NCBI GenBank assembly: GCA_049627345.1
Contig: JBMZXF010000002.1
Span: forward strand, 4,995-68,994
Length of the DNA: 64,000 nt
Origin: Poseidonia sp.
GTDB taxonomy: Archaea > Thermoplasmatota > Poseidoniia > Poseidoniales > Poseidoniaceae
Reading direction: 5' to 3'
Below the pieces are notes generated by a model. The model did not search any database and had not been told where the DNA came from. It worked only from the letters and a program-made list of their open reading frames with translations. Positions 1-64,000 of this stretch are shown here, piece by piece (positions within the stretch are counted from its first letter, which is position 1; every line of letters begins with the position of its first letter). A program made the translations under genes and the position numbers.

Positions 1-2585
1 GTGGCACGAACGCTCAGACGGTGAATGCCCGGCTCAAAGTTGCCCGCAGAGATGTCCATGTCGGCGGTCAAGGAACGGTTGTTCTCGTCGAGGTACGTGA
101 TGCCCGTCAGGTCCGACCACGGCGTCGAGAGCGACACACCCGTCGTCCCGCCAAAGTGGTAGGTGAAGCGGTACTGGAAGGACGTGACCACGACGTCGTC
201 CTCAACGCCCACAAGCACGTTGATCTTGTTGCCGTAGAGGTACTTCGAGCCGTCGCTGGAGGGCGTTGGCGAGAAGATGTCGATTTGCGGGAGTTGAGCG
301 TCGATGGACAAGTGGTCCCAACTCTGGTTGACGACGTTGTTGGATTCGTCTTCCATCACGACATAGACGGTCATGTCGCCGGCGTTGGAGTTGGATGAGA
401 TGCTGAAGTCGTAGGTGTAAAGCGGGCCCAGGTCGGGGTTGTTTCGGTTGTCATTGAGCAGGGCCAACGGTTCGTCTTCACCGGTCAGCACACCGCCGTC
501 AGAGGTGGTGATGCGGATGGTGGGCGTGGTGCCGAGGTCCTCGTTGACCTGAACGCGGAGCGAGTATTGGCCGGCCACGAGCGTGGTGCTGTCGTAGATC
601 ATGCCCTCGTCGTTGTAGACCGTCAGCTCGCCTTGAGGGAGCAATGTATCCTCAGCGACCTTGAAGGCGTTTCCACCGAAACCAGCGAAAATTTCGCCGT
701 TGAAATTCCCCCATTCGTCGGTGATGGTCACGGCGTACCAGACGTTGCGGTCAACGTCGGCAGGAATCGCAAACTCACGGGTCAGCGTGTCGCTCGTGAC
801 GAAGGTGGCGTCGATGTCCTCGAGCACGGGCTCCCACCCATCGCTTCCAATGGTGGAGACGTCGTTCTCATCCTCGCCAAAGGGCTCGCCGTAGTGGCGC
901 CAAATCGAGTAGGACTCGTTGTCTTCGTCCTCGTTAAACCACTCAAGGCTGACGAGGTTCAACGAACCGATGGAGAAGGCGTTCTTGATGCGCGGTGGGT
1001 TGGGCGCACGGGTGTCCTCAAATGGCACGTTGAAGTAGTTCTGAACCAGTCCTGTGTAGTGGTAGGTGCCGTTGATGTTGCCGTAGAGCGCCTCGGAGGT
1101 GACGAAGTAAAACGAGTTGGTGCGGTACTCGTCTTCGGGCACTTCGACGTCGAAGTAGCCGATGCCGTCGCCCACCGTGCCGAGGTACATCATGGTCTGA
1201 TTTTCGACAAACTGGGCGCCGGAGACACGGTAGGTCGTGTACCAGATGTGGTAAATCTCGCCTTCAATACCGAGTTGGTCGTTCCAGGTGACCCGAGTGG
1301 TGCGGTCGCCGATGAACTCGGCATGAACGTTGGTCGGTTCAGCGACCCATCCGTAGAAGGCGTTCTCCTCGATGCCGTTGGTGCACGCATCGCCGGTTGT
1401 ATCGGTGTTGATGACGCCGGTGGCATCGACGGTCACGACGCAGTAGTAGGAGAAGCCAAGGAACCCTTGTGGCACCTGAACCTCGTAGGAGTTGATGCCT
1501 TCCAAAATGCCCTCAACGAGCATGAACACGTCGTTGCGCAGGATGCTGGAGAAGGGTTGGTCAGAGCGGTAAACACGGTAGGTCTCGCCCGTTTCGCCAG
1601 CCACATCGCCCCACGTGATGGTGGTCGTTCCCGTGCCGTCTTCGTTGGCGAGGAACTCAGCGGAGAGGAGAATGGGCTGACTGGGTGGCCGGTTGTCTTC
1701 GACCACGGGGTCCGCCATCGTGTTTTGGCCGACGAATCGGATGTCCTCGTAGTCCTCGCCCGATTCGGTGTAGTTGGGCAGGAGGTAGGTGATGGAGTAG
1801 TAGCTGCTTCGCTCGGTGTTGGGAGGGATGTCAACGGTGTAGGAACTCTCGGTGGCGTTCAGCACAGCGATGGGGGTTTCCTCTGCAACGAGGTAGCCTC
1901 CGAGTTCACGGGTGATTTGGTAGTCGGTTCGCCAGATACGAATCTGAAGCGCATCCTCACCGGTCGTGGGCAGGATGTTGTTGATGGCGTTGTAATTGAG
2001 CCAGTTGATGTGCGTCTCGCTGGCAGCAGCGTCGAACTCGACGGAGATGATGAACGGCGTGTAGACGCTGCGGGTGATCTCCAACACGGGCTCGTAGGTT
2101 TGCGAACCGTTGAAGATGAGTTCAGCCGCCTCCGTGCCGTTGCTCAACAGCGTGGTAATGCCGTAGTAGAACGTGCCGTTGGTGCCGGGTTCAACCGGGA
2201 AGGTGACCGTGTGGCCGGGGTGGGTACCGCCCTCGCAGTTGAACGGGTTGCCGCCGGCCACACCGACGTCGCACGCATCCACTTGAGCGAAGGGCGTCAA
2301 ACTGGCCAGGTTCGTTTGGTCGATGGGGGCCGTGTGGCGGTAGAGTTGGTAGCTCGCACTGAACAAACCGTTGAGTTCCTGGCCGCCCGTTGCGATGTTT
2401 TCCCACGTGATGACCGTGGTTTCGGTCGTGTTGTCAAACGTCGCGAGGATGTTTTGCGCCTGCAAATTTGCAGGGTCGCCATTGGCCTGTACGGGGCTGA
2501 GCGGAGCCAACGCAAGGAGCATGACTGCGGTAAGAATGACGGCGCGCAGACCACCGTTTTGTTCAGCCTTTGGGCTACCCATCAT
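1..2585 (-). CDS. Secreted repeat-rich cell-surface protein, N-terminal part (gene runs off the left edge of the window)
   Basis: Absent from the supplied ORF track because it has no stop codon inside the window. Reverse-strand reading from ATGATG at 2585 gives MMGSPKAEQNGGLRAVILTAVMLLALAPLSPVQA/NGDPANLQAQNILATFDNTTETTVITWENI... This is a charged n-region, a hydrophobic core and a VQA cleavage-like site. Repeated modules with (I/V)(T/N)W ... Y(R/H)(V/I)(Y/W)R spacing follow, like Fn3/Ig-type units. Spot checks of this frame found no stops. Track ORFs 21..398 and 567..2612 (+) lie in the codon-aligned antisense frame and have the V/G/D/R-rich look of shadow ORFs. Confidence 0.7.
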   Translation of the reverse strand, partial: MMGSPKAEQNGGLRAVILTAVMLLALAPLSPVQANGDPANLQAQNILATFDNTTETTVITWENIATGGQELNGLFSASYQLYRHTAPIDQTNLASLTPFAQVDACDVGVAGGNPFNCEGGTHPGHTVTFPVEPGTNGTFYYGITTLLSNGTEAAELIFNGSQTYEPVLEITRSVYTPFIISVEFDAAASETHINWLNYNAINNILPTTGEDALQIRIWRTDYQITRELGGYLVAEETPIAVLNATESSYTVDIPPNTERSSYYSITYLLPNYTESGEDYEDIRFVGQNTMADPVVEDNRPPSQPILLSAEFLANEDGTGTTTITWGDVAGETGETYRVYRSDQPFSSILRNDVFMLVEGILEGINSYEVQVPQGFLGFSYYCVVTVDATGVINTDTTGDACTNGIEENAFYGWVAEPTNVHAEFIGDRTTRVTWNDQLGIEGEIYHIWYTTYRVSGAQFVENQTMMYLGTVGDGIGYFDVEVPEDEYRTNSFYFVTSEALYGNINGTYHYTGLVQNYFNVPFEDTRAPNPPRIKNAFSIGSLNLVSLEWFNEDEDNESYSIWRHYGEPFGEDENDVSTIGSDGWEPVLEDIDATFVTSDTLTREFAIPADVDRNVWYAVTITDEWGNFNGEIFAGFGGNAFKVAEDTLLPQGELTVYNDEGMIYDSTTLVAGQYSLRVQVNEDLGTTPTIRITTSDGGVLTGEDEPLALLNDNRNNPDLGPLYTYDFSISSNSNAGDMTVYVVMEDESNNVVNQSWDHLSIDAQLPQIDIFSPTPSSDGSKYLYGNKINVLVGVEDDVVVTSFQYRFTYHFGGTTGVSLSTPWSDLTGITYLDENNRSLTADMDISAGNFEPGIHRLSVRA

Positions 2586-2710
2586 CTCATATGTCGCCTT
2601 CGTCCGTTATGACTATGTCGCTTCTCAGGGGTCAAAAATGCCGATGTATGGAGCGAACGGGGGTCGCCAAATTGAGCCACCGTTCAACGGCACTGTCATG
2701 GCGATTGACC

Positions 2711-3406
2711 CTATTTGCGCTCGGGCTGTGGCAGCGGGTCTTCAGCATCGAGACGTTGGATTTCACCTTTCGCCTGCATGAACCGAACGCTGAACGTCCA
2801 CAAGCCGCCGAGGCCAGAGATGAAGACGATCAGGCTGAGGGGGTTGACGTTGATGTGGTCGAACCAGCCGGGGTAGGTGGCGTCGATGGACCACCCCGCC
2901 AACAGCATGACGCCCATCACGATGAGCGACAACAACGTGAGCACGGTCCTGTCGGCTCGTGAAAAACCTCGGTAGTTCCTCGAACCCGCAACGGCTTGTG
3001 CTTGCGTGCCCATGTAGGAGCCGAGCAAGGTGAGGAAGGCTGCAGCAAACCCAAGCGTCATGTCGCCGACAAACACCGAGGCGCTGATGCAGACCACCCA
3101 AACAGCATCGAGCACGCGGTCGATGGTGTGGTCGAGGTAATCCCCCCAGCGGGTGACTTCGCCCTTGGCTCGAGCCAACGAGCCGTCAAGACCGTCAAAC
3201 AACATGGCCAGCGCGATGCTCAATGCACCACCGAGCAACCACCAGCCACCGGATGCTTCGTCCGGAGCATACGTGGCCAACAGCCCTCCAGCGACCCCAA
3301 ACGGCAGGGCCATCCACGTCACGGTGGCGGGTGAGAACGAGGAAAAGGCGTTCAAGACCGGTTGGAGGGCTGACTCCCATCGCTTGCGCATCTTTTCGAG
3401 GGCCAT
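2711..3406 (-). CDS. CDP-alcohol phosphatidyltransferase family protein (polar-lipid head-group transferase, archaetidylserine / archaetidylinositol-phosphate synthase type)
   Basis: 231-aa polytopic membrane ORF. It carries the family signature D-G-x2-A-R-x8-G-x3-D-x3-D as DGSLARAKGEVTRWGDYLDHTID. Confidence 0.8.
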   Translation of the reverse strand: MALEKMRKRWESALQPVLNAFSSFSPATVTWMALPFGVAGGLLATYAPDEASGGWWLLGGALSIALAMLFDGLDGSLARAKGEVTRWGDYLDHTIDRVLDAVWVVCISASVFVGDMTLGFAAAFLTLLGSYMGTQAQAVAGSRNYRGFSRADRTVLTLLSLIVMGVMLLAGWSIDATYPGWFDHINVNPLSLIVFISGLGGLWTFSVRFMQAKGEIQRLDAEDPLPQPERK

Positions 3407-3463
3407 GGCTTCACCACCGAGGAACGGGTGTTATGGTTTGTGGGGCGTTTGACCCCCACCGCC

Positions 3464-4003
3464 TCATTCTCCGAGCCAATCGATGGCGTCCATCGCTTGT
3501 TCGGTGAGTGGAAGCGAAGGCAACCCTTCCTCCACCCACGATCGAACCTGATCGGCAGAGGCGTCTCCGCCTCCCGTGGTGTCCACTTCCAGCAGTGGAA
3601 GGTCAATTTCAAACTCCATCAGTTCGGCCCAGTGGCCCGCCGTCATCTCCCACTCAACGTTGGCCTTGACCTTCCGAGCGTCGTAACCACGGGCTGACAA
3701 GCGTTCGTTCAGAACCGCAGGTTGGCATCGGAGGAGCACGACGCCGTCAACTTCCAGCAGATGGGCCAAGTGGCCGTCGACAAGCCAACGCCCTTCTGCA
3801 GGCGCCTCCCAAGTTTCGGCCAGCCGGTGAACGTCAATCGGAGCGGCACCGTCCGCTTCGTCGACGGGTCCCATGCAACCGTGTTCCTCGGCGAGGGCGG
3901 CCAACGATAACACCTGCCAGCCATCGCCCTCCATCGCTTCGCACAGGGTTGTTTTCCCGGTTCCGGGTGTGCCAGACACGGCGAGGACGCACGAGGTCAC
4001 CAT
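3464..4003 (-). CDS. fap7: Fap7/AK6-type adenylate kinase-like NTPase
   Basis: C-terminal 179 aa of track ORF 3464..4882, starting MVTSCVLAVSGTPGTGKTTL with the P-loop at the extreme N-terminus. Size and layout are typical of archaeal Fap7. The upstream 293 aa of the track ORF are antisense to the better-looking + gene 4070..4855. A TATA-like GTTTATTG (4034..4027, minus strand) ends 23 nt before the ATG at 4003. Confidence 0.7.
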   Translation of the reverse strand: MVTSCVLAVSGTPGTGKTTLCEAMEGDGWQVLSLAALAEEHGCMGPVDEADGAAPIDVHRLAETWEAPAEGRWLVDGHLAHLLEVDGVVLLRCQPAVLNERLSARGYDARKVKANVEWEMTAGHWAELMEFEIDLPLLEVDTTGGGDASADQVRSWVEEGLPSLPLTEQAMDAIDWLGE

Positions 4004-4069
4004 GAACGGTCGGCGGCGGCGATGGTCAATAAACGCAGAAGGTGAAGGGCGATACCGTCCATCAAAGGC

Positions 4070-4855
4070 ATGATAGCCTCGGTGGTGCTCAGCGAGGTTG
4101 ATACCATGTTCGGGATGCAGGACCCTTCGCAAACCCTGCATCAGATTGAACGCTACATGCAAGAGGGGCGGCTTGAACTCTCGGAAGTGATGGCGACACA
4201 GTTCTGTGACATGATGCTGGCCAAGAAAAAGCGCGACCCGCAGCAACAAATTTTCCTGCTCAAGGGCCTCCGTCTCATGTGCGATGTCTACCTCATGCGA
4301 GACAAGGCCGACCAAAGCATGGCGAGCATCAAGCGAATGCACAGCGAGCGAAAGGCCCTGGTGAAAATCCTGCAGAAGCACGCACCGCAAATGCTTGAGG
4401 CCATGCAACCCGAACACGAGGACCATCTGCGAGCGGGAAGGCTCTACGCGGCGGCCGGAAAACGACGAGCGGCTTCGAAGGCCTTTGCCAAATGCGAGAA
4501 ACTCTCGCCCGGTCACCTCGCCGCCGCTCACACGGCCGCCGATCTCATGCCCAACAAGGCCCACGTCGACCGGTTGTTGGCGGCGGTCGGCGCCGCTGGG
4601 GACGTCATCCACGCCAACGGGGTCTTTGAGCTCCAACCGACCGCCTCCCCGCCGGTGGCCCTTGAAACCGTGGTCAACTCGCTCAGGCACGCCTCGGCCA
4701 ATCAGCCCGGGAAGGCGCCGGCTTGCCAGGCCGAAATCACACGCCTGGAAGGTCAACGAGCGGCGATCATCGCGGGGGAGCAAGCCGCCAACGCTCGCTT
4801 GCAGTCGGCCCTTGACAGCCTGCAGCCTAAGCACGACTACTACCAGTACGGATGA
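4070..4855 (+). CDS. Hypothetical helical protein
   Basis: 261-aa ORF with native-looking GC3-rich codon usage and balanced composition (MQDPSQTLHQIERYMQEGRLELSEVM...). No family recognised. The start could instead be the ATG at 4106 or 4115. Confidence 0.5.
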   Translation: MIASVVLSEVDTMFGMQDPSQTLHQIERYMQEGRLELSEVMATQFCDMMLAKKKRDPQQQIFLLKGLRLMCDVYLMRDKADQSMASIKRMHSERKALVKILQKHAPQMLEAMQPEHEDHLRAGRLYAAAGKRRAASKAFAKCEKLSPGHLAAAHTAADLMPNKAHVDRLLAAVGAAGDVIHANGVFELQPTASPPVALETVVNSLRHASANQPGKAPACQAEITRLEGQRAAIIAGEQAANARLQSALDSLQPKHDYYQYG

Positions 4856-4933
4856 TGGTAGCGAGGGATGGATTTGAACCATCGATCTCCGGGTTATGAG
4901 CCCGACGGGATATCCAGACTACCCCACCTCGCT
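4856..4933 (-). tRNA. tRNA-Met: Initiator tRNA-Met (anticodon CAT), CCA encoded
   Basis: Reverse complement reads AGCGAGG-TG-GGGT-AGTCTGGATA-TCCC-G-TCGGG-CTCATAA-CCCGG-AGATC-GATGG-TTCAAAT-CCATC-CCTCGCT-A-CCA. It has a 7-bp acceptor stem, a 5-bp T stem, a 7-nt anticodon loop with CAT centred, and GG in the D loop. The A1:U72 pair and three consecutive G:C pairs closing the anticodon stem are the archaeal/eukaryotic initiator identity set. Confidence 0.9.
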
Positions 4934-4956
4934 ACCCCCTGCGCCACGGTTCACCG

Positions 4957-4964
4957 TTTTCAAA
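4957..4964. promoter_or_regulatory. Shared near-palindromic TATA element TTTTCAAA between the initiator tRNA (-) and the lipoprotein gene (+)
   Basis: As TTTGAAAA on the minus strand it ends 23 nt upstream of tRNA position 1 (4933). As TTTTCAAA on the plus strand it ends 20 nt upstream of the ATG at 4985. Confidence 0.4.
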
Positions 4965-4984
4965 CCACCGTCGCCCACCCCATC

Positions 4985-5845
4985 ATGAAAACGGGTGGAT
5001 TGATGAGGTGGAAGGTCCACCATCATCGCATGCGAGCCGCCCGTGTCAAGGCCATGGCGACGCTCGCCGTGCTCGTCTGTGCCAGCCTCGCCGGTTGCCT
5101 TGGCCCCGTTGAGGACGATGATGATGCGAGTCCCATCTCCATGACCGTCCACTACGAGGCCACCTCGGGCACCATCCTCGAACGTGTTCAGAACGGGGCC
5201 ACGCTGTCGCAGACCGGTGTTGAGTTGGCCTTCGACTTCGCTCGGGTGACCTCCAAAGCAGGCGCGATGACGACCTTCACGCTCGACCCGGGGGATGACG
5301 AAGACGGTTCCAACACCATCACGGTGAACGCCAACGACCAAGCGGAGATCGCCTACACCTACCAGACCCACGGCCTGTTCACGGTCGTGCTGTCAGCGAC
5401 CGATGAGAGCGGCAATGAAGCATCCACCAGCGTCATGGTTCGCATCGACAAAACGACCGATTGGACCCAAAGCAACACCGATAACCCCGATTCAATGGTG
5501 CTGCCAACCACCCCTGACTGCCCCTGTCCGGCACCGGAACGCATTGAGGTCGATTCAACCATCAGCAATCCAGCCGGCATCCTTGCGGGCACGCCGGTGA
5601 CCGTGACCTGGCACCTTGACAACCCCGATGGCCAGCAACAAGCCTTCCACACCGAACAAATTGGTGACGGGCAAGAAGCGTCCTGGACCCACAGCCAGTA
5701 CAACATCGTGGCCGGAGACTGGGCGCTCAACGTAACCATTGACTCAGGAAACGACTCCCTCAACCTGCATCACGTCGTCACCGTCTCGTACGAAGCCGTG
5801 GAATCGCCGCCCAATCCGATTGAGACGACCACAGAACAGGACTGA
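4985..5845 (+). CDS. Secreted lipoprotein with PKD/Ig-like domain
   Basis: The track ORF starts at 4868, inside the tRNA gene, so that start is rejected. From the ATG at 4985 the N-terminus is MKTGGLMRWKVHHHRMRAARVKAMATLAVLVCASLAGCLGP, a signal peptide with lipobox LAGC. It carries a PKD-like strand motif (YTYQTHGLFTVVLSATDESGNEASTSVMVRI). A TATA-like TTTTCAAA lies at 4957-4964, 20 nt upstream of 4985. Confidence 0.65.
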   Translation: MKTGGLMRWKVHHHRMRAARVKAMATLAVLVCASLAGCLGPVEDDDDASPISMTVHYEATSGTILERVQNGATLSQTGVELAFDFARVTSKAGAMTTFTLDPGDDEDGSNTITVNANDQAEIAYTYQTHGLFTVVLSATDESGNEASTSVMVRIDKTTDWTQSNTDNPDSMVLPTTPDCPCPAPERIEVDSTISNPAGILAGTPVTVTWHLDNPDGQQQAFHTEQIGDGQEASWTHSQYNIVAGDWALNVTIDSGNDSLNLHHVVTVSYEAVESPPNPIETTTEQD

Positions 5846-5966
5846 ACTTCACTTTCACTTTGACGAAATCAAAACGAAAAGTGAACTAAAACGCTGACTG
5901 CGGCTCAATGAAACCGGCATTTCCATTGAAAACGTGGAGGCGTGACATCAAGCCCTCCTTCGCTCC

Positions 5967-5974
5967 TTCATATA
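5967..5974 (+). promoter_or_regulatory. TATA box TTCATATA upstream of radA
   Basis: Context ccTTCATATACgg. A 36-nt gap to the ATG at 6011 implies a short (~12-15 nt) leader. Confidence 0.4.
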
Positions 5975-6010
5975 CGGAAGGCATCCAACAATGGGATGAA
6001 GGGATGAAAC

Positions 6011-7045
6011 ATGCCAACGAAATCGAAGAAAAAAGTGAGTATTGAAGTTGAAAAGAATGAAGCACCGGAGGAAGAAAACCTTGCTTCAATGACCGAAGAA
6101 GAAGAGGTCAAGGTGACCATCGAAGACCTGCCCGGCGTCGGACCTGCCACCGCCGAGAAGCTCCGCGAAGCCGGATTTGAGGAACTCCTGGGCCTCGCCG
6201 TCATGTCGCCTGCCGACCTGGCCGAAGAAGCCGAACTCGGTGAAGCCGTGTCCGCCAAGATCATCGCTGCGGCCAAGAAGATGGCCAACATCGGTGGATT
6301 CGTTTCCGGTGATGCCCTCCTCGAGCGCCGACGTGAAGTTCAGAAACTCTCCTCCAAGGTTCAATCCATCGACGACCTCCTCGGTGGCGGCTTTGAAACC
6401 CAAGCCTTGGTCGAAGTCTACGGTGAGTTCGGCAGCGGCAAAACGCAGATCGGCCACCAACTCGCCGTGAACTGCACCCTCCCTGTTGACCAGGGTGGAC
6501 TCGACGGCGATGTCTTCTACATCGACACGGAAGACACGTTCCGTCCGGAGCGCATCACCCAGATGGCTCGAGGCCACGGTCTTGACCCCGAGTACGTGCT
6601 CTCCCGCATTCACGTCGCACGTGCCTACAACTCCGCTCACCAGATGCTTCTCGCTGACGAGATCAAGCGCATGAGCAAGGGCTTGAACGTGAAGATGATC
6701 ATCGTTGATTCCTTGACCAGCCACTTCCGTGCCGAATTCATTGGCCGTGGTATGCTCGCTCGACGCCAGCAGAAGCTCAACAGCCACCTGAAAGACCTCA
6801 AGAAACTGGCCGACGTCAACAACGCACTGGTGCTCGTCACCAACCAGGTTCACTCCAAGCCCGACGCCATGTGGGGCGACCCAACCAAGCCCATCGGCGG
6901 CCACATCCTGGCCCACGCCAGCACCTTCCGGCTCTACCTGAGGAAGGCGAAGGGAGGCCGCCGCATCGCTCGCCTCGTCGACTCGCCCAACCTCCCCGAC
7001 GGCGAGTGTGTCTACCAGGTCACCGAAGAAGGTCTTCGAGACTGA
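6011..7045 (+). CDS. radA: DNA repair and recombination protein RadA
   Basis: N-terminal HhH region ([17 protein letters not shown]), Walker [10 protein letters not shown], Walker B MIIVDSL and a RecA-fold core with typical RadA/Rad51 spacing. 344 aa. Confidence 0.95.
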
Positions 7046-7104
7046 GACGGCGAACGGGAAGCGGGCGTGAAACCGCTGGATGAAGCCACCCAGGTGGCGG
7101 CACA

Positions 7105-7112
7105 TTCAAATT
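7105..7112 (+). promoter_or_regulatory. TATA box TTCAAATT of ftsZ
   Basis: 21-nt gap to the ATG at 7134. Confidence 0.45.
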
Positions 7113-7133
7113 GTCAGCATGGGAAATCTGCCC

Positions 7134-8261
7134 ATGCGCCATTTGATTGAACGCGTTTTGGAACTCTCCGATGAGGAACAACGTGTGGTCGTCCACGAAG
7201 AACCGCCCGGCCAAGGCTCTGAAGAAGAACTGAAGGCGTTGCTCGAATCGCTCCAACCGAGGATCCGCGTCTACGGTGTGGGCGGTGCAGGCTGCAACGC
7301 CATCAATCGCTTGTTCGACGAGAAGTTGTTCGAGTCGTCCTACGTGACCGGCTACGCCATCAACACGGACGCTCAAGCGCTGCTCCAGTCCCCCATCGAA
7401 GAGAAAGTGCTCATCGGCCGCACCGCTCGCGGTCGAGGTGCTGGCGGCGACCCTACCAAAGGTGAAGCCGCTGCACTGGAATCCGAGCGCGTCCTGCGCC
7501 GCATCACCAACGACACCCAACTGGCGATCATCACGGCCGGCATGGGCGGCGGTTCAGGCACCGGTGCAGCCGGTCATGTCGCCCGTTTGGCCAAGGCCCA
7601 AGGCGCCATGACCATCGCCGTGGTCACCTACCCGTTCAAGTCCGAAGGCTCACTTCGAAAGCAAAACGCCGAGTGGGGTCTGGAACGCCTTCGCGAGTAC
7701 TGCGACACCATCTTGGTCATTCCTAACGAGCGCCTGCTGGAGATTGAGGGCGTGAAGGACCTCCCCATCGCCAGTGCCTTCCGTGTGGGCGATGAATTGT
7801 TGGTTCGGTCCATCACGGGCGTCACCGAACTCTTGACCACCGACGGCATGGTCAACCTCGACTTTGAGGACTTGAAGTCCATCGTCAATTCAGGCGCCGG
7901 TGTGGCCATGATTGGTCTTGGCAGTGCGAAAGGGCCCGGACGAGCCGATGCTGCAACGATGGAAGCCCTCCACTCACCCCTGCTTGACCTCGACATGAGC
8001 GATGCCCGGGGCGCGCTCATCAACGTGGTGGGTGGCGCCAGCCTCACGCTGGGTGAAGCCGAACGTTGTTCACAACTCATCAAGGAACAAATCTCTCCCA
8101 ACGCGAAGATCATTTGGGGTGCGGCGGTCAAGGAAGACTTGGGCGACGAACTCCGCGTGATGCTGGTGTTGACCGGTGTCAAGAGCGACCAGATTCACGG
8201 CTCGACCGAAAACCGTCAGCTTCGTGCATTGCGAAACCGACAGATTGAGTTCGTCAACTGA
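7134..8261 (+). CDS. ftsZ: Cell division GTPase FtsZ
   Basis: Motifs VYGVGGAGCNAINRL, tubulin signature GGGSGTGAAG, and VVTYPFKSEG. The track start 7080 is probably too far upstream. The TATA-like TTCAAATT at 7105-7112 lies inside that extension and ends 21 nt before the ATG at 7134 (MRHLIERVLEL...). Confidence 0.9.
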   Translation: MRHLIERVLELSDEEQRVVVHEEPPGQGSEEELKALLESLQPRIRVYGVGGAGCNAINRLFDEKLFESSYVTGYAINTDAQALLQSPIEEKVLIGRTARGRGAGGDPTKGEAAALESERVLRRITNDTQLAIITAGMGGGSGTGAAGHVARLAKAQGAMTIAVVTYPFKSEGSLRKQNAEWGLERLREYCDTILVIPNERLLEIEGVKDLPIASAFRVGDELLVRSITGVTELLTTDGMVNLDFEDLKSIVNSGAGVAMIGLGSAKGPGRADAATMEALHSPLLDLDMSDARGALINVVGGASLTLGEAERCSQLIKEQISPNAKIIWGAAVKEDLGDELRVMLVLTGVKSDQIHGSTENRQLRALRNRQIEFVN

Positions 8262-8262
8262 T

Positions 8263-8877
8263 TCAAGGCCGGGCCACGGCCCACAACAGACCCGCGATGA
8301 GCACCAAACCGACCATCAGGACCAATCGGTCGGTTTGGCTCACACCATCAATGCCCTCGTCCGGGGTCAAATCGCCCTCGTAGGCTTGGCCGGGAACAAC
8401 GAGTTCGAGGGTGGCCCAAGCGTCCTCCGTGGGGGCGTTGTTGCCGTTCACGGCGTTCCCGTGGATCACGAAATTGGCCGCCGTGGCGTTGTCCGCGGGT
8501 GAGGTCCACTGCACGTCCCACGTTCGAAAAAAGGAGCCCTCGTAGGTGTGGGTCCAACCGCCGTCCAGTTCCTGCACCGTGCTGTTGTTGGCCACGGAAA
8601 GTTGACCTCCATCAACCACCCAACGGAAACCGCCCTGCGAGTTGTTCACTGAGGCCTCAATCGGACTGCTGATGGTGAGTGTGAGATTGTAGGTCGTGCT
8701 GGATTCAAAGGCCTCGGGAAGGCCGGCCACGCTGACCCGTGTCGATGCATCGGGCGTGTGGCAGAGACACCCTTCGTTCGCTTCACTACCGAGACCGTTG
8801 GGCGAAGCGAACGCCCACGTGCTGGCCATGGTCGCCAAGAGCACCACCGCCATGGCAACAAGACGGCGGTGGACCAT
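8263..8877 (-). CDS. Secreted, C-terminally membrane-anchored protein with a Cys-x-Cys-His motif
   Basis: Signal peptide MVHRRLVAMAVVLLATMASTWAFA, a beta-rich body, and C-terminal hydrophobic anchor LVLMVGLVLIAGLLWAVARP. Motif EGCLCHTPD lies at 8758-8769. Function unknown. Confidence 0.55.
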   Translation of the reverse strand: MVHRRLVAMAVVLLATMASTWAFASPNGLGSEANEGCLCHTPDASTRVSVAGLPEAFESSTTYNLTLTISSPIEASVNNSQGGFRWVVDGGQLSVANNSTVQELDGGWTHTYEGSFFRTWDVQWTSPADNATAANFVIHGNAVNGNNAPTEDAWATLELVVPGQAYEGDLTPDEGIDGVSQTDRLVLMVGLVLIAGLLWAVARP

Positions 8878-8988
8878 GATGACGCCACCGTCCGGTGTGG
8901 TAAGAGGCTTGCTTCACGACGGGAACCGTGATGCAAGACGGCCCAACAGAAACCCACCGTTAAGTATGAAGAGAACTGAAATCGATGC

Positions 8989-9525
8989 ATGATGGGGGAA
9001 GGAATGCCGCCGGAAGAAGACGACAGCGAGATGGACATCTACGCAGCCCTCGGCCTCAACACGCCGGTTGGAGCACAAGAGGGAAGCGCCTCCCACGGCC
9101 CTGCCACCGAGCCTTACGATCCGCTGGCGGCCTTCATGGACGATGACGATGAGGACGACGTCGCTCCCACCGAAGCCTTTGCGCCTTCCCCGGTGGTGCC
9201 AACGGAAACCGTCGAATCCTTGCTCGAAACACTGGCCCGAGACCTCCTCGACCACGAACGGCTGAGCGCTTCGGTTTCCGGAGGTCGCATCGACATGGAC
9301 AGCCTCACCGTTGAGCGTGACCGCGACGCATACCACCTGTCCCTCATCATCGACATGGGCGGCCAGGCCATCAAGCCGTTTGCCACCGTCTTGGCGGTCG
9401 AAGACGCATGGAAGCCGATGGCCGCACCTCAAGGACTCCACGCCCGATGGACACCGGTGTACGAAGCGCTGTGCAAGGCACTGACCGAAGCCCTGAGCCG
9501 TCAAGGACGACCGTCAAGCCTCTGA
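8989..9525 (+). CDS. Hypothetical acidic protein
   Basis: 178-aa ORF with native codon usage and a D/E-rich N-terminal half. A TATA-like TTAAGTAT at 8960-8967 ends 21 nt before the ATG, suggesting a leaderless mRNA. Its 3' end overlaps the convergent osmC-like gene by 12 nt. Confidence 0.5.
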   Translation: MMGEGMPPEEDDSEMDIYAALGLNTPVGAQEGSASHGPATEPYDPLAAFMDDDDEDDVAPTEAFAPSPVVPTETVESLLETLARDLLDHERLSASVSGGRIDMDSLTVERDRDAYHLSLIIDMGGQAIKPFATVLAVEDAWKPMAAPQGLHARWTPVYEALCKALTEALSRQGRPSSL

Positions 9526-9909
9526 TGATGGATGAATTTCGACGCGCCAGTCGATGGCCATCTCGGGGTCCAATGATGCCGATACGCTGCAGTATTTCTC
9601 GTGACTTTTGGCCACCACGCGCTCCACCAACTTCTGGGGCACATCGCCGACCACATGGTACACCATGGTGATCGAGGTAAAACGACGAGGCGGGGTTTCC
9701 GCACGAGTAGAATCCAAGTCCACCCATGCGTCGGAGAACGCCCGCTCTTTCAGTCCGATGACCACGTCCACAAGGGAACAGGCACCGACCATCTGCAAGG
9801 TGAGTTGCATGGGTGATGGCCCAGTTTCCCAGTCCATCGAAATCGACTGCCCTGCGGCGTTGATGCCGTTCAGGCTGGTCCCGCCGGTCCACTCCACGCG
9901 TCCTTGCAT
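9514..9909 (-). CDS. OsmC/Ohr family peroxiredoxin-like protein
   Basis: 131 aa with GPSPMQLTLQMVGACSLVDV ... EKYCSVSASL, the two conserved Cys contexts and size of the OsmC family. Confidence 0.75.
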   Translation of the reverse strand: MQGRVEWTGGTSLNGINAAGQSISMDWETGPSPMQLTLQMVGACSLVDVVIGLKERAFSDAWVDLDSTRAETPPRRFTSITMVYHVVGDVPQKLVERVVAKSHEKYCSVSASLDPEMAIDWRVEIHPSSEA

Positions 9910-9926
9910 GCACAGGGCAGGGGCGG

Positions 9927-9938
9927 TTCATTCTTGAA
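9927..9938. promoter_or_regulatory. Overlapping divergent TATA elements (TTCATTCTTGAA) for icd (+) and the osmC-like gene (-)
   Basis: TTCATTCT (9927-9934) is 21 nt from the icd ATG at 9956. On the other strand TTCAAGAA (9938-9931) is 21 nt from the ATG at 9909. The whole intergenic region is 46 bp. Confidence 0.45.
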
Positions 9939-9955
9939 GGAGAGGTTGGTGGCCG

Positions 9956-11194
9956 ATGACGAGAGACATGACAGGTACACCGGTAACCATGGAAAACGGC
10001 CAACTCAAGGTCCCCAACGACCCCGTAATTCACTACATTGAGGGCGACGGCATCGGTGTTGACATCACCCCCGTGATGATCGACGTGGTCAACGCAGCCG
10101 TCGAGAAAGCCTACGGCAGTGAGAAGACCATCGTCTGGTCGGAAGTCCTCGCTGGCGAGAAGGCCTTCAACGCCACCGGCGAATGGTTGCCCCAAGCCAC
10201 CTTGGACGCCATGAAGACCGGTCTTGTCTCCATCAAAGGGCCGCTGACGACGCCTGTGGGCGGCGGTATCCGCTCGCTGAACGTTGCGCTTCGCCAAAAA
10301 TTGGACCTTTACGCCTGCGTGCGCCCGGTTCGCTGGTACGACGGCACACCGTCGCCCGTCAAGGCACCTCAAGACGTGGACATGGTCATCTTCCGCGAAA
10401 ACAGCGAAGACGTCTACGCTGGCATTGAATGGGAAGCCGAAAGTGACGGCGCCAAGCAGGTCATCGATTTCCTCCAAAACGTGATGGGCGTTGACAAAAT
10501 TCGCTTCCCCAACACCTCGGGCATCGGCATCAAGCCCGTCTCGAAGGAAGGCACGGCTCGTATCGTTCGTGCCGCCATTCAGTACGCCATCGACAACGAC
10601 CAGCCCAGCGTCACGCTGGTGCATAAGGGGAACATCATGAAGTTCACCGAGGGTGGATTCCGAGACTGGGGCTACACCCTCGCACAGGAAGAATTCGGAG
10701 CCACCGAACTCGATGGCGGCCCTTGGTGCACCCTCACCAACCCCAACACCGGCAACACGATCGTCATCAAGGACGTCATTGCCGACGCCATGCTTCAGCA
10801 GATCATCACCCGACCCGCCGAATACAGCGTGTTGACCACCATGAACCTCAACGGCGACTACATCTCCGACGCTTTGGCCGCTCAGGTCGGCGGTATCGGC
10901 ATCGCCCCCGGCGCCAACATCAACTACGACACGGGCATCTCCATCTTCGAAGCCACCCACGGCACGGCGCCCAAGTACGCCGGGCAAGACAAGGTCAATC
11001 CCGGTTCCCTCATCCTCTCGGCCGAGATGATGCTGCGCCACATGGGCTGGAAAGAAGCGGCTGACCTCATCGTCAAAGGCATGGAAGGCGCCATCTCGAA
11101 CAAGACGGTGACCTATGACTTTGAGCGACTCATGGACGACGCCACGCTGCTCTCCTGCAGCGCCTTCGGTGCCGCCATGATTCAACACATGTGA
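9956..11194 (+). CDS. icd: NADP-dependent isocitrate dehydrogenase
   Basis: 412 aa with [63 protein letters not shown] and [25 protein letters not shown]. These are textbook prokaryotic IDH motifs. Confidence 0.95.
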
Positions 11195-11204
11195 ACCGGC
11201 CAAG

Positions 11205-11579
11205 GTGAAGACCGTGCCCCGCTCCTACGACGCCCGTTGGGTCAGCATCAAAGGCGGTGCAGACCGAAAATGGTGGGTGCGAATCAAGGCTAAACTGGAC
11301 ACGGGTGCTAAGCGTTGCTCCATCGATGAAGGTCTGGCCAAGGCGTTGGACCTGCCCGTTGTTGGCAGCGTCAAGGTTCGCAACGCCATGGGGTCGCAGG
11401 AACGAACGCTGGTGGCCGGCAAGGTTCGTGTGGGTCGTACCACCTACGAGGTGGAAATGACGGTCGCCGACCGAGCCCAACTGAAGTGCCCGATGTTGCT
11501 CGGGAAGGCCTTCCTCGACGAACTCGCTCAACAACCCCTCAAGCCGAGTGGAATCAGTGACGTGCCTCAGTTCGTCTGA
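11205..11579 (+). CDS. Retropepsin-like aspartic protease domain protein (RimB / DUF785-type)
   Basis: 124 aa with a GTG start. It carries AKLDTGAKRCSI (the D-T-G-A aspartic protease motif) in the context seen in the family annotated as putative ATP-dependent zinc protease (Pfam Zn_protease-like). Confidence 0.5.
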   Translation: MKTVPRSYDARWVSIKGGADRKWWVRIKAKLDTGAKRCSIDEGLAKALDLPVVGSVKVRNAMGSQERTLVAGKVRVGRTTYEVEMTVADRAQLKCPMLLGKAFLDELAQQPLKPSGISDVPQFV

Positions 11580-14500
11580 CGCTTCAACCAGGGTTTCAGG
11601 GACCGGTTGTTCTTGGCGATGCTGAAGCCGAACCGCTCCTCAATCGCTCGGTCAACCAGCGTGAAATCACCGTCCATCGTCGCCACCAGAACAGCACCGA
11701 TGTCGGGCAACGGAAGCGAGGCCAAGTGCGTAGCAAGCCGGTAGATGTCAAGGTCGGTGGCCTCGGGGTAGATGGCACGGCCTTCGAGTTCGGTTCGGTA
11801 GGTCACACCCCGGTAACCCTTCAGTTCGGTCAACTCGTCAAACACATCGCTGTGTCGCAAAAGGAAGGTGTTGAGATCGTCGGAAGCATCGGGAACACCC
11901 GCCACCATGTCAGCGCTGGGCGACCACGTGTTGTACTCGGAAAGGACACCGTCAACCAGGCTCATCATGACGTCTTCACTGAGCGTTTCCTCGAGTTGCT
12001 CGGCGTTCACCATGGCGGAACGGAACCGAGGCAACAGCCGCTGGTCCTTGGCAAACTGCTTGAGTTCTCCGCGGACGTCATCGGGAATCATCATCTTCAA
12101 TCGCTTGGCTTGAGCGTGGTGGAGGAGAATGCGGTGGAACCGGTTGGAGCCGAGGATGTTCAGGTTGGTTTCGAACACCAGGTTCATCCGCTGGTACATC
12201 TTTTCCACCAGAGCGTCAACGAGGACGTTCGTGTCAACGATGACGAGCGGGGAGAGTGAGAGGTTGTGGAGGAAACGTCGCTTTGAGGTCGGTATGTCCT
12301 CCTTGTACTGGGAGAAGAGGGCCTGTTCCACACCCGCCAATCGGTTGCGGGCCGTGATGGAGAATTTGGTTGAATTCTGAGCCCGCTCAAGGTACATCAG
12401 ACCTTCAAACGCACCTTCCTCCGCAGCGTTCTTGGCGATCTCGTAAATCTCTTCCATGGAGGGCGAGGGCCCCTGCATGGCTTGACGGAACTGATGCTCA
12501 AATTGCGTCCGGGACCGACGAAGGTCTCGGCTGATGCGCGTCGAAGCGGCTGTAACTCGGCCCAAGAAGGGTTCAGGCGGCAAAAGATGAGCCTGCTCGA
12601 ACGGGTAGTTTCGCAGAAGGTCGAGTTCCTCTTCGTTGTAGGTGGTGCGAGTACGTTCGATGAGGTTCCCTTCGACGTCCTCCTCCGTGACCGTGATGCG
12701 TTGCTGCACGTGTTGACGAATCAAGCGAGCAGCCCCGTCGGTGTCTGAACCTGCGAGATGGCAGACGCGAAGGTAGAGTTTGAACCGCTCCGTGATGGCG
12801 GTCTTGAGGGTGGGCACGCGCTCCAGCAGGTCCACGGCCTCCGCCCAGGAGGTGGCATGGGCGTAGTGAATCAACGACTTCCGATACAGCGTCAGGGGCA
12901 GCGCCAGCGCGAAGTCGTTGTCGTCGGTGCCTTCAGTCTCCTCTGTCGAGGAGGTCGCTTTACGCAGCTTGGTGAACAGTTCAGCCGCTCGTGAGTATTC
13001 CCGAGCGGAATTCAACTCATCCCCGTTCGCAGCGAACAACGCCGCACGAGCGAGGGGTGCCCACGGGGAAAGCGGGTCGTTCTTTTGGTACCAGGAGACC
13101 AGGTTGGCAAGGCCGAGGTCGTGCTCCACCATGAGCACGGAGTAGGACTGAATAAGACGCAGCGGGAGCACGGCATTCGTCAGCAGTTCGTCAAGTTCTT
13201 CGGCATCATCCGACTTGGCCATCCCGATGTTGTAGGCTTGCAGGTGCCCGTTCATCGTGAGGGTGAGCAGCATCACCTCAAACAAACGGCGTTCGATGAG
13301 GGTCAGGTCAAGATCGTCGAGGCTGCTGCCCATGTTGCGAATGTGGGTTGCACTGACCACGCCATCACCGGCCAAGGCTCGGCTGATGGGAGAGAACGCC
13401 TTGAGAGCGGCTGCGTTGAGTTTCTTCCCCACCTCGGGCGTGTCCTTGTAGATGCCTTCCATCAGCAGCAGCAAGTGCTCGGCAAGCGGTGAGAGAACCT
13501 CTGGGAGCTCGGCCCCGTGGATGGACTGCAGGGCTTGGGTTCGTGATTCAAAGATGGAATCACGCAGGGAAGCGTCGACGGTGGCAGGCGCCAAGTGGCT
13601 GACGAGCAGCGCGATGTAGGGATGGGTCAGTGGCAACATGCTGTCGGAGGCAAACACGGTCGCCAATCGGTGAATGTCCAAGGCTTCGAGCAGCAGCACA
13701 AGCGCCGTCGCCCGGCCTTCCTCCCACATGGGGCCTTGCTCGTCGCACAAGCGCTGGGCGGCCTTCAGACGGAGCGCACGGTCCAACGCCTCGGTTTGGA
13801 TCACGTGGAACAAGGCTTGGTCGTCAACATCGCCAAGGAAACGCATCAGCCACTGGTTGGCTCGCTCATTGCCCAGCGACACCACGAGGGGGAGCAAGTC
13901 CGTGACATCGGACGAAGCATCGAGGCGGCGCTCGTCGAGGACGTCCATCGCTTCGTCTTTCTTCCCTTCACGCAACAAGGCATTCAAGCGCCACCAGGTC
14001 AGCCGGTCTCGCCCCTCGTGAATGTTGGCGGCTTCGAGCAGGTGGAGCCCGTTCTCCAGTTGTTCGGCCGTGCAGGCCTCGGCTTCGCTCGGTGCGTGCT
14101 GCCAAGCGAGCGTACGGCAGGCCTCCGTCAGTGAATCCTCGCGGCTGAGCCCCATCACGGCATCCCAATCGTCCACCGTTCCGTCCAAGAGGTGCTGGAA
14201 GCGGTCGAGCGCTTCTGCCAGGTCCTTATCGGCCTTCTTGGCTGTCTTCCATGCGGTTTCGGGAACTTCGAATCCGCCGTGGAGGGCCAACAGCACGGTG
14301 ATGAAGGCCATGGCTTCGGGGAGGTCGTCAAGCGGTGCGTCAAGGTCGAGTTTTCGACCGCCGGAAATCTGGTTGGTGGCTTTTTGCAACGCCACCTTGA
14401 TGTCGGGGTCGTTGACGCCAGCTCCTGCCAGTTTGAGCACGGTCATGACCTCGTCCTTGTTGCGGGGGTCGACCCAAAAGAAATCGGTGCTCATCTTCGT

Positions 14501-15022
14501 GGTGGCCTTGGCCTTGGCGGCCTTGGCTTTGGGGAAGGCGAGGAACTGGCCCAACAGTGGCGTTTTCTCGCCGATGCTGTGCCACACCGGGTGAACCCCT
14601 TCGACCATGCAGGTTTCCCGCAGCAGGTTCTCGTGAGCGTTCCAGGCTTCATCCCAGTTGTCGGCGTCCATCTGCTTGTGAACGAGCAGGGTAGCGAGTT
14701 GATACGCCGTGGTGTAGGGCGACTCGTCCATCACCTGCTGTGGTGTGTGAAGCCACGACATGTGGGCCGGCCCCGTAGCGCGGCCTGACCGGCGCATGCG
14801 GCCTCGGGGGCGGTTCATGGCGGGTCGGCGGGGTGACGGGTCGTCATCGTCGTCCGAAGCAGGAGGTTCCTGCTCGTGGGCGGCGATAACGAGATGGGCT
14901 CGCAGGGGCTTATCGAGCATCTTCCAAGCGGATTCTCGATTCATGATGGAGACACGTACAGCACCCGACTTGGGTTTTGAAAACGCTGCCTTGAGACAGG
15001 TTTCCATGTACGATTCGTCCAA
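11567..15022 (-). CDS. Large all-helical protein with a C-terminal PIN-domain nuclease
   Basis: 1151-aa ORF with native codon usage. The last ~230 aa (about 11570-12259) carry PIN acidic residues in order: LVIVDTNVLVD, DVRGELKQF, YPEATDLDIYRLA, VLVATMDGDFTLVDR. The N-terminal ~900 aa are helix-rich and TPR-like by eye, with no other motif recognised. The true start is uncertain: TTG at 15022, ATG at 15007, or the ATG giving MSWLH. Confidence 0.65.
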   Translation of the reverse strand: MDESYMETCLKAAFSKPKSGAVRVSIMNRESAWKMLDKPLRAHLVIAAHEQEPPASDDDDDPSPRRPAMNRPRGRMRRSGRATGPAHMSWLHTPQQVMDESPYTTAYQLATLLVHKQMDADNWDEAWNAHENLLRETCMVEGVHPVWHSIGEKTPLLGQFLAFPKAKAAKAKATTKMSTDFFWVDPRNKDEVMTVLKLAGAGVNDPDIKVALQKATNQISGGRKLDLDAPLDDLPEAMAFITVLLALHGGFEVPETAWKTAKKADKDLAEALDRFQHLLDGTVDDWDAVMGLSREDSLTEACRTLAWQHAPSEAEACTAEQLENGLHLLEAANIHEGRDRLTWWRLNALLREGKKDEAMDVLDERRLDASSDVTDLLPLVVSLGNERANQWLMRFLGDVDDQALFHVIQTEALDRALRLKAAQRLCDEQGPMWEEGRATALVLLLEALDIHRLATVFASDSMLPLTHPYIALLVSHLAPATVDASLRDSIFESRTQALQSIHGAELPEVLSPLAEHLLLLMEGIYKDTPEVGKKLNAAALKAFSPISRALAGDGVVSATHIRNMGSSLDDLDLTLIERRLFEVMLLTLTMNGHLQAYNIGMAKSDDAEELDELLTNAVLPLRLIQSYSVLMVEHDLGLANLVSWYQKNDPLSPWAPLARAALFAANGDELNSAREYSRAAELFTKLRKATSSTEETEGTDDNDFALALPLTLYRKSLIHYAHATSWAEAVDLLERVPTLKTAITERFKLYLRVCHLAGSDTDGAARLIRQHVQQRITVTEEDVEGNLIERTRTTYNEEELDLLRNYPFEQAHLLPPEPFLGRVTAASTRISRDLRRSRTQFEHQFRQAMQGPSPSMEEIYEIAKNAAEEGAFEGLMYLERAQNSTKFSITARNRLAGVEQALFSQYKEDIPTSKRRFLHNLSLSPLVIVDTNVLVDALVEKMYQRMNLVFETNLNILGSNRFHRILLHHAQAKRLKMMIPDDVRGELKQFAKDQRLLPRFRSAMVNAEQLEETLSEDVMMSLVDGVLSEYNTWSPSADMVAGVPDASDDLNTFLLRHSDVFDELTELKGYRGVTYRTELEGRAIYPEATDLDIYRLATHLASLPLPDIGAVLVATMDGDFTLVDRAIEERFGFSIAKNNRSLKPWLKRQTN

Positions 15023-15148
15023 CCTTTCATCCCCTCGTTTCCTGCCACGACGGGTGCCCTTTCAACCCACCGATGGGCATCTTTGCTCGTTTTGGCAACA
15101 GAAAGCATACTTCCTTGAACCAACGCCGCCTCCCGAAGATGAGATTGC

Positions 15149-15619
15149 ATGGACCCCATCACCACGGTTGCCCTCTTGCTCCACCCGCTCTTGGCGAGCG
15201 CCTTGGTGGTCTGGATGTGGTGGCAATACGCATGGCGAAAGAAGTCCTACGAGCTCAAAGGCGAGGAACGAGCACGCCACCTTGCTCGCCATGAAACCAA
15301 CGGCGAGCGCCTGTTGTGGGGCACCGGACTGGTCATTCTCGTCGCCTTCGCTGCCCGAGCCTTCACCGGATGGTACGAGGGTGAAGACGTGCTTGCGGCG
15401 CTCGTCCCCGGCTCGCTCCACGGCTTCATGGGCCCTGTCGGGTTCGGTTTGATGGTGTTCATGACCCGGCTCGGCCGACAAGCCCGCGACCAGCGACAAG
15501 CCGGCGAATCGTTCATCACGGCCAAACTCAAGCACGGTCGAGCCGCTGACCTGATCATCTACATGGTGTTCATTCACGCCTTCTTGGGCTTCATCTACAC
15601 CTTTGACGTGCTGATGTGA
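15149..15619 (+). CDS. Hypothetical 4-TM membrane protein with intramembrane histidines
   Basis: 156 aa with four hydrophobic segments. His residues sit in or near them (LLLHPLL, SLHGFMG, FIHAFLG), reminiscent of DUF4079 / cytochrome b561-like proteins. This is a weak call. Confidence 0.45.
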   Translation: MDPITTVALLLHPLLASALVVWMWWQYAWRKKSYELKGEERARHLARHETNGERLLWGTGLVILVAFAARAFTGWYEGEDVLAALVPGSLHGFMGPVGFGLMVFMTRLGRQARDQRQAGESFITAKLKHGRAADLIIYMVFIHAFLGFIYTFDVLM

Positions 15620-15709
15620 GTCCGTCTTGAGCCGCGTGGATGCCACGACTACGGTGGTCATCCGCCTCGTTGTGAGACCTCACGAACGATGAGGGCCCCG
15701 AGACGCCGA

Positions 15710-15717
15710 TTCAAATA
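15710..15717 (+). promoter_or_regulatory. TATA box TTCAAATA of the MMPL transporter gene
   Basis: Context gaTTCAAATACccc, with a 22-nt gap to the ATG at 15740. Confidence 0.5.
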
Positions 15718-15739
15718 CCCCATTTTTTTGGCCGGATGC

Positions 15740-18136
15740 ATGGAAGGCGCCACCGACCCGGAGATGCTCAAAGACAGGGCCTTCTACAAACTCGGTCTGT
15801 TCGTCTACGACCAACGCAAGGCCATGATGGCGCTGGGTCTCGTGTCGTGTGTGCTCATGACCGGCCTGTTCACCATGGGCGCGGACTGGGCCGAAGGGTT
15901 CGGCGAGGACGACGTTGAATCGGTCAACGCCGGTCGCCTCATCTCCGAACGCTTCGCCACGGACAACGACGGTGGCGGCCAGTCCTTCCGCTACCTGGTG
16001 TACCACCCTTCGCTCAACGACACGAGCGAAGCGTGGCAAGACGCCGTCACCGCGGCGTTGGCCGATTTTGAAGACCATGCGAAGGTGAGCATCGAGTATT
16101 CGTGGGAGGTCAACGACGTGGACCGAGACGATGTGGTCGCCACCGATGAAACCGGCACCTACGCCATCAACAAGGTCACCTTCGCCACCGACAGGAAGGA
16201 AGCGAAATCCATCATTGACGACCTCCACGGCACCGTGAACGTTGAAGGTGATTTTGAGGGTTGGATGACCGACGGCATTGCCATCGATTGGACCTTTGAC
16301 GACCGCATCAAAAACGACCTCATCAAAGCCGAACTGGTCTCCGGCCCCCTCTCCATCCTCATCCTCGGCATTGTGTTCGGCTCCCTTGTCGCCGCGTTGC
16401 TCCCCGTCGGTGTGGGCATCGGCACCGTGGCCGCCGCCATCGGCATGACGGTATGGTTGTCCAACGTGACCGACGTGACGGTCTATGCGACCAACATCAT
16501 CTCGCTCATCGGCATCGGTGTCTCCATCGACTATTCCCTCTTCCTCGTCAACCGATTTCGAGAGGAACTCGAGCGAGGCCACGACATCCGCACGGCCACG
16601 GCCATGAGTTGTGCCACGGCGGGGAAGGCCGTGTTTTACTCGGGCATCACCGTCGCCATCGGCCTGATGGGCATGCTCTTCTTCACCAACACCTCCCTGC
16701 CCTCGTTGGGCATCGGCGGAACGATTGCCGTCACCATCGCCATGGTCTATTCGACGATCGTGCTGCCCGCCGTGCTGGCGTGGCTCGGCCCACGGGTGAA
16801 CAAGGTCAAGATCCCCTTTGCCATCGACATGTCGGCCAGGGACGACGGCACGTGGGCCCGCATCGCCAAGCGGGTCATGGACCGACCGTGGACCGTTCTC
16901 ATCCCCACGCTCATCCTCCTCATCGGTGCAGGACTTCCCTTCGCCTATGCCGAATTCTCCCTCTCGTCGTGGCAGGCCCTCCCGCCCGATGATGAGTCTC
17001 GTCAAGGCATGGAACTCATCGACGAGCAGTGGCCCGACCAAGCGGCCAACTCCATCTTCCTCGTCGTCGACACGGACGGTGTTGACCCGCTGAACGAAAC
17101 CAACCTGCGGGCGCAACACGCCTACCTGACCGAATTGCTCGCAGACGAACGCGTGGCGGGTGGCATCGGCGTTGGCCTGCCTGCTCCGAACATGACGGCC
17201 GACGACGTGGTTGGCTTCTGGAGCGCCCCCGATGAGTTCCTGCCACCCGAACAGGTGGCGGTCCGCGAGAGCCTCCGTGAAGCCTTTGTGGGCGACAATG
17301 CGACGATGATGTCGGTTCAACTCGTGGGCGACCAAACCAGCGTAGACTCCCGCAAAGTGGTGGAAGAAGTCCGTGAGGAACGCAACGTGTTCCTCGACGA
17401 GCTGACCGGTGAAAACGACCGCATGCTCGTCGCCGGGTTCGCTGCCTACAACGCTGACAACCTCGAAGCCATCGCCGACAACTTACCCCGAGCGCTGGCC
17501 TTCATTCTCATCGCCACCACCTTCCTCATCTTTTTGCAAGTCCGTTCGGTGGTCATCCCCATCAAGGCCATCGCCATGAACATCTTGTCCATCTCGGCGT
17601 CCTTTGGTATGCTGGTGTGGGTGTTCCAATGGGGCTACGGTGCCGATCTGCTCAACTTTACCGCCCAACCCATCGATTCGGGCAACCCCGTCATCATGTT
17701 CTGCATCGTGTTTGGCTTGTCCATGGACTACGAAGTCCTGATGCTCTCTCGCATCCATGAAGAGTGGGAACGCACCGGCGACAACACCCTTGCCGTTGCC
17801 AACGGTCTGCAAAAGACGGGCGGCCTCATCACCGGAGCTGCCGCCATCATGGTCGTGGTGTTCAGCGCCTTCGGCCTCTCTTCGGTCATCATTCTCAAGC
17901 AGATTGGCTTGGGCCTCGCGCTGGCCATTTTCATCGATGCCACGTTGGTTCGTGCCCTCGTCGTGCCGGCCACCATGCGCCTGATGGGCAAATGGAACTG
18001 GTGGGCGCCGGCGTTCTTGCAAGGGCATGAACCTGAGCCCGTCGCCGTCGGCGAAGGCGGGGCAGGCGGCCATGCTGATGCGCCCATGGCGGGAACAGAT
18101 GACGTCGATTCAAGCGACGGACACGAGCAAGAATGA
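15740..18136 (+). CDS. MMPL / RND-superfamily membrane transporter
   Basis: Two repeats, each a large extracytoplasmic loop followed by a block of TM helices (LFLVNRFREELERG..., MDYEVLMLSRIHEEWERTG...), typical of MMPL proteins. Start moved from 15689 to the ATG at 15740 because TTCAAATA at 15710-15717 ends 22 nt upstream of it. Confidence 0.85.
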   Translation: MEGATDPEMLKDRAFYKLGLFVYDQRKAMMALGLVSCVLMTGLFTMGADWAEGFGEDDVESVNAGRLISERFATDNDGGGQSFRYLVYHPSLNDTSEAWQDAVTAALADFEDHAKVSIEYSWEVNDVDRDDVVATDETGTYAINKVTFATDRKEAKSIIDDLHGTVNVEGDFEGWMTDGIAIDWTFDDRIKNDLIKAELVSGPLSILILGIVFGSLVAALLPVGVGIGTVAAAIGMTVWLSNVTDVTVYATNIISLIGIGVSIDYSLFLVNRFREELERGHDIRTATAMSCATAGKAVFYSGITVAIGLMGMLFFTNTSLPSLGIGGTIAVTIAMVYSTIVLPAVLAWLGPRVNKVKIPFAIDMSARDDGTWARIAKRVMDRPWTVLIPTLILLIGAGLPFAYAEFSLSSWQALPPDDESRQGMELIDEQWPDQAANSIFLVVDTDGVDPLNETNLRAQHAYLTELLADERVAGGIGVGLPAPNMTADDVVGFWSAPDEFLPPEQVAVRESLREAFVGDNATMMSVQLVGDQTSVDSRKVVEEVREERNVFLDELTGENDRMLVAGFAAYNADNLEAIADNLPRALAFILIATTFLIFLQVRSVVIPIKAIAMNILSISASFGMLVWVFQWGYGADLLNFTAQPIDSGNPVIMFCIVFGLSMDYEVLMLSRIHEEWERTGDNTLAVANGLQKTGGLITGAAAIMVVVFSAFGLSSVIILKQIGLGLALAIFIDATLVRALVVPATMRLMGKWNWWAPAFLQGHEPEPVAVGEGGAGGHADAPMAGTDDVDSSDGHEQE

Positions 18137-18187
18137 CCCCCTTTTCCGGTGGAGAACCTTCAAAACAGGACAGCGGGACCGGTTACC

Positions 18188-18424
18188 ATGGCACGGCAGA
18201 ACCGTACCCTCAAGAAAGTCAACAAGGTGTTGGCTCGCGTTGAGAAGCACATCGAGGAAACCAGGGACGCCCTGGAGGACCTTGAGATTGAATTTGAGGT
18301 GCTCAAGGCCACCGTAAAGCGCCTCAAGGAAGCCCCTGTTGAGGCCGCCGAGCCCGTCGAAGAGATGGACGAGGAGATCGACATCGAAAACTCCACCAAC
18401 ATCACGATGACCCGGAAGTTCTGA
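18188..18424 (+). CDS. Small coiled-coil protein
   Basis: MARQNRTLKKVNKVLARVEKHIEETRDALEDLEIEFEVLKATVKRLKE... shows heptad-like spacing and an acidic tail. TTCAAAAC at 18159-18166 ends 21 nt before this ATG. The track start at 18149 precedes that box. Confidence 0.45.
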   Translation: MARQNRTLKKVNKVLARVEKHIEETRDALEDLEIEFEVLKATVKRLKEAPVEAAEPVEEMDEEIDIENSTNITMTRKF

Positions 18425-18425
18425 A

Positions 18426-19442
18426 TCAAATCTTCAGAACCGTGTCTCGCTTGGCCCACATGTCCAGCCAATGCGCCATGTTGGCCTCCAATCCGGGCGG
18501 TTGAATCCGACAGCCGCACGCATTCGCGTGGCCGCCACCGGTCGGGTCGAGCGCCGTCGCCATCCTCGACAAGTCGTAGCGCCCCTGGCCGTTTGGGAGG
18601 AACGAATTGGCGTAGAAACTCGCAGAAAGCGGTGGGCGGTCGGGCGCATTGAGATCGCCGTCAGCATAACCGTGAACGATGCAGCATGCATCGGCTCGAT
18701 CGCCCGCCCATGCGGTGACGAGGTAGCCGTTGCTGCGGAACCCCGATTCGTCCATTCGGCACACGGCCAAGCGGTCGACCACCGTCGTGTTTGCCTCCAC
18801 GTGTTGCTGAACGGCGCCTCGCTCCTCCTTGGCTTGCCGACATCGTTCGTTCACGGTCGCATCGGCCATGAGCGCCTCGAAATCAGCGCCACCAGCCAGC
18901 AGCTCAACCAGGTGCTCCATGTAAGCCGGGTCCCGGGACGTGCAGGTCCGGGAGAGTTGCAGCAAGGGACCGTCTTCGAGGAAGGCCTCTTTGCTGATGC
19001 CCCCGGAATCCAGGGCGTCGACCACCGGCATCATCGGCGTTAAGTGATCCATTTCGGTGATGTCCACCAGCAATTCGTACGCCAGACGAGCAGCGGACGG
19101 CGTGGCTTCCCAGTGCTGCGTTCCACCCTCGGCGGCAAACGAGGAGGCTTCCCGTTCGTCGGGACGGTTGGTCAGGTGATGGTCGACGTACCAGCCACAG
19201 GCGGGATGAAACGGGAGGTCCACCAGCACCGTGTTGCGGTCGATGTCCCCGTCGTTCAGGCCACCCCGCAGCGCCGCAGCATGAGAAAACATGACGGTGG
19301 CCTCGGGGCGAAAGGCCTTCAGCACGGCCGCACCAAACAGCCCGTCCATATCGGAATCGGCCAAGATACGGGTGTAATGGGGCACCTCTTCGCGTCGCAG
19401 TGGAACGATGCCCATGGCGAAGAGGCCCCGCCCCATGTCCAT
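18426..19442 (-). CDS. DHH-family phosphoesterase (NrnA/oligoribonuclease-pAp phosphatase-like)
   Basis: Motifs in order: LADSDMDG (DxD), YVDHHLT (DHH), and GGGHANACG (DHHA1 GGGH). Start uncertain, with in-frame candidates at 19475, 19442, 19436 and 19415. Confidence 0.75.
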   Translation of the reverse strand: MDMGRGLFAMGIVPLRREEVPHYTRILADSDMDGLFGAAVLKAFRPEATVMFSHAAALRGGLNDGDIDRNTVLVDLPFHPACGWYVDHHLTNRPDEREASSFAAEGGTQHWEATPSAARLAYELLVDITEMDHLTPMMPVVDALDSGGISKEAFLEDGPLLQLSRTCTSRDPAYMEHLVELLAGGADFEALMADATVNERCRQAKEERGAVQQHVEANTTVVDRLAVCRMDESGFRSNGYLVTAWAGDRADACCIVHGYADGDLNAPDRPPLSASFYANSFLPNGQGRYDLSRMATALDPTGGGHANACGCRIQPPGLEANMAHWLDMWAKRDTVLKI

Positions 19443-19500
19443 CAAGGTTGGGTGGCCAACACCCGTTATGACCATGAACGAGAAGCCGTGACGTCGTCAC

Positions 19501-19911
19501 ATGGAGACCTCGTGCGGTGTGGTGCTGGTCAACTACGGGGCGGTGCTGTTGCTGCAATACCCGCAGGGCCACTGGGACCTTCCCAAAGGCCATGTCGAGG
19601 AGAACGACAGCAACCGCACGGCCACCATGCTTCGAGAACTGGCTGAGGAAACCGGCATCGCCGACGTTACCGTGCTCAGCGGATTTGAGGAACGCACCGA
19701 GTACACCTTCCGCCACAAAGGCAAGCGCAAGAGCAAGGAAGTCTACTGGTACGTGGCAGAGACCGAGACGATGGAGGTTGAGCTTTCCCACGAACACCGC
19801 GGCTACCTCTGGCTGGACTGGGACCAAGCCTTGGACACGATCACCCACGATGAAACACGGAGCGTCGTGCGTTTGGCACAGCAGTTCGTGAACCTCTACG
19901 GTACGCAGTGA
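19501..19911 (+). CDS. Nudix hydrolase (Ap4A hydrolase-like)
   Basis: Nudix box G-x5-E-x7-REUxEExGU present as GHVEENDSNRTATMLRELAEETGI. At 136 aa, the size and context resemble small bis(5'-nucleosyl)-tetraphosphatases. Confidence 0.8.
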   Translation: METSCGVVLVNYGAVLLLQYPQGHWDLPKGHVEENDSNRTATMLRELAEETGIADVTVLSGFEERTEYTFRHKGKRKSKEVYWYVAETETMEVELSHEHRGYLWLDWDQALDTITHDETRSVVRLAQQFVNLYGTQ

Positions 19912-20607
19912 TCACAGCGAATCGAAGTCACCGTCGTTGGCCCGCATTTGGTCGACGCGATGAGCAACGCCCTTCTCAGCCGGTCGCTTCCCCAACGGCA
20001 CCCACAGGGCTTCCTCTTCGTTCAGCATCATGCTGACCCAGCGCCCCATCACAAAGAACCAGTCGGAGAGACGGTTGACGTAGACGAGCACCAGTGGACG
20101 CACAGCCCCCTCGCCCTCCTCGTCAACGAGATGAACAAGGCAGCGTTCAAGCCTGCGAACAACGGTTCGAGCGAGGTGCATGGTGGCGACAGGGGGTGAG
20201 CCGGCAGGGAGAATGAAACTCGTCAACTCGGGCAGCGTTGCCAGCCAGGCATCCATTTCTTCCATCAGCACGTCGGTTTGCGCTTGAGAGATCAGCACCA
20301 TGTATTCGGGCAGAGTGGCCGGTGGGCACGCCAGTTCAGCACCCAAATCAAACAGTTCGTTTTGAACACGGACAAGGGCCTCGGCGAGCACGGTTTGAAC
20401 CCGCTGCACGTTGGTTCGTTGGCCGCCGTCTTCGTGGTCGGGCAGCCGAGCGAGTTCAGCGAGCACCATGCCCAACCAACTGTTGACTTCGTCGCAAACG
20501 CCGACCACATCAAAGCGTGCATCTGACTTTTTGCGCCGAGAACCGTCGACAAGCGAAGATTCGCCGCCGTCGCCGCCGCCGGTGTACACGCGATTGATCT
20601 TGACCAT
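19912..20607 (-). CDS. PduO-type ATP:cob(I)alamin adenosyltransferase
   Basis: N-terminus VYTGGGDGGESSLVDGSRRKKSDARFDVVGVCDEVNSWLG matches the PduO/MMAB signature (YTrtGDxGxTsL..G.R..K...R..a.G..DE.N). Confidence 0.8.
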   Translation of the reverse strand: MVKINRVYTGGGDGGESSLVDGSRRKKSDARFDVVGVCDEVNSWLGMVLAELARLPDHEDGGQRTNVQRVQTVLAEALVRVQNELFDLGAELACPPATLPEYMVLISQAQTDVLMEEMDAWLATLPELTSFILPAGSPPVATMHLARTVVRRLERCLVHLVDEEGEGAVRPLVLVYVNRLSDWFFVMGRWVSMMLNEEEALWVPLGKRPAEKGVAHRVDQMRANDGDFDSL

Positions 20608-20630
20608 GGGTGCGCCTCACCCTTGCCACG

Positions 20631-21116
20631 TCATGCTTCTATGAGGGGTTTACGGGATGGGAAGCCCTCTTCCATGCGGTAATACCACTCGATATCGGCT
20701 TCACCGACCGCCCAAGAAAACAACGCCATCGTATGGTCGACCACACCGTACCATTCGAGACGCCCAGGGTCCATCGACACAATGCGGGCGCCGATGCTTT
20801 CCAAGCGGGCCACACTGGCTTGCCATTGCGTCACCAAGCGGCCCAGGTGCTCGGCTACCTCAAGCACGTGAGGGTGCGTCATGCTGTAGCCTTCGAGCAA
20901 GAGTTCCAACTCGTTGGTGAGGTCGTGAGCCTCGTCGCTCATCGCCTGCAGCACCATCAGCACGTTTTGTGCCTCCGGCAGCGAAGCACGCGCTTCCTCG
21001 ATGGTCACGATGCGAGCACCGTCGGGCAGCGGGTAGGGAAGGTCCGCCTCAGGGGAAAGTTCCTCCAGAGCCATCGGTAGCCCGGAATAGAACGGTTCGT
21101 CCTCGGGTGTAGACAC
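20631..21116 (-). CDS. DUF2203-family protein
   Basis: 161 aa. IVTIEEARASLPEAQNVL ... IGARIVSMDPGRLEWYGVVDHTMALFSWAVGEADIEWYYRMEEGFPSRKPL fits my recollection of the DUF2203 pattern (leEAn.lLP ... G..vk....G.vDF......v.LCW..GE..I..WH....GF..R.p). GTG start in the track; an ATG at Met15 is an alternative. Confidence 0.55.
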   Translation of the reverse strand: MSTPEDEPFYSGLPMALEELSPEADLPYPLPDGARIVTIEEARASLPEAQNVLMVLQAMSDEAHDLTNELELLLEGYSMTHPHVLEVAEHLGRLVTQWQASVARLESIGARIVSMDPGRLEWYGVVDHTMALFSWAVGEADIEWYYRMEEGFPSRKPLIEA

Positions 21117-21205
21117 GGCTTCTCCTTGACTTGACGCTTCTTTTAGTCACCGGCGGATGGCCATGAGAAATGTCCGTTTTTGAGCGAAAAACGGATGTCC
21201 GAGCC

Positions 21206-21493
21206 TCAAGCCCCCACCAACTCCCCGGCGGGTGCGAGCGGCGTCCGTCGAGACCGAGCGAGTTTCACCCATCCCATGATCAACAGCCCAACCCACAGCG
21301 TGATTTCCATGAGCACGACGAGGTAATACACCGGGCCGAGCGACTTGAGCATGGAGACGGCATCGTAGGGCAGCCCGTGCGTGGCCATGTAGGCCGATTG
21401 CGACAGGAGACTCGAGGAAAACCAAATGAGAACGGCAAACCACAGGATGTTACCCATGGGCCAATCATCCGGCGCTCGTTCGAGATGCTTCAT
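21206..21493 (-). CDS. Small membrane protein (2-3 TM)
   Basis: 95 aa with hydrophobic segments ILWFAVLIWFSSSLL and VYYLVVLMEITLWVGLLIMGWV. A TATA-like CTTATATC (21522..21515, minus strand) ends 21 nt before the ATG. Confidence 0.5.
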   Translation of the reverse strand: MKHLERAPDDWPMGNILWFAVLIWFSSSLLSQSAYMATHGLPYDAVSMLKSLGPVYYLVVLMEITLWVGLLIMGWVKLARSRRTPLAPAGELVGA

Positions 21494-21514
21494 GATACTA
21501 CATCGACCTCAAGG

Positions 21515-21522
21515 GATATAAG
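21515..21522 (-). promoter_or_regulatory. TATA box CTTATATC of the small membrane protein gene 21206..21493
   Basis: The minus strand reads ggcCTTATATCCc, with a 21-nt gap to the ATG at 21493. Confidence 0.45.
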
Positions 21523-21565
21523 GCCTCGTTTGTTTTGTGCCCCAAATCCCCGAAAAGCGGAAGTT

Positions 21566-22345
21566 TCAGGCTTCTTCCGTGCCATCTTCTTGCGGAAACT
21601 GGTCGGAAGATGCACCCATCGCGACCAAACCATCGTGGATGGCTGAAATCCATTCGGGTGCCACCGAGGCTGGTCCGCCGGCGTCCTCAAACGCCTCAAG
21701 CCAGCGCTCAGCTGCCTCCTCGTCCTCGAGAAAGACGTGAATTCGATGAAGAGCCACGTAGGCCATGGGGTTGAGGTGCTCCTCATCGGCGTCCCATCCT
21801 CGCTCAAAACAGGCGATAGCCCCGTGGGGGCCGTGGAGTTGACGGCGCTGAAGGGCGACCATGCCCGCTTGGCTCCACGCCAGGGGGAGCCGGCCGATCA
21901 AGAGACCACGAAACACCATCCAGGTCTGGCCGCCACCCAAGCCGACCAGCATCAGGAAGCCCGCCCACTGTTCGAGGGTGTTCAAATCCGGCCAGGTCAG
22001 CACCATCAGGCCGCCAGCGCCGGTGCAGAACACGAACCCCGACATCGGGGCGATGAACACGTCCCGCCGGGTGCGAACCATGTGATGGACACCGACGAGC
22101 ACGCCGTAGCTTCCCATGCCAAGGACGACCACGAGCAGGAGCGTGAGCGACATGGGGCGAGGTGCGGTCTCACCGAGGGCCAGCATGCCCGTCAGCGAAA
22201 TCAACACCCAACCGAAGCGCCCTGAAATTTCAGGGAAAGGTTGGTGTCGGCTGCCGGCGATGAGGGAAACCGAGACCACGGCGAGGACGAGCAACACGAG
22301 CGCCTTGCCCGTCGATTCGTCCAGAAACATCGTGCTCATCGTCAA
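21566..22345 (-). CDS. Hypothetical membrane protein with a C-terminal soluble helical domain
   Basis: 259 aa with about six hydrophobic segments, then an acidic helical tail (NPMAYVALHRIHVFLEDEEAAERWLEAFEDAGG). No family recognised. Confidence 0.5.
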   Translation of the reverse strand: MTMSTMFLDESTGKALVLLVLAVVSVSLIAGSRHQPFPEISGRFGWVLISLTGMLALGETAPRPMSLTLLLVVVLGMGSYGVLVGVHHMVRTRRDVFIAPMSGFVFCTGAGGLMVLTWPDLNTLEQWAGFLMLVGLGGGQTWMVFRGLLIGRLPLAWSQAGMVALQRRQLHGPHGAIACFERGWDADEEHLNPMAYVALHRIHVFLEDEEAAERWLEAFEDAGGPASVAPEWISAIHDGLVAMGASSDQFPQEDGTEEA

Positions 22346-22366
22346 AACCTCCGCGGCGCCCTGCTA

Positions 22367-22807
22367 TCATGCTTTGTGATACCCCGAGCCGCGCTGAAGT
22401 TCAGTTGCACGGTAGAGTTGCTCAACCAGCACCACGGCGGCCAATTCGTGGGGGAAGGTCATCTCGGACAGCGAAAGCCGGAGAACGGAATTCAGGTTGG
22501 CGTCATCTGGCCATCCCTCGGCAGGGCCCACGGCCAAATGGACGTTGTCCGACGACAGTTGCCATGCTTCAAAGCGCTGCGCGAAGGCGACGGAATCGTC
22601 CTGCACGCCACCCTCATCCAGGAGCACCAAGGTCCCCTTTTTTGCCAAGAGACGAGCCACATAATCGGTGCCACTCAGTTTGGCAGGGTGATGTTCAAGC
22701 CCAACACCGCGACCTTGGATGCGCTCGCCGTACATCTCGATGAGGCGCTTCATGGCCTTCTCTTTGGGTGTCCCGTGGGTGTGAACGGTCAAGCGGCCCA
22801 TGGACAT
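22367..22807 (-). CDS. rlmH: 23S rRNA (pseudouridine-N3)-methyltransferase RlmH (SPOUT family)
   Basis: C-terminal 146 aa of track ORF 22367..23236. LVLLDEGG ... HLAVGPAEGWPDD ... LSLSEMTFPHELAAVVLVEQLYRATELQRGSGYH matches the RlmH C-terminal knot motif. The start is the ATG at 22807 or 22801. GTTTGAAA (22832..22825, minus strand) ends 23 nt before 22801. Confidence 0.75.
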   Translation of the reverse strand: MSMGRLTVHTHGTPKEKAMKRLIEMYGERIQGRGVGLEHHPAKLSGTDYVARLLAKKGTLVLLDEGGVQDDSVAFAQRFEAWQLSSDNVHLAVGPAEGWPDDANLNSVLRLSLSEMTFPHELAAVVLVEQLYRATELQRGSGYHKA

Positions 22808-22879
22808 GAGGTTGGAACTCGGGCTTTCAAACCGTTGGAGGATGAACAAGACCATGAACCAGTCCACCGAGGCGACCGC

Positions 22880-23215
22880 ATGGGATGGTGGCCTTTTCGC
22901 AAGAAAACAGCGTCCACCGACACCAACGACCCAATTCTCAAGGACACCCGCACCTGGTTGGCCGAGTTGAGGGATGCGTGCGAGATGAATTTCGACCAGC
23001 CCGAGGAGGCTCGCCGGTTGATCCGCCACATGCAGGTGGAATGGAAGGAAGCGATGGACCGTGGCGACATGGCGCCCTCGCTGCGAGAAGGTTTGGAAAG
23101 TCGAGCGTTTCGCTTGCTCAACTGCACCGACAAGGAATGGTTGGGCTGGTTGGACAACCTCAACTTCTGGAAAGCGGGCTGGAAACCCGGCATGGATGAT
23201 GAGAACGAGGCTTGA
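22880..23215 (+). CDS. Hypothetical small protein
   Basis: Last 111 aa of chimeric track ORF 22241..23215: MGWWPFRKKTASTDTNDPILKDTRTWLAELRDACEMNFDQPEEARRLIRHMQVEWKEAMDRGD... Balanced composition, with GAGG 8 nt upstream of the ATG. The upstream part of the track ORF is antisense to rlmH and the preceding membrane protein. Confidence 0.45.
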   Translation: MGWWPFRKKTASTDTNDPILKDTRTWLAELRDACEMNFDQPEEARRLIRHMQVEWKEAMDRGDMAPSLREGLESRAFRLLNCTDKEWLGWLDNLNFWKAGWKPGMDDENEA

Positions 23216-23241
23216 AGAGGGACGGTCCTCAGCCAACCACC

Positions 23242-23934
23242 ATGGGTCAAACCCCTACGCTGCACTTGCTCTATTCGTGCCCGTTTTGCTGGAAGGTTCG
23301 CGGCCTGCTCGAGCACCTCGACGTCGACGTGAACTACGTCGGCGTGAACGGCATGAAGATCAAGAAAGAAGTGGCCTTTGCTGGCGACTGGGGCAAAGTC
23401 CCCGTGTTCACCGACGCCCAAGGCCAACACCACGTTGATTCCACGCCACTGCTCCGACTCATCGACCAGACGTACAACAACGGAACCATGGCTGCTCAAG
23501 GCGACGCTGCTCGCCAAGAGGAGTGGATGACCTGGGTGGACACGCACCTCTCCAAAGCCACCGTCCCCATCCTCTACGGCAGCCTTGGCTCAGCCCTCAA
23601 GACCACCACCCGAATCTCGAAAATTGAGAAATTCGGTTTCATCTCAAAGCGCCTCTACGCGTGGGCCGGCTTCCCCATCATGTGGGGCATCATCGCACGA
23701 AAACGCGTGAAGCGTGATGGTCGAACACCCAAGAAACTCTGGCATGACCTGCTCACGGAGTTCACCGACGCCCACGGCGGGGAACCGTTCTTCGGCGGTG
23801 CCACGCCCGACCTCGTTGATTTCGCAGCCTTCGGCTACATGCGGTCGGTGTCACCTTACCCACAATTTGAGCAGCTGACCGACCACACCAACGGCATGGC
23901 GTGGTACCAGCGCATGGAAGCCACACTCAACTGA
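23242..23934 (+). CDS. Glutaredoxin/GST-fold protein (Grx2 / mPGES2-like)
   Basis: N-terminus MGQTPTLHLLYSCPFCWKVRGLLEHL carries a CPFC thioredoxin-fold active site, followed by a helical GST-C-like half. The track start at 23212 adds only 10 aa. Confidence 0.6.
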   Translation: MGQTPTLHLLYSCPFCWKVRGLLEHLDVDVNYVGVNGMKIKKEVAFAGDWGKVPVFTDAQGQHHVDSTPLLRLIDQTYNNGTMAAQGDAARQEEWMTWVDTHLSKATVPILYGSLGSALKTTTRISKIEKFGFISKRLYAWAGFPIMWGIIARKRVKRDGRTPKKLWHDLLTEFTDAHGGEPFFGGATPDLVDFAAFGYMRSVSPYPQFEQLTDHTNGMAWYQRMEATLN

Positions 23935-23937
23935 GGG

Positions 23938-24807
23938 ATGCACGTGAGCATCACCCTCAGCGGCCTCGTCTTCCAACCGGTCGGCGCGGCCACCACCATC
24001 ATGGGGACCACGAAAGGTGGCTGGGTTTATGCCGGCCAGCGACCCTGTTACGAGGCCAAAACACCGGCCTTCTACACCATGGAGCGCCCGCTGACGAGGG
24101 ACGACGTGGCCAACGCCATAGGCGAGGGCGACGAGAATGGCAACGACACCCCCATGGAAGCGTTGACTTCCTACGACGTGGCGGAGTTGGCTCAAACCCT
24201 GATGGGTGAGGTCGACTTCAAGGCCGCCGTGGCCGACCTCCCCGGAACGTGGGATGTCCGCGCCCTGACGCACGCCGAATGGTTGGCGGCCCGAGACCAA
24301 GGCGTGTTGACGCTGGAGGCCGGCCTTACCGAACGGCTGGCCGATGGTCCGGCGTCCAATCACCGCGGCGCGATGATGGACGGACGCCCCCGACCCAACG
24401 AAGTGCTGGGGCCGGCCGCCACGCAAACGGCGGCCATCGCCGTTCATCCCCGCAACGCCACCATCACCGCCGTCGCCAGCGTCCCGAGCGACCGACCGCT
24501 GCCCGGCGTGGTCGCACGGTTGGCCCTCGTCCCTGTTCGGGAAACTCCGCCCAAGCGAGTGCCCAACAACACCGACGTGTGGCGAAACGTTCGCTCAGAA
24601 GCGATGTGGACCACGGTGCTGGGCATCGTGCCGTCCTTCCTCATCCCCGTCCTTCGAGGCATGGGTGATTACGCCACCGAGGGCTGGGTCAACCTGCTGT
24701 TCGGTGGGCTCTGTGCCGGGTTTTTCACCGGCGCCATCTGGCGTCCACGACGGCCCGTGCTGCGTTACGATGACGTTGAGCCGTCGTCCACCAGCGTTTC
24801 CCAGTAG
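23938..24807 (+). CDS. Hypothetical protein with C-terminal TM segments; weak FGE/SUMF1-like motifs
   Basis: 289 aa. FYTMERPLTRDDV and VRALTHAEWLAARDQG resemble the F.M....VT and LPTEAEWEYAAR motifs of formylglycine-generating-enzyme-like domains. The C-terminus has two hydrophobic segments. The 3' end overlaps convergent maeB by 43 nt. Confidence 0.4.
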   Translation: MHVSITLSGLVFQPVGAATTIMGTTKGGWVYAGQRPCYEAKTPAFYTMERPLTRDDVANAIGEGDENGNDTPMEALTSYDVAELAQTLMGEVDFKAAVADLPGTWDVRALTHAEWLAARDQGVLTLEAGLTERLADGPASNHRGAMMDGRPRPNEVLGPAATQTAAIAVHPRNATITAVASVPSDRPLPGVVARLALVPVRETPPKRVPNNTDVWRNVRSEAMWTTVLGIVPSFLIPVLRGMGDYATEGWVNLLFGGLCAGFFTGAIWRPRRPVLRYDDVEPSSTSVSQ

Positions 24808-27101
24808 TTGTCCTTCCGGATGGCATCGGCGGTGCAAATCGTGGCCATGTTCACGATGTGACGAACGCCGTCTTGGCGAGCCACGAGTTGAACGGGATGC
24901 GCCATGCCCTCGAGGATGGGGCCTGTCATTTCTGCGTCACCCAACTCCTCCAGCAACTTGTAGGCGATGTTGGCCGAGGCAAGGTTCGGGAGGATGAGCA
25001 CGTTGGCCGGACCGACGAGTTTCATGAACGGGTATTCTTCCTGAACCGAGGGGTTGAGCGCCGTATCGCTTTGCATGGGACCGTCGATCATCAAGGTCGG
25101 ATCGAGCGTTCGTGCCATGATGACCGCTTCTTCGATGCGCTCGGAACGCTGTGCACGGGTTGAACCGAAGTTGGAAAACGACAGCATAGCCACCCGAGGG
25201 ACCACACCGAATCGGCGTGCGACCTTCGCGGTTTGAACGGCAATTTCGGCCAACGTCCGGCTGTCGGGGTACACGTTCACCGTCGCGTCGGCCAAGAAGA
25301 TGGTGCGTCCCTTGACGTTCATCATGTAGCAGCCAATCACGCAGTGCGCATCGTCGGCCTTCCCGATGAGTTCCAGGGTCGGGCGGAGCACGTCGGCGTA
25401 GTTCCGACTGACACCGCCGACGAAGCCGTCGGCGTCACCGGCCTGGACCATTTGAGCCGCAAAATACGGCCGACTCTTGAGCAGGCGAGCGGCGTCGGGC
25501 CACGTGATGCCTTTGCGCTGCCGTCGCTTGAAGAAGGCGTTTGCGTAGTCGGATTTGCGACGCTCGTCGTAGCGTGGGTCGTAGGCTTCGTAGGTGAAAT
25601 TCAGCCCGAGCTCCTCCACCATGCGGTCGATGCGGTCGACGGGACCGAGCAGAATGGGCGAACAAATACGCTGCTCGACGAGTTGTGCGGCAGCGCGCAG
25701 CACCGTTTCGTTGTCGCCTTCGGGGAAGACAATGCGCTTGCCTTTGCCCTTGACCTGGTTGATCATCTGGCGCATGACGGAATAGGACTCACCCAGTCGC
25801 GCCTCGAGCTCTTCCCGGTAGCGGTTGATGTCGAATTCTTCAGCCGAGACACCGGTGATGCCTTCGTCAACGGCGGCCTGAGCCACCGCAGCGGCCTCCC
25901 AAATCAGCACTCGGCGGTCAAACGGCTTGGGAATGATGTATTCGGGACCGTACTGCATGACGACACCGTCGTAGGCCGCTGAAATGTAATCGGGCACGGG
26001 TTCCTTGGCAAGGGCCGCCAGCGCTTTGGTGGCGGCCATCTTCATGTTCTGCGTGATGTCCCGGGCGCGAACATCGAGCGCCCCTCGGAAGATGTAAGGG
26101 AAGCCGAGCACGTTGTTCACCTGATTGGCGTAGTCCGAGCGTCCCGTGGCAATGATGGCGTCTTGGCGCACGTCGAGCACCTCCTCGGGAAGGATTTCGG
26201 GCGTGGGGTTGGCCAAGGCGAAAATGATGGGTTTCTCGGCCATGCTGGCCACCATCTCCTTGCTGACGAGACCTCCTCGGGACAAGCCGAGCATCACATC
26301 GGCCCCCTTCAGCGCATCCGCCAAATCGCCAGCAGGGCGGTCTTGGGCGAAGGGTGCCTTGTACTCGTTGAGTTCATCGGCATCAAGTCGGGCTTTGGTG
26401 ATGATGCCCTGGCTGTCCACCAGGGTGATGTTGCTCATCGACACGCCGACGGCCACGTAGTGGTTGGCACAGGCGATGGCTGAGGCCCCAGCGCCAATGA
26501 CGACGACCTTGAGGTCGGCGAGCGCCTTGCCTTGAAGTTCAGCAGCGTTGAGCAAGGCGGCTGCGGAGATGATGGCCGTGCCGTGCTGGTCGTCGTGCAT
26601 GACGGGAATGTCGGTGGCCTCGGAAATACGACGCTCGATTTCGAAGCATTCGGGTGCCTTGATGTCTTCGAGGTTGATGCCGCCAAAGGTCTTGGAAATG
26701 TTCACGACCGTGTTGATGAATTCCTCAGGGTCTTCGGTGTCGACCTCGATGTCAAACACGTCGATGCCGGCGAAGGTCTTCAGGAGCAGTCCCTTGCCTT
26801 CCATGACCGGTTTGCTGGCAAGCGCACCAATGTTCCCCAGTCCAAGGACGGCCGTACCGTTGGAGATGACCGCCACCAGGTTGCCCTTGGAGGTGTAGCG
26901 GTAGGCATCTTCGGGTCGCTCCTCGATTTCGAGGCACGGGTAGGCCACCCCGGGCGAGTAGGCGAGGCTCAGTTCGTGAGCCGTAGCGTGTGGTTTGGTG
27001 GGCACGACCTTGATTTTCCCTTGAGGCTCCGCCTCGTGGTACTCAAGCGCCTCCTTGCGCAACATCTCGTCTTTTTTGCTCGTGGACAAGGCTATCCCCA
27101 C
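24765..27101 (-). CDS. maeB: NADP-dependent malic enzyme fused to a phosphotransacetylase-like domain (MaeB type)
   Basis: 778 aa. The N-terminal half has ALEYHE...GKIKVVPTKP...LSLAYSPGVA and GTAVLGLGNIG...KPVMEGKGLL. The NAD(P) site is VVIGAGASAIA. The C-terminal ~330 aa are PTA-like. Confidence 0.9.
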   Translation of the reverse strand: MGIALSTSKKDEMLRKEALEYHEAEPQGKIKVVPTKPHATAHELSLAYSPGVAYPCLEIEERPEDAYRYTSKGNLVAVISNGTAVLGLGNIGALASKPVMEGKGLLLKTFAGIDVFDIEVDTEDPEEFINTVVNISKTFGGINLEDIKAPECFEIERRISEATDIPVMHDDQHGTAIISAAALLNAAELQGKALADLKVVVIGAGASAIACANHYVAVGVSMSNITLVDSQGIITKARLDADELNEYKAPFAQDRPAGDLADALKGADVMLGLSRGGLVSKEMVASMAEKPIIFALANPTPEILPEEVLDVRQDAIIATGRSDYANQVNNVLGFPYIFRGALDVRARDITQNMKMAATKALAALAKEPVPDYISAAYDGVVMQYGPEYIIPKPFDRRVLIWEAAAVAQAAVDEGITGVSAEEFDINRYREELEARLGESYSVMRQMINQVKGKGKRIVFPEGDNETVLRAAAQLVEQRICSPILLGPVDRIDRMVEELGLNFTYEAYDPRYDERRKSDYANAFFKRRQRKGITWPDAARLLKSRPYFAAQMVQAGDADGFVGGVSRNYADVLRPTLELIGKADDAHCVIGCYMMNVKGRTIFLADATVNVYPDSRTLAEIAVQTAKVARRFGVVPRVAMLSFSNFGSTRAQRSERIEEAVIMARTLDPTLMIDGPMQSDTALNPSVQEEYPFMKLVGPANVLILPNLASANIAYKLLEELGDAEMTGPILEGMAHPVQLVARQDGVRHIVNMATICTADAIRKDNYWETLVDDGSTSS

Positions 27102-27200
27102 CGAAAGGGCGGAGAGGCGGGGTTTGATTGTTGTGCGAGGTTGATGCCGTGCCGGTGAACTTTAGGCACGTCGACACAATGCGAGCATGGATGCCAGCGA

Positions 27201-27737
27201 TCATGAGAACTGGTCAAGGCAATCCTTGATCCGTTTTGCAAAAGAACGGCTGTTCTCATGCCCTTCCGAGGAGGCAACAAGGGTGCCGTCGCTTCGCTTA
27301 ACCACCAACCAATAATCGCGAGCGCTGAGCAGGTCAAAACGGTCCCCTGAGGCAGGCTTGCTCTTCATGGTGATCGTGTCGCCTGGCTCAGACGTGTAGG
27401 AAAGGAGCAGCTCGCGCGCTTCGCTGTATCGTGACCCCTCGAACACCCCGACGTACCGTTGTTTTTCGTCCCAGGAAACGATGACCGTTTTGGCGTACTC
27501 AAAGAAGCCATAGGCAAGCATGGCGAGCGCAATCAGCGGAAGCCACCAACCCCAATCGGTTGGGGCAACAACCATCACGCCAGCGATCGCAAGACCGCTC
27601 ACCAACCAGAACGGGGAGCCATGGATGGTGTGTTCACTGTGTTGGGGGGACGAAGACGACATGGTCGGCGGAGTCTCAGGGCTGTTGCTGGTGGCGTTCC
27701 CTTCATCCTCCTCGAGACTCCAGAACACCTCCTCCAT
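27201..27737 (-). CDS. Hypothetical 2-TM protein with a small C-terminal beta-rich domain (bacterial PH-like architecture)
   Basis: 178 aa with two adjacent TM helices (FWLVSGLAIAGVMVVAP, WWLPLIALAMLAYGFFEYA), then ~95 aa. This layout is as in YdbS/YdbT-type bPH proteins. The call rests on architecture only. Confidence 0.4.
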   Translation of the reverse strand: MEEVFWSLEEDEGNATSNSPETPPTMSSSSPQHSEHTIHGSPFWLVSGLAIAGVMVVAPTDWGWWLPLIALAMLAYGFFEYAKTVIVSWDEKQRYVGVFEGSRYSEARELLLSYTSEPGDTITMKSKPASGDRFDLLSARDYWLVVKRSDGTLVASSEGHENSRSFAKRIKDCLDQFS

Positions 27738-27848
27738 GCTGGATTTTACCTCGCAACATCAAGAAAAGATTTCCCCGATGTTCACGCCACAACCAGGCCA
27801 CGGAATCGTGAAAGCAACCGAGCATTGTTCAGTCAGCAAGGGCTTCCT

Positions 27849-27856
27849 TTCAAATA
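27849..27856 (+). promoter_or_regulatory. TATA box TTCAAATA of the giant surface-protein gene
   Basis: Context ccTTTCAAATACgggg. A 22-nt gap to the ATG at 27879 implies a leaderless or near-leaderless mRNA. Confidence 0.5.
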
Positions 27857-27878
27857 CGGGGAAAATGCACCTTAATGC

Positions 27879-30800
27879 ATGATACAGGGCCGTTCAACCT
27901 CTCCCTCTCAGGGCCAGCGACCACGCGCCCTGTCCATGGTCGTCCTGATGGTGCTCATGTCCATGGGCCCTCTGCTCACGACGCCCGTGGTTTCCGCTCA
28001 CGCCGAACCCAGCGGCGTGACCTGGCCACTGGAAGGCAGTAACGACACCGGATGGGTCACCCTTGATGCGCTTGGCGCTGTACCCGAAACCGGTCAGCGG
28101 GCCACCGCAGACTGGAACTTGTCCTTCGCCCCCGGTGCCGTCCTCTCCAACGTGACCCTCGAGGTCCGAGCCAGCGGCCAAGACGGGATGACGATTCACG
28201 AACCACAGCTGGTGATTGACGGACTCGGTACCTCGCTGTTCGACTGGCGAGGACTCGGGACCTTGGGTGAAGCCGAGGGTTTCACGACGGGCACCACCTA
28301 CAGCGGCCGACTCAACCCCAACAGCAACTCCGGAGCGGGCTGGGACCTCCCATCGGACGCTGAGATCACGCAGATGGTCATCGAAGCCCTTGCACCTGCC
28401 GACCCGCTGGTCTCGCTCACGCCCTACGACTTTGACCTCCGCGCCACCGCCGTCAATCCCGACAGCGGCATCCTCTACCTCGCAGCAAACGATGATTTGA
28501 TGCTCCTCCACGCCAACAACAATCCCCACACCATCGACGTCTACGACTTTGCCAACGAAGGAGGGGTGATCGACATGGTCATGGACACGACGGGTGGTCT
28601 GCTTCATCTGCTGCTGGCCGATGGCACCTTCCGAGCCGTTTCCTTGAGCGACAGTTCAGACCAACCCGCCCTCGGTGATGGAAACGTGGACCGGTTCATC
28701 ATGGCCAGCAACGGCGACGTCTTCGCCGCCAACGGCCTTGGCCTCGTGATGTGGGACGGTTCAGCATGGACCACCGTGGCCTCCGTCTCAAGCACGGACG
28801 GCGGCGCACAGGCGCTCTCGATGGTCGAAGTGGCCGGTGTGGTCTACGCCGCCGTCGAAGGCGTGGGCGTCCTCCGCTACGACACCACGACCTCAAGCGC
28901 CCTCTCCACATGGAGCTCCGCCAACACCCTGCACTCCGACAGCATCACGCACATGGCCGTCTCGGGCAACCAACTCCTGCTGGGCTCCTCTGACAACGGC
29001 CTGGCCCGCTTTGACTACGCTGCGGGCTTCTGGCTCTCCACCTGGACCTCGGCCAACTGGCTCTCGAGCGACACCGTGACCGGCGTGGAGCGCGTGGGTC
29101 CCACCCTCTACATCCTCGCCGGCGAGGATTTGCATTCCTACAACACGACCAACGGCGTGTTCAGCACGACCTACGATCTGGCAACCTTGGGCTTGGCCAA
29201 CGAAGGGGCCTCGCTCATCAATTGGCCCGCCAGCGGCGGCGCTTCGCCTGCCGCCGACGCATTGCTCGTGGACGACGGGAGCGGCAACCTGATTCACCTC
29301 TCACCCAATCAGTCCCCCTTCGTTGAAGGCGACATGTTGCTCGCCAGCGCCCCGGCGACCGACGAAATGACCGATTTGGTCGAGGTGGACAACGTCCTCT
29401 ACATCGGGTCGGCGGACAACTCCATGCTCGTCATGCGCTACGACATCAGCAACTCGGTTTGGCTCACGCCGTGGTCGGTCTCGGACAACGTGATGCACAC
29501 CGTCGCTGCACCGTCCTCGCAGGGAGCCACCACGCTGCTGTTCGCCATGGAAGGCTCGCCCGTCGTTGAAGAGATGGACACCAGCGGCAACAGCATCCAG
29601 ACCTACGACGGCACCAACGGTTGCTACCCGTCCACGACCGACATCCTGAGCGTGGCCGCCAACGACGATCATCTCGTCCTCTCACTGGAGAGCGGCGTGT
29701 TCGTCCACTTTGACCGAACCACCGGAGCGTGCACCTCCTACGACACCACCAACGGCCTTCCAACCTCCTTCGTTGGCGACGTGGCCTTGGTTGACACCAC
29801 GGCGTACATGGCCACCGAGGACAAAGGTGTGCTGCGCTACGACATCACCAACGACACCTGGCTCGAGCCGTGGGGCTCCACCGGCGTGAACGGCGTCAAC
29901 TACGCATCGGTCGCCATGGTCGGCGACATCCTTCACCTTGGCCTGCAAGGCTTTGGTGTCGTGCGAAAGGACCTCAGCACCGGTGAAATCCTGGCGCCCC
30001 TGACCGCAGGCAACCGCGGTGGCCTCCTTCCATCCGACCAAATTTACGCCTTGGACACCGACGGCACCAACCTCTACATCGGCACGCAACAAGGTGCTCG
30101 CAAATGGGACGGGAACCAAATGACAAGTTTCGGCCAGGGCTCATCCTGGCAAACGCGCCCTCAGCAATTCTTTGACTTCGCGGTTGAGGGCGGCAGCAGC
30201 GGCGGCAGCCTCTACGCAGGAACCAACATCGGCGTGTGCAAGTACAGCCTCGCCACCATGGGCATCGACGACTGCCAGAACGTCTACGACGGCATGCCAA
30301 ACTGGGCCACCTACAGCGTGGGCTACGACAGCACCTACGTCTACGGCGGTACCACGTCGGGGGTGGGCCTCATCACGAAATCCAACTTCCAACACGACGA
30401 GAACTGGGGCCAAGGCACCCAGACGGGCAACGCCGTGGTCGAGGTCATCGGCGACATCGCCTACATCGGTACCGAAGGCCTTGGCGTGCTTCGCTACAAC
30501 ATCACCTCAAATCAGTGGCTGGTGCCCTTCACCGAAGACAACGGCGTGCTCGACGGCGGCAACGACGATGTGACTGGACTGGTGGCTGACATCCGCCCCA
30601 ACCTCCTGTGGATCGGTGGCGATGACGGTTTCCAACTCATCAACGTGACCACCGGCGGTGAAGCCTACGACATCGAACGTTCAAGCAGCCTCTACAACGC
30701 CAACGGCGCCCCCCGAGACATGATGATTCACAACAACATCCTGTACTACCATGCCGGCACCGCAAGCGATGAAGTCAGTCGCCTCGATGTGGCCAATTTG

Positions 30801-33800
30801 ACCGCTCCAAGCAACCTCGACATCGGGGCCCGTGTGGGCGAAAACGGCGGTGACATCGTCAGCATGGAACTGTCCGGTGACACCCTGATGGTGAGCGTGG
30901 TATCCGGCCAGTGGTGGAACTCCGACGGTTCGGGCGGCATCGCTCGATGGAACACCACCAACGCCAACTGGGAAACCAACATCCTGCCCACCGGATCCAT
31001 CGACCGCGTCACGGCCTACGAATCCTCCAACGGCAACACGTGGGTGGCTTGGGGAGAACTCAAACTCGACCTCTACGACAGTTCCCAGACCTTGGTCAAT
31101 TCGTGGACCAACTTTGATTTCCCCATCCGAGGCATCGTTGAGCACAACGGCGAAACGCTGTTCGCCACCGAAGACGGCATCGCTCGCTACAACGAAACCA
31201 CCAACACTTGGAACACGATGTGGGAGGCCGGCAATGGATTGCCCAGCAACGCCGGAGACCGATTCTACGAGTTGTGGACGGACGGTACGCACTTGGTCGT
31301 CGGCGGCGCTGATTTCACCAACTTCGGCCAGTTCAGGGAAGGCATCATCTCGCATCGCAACGGTGCCGGCGCATGGACCTCCTACCCGGCCGATTCCAAC
31401 AACAACATCCCCGACGGCTACCCGATTTCCATGGAAATGTGCGGTGGCATGCTCAACATCGCCATGTACAACAACAACGGTGGCATCGCACGCATTGACC
31501 TGCAGAACGCCACGGTCAACGCCGGCTTTGACCGCAGTCAACTCGACGGATTCGGCCCGGCCTCGGTCACCTGCGACAGCCAAGACACGCTTTACATCGG
31601 CTACTATGCCGACAACCAACCCATTACTCGCTACAGCTACGCGACCTCAGGCTTCATCTCCAGTCTGACCACATCCAGCCACAACCTCCCAAGCGACCGG
31701 GTGTGGTACGACGCCCTCTCCCATTCGGGCACCCAACTCATCGTCGGCCACGCCGTGGGTAACTCCGGTTCGAACCTCATCGCCGGTGGATACTCGACAC
31801 TGGTGGCCAGCGGTGCAACCGCTTTGCAAGCACAGATTCAAGGCGCTGGTTCGCCGGTCACGTCCTTGCAGTGGCTCAGCGGTTCATCCGAGTGGCTCAT
31901 CGGCCGAGCCGGTGGCTCTTCCGGCTACAGCGAGGTCGCCACCCTCTCGTCGTCGGGACGACAAACGGTCGTGGACCTTCCGGGCCTTGTCAGCGGGCAA
32001 GTGCCCACGATGCTGGCCAACGCCACCCACCTATGGGCCTCGACAGGGTCGTCTGCGACCTCTGGAAATTTTGGTGGCACCGGAAGCGGTTTGCTTCAAG
32101 GGACCTTCCTGCCCAACGGCACGGTTGAATGGGAGTACGGTTGGACCCTTCCCGGCAACACCGTGGCCAGCGATTTCCACCTGCAAGGCACGGACCTTTT
32201 CATTGCGACCAACCCCGGTGGTATGCTCAAACTCGACACCACAACCCGCACCATCTCGGCGGTGGGAGGTTCGCTGCACGGTAAGCTCGATACGATGCAC
32301 ACCTACAACAACCAACTCGTCGTTGGATTGGCCGGCGACGGTGGAAGCCCACCGGGCGTTCAAATGTTCAACCCCTTGACCTCGCAATTCGGTAACGGGC
32401 GTCTCATCGCCGGCTTGCCCTCAAACATCGTCAACGGCTTTGCGGACACCAGCGACGTGCTCTACATCGCCACGGACGGTGGCATTGGTCGCTGGAACTA
32501 TTCCACCAACGACTGGATGGATTCCATCACGGCGTTCAACGGGCTGCCCAGCGACGTGGTTGAGGACGTGCTTGCCGTCGGTAGCCTCGTTTACATGGCC
32601 ACGCCCGCCGGTCTTTTTGTGTGGGACCCTTCATCGCAAAGCGGGTCAACCCTGACCGCCAGCAACGGCCTCATGGGACAATCGACCTGGGGGTTGGCCG
32701 TGAGCACCAACAACCTCGGCGCCTCCACCCTCATCGTCAGCCACGACGGACGCGGCGCTGACCGGCCCGGCGTGAGTCTCATCAACCCGTCAACGCAACA
32801 GGTCATCTCCACGCATCGCTTCGATCAACTCCCGTCCAACACGGTCACGGCGTTGACCGCTGACTGGTGGGGGCTTCACATGGCGACCGACGTTGGACCG
32901 CTCACCCACTGGAACGCCTCCACCGGCGACTTTGAAGACGGTACGTCCACGCTTCAAATTCAGTACCCCATCGTTCACATGCTGAGCGACGGCGAAGAAC
33001 TCCTGTCCGTCGGTTCACGGGACAACTTGCTCCTCAGCGAAGCACGTACACCAGCGCATGCCTTCACGGCCTCCCTTGGGGCGTCGGGCCTCGTCACCGG
33101 AACGCTGGGCACCAACCACATCTGGGCGGTCACCGAAGACGGGTTGCTTGGCTGGGAGCGAAACGGCCAGTTCACATCGGTCGAATCCTCGTCGATGCGA
33201 CGTGCCTTGCCGCTCACGGTTCGCGCCATGGGCAACGGCGGTGGCATCAACATCAGCGACATGACGCACTTGGGCATGCACATCGAACTGGTCGACCCCA
33301 CGGCACCGTTCGCCTTGGACGCCACGCAAGGATCGCCAGGTGTTCACGGTCTCCTCTTCCAAAACGTCCCGGTCGTCATGACCTCCCCGTCTGCAGGCGC
33401 TGCGGTGTGGGCCAAATCCGTCGCCTTGCACTACGATGTCACGCTGAACCTGACCGAAGACCCCAACCTCGCCCGCAACCTGCAGGACGCCGTGGACACC
33501 GGGCAACTCTACGACAACACCCGTCATGTGGCTCTGCGGCTCTTCTCCCCCTCCAACGGCTCACTCGAGGTCAGGTTGACTTACGATTATGTTCGCAGTG
33601 ATACCCCCGTGGCGGTTCAGGGCTTGGTCGACCGACCCGACGACGGTGGCGGCGTCCTGACCGCCTCGTGGTCCCTCGTTCACGACGAAGATTTCGCACG
33701 CTACCTCATCTTCCTCAACGAAGGCCCCTGGGCCACGGCGCCAACCGAACTCGAACTTCTCGGTCAAACCCCCGACAAAGCGGTCTCGCTTCACAGCCGA

Positions 33801-36218
33801 TTGAGCGCTGACATCGAGACCGCTGGCGGCGCGCCGCTCATGGACGGTAGCGACTATTACGCCGTGGCCGTGGTCGAGTACACCGACGGCCGCTGGGGCG
33901 ATGTTTCTGCACCGTTTGGACCTGCTTCTCCGACCGATGAGGTCCCAGGTGCGCCGCTCTGGGCGAGCGCTGGAGCCCTCGGAAGCAGCGGCGACGACGG
34001 CGACATCCAACTCGAATGGGCACGATGCACGGCCCTTGACTTGGCCTCGACCAACGTCTACGTCTCGACCACGCCCATGGTGGATGCCTTCGGACGAACC
34101 CCGTTCACGTCCTACGCTCCCAACGAAGGCAACCAGTCCGTCATCAAGCAAACCCCTGGCGTTCCGGTGTGGATCGGCTTCACCTGTGTTGACGAAGCAG
34201 GGCAGGAGAACCTGTCCAACGTCACCGTGGTGGGTCCGGTGGTCCCCACGGGCGAACTCAACGACAACGATGCGCCCGACCCCATCACCGGCACCACGGT
34301 GGGCGATGCCCCCGACGACGAAGGAGGTCGATTGGTCGTGAGTTGGAACCTCAGTACGGCTGACGATTGTGCCTTTTACACGGTCTACATGAAGCAGGGC
34401 GACCACACGGCAACCGACGGTTCCAGCGCCAGCGTTGACGGCTTCACTCAAGCAGCCGTCATCAACCCGTGCGATGAAAACAGCACCATTGTTTCCTCCT
34501 TGGACGGTGTTCCGCTCATCGACGGACAGATCTACACGGTTGGCATCGTTGCCTACGATGTCTGGTTGAACGGTAACACCGACGAGGTGCTCCTGGTCGC
34601 TGCTGCCCCACTCCAGAACATCATCGGTCAAGGTGGTACGCCACCTCGCATCACCTCGCTGATGGCCTTCGACCACCCCGACGACGACGGCAGCGCCATC
34701 GACGTGGTGTGGGAACCGTCCACCGTCGAAGATTTCGCTTCCTACACGGTCTGGATTTCCAACGCCCCGGTTGAAGACCTCTCCACCGCTTACGCAGCCT
34801 TTGGAAGCAACCCCCAAGCCTGCGGTTGTTTCTCGTTTAGCAAACAGTGGATTGACGAGCGAACCAACCCGATTCAACTCACGCTCTCGACGGCCTTGGT
34901 CGTTCCTGAGAGCGGTTCGCTCGCCGATGGCACCCCCGGCCTCATTCAAGCCGGTGTGGAGTATTTCGTGGCGGTTACCGTTCACGACCTTCGAGGAAAC
35001 GTCCACTTGACCGACCTGACCCAAGTGAGCGTGACACCCATTGACAACATCAACGACAACATGGCTCCTGACCGGTTGACGGACCTGTTCCTGACCGACC
35101 GCCCCAACGACAACGGTCGTGCGTTGCTGCTCGACTTCGAGCTGTCCGAGGCCGGTGATGTCGCCGCCTACCATGTCTTCGCTGCGACCTACAACTTCTC
35201 CGGCGAAGTCGGGCAGCAGGGCGATCTTTCCAATGACCCGCTCAAGATTGCGAGCCTGGAACGCTCGCCTGAACTCCCGCTGGTGATCGACGTCGTCGCT
35301 GACGATGCACCCGTGATTCCGGGTCAGGAAATCTGGGTGGCTGTCGTCGTGGAGGACTCTTCGGGCAATGCTTACACCGACATGCTCAGGATGGTCTCAG
35401 CCAGTGCGACCGATGAAGGCATCACGGACCCGGGCGTGTACTTGCCCGACATCGCCAAGGTGAACGCAGAATGGTTTGAACAAACCAGCATCTTCGTTGA
35501 ATGGGAACATTCGGTCGACGCCAACGTCCGAGGCTATCATGTCTACATCAGCGAAGAGATGTTCACGTCCACCGACGATGCCACGAAGGTTGGAGAGACG
35601 GTGTCGGCCAATTCCTTGCTGATCACGAACGACGAATTCGAAGGCCTCAACAACGCCACGGCGTACTACATTGGCGTGGTGCCCTACGACGACACGGTGG
35701 CAAAATCCACGGTCGAATCGGTCAAGTTGACGCCCCTTGACGGCAGCGGTGCAACCACCGATGATGTCAGCGACGACGGACCGTTCACGCTGGAATCCTT
35801 GCTCACGACGCCGAACCTCATCGCAGCAGGCATGGTTCTCATCGTGGTCATGCTCTTGGTGCTCATCGTTCGCGCCCGTGGAAACTCGAGCCGTCGCTCC
35901 AAGAACTGGGAATTGCAAGAAGCCACCTGGGGGATTCAGGACTCGAGTTGGGATTCGCCGGCACAGGCTGCACCACCGGCACCGCCAGCCGCCGTTCCAG
36001 CACCCCCGCCCGGCATTTCAACGCAGCAAGCCAACGACATCTATGCAGCAGCCAATCGCATCCAGAGCCAAGATATTGGACGGACGGCCTACCAACCGGC
36101 TCAGCCCGTGCTCCAACCTCAGGTTGACCCCTCGCTGCTGGACGGTCTGCTCGACGAACCTTCGGCTGCTCCTCGCATGCCCGAAATTGACACCTCCTTC
36201 CTCGACGATTTGTTGTGA
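27879..36218 (+). CDS. Giant (2779 aa) type-I membrane-anchored cell-surface protein with propeller-like and Fn3-like repeats
   Basis: Signal peptide MIQGRSTSPSQGQRPRALSMVVLMVLMSMGPLLTTPVVSAHA. Many repeats of the form NGLPS..V.......G..LYIAT..G..RYD resemble two-component-regulator propeller / Reg_prop blades. Five Fn3-like modules follow, then a single TM helix LIAAGMVLIVVMLLVLIV + RARGNSSRRSK (about 35815-35900) and a ~110-aa P/Q-rich cytoplasmic tail. TTCAAATA at 27849-27856 ends 22 nt before the ATG. Confidence 0.85.
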   Translation: MIQGRSTSPSQGQRPRALSMVVLMVLMSMGPLLTTPVVSAHAEPSGVTWPLEGSNDTGWVTLDALGAVPETGQRATADWNLSFAPGAVLSNVTLEVRASGQDGMTIHEPQLVIDGLGTSLFDWRGLGTLGEAEGFTTGTTYSGRLNPNSNSGAGWDLPSDAEITQMVIEALAPADPLVSLTPYDFDLRATAVNPDSGILYLAANDDLMLLHANNNPHTIDVYDFANEGGVIDMVMDTTGGLLHLLLADGTFRAVSLSDSSDQPALGDGNVDRFIMASNGDVFAANGLGLVMWDGSAWTTVASVSSTDGGAQALSMVEVAGVVYAAVEGVGVLRYDTTTSSALSTWSSANTLHSDSITHMAVSGNQLLLGSSDNGLARFDYAAGFWLSTWTSANWLSSDTVTGVERVGPTLYILAGEDLHSYNTTNGVFSTTYDLATLGLANEGASLINWPASGGASPAADALLVDDGSGNLIHLSPNQSPFVEGDMLLASAPATDEMTDLVEVDNVLYIGSADNSMLVMRYDISNSVWLTPWSVSDNVMHTVAAPSSQGATTLLFAMEGSPVVEEMDTSGNSIQTYDGTNGCYPSTTDILSVAANDDHLVLSLESGVFVHFDRTTGACTSYDTTNGLPTSFVGDVALVDTTAYMATEDKGVLRYDITNDTWLEPWGSTGVNGVNYASVAMVGDILHLGLQGFGVVRKDLSTGEILAPLTAGNRGGLLPSDQIYALDTDGTNLYIGTQQGARKWDGNQMTSFGQGSSWQTRPQQFFDFAVEGGSSGGSLYAGTNIGVCKYSLATMGIDDCQNVYDGMPNWATYSVGYDSTYVYGGTTSGVGLITKSNFQHDENWGQGTQTGNAVVEVIGDIAYIGTEGLGVLRYNITSNQWLVPFTEDNGVLDGGNDDVTGLVADIRPNLLWIGGDDGFQLINVTTGGEAYDIERSSSLYNANGAPRDMMIHNNILYYHAGTASDEVSRLDVANLTAPSNLDIGARVGENGGDIVSMELSGDTLMVSVVSGQWWNSDGSGGIARWNTTNANWETNILPTGSIDRVTAYESSNGNTWVAWGELKLDLYDSSQTLVNSWTNFDFPIRGIVEHNGETLFATEDGIARYNETTNTWNTMWEAGNGLPSNAGDRFYELWTDGTHLVVGGADFTNFGQFREGIISHRNGAGAWTSYPADSNNNIPDGYPISMEMCGGMLNIAMYNNNGGIARIDLQNATVNAGFDRSQLDGFGPASVTCDSQDTLYIGYYADNQPITRYSYATSGFISSLTTSSHNLPSDRVWYDALSHSGTQLIVGHAVGNSGSNLIAGGYSTLVASGATALQAQIQGAGSPVTSLQWLSGSSEWLIGRAGGSSGYSEVATLSSSGRQTVVDLPGLVSGQVPTMLANATHLWASTGSSATSGNFGGTGSGLLQGTFLPNGTVEWEYGWTLPGNTVASDFHLQGTDLFIATNPGGMLKLDTTTRTISAVGGSLHGKLDTMHTYNNQLVVGLAGDGGSPPGVQMFNPLTSQFGNGRLIAGLPSNIVNGFADTSDVLYIATDGGIGRWNYSTNDWMDSITAFNGLPSDVVEDVLAVGSLVYMATPAGLFVWDPSSQSGSTLTASNGLMGQSTWGLAVSTNNLGASTLIVSHDGRGADRPGVSLINPSTQQVISTHRFDQLPSNTVTALTADWWGLHMATDVGPLTHWNASTGDFEDGTSTLQIQYPIVHMLSDGEELLSVGSRDNLLLSEARTPAHAFTASLGASGLVTGTLGTNHIWAVTEDGLLGWERNGQFTSVESSSMRRALPLTVRAMGNGGGINISDMTHLGMHIELVDPTAPFALDATQGSPGVHGLLFQNVPVVMTSPSAGAAVWAKSVALHYDVTLNLTEDPNLARNLQDAVDTGQLYDNTRHVALRLFSPSNGSLEVRLTYDYVRSDTPVAVQGLVDRPDDGGGVLTASWSLVHDEDFARYLIFLNEGPWATAPTELELLGQTPDKAVSLHSRLSADIETAGGAPLMDGSDYYAVAVVEYTDGRWGDVSAPFGPASPTDEVPGAPLWASAGALGSSGDDGDIQLEWARCTALDLASTNVYVSTTPMVDAFGRTPFTSYAPNEGNQSVIKQTPGVPVWIGFTCVDEAGQENLSNVTVVGPVVPTGELNDNDAPDPITGTTVGDAPDDEGGRLVVSWNLSTADDCAFYTVYMKQGDHTATDGSSASVDGFTQAAVINPCDENSTIVSSLDGVPLIDGQIYTVGIVAYDVWLNGNTDEVLLVAAAPLQNIIGQGGTPPRITSLMAFDHPDDDGSAIDVVWEPSTVEDFASYTVWISNAPVEDLSTAYAAFGSNPQACGCFSFSKQWIDERTNPIQLTLSTALVVPESGSLADGTPGLIQAGVEYFVAVTVHDLRGNVHLTDLTQVSVTPIDNINDNMAPDRLTDLFLTDRPNDNGRALLLDFELSEAGDVAAYHVFAATYNFSGEVGQQGDLSNDPLKIASLERSPELPLVIDVVADDAPVIPGQEIWVAVVVEDSSGNAYTDMLRMVSASATDEGITDPGVYLPDIAKVNAEWFEQTSIFVEWEHSVDANVRGYHVYISEEMFTSTDDATKVGETVSANSLLITNDEFEGLNNATAYYIGVVPYDDTVAKSTVESVKLTPLDGSGATTDDVSDDGPFTLESLLTTPNLIAAGMVLIVVMLLVLIVRARGNSSRRSKNWELQEATWGIQDSSWDSPAQAAPPAPPAAVPAPPPGISTQQANDIYAAANRIQSQDIGRTAYQPAQPVLQPQVDPSLLDGLLDEPSAAPRMPEIDTSFLDDLL
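28900..32630 (+). repeat. Propeller-blade-like protein repeats inside the giant ORF
   Basis: Examples: ANTLHSDSITHMAVSGNQLLLGSSDNGLARFD (about 28920), ANWLSSDTVTGVERVGPTLYILAGEDLHSYN, TNGLPTSFVGDVALVDTTAYMATEDKGVLRYD, GNGLPSNAGDRFYELWTDGTHLVVGG, and NGLPSDVVEDVLAVGSLVYMATPAGLFVWD (about 32539-32628). These are divergent at the DNA level and are not recent duplications. Confidence 0.6.
33630..35560 (+). repeat. Five Fn3-like modules sharing a D-D-x-G-G ... W ... (F/A)-x-Y-x-(V/I) frame
   Basis: PDDGGGVLTASWSLVHDEDFARYLIFLN (~33630); PDDEGGRLVVSWNLSTADDCAFYTVYMK (~34308); PDDDGSAIDVVWEPSTVEDFASYTVWIS (~34674); PNDNGRALLLDFELSEAGDVAAYHVFAA (~35100); EQTSIFVEWEHSVDANVRGYHVYIS (~35480). Confidence 0.6.
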
Positions 36219-36227
36219 GGCCTTGCC

Positions 36228-36989
36228 ATGGCGTCAACCGGCCCCCGCTCCGAGGTGTTCACCACGGTGCTGGTCAACGAAGACGGTGAGGTGGCGGATT
36301 GGCTCGCCCACCGGCAACGACTGAGCGAGCACGCACAGCGACTTCGCCTTGCCCTTCCGGAGAATGACCCCGCCATCAACCCGCCATCAACCGCACCCTT
36401 GGGCCTTGCTCGCATCGGTTTCACCGGCGATGGCTGGCATGTTGCCTACCGCCAACTCGGTGTACGAAACGAAGACGTCGATGCCATCTCCGTGCCTGCT
36501 CCGCGTTGGAACGACCGGACCAACGGGACGAAACACGGGGATTGGGAGGCCTACACGTTGGCCAAACGGGCCGCAGAAGACGCCGGTTGCGATGCGGCAT
36601 TGCTCGTTCACGAGTACGCCATTGTGGACGGCGATCGGGCCACACCGTTGGTGTTGGATGAAGACGGCACGGTATGGATGGCGCCCGATGAGGCCGGTGG
36701 TGTGGACGGCGTGGTCGCCAAACAGCTCGAACGATGGCTACCGGGTGTCGGGCTCCCCGTCGTGAAGGGGAACTTGAACGAACGAACGGTCGCCCGCTGT
36801 GCTGAATTGGTGCTGGTTGGCACGGGCATGGGCGTGTGTCACGTCAGCAGCCTTGACGGGGTCAAGCTCGGCGATACCCGGGCCCTGTCAACCGCGTGCC
36901 ATGCCTTGCTGTCCCAACATTTTACCGAAAGGAGCACGTGGTCCAATGTGGGGCCGCACCATGTCGCAACGCGTGATGGCCATCGTTGA
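36228..36989 (+). CDS. pabC: Aminodeoxychorismate lyase-like class IV aminotransferase-fold protein
   Basis: 253 aa. TKHGDWEAYTLAKRAAEDAGCDAALLVHEYAIVDGDRATPLVLDEDGTVWMAPDEAGGVDGVVAKQL parallels the fold-type IV Lys region and the ...EALLL..dG.v.E....N.f......l.TP....G.l.G.. block of PabC/IlvE. It lies directly upstream of, and overlaps, the pabB-pabA fusion. Confidence 0.6.
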   Translation: MASTGPRSEVFTTVLVNEDGEVADWLAHRQRLSEHAQRLRLALPENDPAINPPSTAPLGLARIGFTGDGWHVAYRQLGVRNEDVDAISVPAPRWNDRTNGTKHGDWEAYTLAKRAAEDAGCDAALLVHEYAIVDGDRATPLVLDEDGTVWMAPDEAGGVDGVVAKQLERWLPGVGLPVVKGNLNERTVARCAELVLVGTGMGVCHVSSLDGVKLGDTRALSTACHALLSQHFTERSTWSNVGPHHVATRDGHR

Positions 36990-39201
36990 ATCCTTGGAGG
37001 CCAACGGACTTCTCGGTGAAGCAGCGTTTCGCTTTGGCGCCCCGGACCGCGTCCTCTTGGTTTCGGGTGGCCCCGTGTCACATCTTGCTCGCTGGTCGCT
37101 CATCGCTGCGCCCGCAACAAAACGAGTCGTGGTGCGTCAACCCGCCCGTTCCGAAACCCCAGCCGCTGAACCTCATCACCCGTTGGAAGGCGATGTTCGC
37201 TTGGTCGACGACCGCCCCCTGCTGCGGGCTGACGTTGAGGAATGGAAGCACGGTTCATGGTACCACAGCGTAACCTTGCGCGCGGGTGGTCTGGGCGACC
37301 TCTTCAACAAACTTGGAGGCATCACCGCTCAAGACCCGTTTGAACGAACCCACGGCGTCCAACTTCCTCACCGACCCTTCTGGTCGGGAGCCTTGGCCTA
37401 CGACCTCGTTCAGTGGACTCAGCCACTGCGGCTTCAACATCCTCCGGAGGAAGGGGCCATCCTCGCCGTTCTTTGGTGCGTGGAAAATGGTGTGGTCGTG
37501 GACCATGCCAGCGGCGTCACCGCCGTGTTTGGCAGCGACGGTGCATGGTGCGACGATGCATCAAACCTTGAGCTGCAGGAAAACACCAGCGTTCGCGTTC
37601 CTGCGCCAACCCCCCACCGAGAAGCGGTCACGCACACCGACGAGACGCATGCGGACAACGTGGAGGCCGTCCGTGAAGGCATCGTGGACGGACAGGTCTA
37701 CCAGGTCAACATTGGCAAACACTGGCAGGGCGAAATCGACCACCCCTACGCCGTTTTTCAGCGCTTGATGCGGGACAACCCTGCACCGTTCTCTGCCTAC
37801 GTCCATGCTCAGGACCTCGGCCTGGCGCTGGCAAGTTCGTCTCCAGAATCCTTGCTCGTGGTACGGGACGGTACCCTGCAGACCTCTCCGATCAAAGGCA
37901 CCTGCCCGCAGGGGAGCACCCGAGAGGAAGCCTCCAACTTCAGAGAAGCCATGATCAACGACCAGAAAGAGCGGGCCGAACATCGAATGTTGGTGGACCT
38001 GATGCGCAACGACCTCACACAGGTGGCCGAACCAGGCAGCATCAACGTGGAGCGTTTTGACGTCGAATCCTACGCCAACGTTCAGCACCTCGTGAGCCAC
38101 ATCACAGCCGCCCTCAAACCGACCCTTGGAGGGGCTGAAGCGCTGGACGCTGTCTTCCCTGGCGGTTCCATCACGGGCTGCCCGCGGACGGTGGTCTGCG
38201 CTGTCATCGATGAACTGGAGCAGTGGCCTCGTTCCTTCTGGACCGGGTCCATCGGCTACATCGACGTGCACGGTGGTCAAAGCGCGTGGAACATCCTCAT
38301 TCGAACCCTTGAAGCCCATCGCGTGGGCGGCCGATGGCAAGCAACGGTCGGGGCCGGAGGCGGCATCACCATCGCCTCGGAGGCCAAAAAAGAGGTTGAA
38401 GAGGCGGCTTGGAAAGGGGCGGCGCTCCGCATAGCAGCGGGTTGGATGCGCAGGGAACACACGGCATTGCCAAGTGGAACCCTCGGGATTCATCCGCTTC
38501 AGCCTCCAGGCCAAGCAACAGGTGGTGTTTCTTGTGGCCAAATCTTGGAACTGGAACAGCAGGGGGATGAGGTGCCAACCGGCGGCGTCCTGTTCATTGA
38601 CAACCTCGATTCATTTTCCCTCAACATCGCTGACGCTGTGGCCCAAACCGGCCGAGACGTCGTCGTCGTCAAGGGACGAGCGCCGCAGAACGAGCGTTGG
38701 TTGGACCCCGTGGCGCTGCACGACCTGCTCGACCGCTTGGAGCCGAGTCACCTCATCCTCGGTCCTGGTCCCGGTCGCCCCGATGATGCGGTCCTGACGA
38801 TGGCGCTGGCTCACCACGCCCTCGCAGGGCAGTTGCCGATGCCGGTCCTCGGTGTGTGCCTGGGCCATCAAGCGTTGGCGCTGGCCGATGGACGGCAGGT
38901 CAACCCCTCGCCGTTTGGCCCGGTTCACGGCGTACCCGTGGACATTGAACACGACGGGACGGGGGTCTTTCCTGCCCAGCCTGGGTCATTGAAACTGACG
39001 CGCTACAACTCGTTGGTCGCCGTGGAAAACGGCGAACATACCTTGCTGGTCAACGCCACCGAAAGCACCTCAGGTCTCATCATGGGGCTGCGCCATCCAA
39101 CGCTTCCCGTTCACGGCGTGCAGTTCCATCCCGAGTCCATTGGTTCTCGCGACGGTCAACAACTCATCCACCAATTTCTTTCCAGTCAAGCGGATGGTTG
39201 A
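36946..39201 (+). CDS. pabB: Aminodeoxychorismate synthase, component I fused to a C-terminal glutamine amidotransferase (PabB-PabA)
   Basis: Chorismate-binding core: SSPESLLVVRDGTLQTSPIKGT, AEHRMLVDLMRNDL, FPGGSITGCPR, GAGGGIT. The PIKGT lysine is the PabB-type residue (anthranilate synthase TrpE has PIAGT). The C-terminal class I GATase has VLFIDNLDSFS, GVCLGHQAL, GVQFHPES. The start is the ATG at 36946 (GGAG 10 nt upstream) or 36961; the track start at 36799 is inside pabC. Confidence 0.85.
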   Translation: MWGRTMSQRVMAIVESLEANGLLGEAAFRFGAPDRVLLVSGGPVSHLARWSLIAAPATKRVVVRQPARSETPAAEPHHPLEGDVRLVDDRPLLRADVEEWKHGSWYHSVTLRAGGLGDLFNKLGGITAQDPFERTHGVQLPHRPFWSGALAYDLVQWTQPLRLQHPPEEGAILAVLWCVENGVVVDHASGVTAVFGSDGAWCDDASNLELQENTSVRVPAPTPHREAVTHTDETHADNVEAVREGIVDGQVYQVNIGKHWQGEIDHPYAVFQRLMRDNPAPFSAYVHAQDLGLALASSSPESLLVVRDGTLQTSPIKGTCPQGSTREEASNFREAMINDQKERAEHRMLVDLMRNDLTQVAEPGSINVERFDVESYANVQHLVSHITAALKPTLGGAEALDAVFPGGSITGCPRTVVCAVIDELEQWPRSFWTGSIGYIDVHGGQSAWNILIRTLEAHRVGGRWQATVGAGGGITIASEAKKEVEEAAWKGAALRIAAGWMRREHTALPSGTLGIHPLQPPGQATGGVSCGQILELEQQGDEVPTGGVLFIDNLDSFSLNIADAVAQTGRDVVVVKGRAPQNERWLDPVALHDLLDRLEPSHLILGPGPGRPDDAVLTMALAHHALAGQLPMPVLGVCLGHQALALADGRQVNPSPFGPVHGVPVDIEHDGTGVFPAQPGSLKLTRYNSLVAVENGEHTLLVNATESTSGLIMGLRHPTLPVHGVQFHPESIGSRDGQQLIHQFLSSQADG

Positions 39202-39237
39202 AGAATCCCGTGCCGTTGGGTCAAACGGGAGACCACC

Positions 39238-39624
39238 ATGCCAACCTGTCGCCACTGCGGTAGCACCTATCCTCGTGAGTTCTTTATCCACGGCAATGGA
39301 CCAAATACGCAGGTCTGCGTGCGCTGCGGCGTTGACCACGGACTGGTCACGAAGGACGAAGTTCCCGTGCTCTTTGAGAAGAACACCTCAAGTGCGCGGT
39401 TCTCTGCCGTTGCTCGACGTTACAGCGTCTTCCTCTACCTCCCCTTCCTCTGGGTGTTGTGGGGAGCCACCCTGTCCGACGTTGAACCGTGGGGCTTGTT
39501 TTTCCTCATTTTGCTGATCTTGCTGACCCTCGCTGCACCGGTCCTCTTCATCTATCGAGGCGGCCAATATTCGGGTGATATGGCTCGCTTAACGCCGGCC
39601 TACGACCGCCCCAAGGGCCACTGA
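39238..39624 (+). CDS. Zinc-ribbon membrane protein
   Basis: 128 aa. The N-terminal C-x2-C ... C-x2-C motif (MPTCRHCGS...VCVRCG) is followed by two TM helices (VFLYLPFLWVLWGA, LFFLILLILLTLAAPVLFI). Confidence 0.55.
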   Translation: MPTCRHCGSTYPREFFIHGNGPNTQVCVRCGVDHGLVTKDEVPVLFEKNTSSARFSAVARRYSVFLYLPFLWVLWGATLSDVEPWGLFFLILLILLTLAAPVLFIYRGGQYSGDMARLTPAYDRPKGH

Positions 39625-39626
39625 AC

Positions 39627-40931
39627 TCACGACTTGGCGTGAATCTTCAGCACGTCGCCATCGCTCAATTCATGGTCGGCGCCGACCACGCGTCGTGTGC
39701 GTCCGTCAACGCCGCGGATGAACCCTGCTTCCAGATCGGTGTGAACGCGTCCAGCCAGCGCTTTCGCATGAAGCCCAGACGGGACCACAAACGCATCAGG
39801 TAGGACCCGTCCGTCGCCGTCGACCCAGTGCGATTCGTCTTGCACGGGATAGACCACGATGTGGTCGAGTTGGTCGAAGAGCACCTCATCCATGAGGCGA
39901 GCGAGGCCCGTGCCACCAGCCTGTTCGAGCCGCTGGTTCATGTGTGAGAGCGCCTTTTGCTGTGCCTCGTTGAGGGAAGCGCCAGGATGAACCGTGAAGG
40001 AGGATTGCCCGCTTTGGTAGTCGATGAGACCCGAAGAAGCAGCCCTTCGAAGCGCCAATTCCATGTCGGCCATGCAGGCCACCATCGTTCGGTCGGCAAA
40101 GGCATCCAGCACGCCCGACGGAGCGATGTCCATCTTGTTGGCGGCGTAGACGATGGGGAACAACTGCTTGCGCATGCACTCGCCCAAGAGATGGAGCGAG
40201 CCTGCATCCCAATCCCAGGGTTGAGCCTCGGAGGTGTGACGCTGGTTGAATTCAAACATCGCTTGTGCCACCTTGACGGGCGTGGCGCCCAGGCCGCTGA
40301 GGCGTTCATGAACGAACGACGTCAACCCCTTCTCGCCTTCGGCCTGCACCCGGCGCACCCCTCGGTTCCAACCGTCTTCCAGCAAGCCGCCGATCCAGGC
40401 ATCCAATTCGTGTTCAAGGAACTCAATTTCTGCTCGAACGGACTTTACCGCCGTTTCGGTGTCGCTTGAAGCCCCGTTGAACTGGCCCTCAAGGTCCGTG
40501 GAGCCGGCGGCGTCAACGACCTGAATGAGCACGTCACAGTTGGCCAAATCCGCCAAGAAGGCGTTTCCACGGCCTCGGCCTTCGCTGGCGCCCGGGACAA
40601 GTCCGGCCACGTCGACCAGCGCCACGGGAACACTTCGGAGGTGGCCGACGCAGGAACCGGTCCTTGGCTCGCAAAGACTGCCTTGGCGCGGGTCGTCCTC
40701 ACCGGCAGGCTCGAGCCGCCCTTCGCCTTCCAGTTTCTCACGAAGGTCCCTGCACGGGCACGCCAACCGCGCCTCAACAAAGGCGACGCCGACGTTGGGG
40801 TCAATGGTACAGAAGGGGTAGTTGGCAATGTCTACTTGAGCCAGCGTGGCCGCACTGAAGAACGTCGATTTTCCCACGTTCGGTTTCCCAACGAGGCCGA
40901 TGCGCACCCTGAGCACGCCCTGCGGGTTCAC
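39627..40931 (-). CDS. Obg/YchF-like P-loop GTPase with a C-terminal TGS domain
   Basis: G1 GLVGKPNVGKST, G2/G3 context IANYPFCTIDPNVGV ... LVDVAGLV, and C-terminal TGS-like ...SDGDVLKIHAKS. The GTG start overlaps the stop of the upstream gene (GTGA at 40928-40931). Confidence 0.85.
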   Translation of the reverse strand: MNPQGVLRVRIGLVGKPNVGKSTFFSAATLAQVDIANYPFCTIDPNVGVAFVEARLACPCRDLREKLEGEGRLEPAGEDDPRQGSLCEPRTGSCVGHLRSVPVALVDVAGLVPGASEGRGRGNAFLADLANCDVLIQVVDAAGSTDLEGQFNGASSDTETAVKSVRAEIEFLEHELDAWIGGLLEDGWNRGVRRVQAEGEKGLTSFVHERLSGLGATPVKVAQAMFEFNQRHTSEAQPWDWDAGSLHLLGECMRKQLFPIVYAANKMDIAPSGVLDAFADRTMVACMADMELALRRAASSGLIDYQSGQSSFTVHPGASLNEAQQKALSHMNQRLEQAGGTGLARLMDEVLFDQLDHIVVYPVQDESHWVDGDGRVLPDAFVVPSGLHAKALAGRVHTDLEAGFIRGVDGRTRRVVGADHELSDGDVLKIHAKS

Positions 40932-42913
40932 TCCTCTTCTTGAGCCGCCACGATGTTGTGGTCTCGCTTGATCTGAGCGATGGCAATGTCAAGTTCAGGG
41001 AGGTTGAGTTCCCCGTCGCCGTCCAAATCCATGCTCTCGACCAGTTCAGCGGCTTCCATGGAAGACAGTGCTTCAACGTCTGAGGCTTCGAGGGCAGCCA
41101 GGAATTCTCGGCTGTCGATCTTCCCGGAATCGTCCAGGTCCATGTTTCGGAACAGCTCGAACACCGACTGGTTGGTGTTGGCCAGGTACTGAACAAATTC
41201 AACCATGACGGAGGAAGCGGTGGTAGGGAATTCCTTGACCTCGTCGTTGTGAAGTGCTGAATCGACAGCGATGACGGTTGAACCCCCTTCGTTGGCTTCG
41301 GTCTCACTGACCACCAGGGTGGTGTCGACGCCCACACCTCGGCCGATAAGGTCCCGAATGGTGGTCGAAGAGCCGGAGGTCAGCGTGTAGGTGGCCACAT
41401 CAGAAACGTCGTTGACTTCGATGGAGCGGCCCGTGGAAGCAATCCCCGTACGAATGACGACCATGGTGGACAGGATGGCACCGATGGCGGCCAGGTAGAA
41501 CAGGGCTGCACCGGTGAGGTAGAAGCCACCGTTGTTGGCAACGACGTCTTCAATCTCTGAAGCAGCGACGGCGTTGGCGGTGAATTCACCGGTCAGGTAG
41601 GTGAGCGTCGAAGCCACGCCACCGACGAAGACCAACCAGGTGGCCAAAGTGGCCGTGGACGGCGTAGCGAGGGACTTGCCGATGGCGTTCGGATAGTTCG
41701 TGAAGGCACCCGCCAAAACCAGAAGACCACCCACGGTGAACAGCATGCTCATGTTGACGATGTCGCCCATGGTGCCGAGTTCACCCGTACCAACGAACGT
41801 GTCCATGGCGGTGAAGTAGCCACCGATGGCGAAGAAGGGCAGAGCGATGAACGCCATGCTCGCGGCGACGGCCCCCGGTTGCTTGACCACGGCGCTGAGA
41901 CCGGAGCTGGCGGTCATGAGCAGGTTGATCGAGGCGGCGAAAATGGGCAAGACGCCCAGCGTCAACAGAATGGCACCGAGGTTGGTGACAAAGTTGCTGG
42001 CCGATGCATCGGTCATGAAGAACGGTGGGATGGTGATGAACAAGAGCAACATGCTGGCACCGCGGAGGGAGCCGGACCAAATCGGTTGCTTGGCCGCCAT
42101 CGGAATCACGTGGTAGCCCACCGAGAACATGAGCGCCAACGGCACCCAGCCGTAGGCCACACGCTCGGCCAGCCACACCATTTGGGTCGCATCGGCCAGT
42201 TCGCCGAAGAACATGGAGAGCATGGAGAGGATGTAAGCGGCGATGGCCATGATGAGGAACCACACGCTCGTTTGGAGTTCTTGCTCGCCTCGGTTCGCAG
42301 CCGTGATGAGGATGTTGATGAACACCGGAACCAGCAACAGGCCAACAGCGAGGGTCTCCAAACTGTAGAGGACCGTGCGAATCGGGTTTTCGGAGGTGTC
42401 GATGTCGAGGAAGCCGAAGATGAACGGCAGGATGTAGGTGGCGAGGAGCACGACCGACAGAAGCAGAGCGACCATGGAAGCGTTGGCTTCACTGGCCAAG
42501 CGACCGTTGCCGTTTCGTGCAGCAGCGACCATGCCACTGCCCACCAACCCGTACAGCAGGGCGATGGAGAGGAAGTTCAGCGTTGCATCCTTGAGCGAAG
42601 AGCCGTCATCGTAGGACCAACCCACGCTGGCCAGCGAATCAAGCGCCGTCGGGTCGTAGGTGTGCCAGCCCATCAGGAAGCCAAGAAGCGTGGCGAACAC
42701 CAGCCAGAGCATGCCAAAGTTCATCCATGTTCGGGAACCACTGCCGTCCTTGTCGTCAAAGATGTCGACGAGACCGGGTGGGTTCTTCTGGAGGATGAAC
42801 AAGCCGATTTGCTTGAGGGCCCCGCCAACGGTTCCGACGCCTTTGGAGAGGGATTGGGCAAGAAGGAAGAGAAGCGCAAGAAGGGCGCCACCTGCAATGA
42901 AAATGAGTTCCAT
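40928..42913 (-). CDS. Polytopic (~13 TM) membrane protein with a C-terminal EF-hand pair
   Basis: 661 aa with ~13 hydrophobic segments by eye over the first ~500 aa. A soluble tail follows, ending in two canonical 12-residue EF-hand loops. I could not assign the membrane domain to a family. Confidence 0.7.
   Translation of the reverse strand: MELIFIAGGALLALLFLLAQSLSKGVGTVGGALKQIGLFILQKNPPGLVDIFDDKDGSGSRTWMNFGMLWLVFATLLGFLMGWHTYDPTALDSLASVGWSYDDGSSLKDATLNFLSIALLYGLVGSGMVAAARNGNGRLASEANASMVALLLSVVLLATYILPFIFGFLDIDTSENPIRTVLYSLETLAVGLLLVPVFINILITAANRGEQELQTSVWFLIMAIAAYILSMLSMFFGELADATQMVWLAERVAYGWVPLALMFSVGYHVIPMAAKQPIWSGSLRGASMLLLFITIPPFFMTDASASNFVTNLGAILLTLGVLPIFAASINLLMTASSGLSAVVKQPGAVAASMAFIALPFFAIGGYFTAMDTFVGTGELGTMGDIVNMSMLFTVGGLLVLAGAFTNYPNAIGKSLATPSTATLATWLVFVGGVASTLTYLTGEFTANAVAASEIEDVVANNGGFYLTGAALFYLAAIGAILSTMVVIRTGIASTGRSIEVNDVSDVATYTLTSGSSTTIRDLIGRGVGVDTTLVVSETEANEGGSTVIAVDSALHNDEVKEFPTTASSVMVEFVQYLANTNQSVFELFRNMDLDDSGKIDSREFLAALEASDVEALSSMEAAELVESMDLDGDGELNLPELDIAIAQIKRDHNIVAAQEEE
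40994..41140 (-). other. Two canonical EF-hand Ca2+-binding loops
   Basis: DLDDSGKIDSRE (41105-41140) and DLDGDGELNLPE (40994-41029). Both fit D-x-(D/N)-x-(D/S)-G-x-(I/L)-x-x-x-E, are flanked by helix-like sequence and lie 25 aa apart, as in a paired EF-hand domain. Confidence 0.75.
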
Positions 42914-42927
42914 GCATCACACCTCCT

Positions 42928-43200
42928 TCACTCGGCGAGGACCTCACCCACCAAGGTTGCCACGATGGCACCGATCCCGATCAAGAAGCCGATGAGGTAG
43001 TACCAGATGCCGCTGCCGCCCAGGTTTTGAACCAAGGGCACGAGTTCGCCAAGTAGCGGAAGGTTGTCCCAACCGAAGACGTTTGAAAACAAGGAATAGA
43101 GGCCGAGCATCCCGACAAAGAACAGGGTCAGGACGATGCGACTGGCTGCGGGTTCTCCCGTTCCGACCGTCGTGTCGGGAAGGGCTCTGGAGTTCGTCAT
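42928..43200 (-). CDS. Small 2-TM membrane protein
   Basis: From the ATG at 43200: MTNSRALPDTTVGTGEPAASRIVLTLFFVGMLGLYSLF ... IWYYLIGFLIGIGAIVATLVG. GAGGTGA lies 6 nt upstream, a strong match to the anti-Shine-Dalgarno complement. The track uses a GTG at 43209. It lies 14 nt upstream of the EF-hand membrane protein gene. Confidence 0.55.
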   Translation of the reverse strand: MTNSRALPDTTVGTGEPAASRIVLTLFFVGMLGLYSLFSNVFGWDNLPLLGELVPLVQNLGGSGIWYYLIGFLIGIGAIVATLVGEVLAE

Positions 43201-43215
43201 ACGGTTCACCTCAAC

Positions 43216-43234
43216 TTGACCCCATAGGGGTCAA
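43216..43234. promoter_or_regulatory. Perfect 8+3+8 palindrome TTGACCCC-ATA-GGGGTCAA upstream of the small-TM / EF-hand membrane protein / GTPase gene string
   Basis: Read directly from the sequence. It lies 3 nt upstream of the GAGGTGA Shine-Dalgarno-like element (43206-43212) and 15 nt upstream of the ATG at 43200 on the minus strand. Confidence 0.45.
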
Positions 43235-43305
43235 TCCTGCGACGAAACATCCGGTGATAAACATTGACCACTTTGACCACGGAATCTTGTCGTGCAGGCC
43301 CTCGC

Positions 43306-44481
43306 TTAGGGGGAGCGCAGACGGTGGACGGGCGAACCACGGCGGGGCTTTGACAACCCGAGGGGAACGGGAAGTTGGCGTTCCAACTCCACCTCAGCCT
43401 GCCAAACCGTTTCGCAGGCGCATGAAAGCCCTTCAAATTCCAACAGACTCCCCGAAACCGCATAGCGCTCAATCGCTGCAACGACCTCAGGGTCGCACTC
43501 GCCGCAGTTGTGGGAACCGCGGATTTTTCCTCCAGCCGTCGGGTGAACGATGAGGCGGGCCACCTGGTCTGCATCACCGTTGATGCCCCCTTCCGGGTGA
43601 ATCAGCGGGTGGGCTCGTCGAATCATGTCGACCAGCGACCACAACCACGGAGGGCGATACTCGTTGTGACGGTGGAGTCGGTCGATGACCGTCCCTCGCT
43701 GGATGTTCATCGGGTTGACCGAGATCTCATCGGAGTGTTCGGCCACCGCTCCAATCCATTCGACGCAATGGTCGAGCGCATCGGCTTCGTTCATGAACGG
43801 AGGCTTGAACATCAGGTAGGTTTTGATGCGAAGGTTGAATTTTTTCAAGTTCTCAACGGCCCGGTCCCACGATTTGGTGGTGAACCCTTTGTTGACGTGG
43901 AACCGCAGGACCTCGTCGTCGTAGGCCTCCAGTCCAATCGCCACGGTGAAGTCCGGGTTGATGGACGTCGCCCACGCCAGTTTCTCCTCGGTGAGTTGTT
44001 CACAACGGCTCTCAACAATGAGTTCCTTGTTCATGTCAGCGCAATCCCGAAGCACGGTTTCTTGGAATTCGACGGGGATTTCCCTGTCCTCCAACAGGCT
44101 CCCTGAGGTGTAGACCTTGACCATCGCTTGGTCCTTGAAATCCTCAAACTTGGCCTTGGCCGCCGCCCATTGAGCATGCAGATCCTCGTTGGTCACATCG
44201 TCCCGTGTGTCGTTGAAGTAGCCGCAGAACGTGCACCCGGACGACCACCACCAGTGGCAACCCTTGGTCCGCAGAATGACGGTGACGGCGCTGCACGGGG
44301 TTCCATCGGCCAACACCTCGGGGGTGGTGTAGACCGTGGCGGGTTCACTCGCGTCCCAGGATTGTTGCTTGGCTTTGGCCCAAGGCGTGTTGGCAGGCGC
44401 CTTGACCAAGTCGTGGATGCGAAGGCCTTTCTGCCCGCTTCCAAGCAACGGCAAAGGATTGGGGCTCGCCATGTCGTCCAC
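43306..44481 (-). CDS. Radical SAM protein, archaeosine-biosynthesis RaSEA-like (TIGR01210-type)
   Basis: The Cys motif RTKGCHWWWSSGCTFCGY, with two further Cys at C-x2-C spacing, is followed by a TIM-barrel-like region (VYTSGSLLED, VESRCE, IGLEAYDD). This matches my recollection of the RaSEA/TIGR01210 family, not the canonical CxxxCxxC spacing. Confidence 0.55.
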   Translation of the reverse strand: MDDMASPNPLPLLGSGQKGLRIHDLVKAPANTPWAKAKQQSWDASEPATVYTTPEVLADGTPCSAVTVILRTKGCHWWWSSGCTFCGYFNDTRDDVTNEDLHAQWAAAKAKFEDFKDQAMVKVYTSGSLLEDREIPVEFQETVLRDCADMNKELIVESRCEQLTEEKLAWATSINPDFTVAIGLEAYDDEVLRFHVNKGFTTKSWDRAVENLKKFNLRIKTYLMFKPPFMNEADALDHCVEWIGAVAEHSDEISVNPMNIQRGTVIDRLHRHNEYRPPWLWSLVDMIRRAHPLIHPEGGINGDADQVARLIVHPTAGGKIRGSHNCGECDPEVVAAIERYAVSGSLLEFEGLSCACETVWQAEVELERQLPVPLGLSKPRRGSPVHRLRSP

Positions 44482-44508
44482 CGTAGAAGGCCCTCAGTGT
44501 CCCTCGTT

Positions 44509-45582
44509 TCAAACCACCGCATCCGGCTGACCGATGCTCTCCTCAAAAAACGACACCATTCGGTCTCGGTATTCATCGGGCTGCGTCAACATCAGCGTGA
44601 TGTGAGAAAGGATACCTTCCTGGTCGCGGTCGTTGTGGGCCACGCCGGAAGATTCGAACCAGCATTTGGCCGTACCGTTCTGCGAAACGCTGGCTTGCGC
44701 TGCTTCGCACATGGACTCACCGTGGTGGATGTTGATGCGAATGTCTTCGAGGGACTGGGTGATGTAAACCGAACGCTCACCCACGGCCTTCATGGCGTTG
44801 ATGGGTTCGTATTTCACGAGGTTATCGCCCGAAGAGACCTTGCCTGCGAAGATGGCGGCGTCGGTGAGGAACACGGGGAACCCAGCAAACTGGAGTTCCT
44901 CCTCAATGATGGTGCCCATGGAGGAAAACGGCGAGTCGAGGAACACGGATTGGAACTGCGGTTCCTGCTCAAAGGCGATGGCAAGGGTTCCCGCACCGAG
45001 GGAAATGCCCAGCGCGCCGATCCGCTCAGGCGGGACGTCCTTCTCGTCTTGGATCCACTGCCAGACCGCCAAGATGTCGCGATACTCACGCTGCCCAGCG
45101 GACACCAGACCGTCCTCAACCGTGCTGTCACCGTGGTCACGCATGTCAAAGAGCACGACGTTGAACCCGGCCTGATGGAGCCAAGCCGCTGGAATCAACA
45201 CCTCGTGGTTGGCCTTGCAGGAACGGATGCCGTGGACGAGGATGACCCAGGGCTGCGATGCGTTGTGTTCCATGACCCAACCGGTCAGCGTGATGGATTC
45301 TTCCGGCATCTCCACCGTGATGTTGTCCCATGCATCAAAGAACAGCGGTTCAAGGTTCGCAGCCAACGTCTCGTTCTTCTGATGGGTGACGACGCTCACG
45401 TCTTCGTGCCAGAGTTCCACGCTGAATTCGTCCGGTGAATTGCGTTCCGAATGACCCGAACACTCGAGGTTGCTCGCCGCTGCTTGGGTGTAGACGAGGT
45501 TGCCGGCCTGGTAGTAGACCACGGGCATGCTGGCGATCAGAAACAACAACACTGCAGGCACCGTTCTTCGCCAAGCGCTCAT
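44509..45582 (-). CDS. Membrane-anchored alpha/beta hydrolase
   Basis: N-terminal TM VPAVLLFLIASMPVVYY, HG oxyanion context VILVHGI, nucleophile elbow GISLGAG and a downstream acidic/His region. The ATG overlaps the psd stop (ATGA at 45579-45582). Confidence 0.75.
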   Translation of the reverse strand: MSAWRRTVPAVLLFLIASMPVVYYQAGNLVYTQAAASNLECSGHSERNSPDEFSVELWHEDVSVVTHQKNETLAANLEPLFFDAWDNITVEMPEESITLTGWVMEHNASQPWVILVHGIRSCKANHEVLIPAAWLHQAGFNVVLFDMRDHGDSTVEDGLVSAGQREYRDILAVWQWIQDEKDVPPERIGALGISLGAGTLAIAFEQEPQFQSVFLDSPFSSMGTIIEEELQFAGFPVFLTDAAIFAGKVSSGDNLVKYEPINAMKAVGERSVYITQSLEDIRINIHHGESMCEAAQASVSQNGTAKCWFESSGVAHNDRDQEGILSHITLMLTQPDEYRDRMVSFFEESIGQPDAVV

Positions 45583-46439
45583 TCTTCTTCCTCCTGTTTT
45601 GCCTCAAACACCACGCTTCTGCCTGCCATCACGTGCATGCCTTTGGGGTGCTCCTTGTGCTTGTCCTCCGCCGTAATGATTGAAGAAATGTATGCCTCGG
45701 CAGGGACGCGAAGGTCCACTCTCGAGCCCAACCGAATCATGCCGATGCGTTGACCGCGGCGGACCGTGTCCTCATCGTAGAGGTAAGGCACCACGGTTCG
45801 GGCGAGCGCACCGGAAATTTGCGTGATTTCAATGCGGTGGCCGTTGTCCAATTGATGAACCGAACGGACCCGCTCGTTGTGTTCGCTCTCCTTGGTGTAC
45901 GCTGGTCGGAAGGGGCCGCGACGCAGCCCTTTGCCCGTTCGATGTTCAATGCGTTCAATGCGCCCGGCACCAGGAGCACGATTGACGTGGACGTCGAGGG
46001 GCGACATGAACACCGCCATCCGCCACACATCGGTGGGCGCTTCCTCGCCTGCTGGAACGGGTTCGAATCGTTGCTCGGTGGCCAAGCTGAGCGGGTCGTC
46101 CAGCGGTTCGGGATACCAATCGCCTGTCACTGGGTCGGACTGGCAGCGACCGCTGTCCATCTCTTCCTTGCTGGGCCGGCGTCCGGTTGCGCGCTCTCTT
46201 CGCAAAAACATGACATGACCGTCGGCAGGGGAGACCAAAACGCCGGGCGTGCGAGGAATCGGTCGGTCGGGGTCCCGCCAAAAGTAGCCCATGAACACGG
46301 CGGCCATGAGGCAGCCCATGCCAAACAACGGCACCAAACCAGCGAGCGGGTTGATGATCGAGCCAATGATGAGGGCGCTGATGCCCATCATCGAGAGCGT
46401 GAGAACGGGGCTGTGCCCACCGGGGGCCAACCCGGCCAT
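45579..46439 (-). CDS. psd: Phosphatidylserine (archaetidylserine) decarboxylase proenzyme
   Basis: YFWRDPDRPIP...VSPADGHV, FMSPLDVHVNRAP, and the self-cleavage site context IGMIRLGSRVDL (the G-S of the LGST-type motif). Confidence 0.85.
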   Translation of the reverse strand: MAGLAPGGHSPVLTLSMMGISALIIGSIINPLAGLVPLFGMGCLMAAVFMGYFWRDPDRPIPRTPGVLVSPADGHVMFLRRERATGRRPSKEEMDSGRCQSDPVTGDWYPEPLDDPLSLATEQRFEPVPAGEEAPTDVWRMAVFMSPLDVHVNRAPGAGRIERIEHRTGKGLRRGPFRPAYTKESEHNERVRSVHQLDNGHRIEITQISGALARTVVPYLYDEDTVRRGQRIGMIRLGSRVDLRVPAEAYISSIITAEDKHKEHPKGMHVMAGRSVVFEAKQEEEE

Positions 46440-46447
46440 TCAATCAC

Positions 46448-47224
46448 CTACTCCGAGGCCCAGGGGTCTTGACTGTCGCCCCAGGAAGCAGGCGCCTCTT
46501 CTGCGGCTGCTTCTTCGGCAGGGGCCTCCTCTTCCTGAGCAGGTTCTTCAACGGCCTCTTCGACAGGTGCCACTTCAGCGGGCGCTTCTTCAACGACCTC
46601 AACCGCTGCCGTGGCTTCTTCGGCTTCGGCCGAGGCGGCCTCTTCTTCCGCCATTTCTTCTGAGCGAGCCTGAACCATCTCTTCCACGCGCTCGGTGAAC
46701 GCACGGGACATGTGCTGCGACTTTCGCTCGGATTCGACAGCGCGCTCGATCATTTCGTAGCGTTCCTTGATGGCCTTGTTCAGGTCTTCGAAAATCTGCA
46801 TGTGGGCCACGTACCAGTCGTCTCGGGCCTTCATCTCGGTGACGGCCAATCGGAGGTCGTTGTCCAGTTCTTCAGCGATGCCGAAGACCTTGCCCAGACG
46901 GTCTTTTTCGCGGGAATACTTCTCTTCCATCTTCTCAAGTTCAGGTTCAAGGTGTTCAACTCGCTTGGAGTTCTTCGTGGCCTTCATCTCAAGTTCACGA
47001 ACACGCACATCTTTCTCGGCGATGATGGATTCGAGCGATTCCTTCTCGATTTCACGGTCGATGATCTCCTTCTCGAGCACCTCGATTTCGGCCTTGGCGT
47101 CAACGAGCTCTTTCTCCTGCGTCTCGTAGGCGGCGAAGAGTTTCTGCAAGCGGTCCGTTTCGGTGGCCAAGGCATCCTCGAGTTGCTTGATTTGGACCTC
47201 AGGCGTGATGGTTCCTTCCGTCAT
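46448..47224 (-). CDS. Coiled-coil protein with an E/A-rich acidic tail
   Basis: Long heptad-like region (QIKQLEDALATETDRLQKLFAAYETQEKELVDAKAEIEVLEKEIIDREIEKESLE...) and a C-terminal low-complexity EEAxAE tail. ATG at 47224 is preceded by GGGTGA; the track uses a GTG at 47266. Confidence 0.55.
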   Translation of the reverse strand: MTEGTITPEVQIKQLEDALATETDRLQKLFAAYETQEKELVDAKAEIEVLEKEIIDREIEKESLESIIAEKDVRVRELEMKATKNSKRVEHLEPELEKMEEKYSREKDRLGKVFGIAEELDNDLRLAVTEMKARDDWYVAHMQIFEDLNKAIKERYEMIERAVESERKSQHMSRAFTERVEEMVQARSEEMAEEEAASAEAEEATAAVEVVEEAPAEVAPVEEAVEEPAQEEEAPAEEAAAEEAPASWGDSQDPWASE

Positions 47225-47329
47225 GACTTCACCCGGAGGACAAGCCTCCACCTTCACCGAGTTCACTCCTCCCTATCAAGCCGACGCTCGGAAGGGCACC
47301 GAATCCGTACGCCTTGGCCGATGTTGTGC

Positions 47330-48292
47330 TCAGCGAAGCGCGTCGGTCGCCGCCACCAATTCACGGGCGATGCTGACCTCGCCCATCGAGTGCCCGGCGT
47401 CCGGCACCATCACCAGTCGGCTCTGCGGCATCGCCTGATGGAGTTCCCAAGCACTGCGCGGCGGACAGACCACGTCGTAGCGACCCTGCACGATGACCGT
47501 AGGAATGTGTTGAATCGCATCGACGTGGTTGAGAATGTAGGCCTCCTCAACGAAAATGGCGTTGATGAAGTAGTGGCACTCAATTCGAGCAAACGCCACG
47601 GCGAAATCAAGGTCTTCGGCCTTGTCGAGGTATTCTGGGTCGGGGAACAATCGACTGGTGGCCATCTCCCAGCGGGTCCACTCCTTGGCGGCCGCACGAC
47701 GAACCTCGACGTCATCGCTGGTCAGTCGGGCGTAGTAGGCTCGAATGAGGTCGGCTTGTTCGGCCTCGGGGATGTGGTCGCGGTAGGGTGCGAAGGCTTC
47801 GGGGAAGAGGTGGCTGGCACCGTCCTGATAGAACCAGTGAAGTTCGGACTTTCGGCACATGAAGATGCCACGGAGGACCAGACTTCGAACCCGTTCAGGA
47901 TGATGCTGCGCATAAATGAGGGACAGGGTGGAGCCCCACGAGCCACCGAACACGTGCCACGTCTCCACGCCCAAGTGTTCGCGAAGTGCTTCCAAATCAC
48001 TCACTGAGGCGTGCGTGTTGTTGTCTTCGAGTTCGGCGTACGGCGTAGATTGCCCGCAGCCTCGCTGGTCAAACTGCACGATGTTGAACGCTTGAGGGTC
48101 GAAGTATTGCCGGTAGGAGGGTTGACCTCCACCGCCTGGACCACCGTGAATGACCACGACGGGAATGCCATCGGGGTTTCCGCTTTGCTCCCATGCGATG
48201 GTGTGCATGTCCGAGACGGCGAGCATGCCGGTGGTGTGCGCCTCGATGGGCGGGTAGAGAACATCGGCCAGCGTCGTGGTGGTGTCAAGCAT
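47330..48292 (-). CDS. pip: Proline iminopeptidase (prolyl aminopeptidase, S33 family)
   Basis: VVIHGGPGGG, FDQRGCGQS, nucleophile elbow VFGGSWGSTLSL and the C-terminal His context PDAGHS. Confidence 0.9.
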   Translation of the reverse strand: MLDTTTTLADVLYPPIEAHTTGMLAVSDMHTIAWEQSGNPDGIPVVVIHGGPGGGGQPSYRQYFDPQAFNIVQFDQRGCGQSTPYAELEDNNTHASVSDLEALREHLGVETWHVFGGSWGSTLSLIYAQHHPERVRSLVLRGIFMCRKSELHWFYQDGASHLFPEAFAPYRDHIPEAEQADLIRAYYARLTSDDVEVRRAAAKEWTRWEMATSRLFPDPEYLDKAEDLDFAVAFARIECHYFINAIFVEEAYILNHVDAIQHIPTVIVQGRYDVVCPPRSAWELHQAMPQSRLVMVPDAGHSMGEVSIARELVAATDALR

Positions 48293-48333
48293 GAACCTTG
48301 GAAAGCGACACCGTGCATCTTCCTTTCGCCATG

Positions 48334-48993
48334 AACACCTTCATGAGACGCCGAGGGTGGCCACCTTGCATGAGCCTGCGCCCAGCGACGGATTTGTTCA
48401 GTGAATGGGCCGACGTTGGTCGGGATGAAGGCATGGAACGCGGCCACAGCGCCAGCGTGGACGTGATGCTCGACCGTCTGCTCAACGGGTGGAACCGTCC
48501 GTTCACGGCGATGGACATCGGATGTGGAAACGGTTGGGTCGTCCGTCGGCTCGCTGCCCACGATGCGTGCCTGCACGCCAGCGGCGTCGACGGTGCACCG
48601 TCGATGATCGCCAAGGCACGAGCCCTTGACCCGGAGGGCGACTACGTGGAAGCCATGCTCCCGGATTGGAAGCCAGCGGAACCCGTGGATTTGGTCCACA
48701 CGATGGAGTGCCTGTACTACCTCGAGGAACCGCTTGATTTCCTCATCACCATGCACGATGAGTGGATGAAACCCGGCGGCCGACTCGTCATCGGGGTCGA
48801 CCACTACACGGAAAACCCGTCAAGCCACGACTGGGGGTCCTCGTTGAACGTTCACATGGCGCTCTTGAGCATCGCTGAGTGGACCGCCGGACTTGAAGCG
48901 GCCGGCTTTACCGACATCAAGGCCGAGCAGGTTGGCGCCAAGGAAGGATGGGCCGGGACGCTGGTCCTCACGGCTCATCGTCGAGGCGACTGA
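48334..48993 (+). CDS. Class I SAM-dependent methyltransferase
   Basis: Motif I AMDIGCGNGWVVRRLA, then post-I and motif II/III-like segments (VDLVHTMECLYYL, GGRLVIGV). Start uncertain: TTG at 48298 in the track, or ATG at 48334, 48343 or 48370. The 3' end overlaps the convergent helicase gene by 26 nt. Confidence 0.75.
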   Translation, partial: NTFMRRRGWPPCMSLRPATDLFSEWADVGRDEGMERGHSASVDVMLDRLLNGWNRPFTAMDIGCGNGWVVRRLAAHDACLHASGVDGAPSMIAKARALDPEGDYVEAMLPDWKPAEPVDLVHTMECLYYLEEPLDFLITMHDEWMKPGGRLVIGVDHYTENPSSHDWGSSLNVHMALLSIAEWTAGLEAAGFTDIKAEQVGAKEGWAGTLVLTAHRRGD

Positions 48994-51900
48994 CGAAACC
49001 CAGTGGCTCGCCTTCAGGAGCGCATCGGCGCAAGTCACCCCGGTAAAATGCACATTGCTGGCAGGTGAGCGACCCGGAAGCGAGACGACCGGGCTCTTCG
49101 TGGTGAGCGTCGAGGTGGACCGAGGCTCGCCAGTCCAAATGCGCCAACATGTCCGCTTTGGCCTGTTCAAAGGCACCCTGTGAGAGTTCCACCATTCGGC
49201 CGTTGGCGCCCAACAGCAGGGCGGGTGGTAGGATACGGCGACGCTCGGCTACCGGTTTTCGTGCTTCAATGGCCTCCAGAGCCACCGAATACAGCGTGAG
49301 TTGCAAGCGGTGCTCGTGCAAGATGGCCGCTTCATCATCGCTTTGTGGAACGGGATTGGTTTCCTCGGGTCCCACGCGTTGGAGTGGATGACCTTTGGAT
49401 GGGTCCTCAGCGTTGAAGGCCCCCAAACAACCTCGCGTTTTGAGGTCCACCACCTTCAGCGCCCCCTGCCCGTCGTCGTCAACCAGCGCCAACACCAAAT
49501 CAGCCCGACCGCTGAAATCCATGTTGACGTGCTCGACCACCGATGGGGCGTGCGACTCGCTTTCCACCGATTCACCCGCCGAGGTCGCCCGTTGGAGGCG
49601 TTCCCGATGGAAGAACGGCAGTTCGGTTCTGACCGCTTCAACCGACCACCCGTGCAAGGTCGCTCCTTGGACCCACTGACCGAGCAGTCCACGGTCGATG
49701 AGCGAGCTCAGGTGCATCAGCCGCTCCCGCCACGATGCTTCGGGCGAGGAGGACGCTTGTTCAGCACCAAATCCAAATTCGTTCATGACGCGCCCCACGG
49801 TCGTATCCGAGGCCAAGTCCTCGTCAGCCTCGTGCAGCCACGAGGCGTCCAACGAAGGCGTCTGCTCCGCCTTCGCACGAGGGTTTCGCAGTCCGATTTC
49901 CAAGACACGGTGCATCATCAAACCGAACGTGGTGGGCTCGGGCCATGCCCGCTGTGGAGGAGCCGCTGTCGACGCCTGCGGGAGAAGGAAGGGTTCGGTC
50001 GACCATCCTCGTACGTGTTCCAACCAGTACCGTCGCGGGCAGGCAAAGGTGGCGTCGAGGTGATGAGCGGCGCCCTTGATGTTCTCTTGAAGGCGAAGCG
50101 GGGGCGCCGTTGAACGGCCGGTCGCTTCCATGGTCTCGAGGTGCGAGGCCAGCGCCCGTGCACGTTGCTGCGGCGAAGGGGGGTCCACGGGGTCAAAGCA
50201 CAACGGGTGGTGATACAGCCTCAGACCGCTCAATCCGTGCTCGCCGAGTTGCGATCCGTTCAGCAGCGCGCTCGGATTGAGCGCTGTTTGGTGCTGTTGT
50301 GAAGAAAACAGGGGCAATGCAGGCGCCTCAAGTTCAGCCGCTGACACCCATGGGGCATCTCCACCAGCGGACCACGTGGCTCTTCGTAGCCCCTCGATGA
50401 ACATGCGACCCATCGTTCGAGGGTCGGGAGCAAACCGAACCGACAGCGTTCCGTTCTCTTCATCGAAGGTCGAACGGTTGCCCGGGCTGCCCGTGATGAT
50501 GAGCCGGTCTTTCACCCGCGTCAACGCGACGTAGAATTTCCGACGGAGTTCCGCCTTGTCCTGCGCTTTGTTCATCTCGGCAGCAAAAGCCCACAGCCCG
50601 TCCTCTGGACGGTCCTTGGCCCGCCAAGGTTGAATGCGTCCGGCCAGCACCTGTGGGGTGACGAGAATGTTGTCCTGAACGGACATGCTGGCATCGGCCT
50701 TGCCGGCTGCAAACAACCCAGAAACCACAACCACCGGGGCTTGCAGCCCTTTTGAGCCATGAATCGTCATGATTTGAACGGCTGTGGAATCCGGCTGCGT
50801 GATGGCTTGGGGGCCTTGCCGTCCCAAGGCCCGAACTTCGACCATTCGACGGTACATAGCGGCCGCATCATGACCCGTGTCGTTACCGATGGATTGGACG
50901 ATCCCCACCCAGGCTTCCGCAAATTGACGCTGGGCGTCGTCGGGGTAGGCCACAAGCAAATCGGAGTGGTCAAGCACGGCGTCAAACACGTCGTACAGGG
51001 CGCCCCAGCTCATGAGTTGCTGAAGGTGGGCCAAAAGCGATCGAACGGCTTCGGATGGTGCATGATCGATCAGGTGTGGCAGCACTTCAGCACCGTCCTC
51101 GAGCGAGACCATGGCCTCGTGGACTTGGCGTTCCGAGAGCCCGACCACGGCTGAACGAGCGAGTTCGACCCCCGCTTTTCGCATGGACGGTCGGGCCATC
51201 AGCGCCAACATCGCCATCAGCGGTTGAACCACCGGTTGCATGGACAGCAGCCCTTGTCGGTCGGCCATGACGGGAATGTTGCGTGCGCGAAGGCGGTCGA
51301 CCAAATCGGGCAGATGTTTGCGTGAGTTGATGAGGATCATGATGTCCTGTGGCCGAACCGGTGGACCTGCCTCGGTGACCTCGGTCCACGAAGCGGCTTC
51401 GCTGTCCCACACCCTCGTGGACGACCCGTTGAGCAAGGCGTGAAGGCGGTCGGCGAGGAGTTCGTGTTCGAGGTGAACCTGCGATGCGTTCGGGTCGGCA
51501 AAGGTGTTGACGGCCACGTCCAAGTCAAGGGAAACCTCGGCGATGGTGCCCGGAATCGGGAGAAGCCATTCCAACACGCCGGGATGTTCGGTGGCACGGG
51601 CAGGGCGAAGCCGTTGGGCTTCTGCGTGCCAGTCCCCGGGAAGGTCGTGGTAGCGAGGGTCGAAGACCTCGTCGAACATGTCGTTCATGGTCTCCATCAA
51701 ATCGTGCCGCGTTCGGTGGTTGGAGGTCAGGTCAACGTGTCCTTCAGCACGGCGCAACAAGCGCTGACCGACGATGGCAGGTTGACCTGCCTGGTCTTCT
51801 TCGTCAAACCGAACAAAGGTGTGAGGGGCCGACACCTCGCCGCTGTGTTCGTTGGAAAACGACCCGGTTTCACCTCCACCGCCAACGGGGCGGGGATCGC

Positions 51901-53902
51901 GGCCACAGCCAGCCTCGCGCAGATGGTCGAGGCGAGCCTCGCCCTCTTCATCGATGTTGAACTGACGAATGGCTTCCACCGCCCGCCGCATCACGGAAAC
52001 CTCGGCCTGACGGAAACGGTAGATGCTCTGTTTCATGTCACCAACAATGCAGACGGTGGGGTCCCACGCACCCAACGGCCCAGCAGGGTCGTCGGGATGA
52101 CGGCGACGGCGGCCCCAAAGCCGGGCCAGCAAACGATAGTGGGAGGGGTTGGTGTCTTGGTATTCGTCAATGATGAAGGCACGGTACTGTCGGCGAAGTT
52201 CGCCCAAAATGGCCACACGGCGTTGGAGGTCTTCCAGCAATTTGGGTCGGTCGTTGAGCAGGGTGAGGGCGCGGGCGATGTGAGCGTCGGTCCACGGCTC
52301 ATCGCCAAGCCCGTCCAAGGCGTCGATGACGGCCGGCGGGTAGCGGTGGCGACAGATGTCAGGGCATCGGGCCAGAAGCAAGTCGGCAGCAAAGCGCTGC
52401 ATGTCGTCAAAATCGTGCATGTTGTCGAGGGATTTTCTTCGAGCGAGAATTTGATTGCACGCCGTGTGAATGACCTGGAGGTCGCTGAGCACCTGAACTT
52501 GGAGGTCGGCGGAAACGTAGGTTCCACGATTGCCCGCTTCACTGGGCAGCGGGTCGACAAGGGGGTCCAGTCGAAGCGGGCTGTCGAGCGGCATGCCGTC
52601 AAAGCCATCCATCGGGTTGAGCAAAAAGGCAGAGCGAGCCAGCAAGCGAATGAGGGTCCCGTTGGCCGAGTTCAGCAGCGAGCGCAAGCCGGGAAGATGC
52701 GCTTTTCCGGCCTCGTAGAGGGCGTTCTTTTCGTCCTTTGAAAGCCCGGTGGCTCCCGTTTTTGAGGTCATGCCGGAGGGCCAGCCGTTGCCGTTGGGAA
52801 GGGCATCCCTTGGAAAAAACGTGCAGGATGGTTTGACCAAACCCGAGGCCGTGGCAATGCCAAGCAAGGCCTTCCAAACCCACGAAAGTTGCTCGCCAGC
52901 CTCCGTTGGGAGCGGTTGGGACGTGACCCGGACGAGGTGGTTGAACCGGGTCAGGGACGTCGTGGCCTCGGCCGGCGCAATGCAGTTGGCGTGGTAGGGC
53001 AGGAAGGTCTGCACCCAATCGCCCAACCTTCGTTGAAATTCCACAATGAACTCGGGGAGCAGCTCCACCACCGGTTCGGCGATGGTGTTGAGCAGCACGT
53101 CCACGGGAGCAGGTCCCCGGCCGTTCCAGGCCAGTCCCATGTCCTCCGCTCGCTGAATCATGGAACGGTGGGACTGTTCAACGAACAGCGAACGGTCGAG
53201 CAGCCCACCGAGGACGATCTCCGCTTGGTCCTGCCCGCCCAGTCGGTTGACGAGACGATTGCGAGCGTCCAAGAAGGCTTGATGATGATTCAAAACGCCC
53301 GCTTCTCGAGCATCGTCAACGGAACGAATGCGCCAAACAGCGTGGAGCGTGTCCTGCACCATCAGTGGTTTTCGCTCCTCCGAGACTTGTTGGTTGGAGG
53401 GGTAGAGGGCCACCAGGTCAACGTAAGGTTGCACCAGTTGGCTGAGGAAGGCATCGATGGTGGAGATAGGGGCTTCATCCAAGCCGGAGAGGAGCATTTC
53501 CACGTCGCCGTCGTTACGCAACCTCGGGTCAAACACACCGTCGCGATCTTCGGGCGAGGGCGGGTGTGCCCGAGCCTGAGCGAGTCGATGGCGGATACGT
53601 GCTTTGAGTTCAGCCGCTGACTTACGAGTGAAGGTGATGGCCACCACTTCTGAGGGGAGCAAGCCGGGCCATTCCTGCAGGGCCGTGCGTTCCCGTTTGG
53701 GTGCACGAAGCGCACCGTGTCCGGACAGCGGTGTACGTGGCCCCATGGGAGTCACGTGCGTGGCTCGTTGGTCGGCTGCAAACAGGTGCTGAACATAGCG
53801 CTCGGCCATGACCGTCGTCTTCCCCGTGCCTGCGCCTGCATCGAGCGCAATGTGCCGGTCCAAATCCAACCCAAGCCGCTGGCTGTTGTTGAATTGGATC
53901 AT
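48968..53902 (-). CDS. addA: AddA-like SF1A (UvrD-family) helicase fused to a RecB-family PD-(D/E)XK nuclease, 1644 aa
   Basis: Helicase motifs in order: LDAGAGTGKTT, ITFTRKSAAELK, TIDAFL, IIDEYQDTN, VGDMKQSIYRFRQA, SNHRT, IMTIHGSKGLQ, YVALTRVKDRLIITG. C-terminal nuclease: ACPRRYW, GRADLV, VVDLKT, QLTLY, CQQCAFYRGDLRRC. Start taken as the ATG at 53902, which overlaps the upstream stop (TGATG); the 18 extra residues in the track are rejected. Confidence 0.8.
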   Translation of the reverse strand: MIQFNNSQRLGLDLDRHIALDAGAGTGKTTVMAERYVQHLFAADQRATHVTPMGPRTPLSGHGALRAPKRERTALQEWPGLLPSEVVAITFTRKSAAELKARIRHRLAQARAHPPSPEDRDGVFDPRLRNDGDVEMLLSGLDEAPISTIDAFLSQLVQPYVDLVALYPSNQQVSEERKPLMVQDTLHAVWRIRSVDDAREAGVLNHHQAFLDARNRLVNRLGGQDQAEIVLGGLLDRSLFVEQSHRSMIQRAEDMGLAWNGRGPAPVDVLLNTIAEPVVELLPEFIVEFQRRLGDWVQTFLPYHANCIAPAEATTSLTRFNHLVRVTSQPLPTEAGEQLSWVWKALLGIATASGLVKPSCTFFPRDALPNGNGWPSGMTSKTGATGLSKDEKNALYEAGKAHLPGLRSLLNSANGTLIRLLARSAFLLNPMDGFDGMPLDSPLRLDPLVDPLPSEAGNRGTYVSADLQVQVLSDLQVIHTACNQILARRKSLDNMHDFDDMQRFAADLLLARCPDICRHRYPPAVIDALDGLGDEPWTDAHIARALTLLNDRPKLLEDLQRRVAILGELRRQYRAFIIDEYQDTNPSHYRLLARLWGRRRRHPDDPAGPLGAWDPTVCIVGDMKQSIYRFRQAEVSVMRRAVEAIRQFNIDEEGEARLDHLREAGCGRDPRPVGGGGETGSFSNEHSGEVSAPHTFVRFDEEDQAGQPAIVGQRLLRRAEGHVDLTSNHRTRHDLMETMNDMFDEVFDPRYHDLPGDWHAEAQRLRPARATEHPGVLEWLLPIPGTIAEVSLDLDVAVNTFADPNASQVHLEHELLADRLHALLNGSSTRVWDSEAASWTEVTEAGPPVRPQDIMILINSRKHLPDLVDRLRARNIPVMADRQGLLSMQPVVQPLMAMLALMARPSMRKAGVELARSAVVGLSERQVHEAMVSLEDGAEVLPHLIDHAPSEAVRSLLAHLQQLMSWGALYDVFDAVLDHSDLLVAYPDDAQRQFAEAWVGIVQSIGNDTGHDAAAMYRRMVEVRALGRQGPQAITQPDSTAVQIMTIHGSKGLQAPVVVVSGLFAAGKADASMSVQDNILVTPQVLAGRIQPWRAKDRPEDGLWAFAAEMNKAQDKAELRRKFYVALTRVKDRLIITGSPGNRSTFDEENGTLSVRFAPDPRTMGRMFIEGLRRATWSAGGDAPWVSAAELEAPALPLFSSQQHQTALNPSALLNGSQLGEHGLSGLRLYHHPLCFDPVDPPSPQQRARALASHLETMEATGRSTAPPLRLQENIKGAAHHLDATFACPRRYWLEHVRGWSTEPFLLPQASTAAPPQRAWPEPTTFGLMMHRVLEIGLRNPRAKAEQTPSLDASWLHEADEDLASDTTVGRVMNEFGFGAEQASSSPEASWRERLMHLSSLIDRGLLGQWVQGATLHGWSVEAVRTELPFFHRERLQRATSAGESVESESHAPSVVEHVNMDFSGRADLVLALVDDDGQGALKVVDLKTRGCLGAFNAEDPSKGHPLQRVGPEETNPVPQSDDEAAILHEHRLQLTLYSVALEAIEARKPVAERRRILPPALLLGANGRMVELSQGAFEQAKADMLAHLDWRASVHLDAHHEEPGRLASGSLTCQQCAFYRGDLRRCAPEGEPLGFVSRLDDEP

Positions 53903-56900
53903 CAGAAATCGCCTCCGCTGTACTGAGAGACATCGCAAGAGTGAGCCACGGCACAATAACTGCAGTGCGCGCCCGGCGTGGGGTGAACGTGCCCTTGGTG
54001 AGCGGTGTCGACCGCCCGTTGAGCGACGGTCAACCGTTCAGCCATCCACCGTCGGAAGGGGGTCGTGGTCGTGCCGCTCGGCGTGGACGCAGGGAAGTGT
54101 TGAGGGAACACTTGGGTGAGTTCGCCAATGGACAGATGGTCGCTCAAGGCGGCGAGGTCGCTGTCGAGCTCAACGTAGTGGGTGGTGGATTCGCCCACTT
54201 CGCTGGCGCCGACACCGATCACGCGGTCGTTGGGATGGAGAAGTTCCCAAGCACGGGCGTACAGGGCCAATTGGAGGTCTTCAAACAAGCAGCGCATGTG
54301 CCGCAAGCCAGCGGAAGCGGCGTCCGGGCCCCGAACGGTCTTCAAATCCCGAATGACGACCAAGCGTTGCGCCGGTCGCGGTGCATCGTGAAGCGGGAAC
54401 GGTGTCTCGTGGTCATCCTCCCCCAGCACGCCTTGCTCGACGAGCACGGAACGGAGGGCATCGGGAAGGACCACAACGTCCACGCGGTCGGCATAACCAA
54501 ACAGACGGAAACCCGTTGCTTCATCGCCCCCGGCGGTGTCGAGCATGACGGAACGTTCGCTCTCAAGCCTTGGGGACCATTCCATCGCCACGGGAGCGGC
54601 GTGCTCCAACGAAAGATCGGCGCTCAACAATCGGGCAAGACGACCCCGGGGGGGCAGTTCGATTTCACCGTCTTGGTGAGCCTGCCACGACTCGGGCGTG
54701 GCATCGATGAGGTCCTTGGTACGATGAACGGAAACGGCGTTGTGGCGACCGAGCCAGTGCACATCCCGCTGGAGGAAATCAAGCACAGCGTCCCATCCCG
54801 CACGACCTTCGCCCATGGGGCCGAGGTGGAGCGGTTGAGGCTCAGCCGTGGTTTCGCCTCCCAAGGGCACACCGTGGCCTTGCAAAATCGCTGCTTCCGT
54901 CTCGTGCACCACTTGACCACGGATTCGGATGTCGATGTCTTCGGTGCTCATCTCTTCATCGTCGTCAGCGCGGAGGTGTTGCTTCAGCCAGGCCTGGCGT
55001 GGACACTTGAGCCAAGCCTCCAAGCGGCTGGGCGACCACACCTCGCGTTCGAGGGGCAAGTCAAGCACGCCAAAGCGTTGGGAAAGTCCAGGTTCTGAAG
55101 GGACGTACGGCGGAAGCGGGCGCGGGTCGACGCTGACGGACACGGATTTCTCCTCACGATGACCCAAATGCGGGAACTCGGTGGCAGCGACGCCGTTCAC
55201 CTTGAGCGAGGCACGCGTTGGGCGGAGCGTTACGGCGTCCACGCTGGCCAGATGGGCTCGGTTTGACCATGCAAAACTGGTGTGTTCGCCGAGGTGTTTG
55301 GCCAGCGGTTGCCGCCGCCTCCGGTCGGCTTGAACCTCGCCTTCGTAAGCGTGAACGAGCGCCACGGCGTGATTGGGCATGACGTTGGGTTCGAGGTGCG
55401 AGCGGACGTCGAGACCGAGTTGCTGACGCCGGTCCCGACCACTGAAACCAAAGCAAACCGTCCGCAAGCCGGACGCCGTGTTGGCGGTGGCGTGCATCAC
55501 CGGCGTCAGCCAACTGCCGTGACCGTCTTCACGCACCGACCATCGGAACGGACGAGGCTCACCTTCCCCCTCATAGGTCGAGGAAGGGAGAAACGAGGGC
55601 GGGGTACGCATGGCATCCCAGGCCCCGGACCGTTGGACATCCGCCAGCCATTCAGCCAACGGCGCACTCGGACCTCCACCCTCTTCAGGCGAGGAGTCAA
55701 AGACGACCACCGTGGGAGCTGCGTTCAGCAAATGGCGAAGATGATGGCGGCCACGGCGGACCAACCGGTCGGTTTGAAACAACCCAAGTTCGAGTTGAGC
55801 CGAAGCGTCCAGCCAAGGCGTGATCGAAGAGCGCATCGACCATGAATCAACGTCCAAGGCGACGAGCAGCAGCACGTCGGCGGTGCACCCGAGTGCATCG
55901 TCAGGCGTGACCACGTTGATGCGGTCGGTTCGCGAGGTTTGGTGCGTGAGTTCTGTTGAAGACCCAATGTGGTCGAGAAGGTCCACGAACGCAGCACCAT
56001 GGTCCTCGAACGGAAGACCGTGGTCGTGAAGTTGATGCTTGATGGCGTTCAAGGCTTCCACGAGCGCCTGGAGGGCCCCCAGGCCTGCATCGAAGGGTGC
56101 TCGCCGGTGTTCAAATCGGGCCACGTCAATCGAGCTGAGTAGCCACGAGAGCCACGCCATGCCGGAGGCAGGAAGGTCGGGCATCGGCAGTTCGACACCG
56201 CTGGTGCACCCCACCACCGGACGTCGCAGCAGATGACGGTCTTCGGGGGAGAGAAGCGGTGCCCAGGCACGAAGCAAACAAGCCAGCCACCACTGCGTCT
56301 GTTCGAGCGCTCTGGCCTTGTCTTCAGGACGTCGCTCAGCGAAGGAAGGCTCAGCCCCAGCAAGAACACCAAGCCAGCGGGCGATGGCTCCCGGGCCGCC
56401 GAGGACATGGAACTGCCGTGCGATATCGTCCAGCACCGCAGCGTCAGGCTGAGGGCGCCACGTTCCCTCGCTGGGATGGTTCAATTCAGGAAACAGGTCA
56501 TCGTTGAAGGGGACCACGGAGGAGAAGAACACCCCGCGCAGCGATTCGAGTGACCAGGCGCTCATGCCCTGTGCCAACCGTGCGGCTCTCACCACGGCGT
56601 GATGAGTGGGCTGTTGGTTCATGGCCGCCGAGCCTGGGTGCCAACGAAGGCCGATGGAGGCCAACCCGTTGGACCAAGCCGTGGCTCGGTCCCGAACGCC
56701 TGCGTCGACCACCAAGATGTGGCCGTCGTGGTGCGCACGGTACGCCTGAATCATGGTCAAGGCTGCCTGCATGCCATGGCCTCGTTCGTCAAGGGTCACC
56801 CTTGTCAACCGGGTCGCTCGCTCACGCCCCACATCGGTTTGCCAGGTGGTGGCGTCGCCGGTCCACGCCTCGTGCGGAGGTACCCAGTCAGGCAATTTTT

Positions 56901-57639
56901 CCGTGGTGCACGGTGGCTCATCCACCAGGTAGGCGCCGTGGTAACCAAGTCGAAACGAGCCGGGGTTGAGGAGCTGATGTACGGGTGCGAACGTGGACAC
57001 GGCGGTGAGAAGGTCCTGTTCGACTTCGTTGAAGTCCGGGGCGGCGTCGAGAACGATGAGGCCAGCCACTTCGCTGAGATGAAACGGCGTATCTGCAGCC
57101 GTCTGCAGCGCCTCGAGAACATGGCGTGATACCAAAGCGGGGAGCATGGCACCCGCCGTGGCTTCGGTCTCAAGGCACAAGCGATGGAACACAGCGGCGC
57201 CAGGATCCCCTTCCCAAGCAAAAGGGCGGCGCAGTTGGAGCAGTTCGCCATGCAGTTGCTGAAGTCGACGGGTTTTGGTAAGCGTCCAACTGCCGACACC
57301 CGGCGTGTAGAGGAACGGGAGTTCAGCGTTCTCAGCGGCCGCAGCACACCGTGCGTGAAGGGCCATGAAGGTGCTTGATTCGTCATCCATCAGCACCGGC
57401 AGGCGAAGATCCACGTGGAGAAGGCGAACCAAACGGTTCAGGGTGAGGTGGTACTGCGGTGTAACCACCACGCCAGCCTCGTTCAATCGCTCGAGGGTGC
57501 GTTGACGGTGCAGTTCCGTGGGATGGAGAAGCATGAACGGAGCGTGTTCAGCGGGGTGGCAGAGCGCCTCGAACAGCCACGGTGGAAGCCCCTCGCCTGC
57601 AGGGACGTGTTCCGATGTGATGCTCGGTGTTCGCTCCAT
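53902..57639 (-). CDS. addB: AddB-like partner subunit: helicase-like region without a recognisable P-loop, plus a C-terminal PD-(D/E)XK nuclease with a Cys cluster, 1245 aa
   Basis: C-terminal motifs WSPSRLEAWLKCPRQAWL, IRGQVVHE, GYADRVDVV, VVIRDLKT, LQLALYARAW and CSYCAVAHSC (C-x2-C-x5-C). This is the AddB/Cas4-type nuclease plus 4Fe-4S arrangement. No GxxGxGK(T/S) found in the N-terminal ~850 aa. It lies immediately upstream of, and is coupled to, the AddA-like gene. Confidence 0.6.
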   Translation of the reverse strand: MERTPSITSEHVPAGEGLPPWLFEALCHPAEHAPFMLLHPTELHRQRTLERLNEAGVVVTPQYHLTLNRLVRLLHVDLRLPVLMDDESSTFMALHARCAAAAENAELPFLYTPGVGSWTLTKTRRLQQLHGELLQLRRPFAWEGDPGAAVFHRLCLETEATAGAMLPALVSRHVLEALQTAADTPFHLSEVAGLIVLDAAPDFNEVEQDLLTAVSTFAPVHQLLNPGSFRLGYHGAYLVDEPPCTTEKLPDWVPPHEAWTGDATTWQTDVGRERATRLTRVTLDERGHGMQAALTMIQAYRAHHDGHILVVDAGVRDRATAWSNGLASIGLRWHPGSAAMNQQPTHHAVVRAARLAQGMSAWSLESLRGVFFSSVVPFNDDLFPELNHPSEGTWRPQPDAAVLDDIARQFHVLGGPGAIARWLGVLAGAEPSFAERRPEDKARALEQTQWWLACLLRAWAPLLSPEDRHLLRRPVVGCTSGVELPMPDLPASGMAWLSWLLSSIDVARFEHRRAPFDAGLGALQALVEALNAIKHQLHDHGLPFEDHGAAFVDLLDHIGSSTELTHQTSRTDRINVVTPDDALGCTADVLLLVALDVDSWSMRSSITPWLDASAQLELGLFQTDRLVRRGRHHLRHLLNAAPTVVVFDSSPEEGGGPSAPLAEWLADVQRSGAWDAMRTPPSFLPSSTYEGEGEPRPFRWSVREDGHGSWLTPVMHATANTASGLRTVCFGFSGRDRRQQLGLDVRSHLEPNVMPNHAVALVHAYEGEVQADRRRRQPLAKHLGEHTSFAWSNRAHLASVDAVTLRPTRASLKVNGVAATEFPHLGHREEKSVSVSVDPRPLPPYVPSEPGLSQRFGVLDLPLEREVWSPSRLEAWLKCPRQAWLKQHLRADDDEEMSTEDIDIRIRGQVVHETEAAILQGHGVPLGGETTAEPQPLHLGPMGEGRAGWDAVLDFLQRDVHWLGRHNAVSVHRTKDLIDATPESWQAHQDGEIELPPRGRLARLLSADLSLEHAAPVAMEWSPRLESERSVMLDTAGGDEATGFRLFGYADRVDVVVLPDALRSVLVEQGVLGEDDHETPFPLHDAPRPAQRLVVIRDLKTVRGPDAASAGLRHMRCLFEDLQLALYARAWELLHPNDRVIGVGASEVGESTTHYVELDSDLAALSDHLSIGELTQVFPQHFPASTPSGTTTTPFRRWMAERLTVAQRAVDTAHQGHVHPTPGAHCSYCAVAHSCDVSQYSGGDF

Positions 57640-57964
57640 GAAAACCGCCTGTTTTGGAGAACGGCACCGAGGCTATTTCAACATGCGTGGCGATGGAGAT
57701 GGGCAAGGAAGGCACGCTCGGCCAGGTAGGTGGGATTCCATCCTGCCGACCCTCGCAACGCGCCCTTCAAATAGGGCGGTTCCTTTCTGAAAAGTTGCAT
57801 GGGTGGGCCGGAGAATCGAAGCGTGATTCGGCGGGCATATTTGGGTTAGTTTCATATAGTGTGTGCCTCAATAAGAATATGTCTTGTTTCCCCTCATGTG
57901 TTGGAAACCTCGTTTCCAGCCCGAGAGGAGAGATTAAGAAGCAGAGATGCTGGAAATTGAATCC

Positions 57965-57971
57965 TTTATAT
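57965..57971 (+). promoter_or_regulatory. TATA box TTTATAT upstream of the TFB-like gene
   Basis: Context gaaattgaatccTTTATATgggg. A 35-nt gap to the ATG at 58007, with GGAG in the predicted short leader. Confidence 0.45.
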
Positions 57972-58006
57972 GGGGTGGCGGGACATTTACCTTGGAGTTG
58001 AGAAAA

Positions 58007-59164
58007 ATGATGACGAAATGCGACGAATGCAGCGGAAACCTGACGATTGATTTGACCCGTGGAGAGGGCATCTGCGATGTGTGCTCCTTGGTGCACCCCA
58101 TCCTTCACGACGACGCCGACACCAACAGCGGCAGCTCGCTTGGCGAAGGCCGCCACAACGAGGCCGTCAACATGGAAGCGGGCCACGGCGGTGCCAAAAT
58201 GGGGGGCAAGATGAACCCCTTCGGCGACAAGTTTGACGGTCGAGGCAACCGCCTGACGGCCAAGCAACGCCGCCTCGCCGCCCGAATCGGCAAGTTGGAC
58301 CGAAGTTCCCAGCGTGACACCGACCCGATGTTCGCCCAACTCATGGCCACGCTGCGCAACATGTTCGGCGCTGACATGGCCAAAGCGGTTGAACCGCTGG
58401 CCCGTGCTGCTGCCCGTAAGCTCACTCGCACCCAAGAAGCCACGCGCAAGACCTTGTCGCCGGGCGAACGCCGCCGCCTCAAGTGCCCAAAGACGGCCAT
58501 CTGCCGCGCAGGTGGCAAGGAGCACCCCGAACTCCGTGGCAAGACTGACAAAGACAAGTTGCAGATCATGGCCTTGGCCATCGCCTCCATCGCAGCTCGC
58601 TGGTTCCGCACCGTGCGAGTCAACGAGAAGCAACTGATGGACACCTACGGCATCACGGCCAAACAGCTGAGGAACGCCAAGAAGACCATCATGCAACACT
58701 ACCAGGAGCGCGTGCGCCAAGGTTGGGCCGCGCCACCACAACAGCTCAGTGCTGCTGCTGCTCGTGAAGACGAGTTGGACAAGGTCACTGAGAACCTGAG
58801 CGACGGTCTGTCGAAGCGCTTCGACGACGATGACCTCGGTGCCATCATGGACGCCTTCTTCACCGTCATGTCGAACCTCGGTGAGCCCAGCGTGGACGCT
58901 CCAACGGCCAACGTCCCCATCTCGATGGTGGCTGGCTGCGTCATGTACAACCTCCTGCGCCAACTCGGCCTCCAAAACGGCAACCTCAGCACCGTGGCCA
59001 AAGCCGTGCAGCGCTCAGGCGCCGGTATCAAGAGCCGCCTTGACGAGATGCGTGAACGCTACGAGAACGGGGATTTCCCCGAAGGAGTCGAACTCTTCTC
59101 TGAAACGGTGGACGAAGCCGTTGAGAGCGACGGCAACGCTGACGAGGAAGCCGCCGACGAGTGA
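58007..59164 (+). CDS. TFIIB-type zinc-ribbon protein, divergent TFB-like transcription factor
   Basis: From the ATG at 58007: MMTKCDECSGNLTIDLTRGEGICDVCSLV, a C-x2-C-x14-C-x2-C ribbon at 58019-58084. A Gly-rich linker follows, then helical regions loosely resembling the B-linker and cyclin folds (NRLTAKQRRLAARIGKLDR; KLQIMALAIASIAARWFRTVRVNEKQLMDTYGITAKQLRNAKKTIMQHY), and an acidic tail. TTTATAT at 57965-57971 and GGAG 11 nt upstream of the ATG support this start. Confidence 0.5.
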   Translation: MMTKCDECSGNLTIDLTRGEGICDVCSLVHPILHDDADTNSGSSLGEGRHNEAVNMEAGHGGAKMGGKMNPFGDKFDGRGNRLTAKQRRLAARIGKLDRSSQRDTDPMFAQLMATLRNMFGADMAKAVEPLARAAARKLTRTQEATRKTLSPGERRRLKCPKTAICRAGGKEHPELRGKTDKDKLQIMALAIASIAARWFRTVRVNEKQLMDTYGITAKQLRNAKKTIMQHYQERVRQGWAAPPQQLSAAAAREDELDKVTENLSDGLSKRFDDDDLGAIMDAFFTVMSNLGEPSVDAPTANVPISMVAGCVMYNLLRQLGLQNGNLSTVAKAVQRSGAGIKSRLDEMRERYENGDFPEGVELFSETVDEAVESDGNADEEAADE

Positions 59165-59209
59165 ACCAGATGAAGTGGGGTTCATATCCCACTGACCGCT
59201 CCTCGTGGC

Positions 59210-60112
59210 ATGCGTTCACCCCTCGTCCTGTGCCTTGCGCTTTCGTTTCTCCTCGGAACCATGAGTCCGGCTGCAGCCCTTCCAGCCAGCGAAGTCAACA
59301 ACGGCATGCTGTTTGGTGGGCAGTGGACGCCGGCCAATACAACGGCCGTGCAGACGTCCAATTTCAGCGATCTCAAAGCCGTCACCGAAGTCTACACCGC
59401 CACCTGGTGCGACAACTGCGTGGATGTCGAGCACGCGCTTGAAGACGTCAAGGCTGAAGGCCATCTCATCCAATACCACTTCCATTCCACCCTCAGCGAC
59501 CCGTTTGGTGTGGCCGAACTTGAACAGCGATGGCGAGACAAGTACGAACCCAACTCCCCGCCTGGCGTGGTGTTCAACGGGACCATGAAGAAAGTCGGCA
59601 GCGTGGCCGACGATGGCACGCTGCAGAACGAGTTCACCAACCTTGCCAAGCAAGACTTGGGACTTGGCCAAGGGACCACATCCTTTTCCTGGACGCCCGG
59701 GGTTTGCGAGGACGTGTTCGCCTGCGGCACCATGACGTGGGACCTTGCCATCGGTGAGGAGCACCTCGACAACGCAAGCCTCACCGTCTACGCGTACATC
59801 GTGGAGGCCGCCGCCGACTACGAAGAGGGCACCAACGGCCTCGGAACCTACCCTCACATCGTACGCGACATGATCGACGTCGGGAACGAATCCCAAGGAT
59901 CGATGATGGTGTCGCTACCAACCCCGCACGACGGCGACGATTTGGAGATTCACCTGCTCTACGAAATCATGCCCAACCCACCCGAAGCGATGGAAGAAGA
60001 ACCTGAACCTACTGAGCCCAGTGAAGACACACCGGCCTTGTCCGCCGTGTCCACGATGATGGTCGTCGGTTTGGCACTGGCGTTCACTCAACGAATTCGC
60101 CGAGACCGTTGA
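59210..60112 (+). CDS. Exported thioredoxin-fold protein (WCDNC active site) with a C-terminal membrane anchor
   Basis: Signal peptide MRSPLVLCLALSFLLGTMSPAAA, motif TATWCDNCVDVE (W-C-x-x-C at 59405-59419), and C-terminal hydrophobic segment ALSAVSTMMVVGLALAF followed by RIRRDR. Confidence 0.65.
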   Translation: MRSPLVLCLALSFLLGTMSPAAALPASEVNNGMLFGGQWTPANTTAVQTSNFSDLKAVTEVYTATWCDNCVDVEHALEDVKAEGHLIQYHFHSTLSDPFGVAELEQRWRDKYEPNSPPGVVFNGTMKKVGSVADDGTLQNEFTNLAKQDLGLGQGTTSFSWTPGVCEDVFACGTMTWDLAIGEEHLDNASLTVYAYIVEAAADYEEGTNGLGTYPHIVRDMIDVGNESQGSMMVSLPTPHDGDDLEIHLLYEIMPNPPEAMEEEPEPTEPSEDTPALSAVSTMMVVGLALAFTQRIRRDR

Positions 60113-62450
60113 ATTCACGGTCAGCCGGGTCGTCGAACTCAACGACGCGTTGCGTGTCCCGATGGTCGAGGTGAAGCTGCCATCGGAAGTGAGGTACTTC
60201 CCGGGGCGGAGCCACCACGTCGACGTAATTCCACCAGCGTGGTGGAGCCCCACGTACCCGCTGGCGGTCCTGCATGTCGCGAAGCAAGTCCGTCAGCTGC
60301 AAACGGGCGTTGGGCCGTGGGTGATCTCGGCGAATGAGGATGGCGTGCGTCTGATCTTCTTCGTCCTTGACATAACCAAGCATTTTCGCAGCCCGTGTGA
60401 AGAAGCTGCGTTCCAGTTCCGACCGTACCGTTACCTGGAGGTCGGTATGTTGGAGTGCAAGGGGTTCGCCATCACGAATCGGGAGTCGGAAGTGAGCCCC
60501 CAACGGCTGGTGAACCAGCACTTCCCATACCCGTGCAAAGACCTCGCACCAGCGGCGTTCACCGTCCCTGACATCGCCTTCCTCGTGAAGGTCATCTCCA
60601 CGTCGATGCGGCATCAAGTGATGGTAGCGTCGGTGGAAGAATCCCTCTTGGACGCGCCCGAAGTAGTCGCCAAAGCCCTGAACCTCCGTTCGTCCTGGCA
60701 CATAGGGCGGCACGGTTTCCCGCCACTCAGCCACGGCTTCCTCGAGCGGGAATCGCCCTTCGCGGTCAAACACGGTGTGGAAGCGTGCAGCCCAGCGTTC
60801 AGAGAAGCGCGGGCGTCGACGACCATGGTGTCGATTGCGGAGGAAGAGGTCGTGAAGCCCACCACCCGGTCGTGGTTCCAACTCGTCTACCGTGTCGGGG
60901 CGAAACCAACGGAGCTGGTGCAGGAAGAATCGAGGGGGATTGACGGCTTGAACGGCATCGTTGGAAAGGCGTTCAATCCACGCAGCAGGGATGTTGTGTC
61001 GAGGGAAGCCGAACGGCGGATAATGAAACAGCAACTCCTCGAGGCTTTGGATCTCACCCGAGGCTTTGATGTCGTTGACCATGGAGAGGATGACGCTTCC
61101 CATCGTGTCGCCCAACGGCAGGGTGTTGGCGAATTGACCGCTGTGGATGCAGATGGGCCGTTTGACGTTGGGCGTGATGTCGGTGACGTGTTGAATGGTG
61201 TACGGCGCGCCGTGTTGACCATGTTCAACCGCCACCTCATACACATGACCGAATTGACCGATGATCAAGGCACGAGCTCGCTCGAGGAAGACCTTGGTTT
61301 CCAAACCGTTCATGATGCTGTGACAAAACTCCAACGAACGAACCAGCGGCGCTGACGGGAGGTTGCGTTCAATGTAGCCCACCGACCAGTTGTGCTGCAA
61401 GCCAAGCAAGAGTTTTCCTGCCTCGGAGTTCAGTGGGGAGAGCACCAACGATGACAGGAGCGCCCAAAGCGCTGGCTCGTTGGGCACCCGAATCAAGCGG
61501 AGAGACCCGGTGGCCGTGCGTACCCGAAATCGGAGTGCCTTCGGGTTGAGGTCCATCGCCCATTTTTGCGTTTCAGCCTGTTCGTGGGCCGGTTCAAGTT
61601 CCCGCCAAGCCTGCATCCAAGGCGTGTTGTAGGCGTGGAACAAGCCCGGTGGGTGGTGATCGAGCGCCTTTTGGAACATGCCTTCCATGTTGGGAGGCTG
61701 CCGGTCAAACATTCGGGATTGGATGTCGTGGGACCACGCCATCATCGGCACATATTCACGGGCTTCCATGTTCAGAGTACGGTCGATCTTCAATCGAGTC
61801 GACAACCACGTCAACATCGCAGCCAAGGGACGATACGAAGGGCGCAATTCACGGCGACCACGGTGGTGGATGTACTGGACCATCCGCGAAGGGTGGCGAA
61901 GTTCTGGATTGACGGAGGTCGCACACACCAGCAGGGCTGGAATGTCCCACCCCTTTCGCTTGGACGCGTTTTCCATCAACGAAAACACGACGAACAGACT
62001 CAGCCCGTGAAGGTCGCACCCGTTGAGGTTCCACACGCCGTCGAGGTAACGCAACACCGAGCCGTCGTGGAACCCGATGCCTTCCCTGAGCATGGCTTCT
62101 TGGCGTTGCGTGAGGTGGTCGCCCCGCAGGACCGCTTGCGTGAGTTCCTCAAAGGCACCCCAGGATTCCGGCGGTTTGGTGATGGGGTCGTCGTCGTTGT
62201 CCAAACGGGCCCATTGCACGTGGTGGAGGTCGCTTGTGTTCGCCAGCAGGGCGTTCCACTTTCGTGATGAGGTGCCATTTGGCCCACCAAACAAGGCCAT
62301 GGCCCGTTCGTGTTCCTCTGGATGCAACGGTGCGTTCCAGCCCTGCTGGGGCTGGAAGTCGATCATCGATTGACACCAATCGCAGACGTGGTCGGTGTCA
62401 GGGGAGGCTGCGTTGTGAACACACAGCGTGTCGCGTACGCTCTTGGTCAT
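60084..62450 (-). CDS. Large uncharacterised protein (788 aa), basic and His/Trp/Arg-rich
   Basis: Uninterrupted minus-strand ORF with native GC3-rich codon usage; the + strand ORFs 60150..61355 and 61566..62267 are its shadows. N-terminal Cys/His cluster LCVHNAASPDTDHVCDWC (about 62373-62423). I recognise no domain. Start taken as the ATG at 62450; the track uses a TTG at 62486 that overlaps the ltaE stop. Confidence 0.6.
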   Translation of the reverse strand: MTKSVRDTLCVHNAASPDTDHVCDWCQSMIDFQPQQGWNAPLHPEEHERAMALFGGPNGTSSRKWNALLANTSDLHHVQWARLDNDDDPITKPPESWGAFEELTQAVLRGDHLTQRQEAMLREGIGFHDGSVLRYLDGVWNLNGCDLHGLSLFVVFSLMENASKRKGWDIPALLVCATSVNPELRHPSRMVQYIHHRGRRELRPSYRPLAAMLTWLSTRLKIDRTLNMEAREYVPMMAWSHDIQSRMFDRQPPNMEGMFQKALDHHPPGLFHAYNTPWMQAWRELEPAHEQAETQKWAMDLNPKALRFRVRTATGSLRLIRVPNEPALWALLSSLVLSPLNSEAGKLLLGLQHNWSVGYIERNLPSAPLVRSLEFCHSIMNGLETKVFLERARALIIGQFGHVYEVAVEHGQHGAPYTIQHVTDITPNVKRPICIHSGQFANTLPLGDTMGSVILSMVNDIKASGEIQSLEELLFHYPPFGFPRHNIPAAWIERLSNDAVQAVNPPRFFLHQLRWFRPDTVDELEPRPGGGLHDLFLRNRHHGRRRPRFSERWAARFHTVFDREGRFPLEEAVAEWRETVPPYVPGRTEVQGFGDYFGRVQEGFFHRRYHHLMPHRRGDDLHEEGDVRDGERRWCEVFARVWEVLVHQPLGAHFRLPIRDGEPLALQHTDLQVTVRSELERSFFTRAAKMLGYVKDEEDQTHAILIRRDHPRPNARLQLTDLLRDMQDRQRVRGAPPRWWNYVDVVAPPREVPHFRWQLHLDHRDTQRVVEFDDPADREFNGLGEFVE

Positions 62451-62482
62451 GAGGGAGATGTTCCCCGACTCTTTTTGAAGGC

Positions 62483-63529
62483 TCAACCGAACAGCCGCTG
62501 CGAAATGTCGGTGAAGCGGTCCACGTCCTCATCGGTGATGTGGAGATGCACCACCACACGAATTCGGTTGTCGCTCAGGTCGAACATGTCAACGCCGTTG
62601 GCAGCGTACTGCTCGACCACCTCAGCCGCGGGGCGGTTCGTGGTGGCATAGACCATGTTGGTCTGGACGGTCGCGAGGTCGACGGTGAATTCGGGGAGTT
62701 CGTTGAGCATGACAGCAATGCGCTGAGCACGCTCGTGGTCCTCTTGCAGGCGGTCAACGTGATGGTCAAGGGCATGCAGGCAAGCCGATGCGAGCAGACC
62801 CGCTTGCCGCCAGCCACCGCCGAACAATTTGCGCCACCGATGAGCCTTGGCGATGAACGCCGACGAGCCCACCAGGACCGAGCCAACCGGCGCACCGAGC
62901 CCTTTGGAGAAGCAAATGGAGACCGAATCGTAGTGCTGACACATGCGTGCGACATCAACGCCCGTGGCGATGGCGGCGTTGAAAATTCGAGCCCCGTCGA
63001 TGTGCGTGGCGCACCCCAAGGAAGCAGCAACCTTGGCGATGTCATCCAGCGTGGTTTGGTCGTAGCAGGAGCCACCGCCGAGGTTGGACGTGTTTTCAAC
63101 GCACACCAGCGAACCGTTGGGGTAGTGGCTGCCCGAACCTTCCGCCTTTCGAACGGCAGAACGGACCTGTTCGGGCGTCATCAGACCGCCCTCGCCGTCG
63201 ACCAGAGCGATGGAAGCGCCGCAGAGCGCAGCATAACCGCCGCCTTCGTAGCGGTAAATGTGAGCGGTTTTGTCGCACACGATCTCGTCGCCCGGCACGG
63301 TGTGGGTTCGGAGGGCAATGGCGTTTGACATCGTTCCGGAGGCCACGAACAATGCGGCTTCTTTACCAAACATGGCGGCCACGCGATCTTGAAGTTCAAT
63401 CACGGTCGGGTCGTCTCCGAGCACGTCGTCACCCACCGATGCTTCGTGCATGGCTTGGCGCATGACGGTCGTGGGTTGCGTGACCGTGTCAGAACGGAAG
63501 TCAATTCGGGAGGAGGGGTGTTCCCGCAT
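62483..63529 (-). CDS. ltaE: Low-specificity L-threonine aldolase (PLP-dependent)
   Basis: [19 protein letters not shown]...[22 protein letters not shown], and the PLP-lysine context [12 protein letters not shown]. Confidence 0.9.
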
Positions 63530-63566
63530 GAGCTTGGCTCAACGCTCTCCTTCATCAATGCGGTGA

Positions 63567-63983
63567 TTAGAGCAATTTCAGGTGGCCTGTCAACTCATCA
63601 AGAGCCATCTCGTTGAACGGGCCGAGGGCCAACACCGTGGCAGAGCCTTTCGGAATCTGCGTGTGACCCGCATCCCGGACGAGATGAACGGGGATGTTTT
63701 GCTGGCGAGCAAGGTGAGTGAGGGCGTCAAAGTCGGAGGCTTCCGGTGTTTTCACGCAGATTTTCTTCTGTCCTTCGGCCAACCATGCCTCGACGTGGTG
63801 AGGATGGCTCGCTCCTGCGCCGAGGAAGGCTTGAATGGAGGCATGGCCGACCTGAGCGGCGATTTTGCCCTTGCCCATTTTCAAGGACTGATTCACCACG
63901 CACACCAGTTTCATCGAACCTTCCACCGGCTCGCCCGAGGGCGTGGGGGCTGTGATGCGGTGAAGGAACGACCGAAATCCCAT
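63567..63983 (-). CDS. pth2: Peptidyl-tRNA hydrolase, archaeal/eukaryotic Pth2 type
   Basis: KLVCVVNQSLKMGKGKIAAQVGHASIQAF ... IPVHLVRDAGHTQIPKGSATVLALGP is the Pth2 signature. The conserved core begins at Met24 (ATG at 63914). The 23-aa N-terminal extension from 63983 may or may not be translated. Confidence 0.85.
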   Translation of the reverse strand: MGFRSFLHRITAPTPSGEPVEGSMKLVCVVNQSLKMGKGKIAAQVGHASIQAFLGAGASHPHHVEAWLAEGQKKICVKTPEASDFDALTHLARQQNIPVHLVRDAGHTQIPKGSATVLALGPFNEMALDELTGHLKLL

Positions 63984-64000
63984 CCGTTCACCTCACAACG

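Follow-up and report, generated by a model that had tools for sequence, protein, structure and literature searches.

Among the nearest known counterparts of the gene pair analysed here is B. subtilis AddAB (PDB 3U44/3U4Q/4CEH-J). B. subtilis AddAB is encoded by an addB-then-addA operon; the A subunit carries both the one active SF1A motor and a RecB nuclease, and the B subunit combines an inactivated helicase-like domain with an iron-staple nuclease (Cys...CxxCx5C). AddAB has two nuclease domains and RecBCD has one; the Fe-S cluster of AddAB is assigned to AddB's C-terminal domain, with the cysteine arrangement C801...C1121-x2-C1124-x5-C1130, and AddB also has a Walker A motif (PMC3321194). 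E. coli RecBCD contains a RecB-like motor-nuclease and a RecC-like inactivated helicase that acts as scanning subunit. Mycobacterial AdnAB (PDB 6PPJ/6PPR/7SJR/9NP6) is a heterodimer in which both subunits join a UvrD-like part to a RecB nuclease; its Fe-S cluster is found in the nuclease of the non-motor subunit, at the DNA fork. ATP-binding motifs are preserved in AdnA, which binds AMPPNP (PMC13000450). UvrD-Cas4-like fusions of bacteria and mesophilic archaea are described as standing alone or in settings that vary and are often linked to defence (Hudaiberdiev et al. 2017, PMC5704561). AddAB-like pairs are also present on haloarchaeal plasmids (46 records, e.g., Natrinema pJ7-1 and Halalkalicoccus jeotgali plasmid 1) under the names "PD-(D/E)XK nuclease family protein" and "UvrD-helicase domain-containing protein", and these are more canonical than the Poseidoniales pair described below.

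Organization of the addB-like and addA-like genes

The window, a 64,000-nt stretch of Poseidonia sp. DNA, carries on its minus strand an addB-like gene (53902..57639, 1245 aa) for an inactivated UvrD-like helicase scaffold with a C-terminal RecB-family nuclease of predicted iron-staple type, followed by an addA-like gene (48968..53902, 1644 aa) for an SF1A UvrD/AddA-type motor with a C-terminal RecB-family nuclease. The addA-like ORF spans 48968..53956, and the 1644 aa are counted from the ATG at 53902. The original prediction joined the two minus-strand genes by TGATG, which agrees with the ORF list and with the junction sequence GATTTCTGATGATCC, where TGA (53904-53902) and ATG (53902-53900) have one base in common. 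The operon junction (53900..53916, minus strand) also includes GGAGG at 53916-53912, 9 nt 5' of the A-subunit ATG. The two genes overlap by 1 nt or 4 nt in 53 of 69 related loci, and GGAGG is found 5' of the A-subunit start in 40 of 58. The B-then-A order, the same as in B. subtilis, and the stop/start overlap are kept across Poseidoniales and in deeper relatives, and the two genes were found together wherever upstream DNA was available. Both ORFs are kept at full length in hundreds of sequence clusters, which marks them as real genes rather than ORFs arising by chance in GC-rich DNA.

The A-like subunit

The 1644-aa protein matched UvrD-helicase, UvrD_C and PDDEXK_1 in Pfam. Its top NCBIfam model was addA_Gpos, followed by recB and addA_alphas, at a score (147 bits) far below the curated AddA cut-off (707 bits); the pair as a whole scores far under the curated AddAB family cut-offs. 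In profile comparison against PDB the best match was B. subtilis AddA (3u44_A, E 6e-32), and in both searches AddA ranked over RecB, PcrA and UvrD, which bears out the AddA-like assignment. B. subtilis AddAB is the best match of the A-like subunit in sequence and in structure. More than 500 homologues (44-96% identity) were found. The helicase region (residues 1-1145; 50468..53902, minus strand) aligns collinearly with the AddA motifs, including "KQSIYRFR". Walker A LDAGAGTGKTT (53813-53845), motif II DEYQDTN (52148-52168) and motif III VGDMKQSIYRFRQAE (52001-52045) are invariant in 24 diverse homologues, as are the full SF1A motif set and the nuclease motifs, and in the alignment motif III GDMKQSIYRFRQAE agrees with AddA GDVKQSIYRFRLAE. 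All motifs quoted in the original prediction are present and most are invariant across homologues. The protein is indeed larger than its bacterial counterpart (1232 aa in B. subtilis), and the additional residues fall in four places: behind Walker A, within the 1B/arm region, behind motif III and around the nuclease.

The nuclease domain (48971..50065, minus strand) contains D1468, D1486-x-K1488 and Q1534-x3-Y1538, catalytic residues that are present in 78-79 of 79 loci. It also carries a Cas4/AddB-style four-cysteine motif that had escaped the earlier reading of the sequence: C1288 (50039-50041) and C1614-x2-C1617-x9-C1627 (49022-49063), complete in 71 of 79 loci. This quartet (C...CxxCx9C) is probably a second Fe-S staple. 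These four conserved cysteines are missing from B. subtilis AddA and likewise from the haloarchaeal A subunits, which have no such C-terminal cluster. The AF2 model (pLDDT 83) matched the AddA nuclease as well as the Fe-S nucleases AdnA, ACE1/Cas4 and Exo5. The cysteines are lost in some sub-lineages, so the cluster, if real, would be dispensable.

The B-like subunit

The 1245-aa protein gave PDDEXK_1 as its single Pfam match (E 7e-14). Its nuclease domain (53905..55047, minus strand) has the catalytic residues D1051, D1098-x-K1100 and Q1123-x3-Y1127 and a first cluster cysteine, C879 (codon 55003-55005), all invariant in 67 of 67 loci. The predicted Fe-S ligand triad of AddB/Cas4 type, CSYCAVAHSC (C1226-x2-C1229-x5-C1235; 53935..53964, minus strand), is kept in 64 of 67 loci and has the same spacing as in AddB. 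RecB and RecC were among the sequence and structure matches of the pair, ranked under AddA and AddB; the active-looking nuclease and Fe-S motif of the B-like protein set it apart from RecBCD, and no recD-like gene was found in the conserved Poseidoniales neighbourhood.

The N-terminal region (~860 residues; 55060..57639, minus strand) has a helicase-like fold without a P-loop and is a candidate ssDNA-scanning or scaffold domain. Foldseek matched it to UvrD, PcrA and Rep over ~660-690 columns. Among 1.84 billion representatives it had just 249 relatives, every one of the same family, and lineage-specific motifs, PGSFRLGxHGAY, HVLGGPGA and EETQWW among them, are strongly conserved. A P-loop (G-x4-GK[ST]) is absent from the first 150 residues in 69 of 69 related loci, as predicted for the upstream protein, and thus the Walker A motif of B. 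subtilis AddB has no counterpart here. The same absence makes it very improbable that the pair is an AdnAB-like dual-motor, dual-nuclease enzyme, given that AdnA retains ATP-binding motifs. AdnA and AdnB are good structural matches, among the best obtained, and the B profile has a weak but collinear three-motif match to AdnA; AddB nevertheless outranks AdnA in Foldseek.

The B-like protein had been called AddB-like, and this assignment was not recovered by direct means: sequence and profile searches with the 1245-aa protein did not reach AddB, and no NCBIfam AddB model matched. The 48 clusters of full-length homologues are all from Poseidoniales. The AddB-like assignment is supported by predicted fold and by transitive profile homology. 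With the AF2 model (pLDDT 79), AddB chains, those of B. subtilis being the best structural match, were the top Foldseek hits over the full length (E ~3e-15, ~1337 columns), followed by AdnA, UvrD and RecC, at TM-scores that are low (~0.34), as expected for a multi-domain model yet weak. In hhalign the family profile aligned over its full length with that of haloarchaeal AddB-like proteins (99.1%, E 1.6e-18, 931 columns), which in turn match B. subtilis AddB directly (E 3e-16) and the addB_alphas, addB_Gpos and rexB models. The haloarchaeal pairs share with the Poseidoniales pair an archaeal host, the B-then-A order, overlapping genes, a B subunit without P-loop but with the CxxCx5C staple, and full-length B profile homology. 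They are much closer to bacterial AddAB (addA_alphas 364 bits; addB models 46-58 bits) and shorter (A 1211-1278 aa, B about 1060-1115 aa), and their A subunits are just about 25% identical to the window protein.

On another reading the two proteins are co-transcribed but act independently: the 1644-aa protein would be a UvrD-nuclease repair enzyme working alone, the 1245-aa protein a nuclease in its own right whose N-terminal domain is structural. Outside the nuclease motifs the B-like protein shows no direct similarity to AddB in sequence, and the A-like protein has its own Cas4-like cysteine motif, as stand-alone UvrD-Cas4 fusions do. Against this, the two genes strictly co-occur and keep their order and their stop/start overlap throughout Poseidoniales and in deeper relatives, and B resembles AddB and AdnA over its full length in fold and profile. 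AddB and AdnA work only as partners of a motor subunit. We consider independence of the two proteins quite unlikely.

Genomic context and distribution

All 80 species-level genomes examined, the MG-II reference CM001443 among them, have the gene pair in an identical neighbourhood; these are independent assemblies and include contigs of 0.4-2 Mb. The pair is single-copy and present order-wide, its codon usage is native, and its even GC content matches the window. The window genes radA (6011-7045) and a proline-iminopeptidase-like hydrolase next to the pair (47330-48292) were identified as predicted, while the neighbour at 57947-59164, labelled TFB-like, had no TFIIB match in Pfam even at E<=1. 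Mis-assembly or mis-binning could in principle have placed a bacterial fragment in an archaeal contig, and 2 of the 80 related records bear bacterial MAG titles (Rhodobiaceae bacterium and Salipiger bermudensis). Both have the full Poseidoniales neighbourhood and are therefore themselves mis-binned. With the same archaeal neighbours recurring in every assembly and with fitting codon usage and GC, this explanation has next to no probability and is refuted by the synteny survey; the view that the locus is native and not chimeric stands.

A module mainly for defence or foreign-DNA degradation, like UvrD-Cas4-type helicase-nucleases, is another reading. The haloarchaeal pairs are plasmid-borne, often beside defence or Mre11-Rad50-like genes, and adjoin BREX or restriction-modification-type genes (BrxA; DNA methyltransferase, alkaline phosphatase and DUF499; a TaqI-like protein). 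Like UvrD-Cas4 fusions, which are linked to defence systems (PMC5704561), the A-like protein joins a UvrD-type SF1 helicase to a PF12705 nuclease with Cas4-like cysteines; unlike them, it is always paired with an AddB-like partner, occupies a fixed chromosomal locus and scores best with AddA. Weak PADLOC GajB (UvrD-type) matches were obtained, confined to the generic UvrD core. RecBCD and AddAB, too, degrade foreign linear DNA. In Poseidoniales, however, the pair keeps a fixed place with the same housekeeping-type genes on either side in 80 of 80 loci, no defence genes were seen near it, and a set of 2.9 million viral contigs yielded no member of the family. The locus is neither a chimera nor a defence island, and a mainly defensive role, one of the options first put forward, is unlikely in Poseidoniales. 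We concluded that the pair is a fixed chromosomal locus of Marine Group II archaea (Poseidoniales), conserved vertically throughout the order.

Proposed function and significance

Judged by its domains, its conserved catalytic residues and cysteines, its similarity in fold, its remote homology to AddA and AddB, its operon structure and its vertical conservation, the pair is a real, native and very divergent version of bacterial AddAB. The two genes likely each specify one subunit of an AddAB-type heterodimeric helicase-nuclease, which would process double-stranded DNA ends in Poseidoniales. On the model of B. subtilis AddAB, we infer that the heterodimer would bind a duplex end, and that the A subunit as sole motor would translocate 3'->5' on the 3'-ended strand and pass it to its own C-terminal RecB-type nuclease. 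The B subunit would be a catalytically dead helicase-like scaffold. Its iron-staple nuclease, presumably with one Fe-S cluster bound, would cleave the 5'-ended strand once displaced, and the helicase-like domain of B may search the 3' strand for a regulatory (Chi-like) sequence. The outcome would be a 3' single-stranded tail for recombination by the archaeal RadA, in place of RecA as partner of B. subtilis AddAB.

Orthologues occur order-wide and have been seen by annotation pipelines, under generic names ("UvrD-helicase domain-containing protein", "exoDNAse V beta subunit", "hypothetical protein", "PD-(D/E)XK nuclease family protein") that leave their AddAB identity unrecognised, and we found no paper that describes Poseidoniales AddAB-like proteins. 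With the 46 haloarchaeal plasmid records, AddAB-like pairs are not confined to Poseidoniales among archaea. Marine Group II archaea are abundant in the ocean, and their fixed, divergent AddAB-like pair points to a bacterial-type enzyme as the probable means by which they ready broken DNA ends for RadA.

Organization of the Gene Pair

The two genes lie on the minus strand. The addB-like gene (53902..57639) starts with ATG and encodes a 1245-aa protein, B. The addA-like ORF directly downstream (48968..53956) opens with TTG and encodes, from the ATG at 53902, a 1644-aa protein, A; most full-length A homologues are 1630-1660 aa long. The TGATG stop/start overlap that was reported to join the genes is seen in the sequence: the junction reads GATTTC-TGA-TG-ATC, in which the B stop codon (53904-53902) and the A start codon (53902-53900) overlap by one base, and GGAGG is located 9 nt upstream of the A start. 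Among the related loci of other genomes, a stop/start overlap of 1 or 4 nt was found in 53/69 and the upstream GGAGG in 40/58. The AddAB-type arrangement, with B first and A adjacent, is kept wherever upstream DNA is present and also in three deeper relatives. At its 3' end the A gene overlaps the 3' end of a convergent methyltransferase gene (48298-48993, +) by 26 nt (48968-48993), an arrangement retained across the order.

The GC content of the window is even (0.585-0.634). Synonymous codon usage of the two genes correlates with that of the other window genes at r = 0.93 and 0.97, in agreement with the native codon usage described in the original prediction, and all of the motifs quoted there are present.

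Motor and Nuclease Domains of the A Protein

Pfam searches detected UvrD-helicase (2e-32), AAA_19, UvrD_C (9e-13), and PDDEXK_1 (6e-8) domains in A. The motifs GAGTGKT, DEYQDTN, and GDMKQSIYRFRQAE are invariant among 24 homologues, giving the full SF1A (UvrD/PcrA-type) set expected of AddA. The RecB-type nuclease residues D1468, D1486, K1488, Q1534, and Y1538 are kept in 78-79 of 79 loci. The description of the downstream protein as a full UvrD/AddA motif series followed by a RecB-family nuclease is thus borne out by Pfam, by the 24-homologue alignment, and by the 79 loci.

In the NCBIfam ranking, addA_Gpos was the best family for A (147.5 bits), followed by recB (128), addA_alphas (103), an epsilon-type RecB-like helicase (82), and then pcrA and uvrD. 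In the proposed check against TIGRFAM AddA models, AddA is the top family, and the scores are far under the curated equivalog cut-offs (TIGR02785 or TIGR02784; 147.5 vs. 707.65 bits and 103 vs. 860.75 bits). When a profile of 24 A members was compared with solved structures, B. subtilis AddA was the best match (E 6e-32), followed by AdnB (2e-18), UvrD1, PcrA, and RecB. A and AddA align collinearly from motif I and Ia through II/III to IV-VI, and motif III is GDMKQSIYRFRQAE in A and GDVKQSIYRFRLAE in AddA. The A protein, suspected from the outset to be larger than bacterial AddA, is indeed ∼400 residues longer. The added length falls at four sites: one follows Walker A, one lies in the 1B/arm region, one follows motif III, and the last surrounds the nuclease domain. 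The modeled C-terminal 494 residues (pLDDT 83) resemble the AddA nuclease and are about equally close to the Fe-S nucleases AdnA, ACE1/Cas4, and Exo5.

Haloarchaeal Plasmid Pairs

A tblastn search against plasmids found haloarchaeal pairs of overlapping genes, the first annotated as 'PD-(D/E)XK nuclease family protein' and the second as 'UvrD-helicase domain-containing protein'. In the Natrinema pJ7-1 pair, the A protein scored 364 bits on addA_alphas, and the B protein 46-58 bits on addB_alphas, addB_Gpos, and rexB. We noted 46 haloarchaeal plasmid records with an AddAB-like pair under generic annotation only (e.g., NC_018225.1 74111-80393; NC_014298.1 292669-299605). Some of these pairs adjoin BREX or restriction-modification-type genes, and the Halapricum pHSR-Est01 pair adjoins Rad50/Mre11-like genes.

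Relationship of the B Protein to AddB

By sequence, only the C-terminal PD-(D/E)XK domain of B is recognizable in Pfam, and public databases label the protein either 'hypothetical protein' or 'PD-(D/E)XK nuclease family protein'. B gave zero matches to the NCBIfam models TIGR02773 addB_Gpos, TIGR02786 addB_alphas, and TIGR02774 rexB; two distant members of the B family gave sub-threshold addB_alphas matches (E 0.002-0.009). When profiles built from 23 and 36 family members were run against PDB sequences, nothing significant emerged: Cas4 matched at E 0.04-0.14, and a collinear match to AdnA also fell short of significance. With a profile of the N-terminal 860 residues, an exhaustive HMMER search across 1.84 billion representative proteins returned 249 proteins, all of the same family.

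Two independent lines, predicted fold and transitive profile homology, tie B to AddB. The AlphaFold2 model covers residues 51-1245 (pLDDT 79, pTM 0.55). In a Foldseek search of this model against the PDB, five AddB chains came out on top (E about 3e-15, about 1330 columns), followed by AdnA, AdnB, UvrD/PcrA/Rep (about 660-690 columns), and RecC. The TM-scores were about 0.34; such low values are to be expected when a flexible protein has four domains. The length of the UvrD/PcrA/Rep matches shows a helicase fold in the B N-terminus. In the second line, hhalign aligned the Poseidoniales B family with the haloarchaeal B profile at a probability of 99.1% (E 1.6e-18, 931 columns, 32-1229 vs. 30-1034), and the haloarchaeal profile (six members) in turn matches B. 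subtilis AddB at E 3e-16. The AddB-family similarity on which the original prediction depended is thus carried by the modeled fold and the transitive alignment; direct NCBIfam models and PDB profiles did not detect it.

As stated in the original prediction, B has no P-loop: G-x4-GK[ST] is missing in 69/69 loci, and no helicase motif was found by Pfam or motif search. The combination of a UvrD-like N-terminal fold (AlphaFold2/Foldseek, hhalign) and missing catalytic helicase motifs is that of AddB. Walker A is likewise missing from the haloarchaeal AddB-like proteins, so its absence from B is a subtype difference that still allows membership in AddB. An AdnAB-like pair, to which the AdnA and AdnB fold matches might have pointed, was rejected on the same observation, since both AdnAB subunits retain ATP-binding motifs and AdnA binds AMPPNP (PMC13000450).

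The B nuclease residues D1051, D1098, K1100, Q1123, and Y1127 are kept in 67/67 loci. A RecBCD-like enzyme of three subunits including an SF1B RecD was also rejected, because B keeps its nuclease and no recD-like gene was found within the conserved 20-kb neighborhood. Cys879 of B is present in 67/67 loci and Cys1226, Cys1229, and Cys1235 in 64/67. Their spacing, Cys879...Cys1226-x2-Cys1229-x5-Cys1235, equals that of the AddB 4Fe-4S ligands C801/C1121/C1124/C1130 (PMC3321194), as had been anticipated from CSYCAVAHSC; B thus carries a putative iron staple, the Cys...CxxCx5C Fe-S ligand pattern of AddB/Cas4-type nucleases. The helicase-like domain of B also contains strongly conserved motifs that have no AddB counterpart. 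We speculate that these motifs mark a role particular to this lineage that the domain has kept, for instance in recognizing a regulatory sequence.

A Putative Second Iron Staple in the A Protein

Four conserved cysteines in the A nuclease domain, C1288...C1614-x2-C1617-x9-C1627, were missed in the original prediction. The quartet is complete in 71/79 loci and is also found in the deeper relatives L081-L084. C1288 lies in a 'CPR..W' context, as does C879 of B, and the hhalign alignment of the A and B nuclease domains is restricted to this first Cys motif, too little to establish that the A and B cysteines occupy equivalent positions. The haloarchaeal AddA-like proteins have no equivalent cysteines, and the Fe-S cluster of B. 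subtilis AddAB and of AdnAB has been described in the non-motor subunit only (PMC3321194, PMC13000450). Quartet conservation, the CPR..W context, the model matches to Fe-S nucleases, the haloarchaeal absence, and a cluster placed elsewhere only in the non-motor subunit make it plausible that a second iron staple is a peculiarity of this family. In two Poseidoniales sub-lineages (L044, L060, L067, L073, L077, and L078), the A cysteines are partly or wholly lost and the catalytic residues of the nuclease remain; a second staple, if there is one, would therefore be dispensable in some lineages.

Distribution and Conserved Neighborhood

The homologues of A and B carry the names '[Candidatus Poseidoniales archaeon]', 'Poseidoniaceae', or 'Thalassarchaeaceae', and Poseidonia/Poseidoniales MAGs are the closest genome records (94-98% identity). 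Among the species-representative genomes scanned, 250 contained the A gene; virtually all of the best 80 belong to Poseidoniales, and the MG-II chromosome CM001443 is one of them. In loci with flanks, the pair is nearly always preceded by a threonine-aldolase-like lyase, two unknown genes, and a Zn-ribbon protein, and A is followed by a methyltransferase, a proline iminopeptidase, a coiled-coil protein, and phosphatidylserine decarboxylase. Three far more divergent pairs are located on archaeal contigs (one of 3.0 Mb) next to MCM, GatE-like, and PTH2 genes; they again show the B-then-A order and share some neighbors with the Poseidoniales loci. No family member was found among 2.9 million viral contigs.

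Synteny, the overlap, the divergent pairs, and the viral absence together rule out an assembly chimera, a recent transfer, and a defense island. Contamination was rejected on the synteny, and the conserved archaeal neighborhood upholds the view that the pair is native rather than a mis-assembled bacterial fragment. The defense-module reading offered earlier is unlikely, and a defense-system classification was rejected: PADLOC gave weak generic UvrD/GajB matches for A and none for B, and the housekeeping-type context is fixed in 80/80 loci, so that neither a UvrD-Cas4 nor a Gabija GajB-type system fits. The variable, defense-linked context of UvrD-Cas4 fusions (PMC5704561) is not seen at the Poseidoniales locus. 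These observations indicate that the pair is an old acquisition, fixed before Poseidoniales diversified.

Two loci filed under bacterial names, L072 (CALDQY010000213.1, 'uncultured Rhodobiaceae bacterium') and L079 (CAXQWT010000040.1, 'Salipiger bermudensis'), contain the Poseidoniales B-A locus with archaeal neighbors; they are probably mis-binned in public MAGs, given that the neighborhood is the same as in the Poseidoniales loci.

The window also encodes FtsZ and, as predicted, an archaeal RadA (Rad51 family, N-terminal HhH domain); with the homologue names and closest records, these genes assign the window to a Marine Group II archaeon. The gene at 57947-59164 (+), which had been called TFB-like, showed no TFIIB match and no significant Pfam match of any kind with the threshold relaxed to E<=1. 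Its product carries a zinc-ribbon-like CxxC...CxxC motif at the N-terminus. The gene diverges from the B gene and keeps its position in almost every Poseidoniales locus, at 23-98% identity. Conserved neighbors without recognizable domains encode proteins of 800 aa (60084-62486, -), 300 aa (59210-60112, +), and 1151 aa (11567-15022, -), and a 272-aa acidic coiled-coil protein without a recognizable domain (46448-47266, -) is 63-98% identical across the order. A giant 2779-aa ORF (27879-36218, +) has native codon usage and no Pfam match at E<=1e-5. A 610-aa ORF (9371-11203, -) has atypical codon usage (GC3 0.55, RSCU correlation 0.68) and no Pfam match; a 412-aa ORF (9956-11194, +) overlaps it on the opposite strand.

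Comparison With AddAB and Proposed Mechanism

We concluded from sequence comparison and structural modeling that A and B are remote members of the AddA and AddB superfamilies. Compared with B. subtilis AddAB, the Poseidoniales pair is of different size, lacks the P-loop that AddB has, and carries the cysteine quartet in A, and it stays below the cut-offs of the curated AddA/AddB equivalogs. By analogy, we infer that the pair works like AddAB, and the following mechanism is modeled on that enzyme (PMC3321194). A would be the single 3'->5' motor and would cleave the 3' strand; B would serve as a dead-helicase scaffold whose iron-staple nuclease cleaves the 5' strand. The helicase-like domain of B may scan the 3' strand, and the resulting 3' tail could be used by RadA. 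A broader proposal, which we consider rather unlikely, is that a lineage-specific 'double iron-staple' AddAB is the main long-range resection machine of Poseidoniales and some deeper relatives, replacing rather than supplementing HerA-NurA, with the B helicase-like domain reading a Chi-like sequence and the products feeding RadA in a hybrid bacterial/archaeal pathway.

Significance

In a 2020 review and in a paper of 2026, archaeal end resection is described as the work of Mre11-Rad50-HerA-NurA, and RecBCD/AddAB as bacterial (PMC7690668, PMC12977600). As cited in one paper, Cromie (2009) suggested a movement of addAB genes 'even into the archaea'. Among the papers searched, we found nothing linking Poseidoniales/MGII with AddA, RecB, UvrD, Mre11, Rad50, HerA, or NurA, and a paper on horizontal gene transfer in planktonic archaea, with its supplements, leaves these genes unmentioned.

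The most abundant planktonic archaeal order has a predicted AddAB-type machine as a vertically inherited core locus, and AddAB-like pairs, on Poseidoniales chromosomes and haloarchaeal plasmids, are more broadly distributed in archaea than present annotation suggests. If active, the pair would be a concrete candidate for DNA-break processing in uncultured archaea of the sunlit surface ocean. A bacterial-type resection enzyme working beside an archaeal RadA would raise the question of how RadA is loaded and whether a Chi-like sequence is involved. With putative cysteine staples on both nucleases, an active enzyme would also be a natural AddAB variant that may help to probe the role of the Fe-S cluster.
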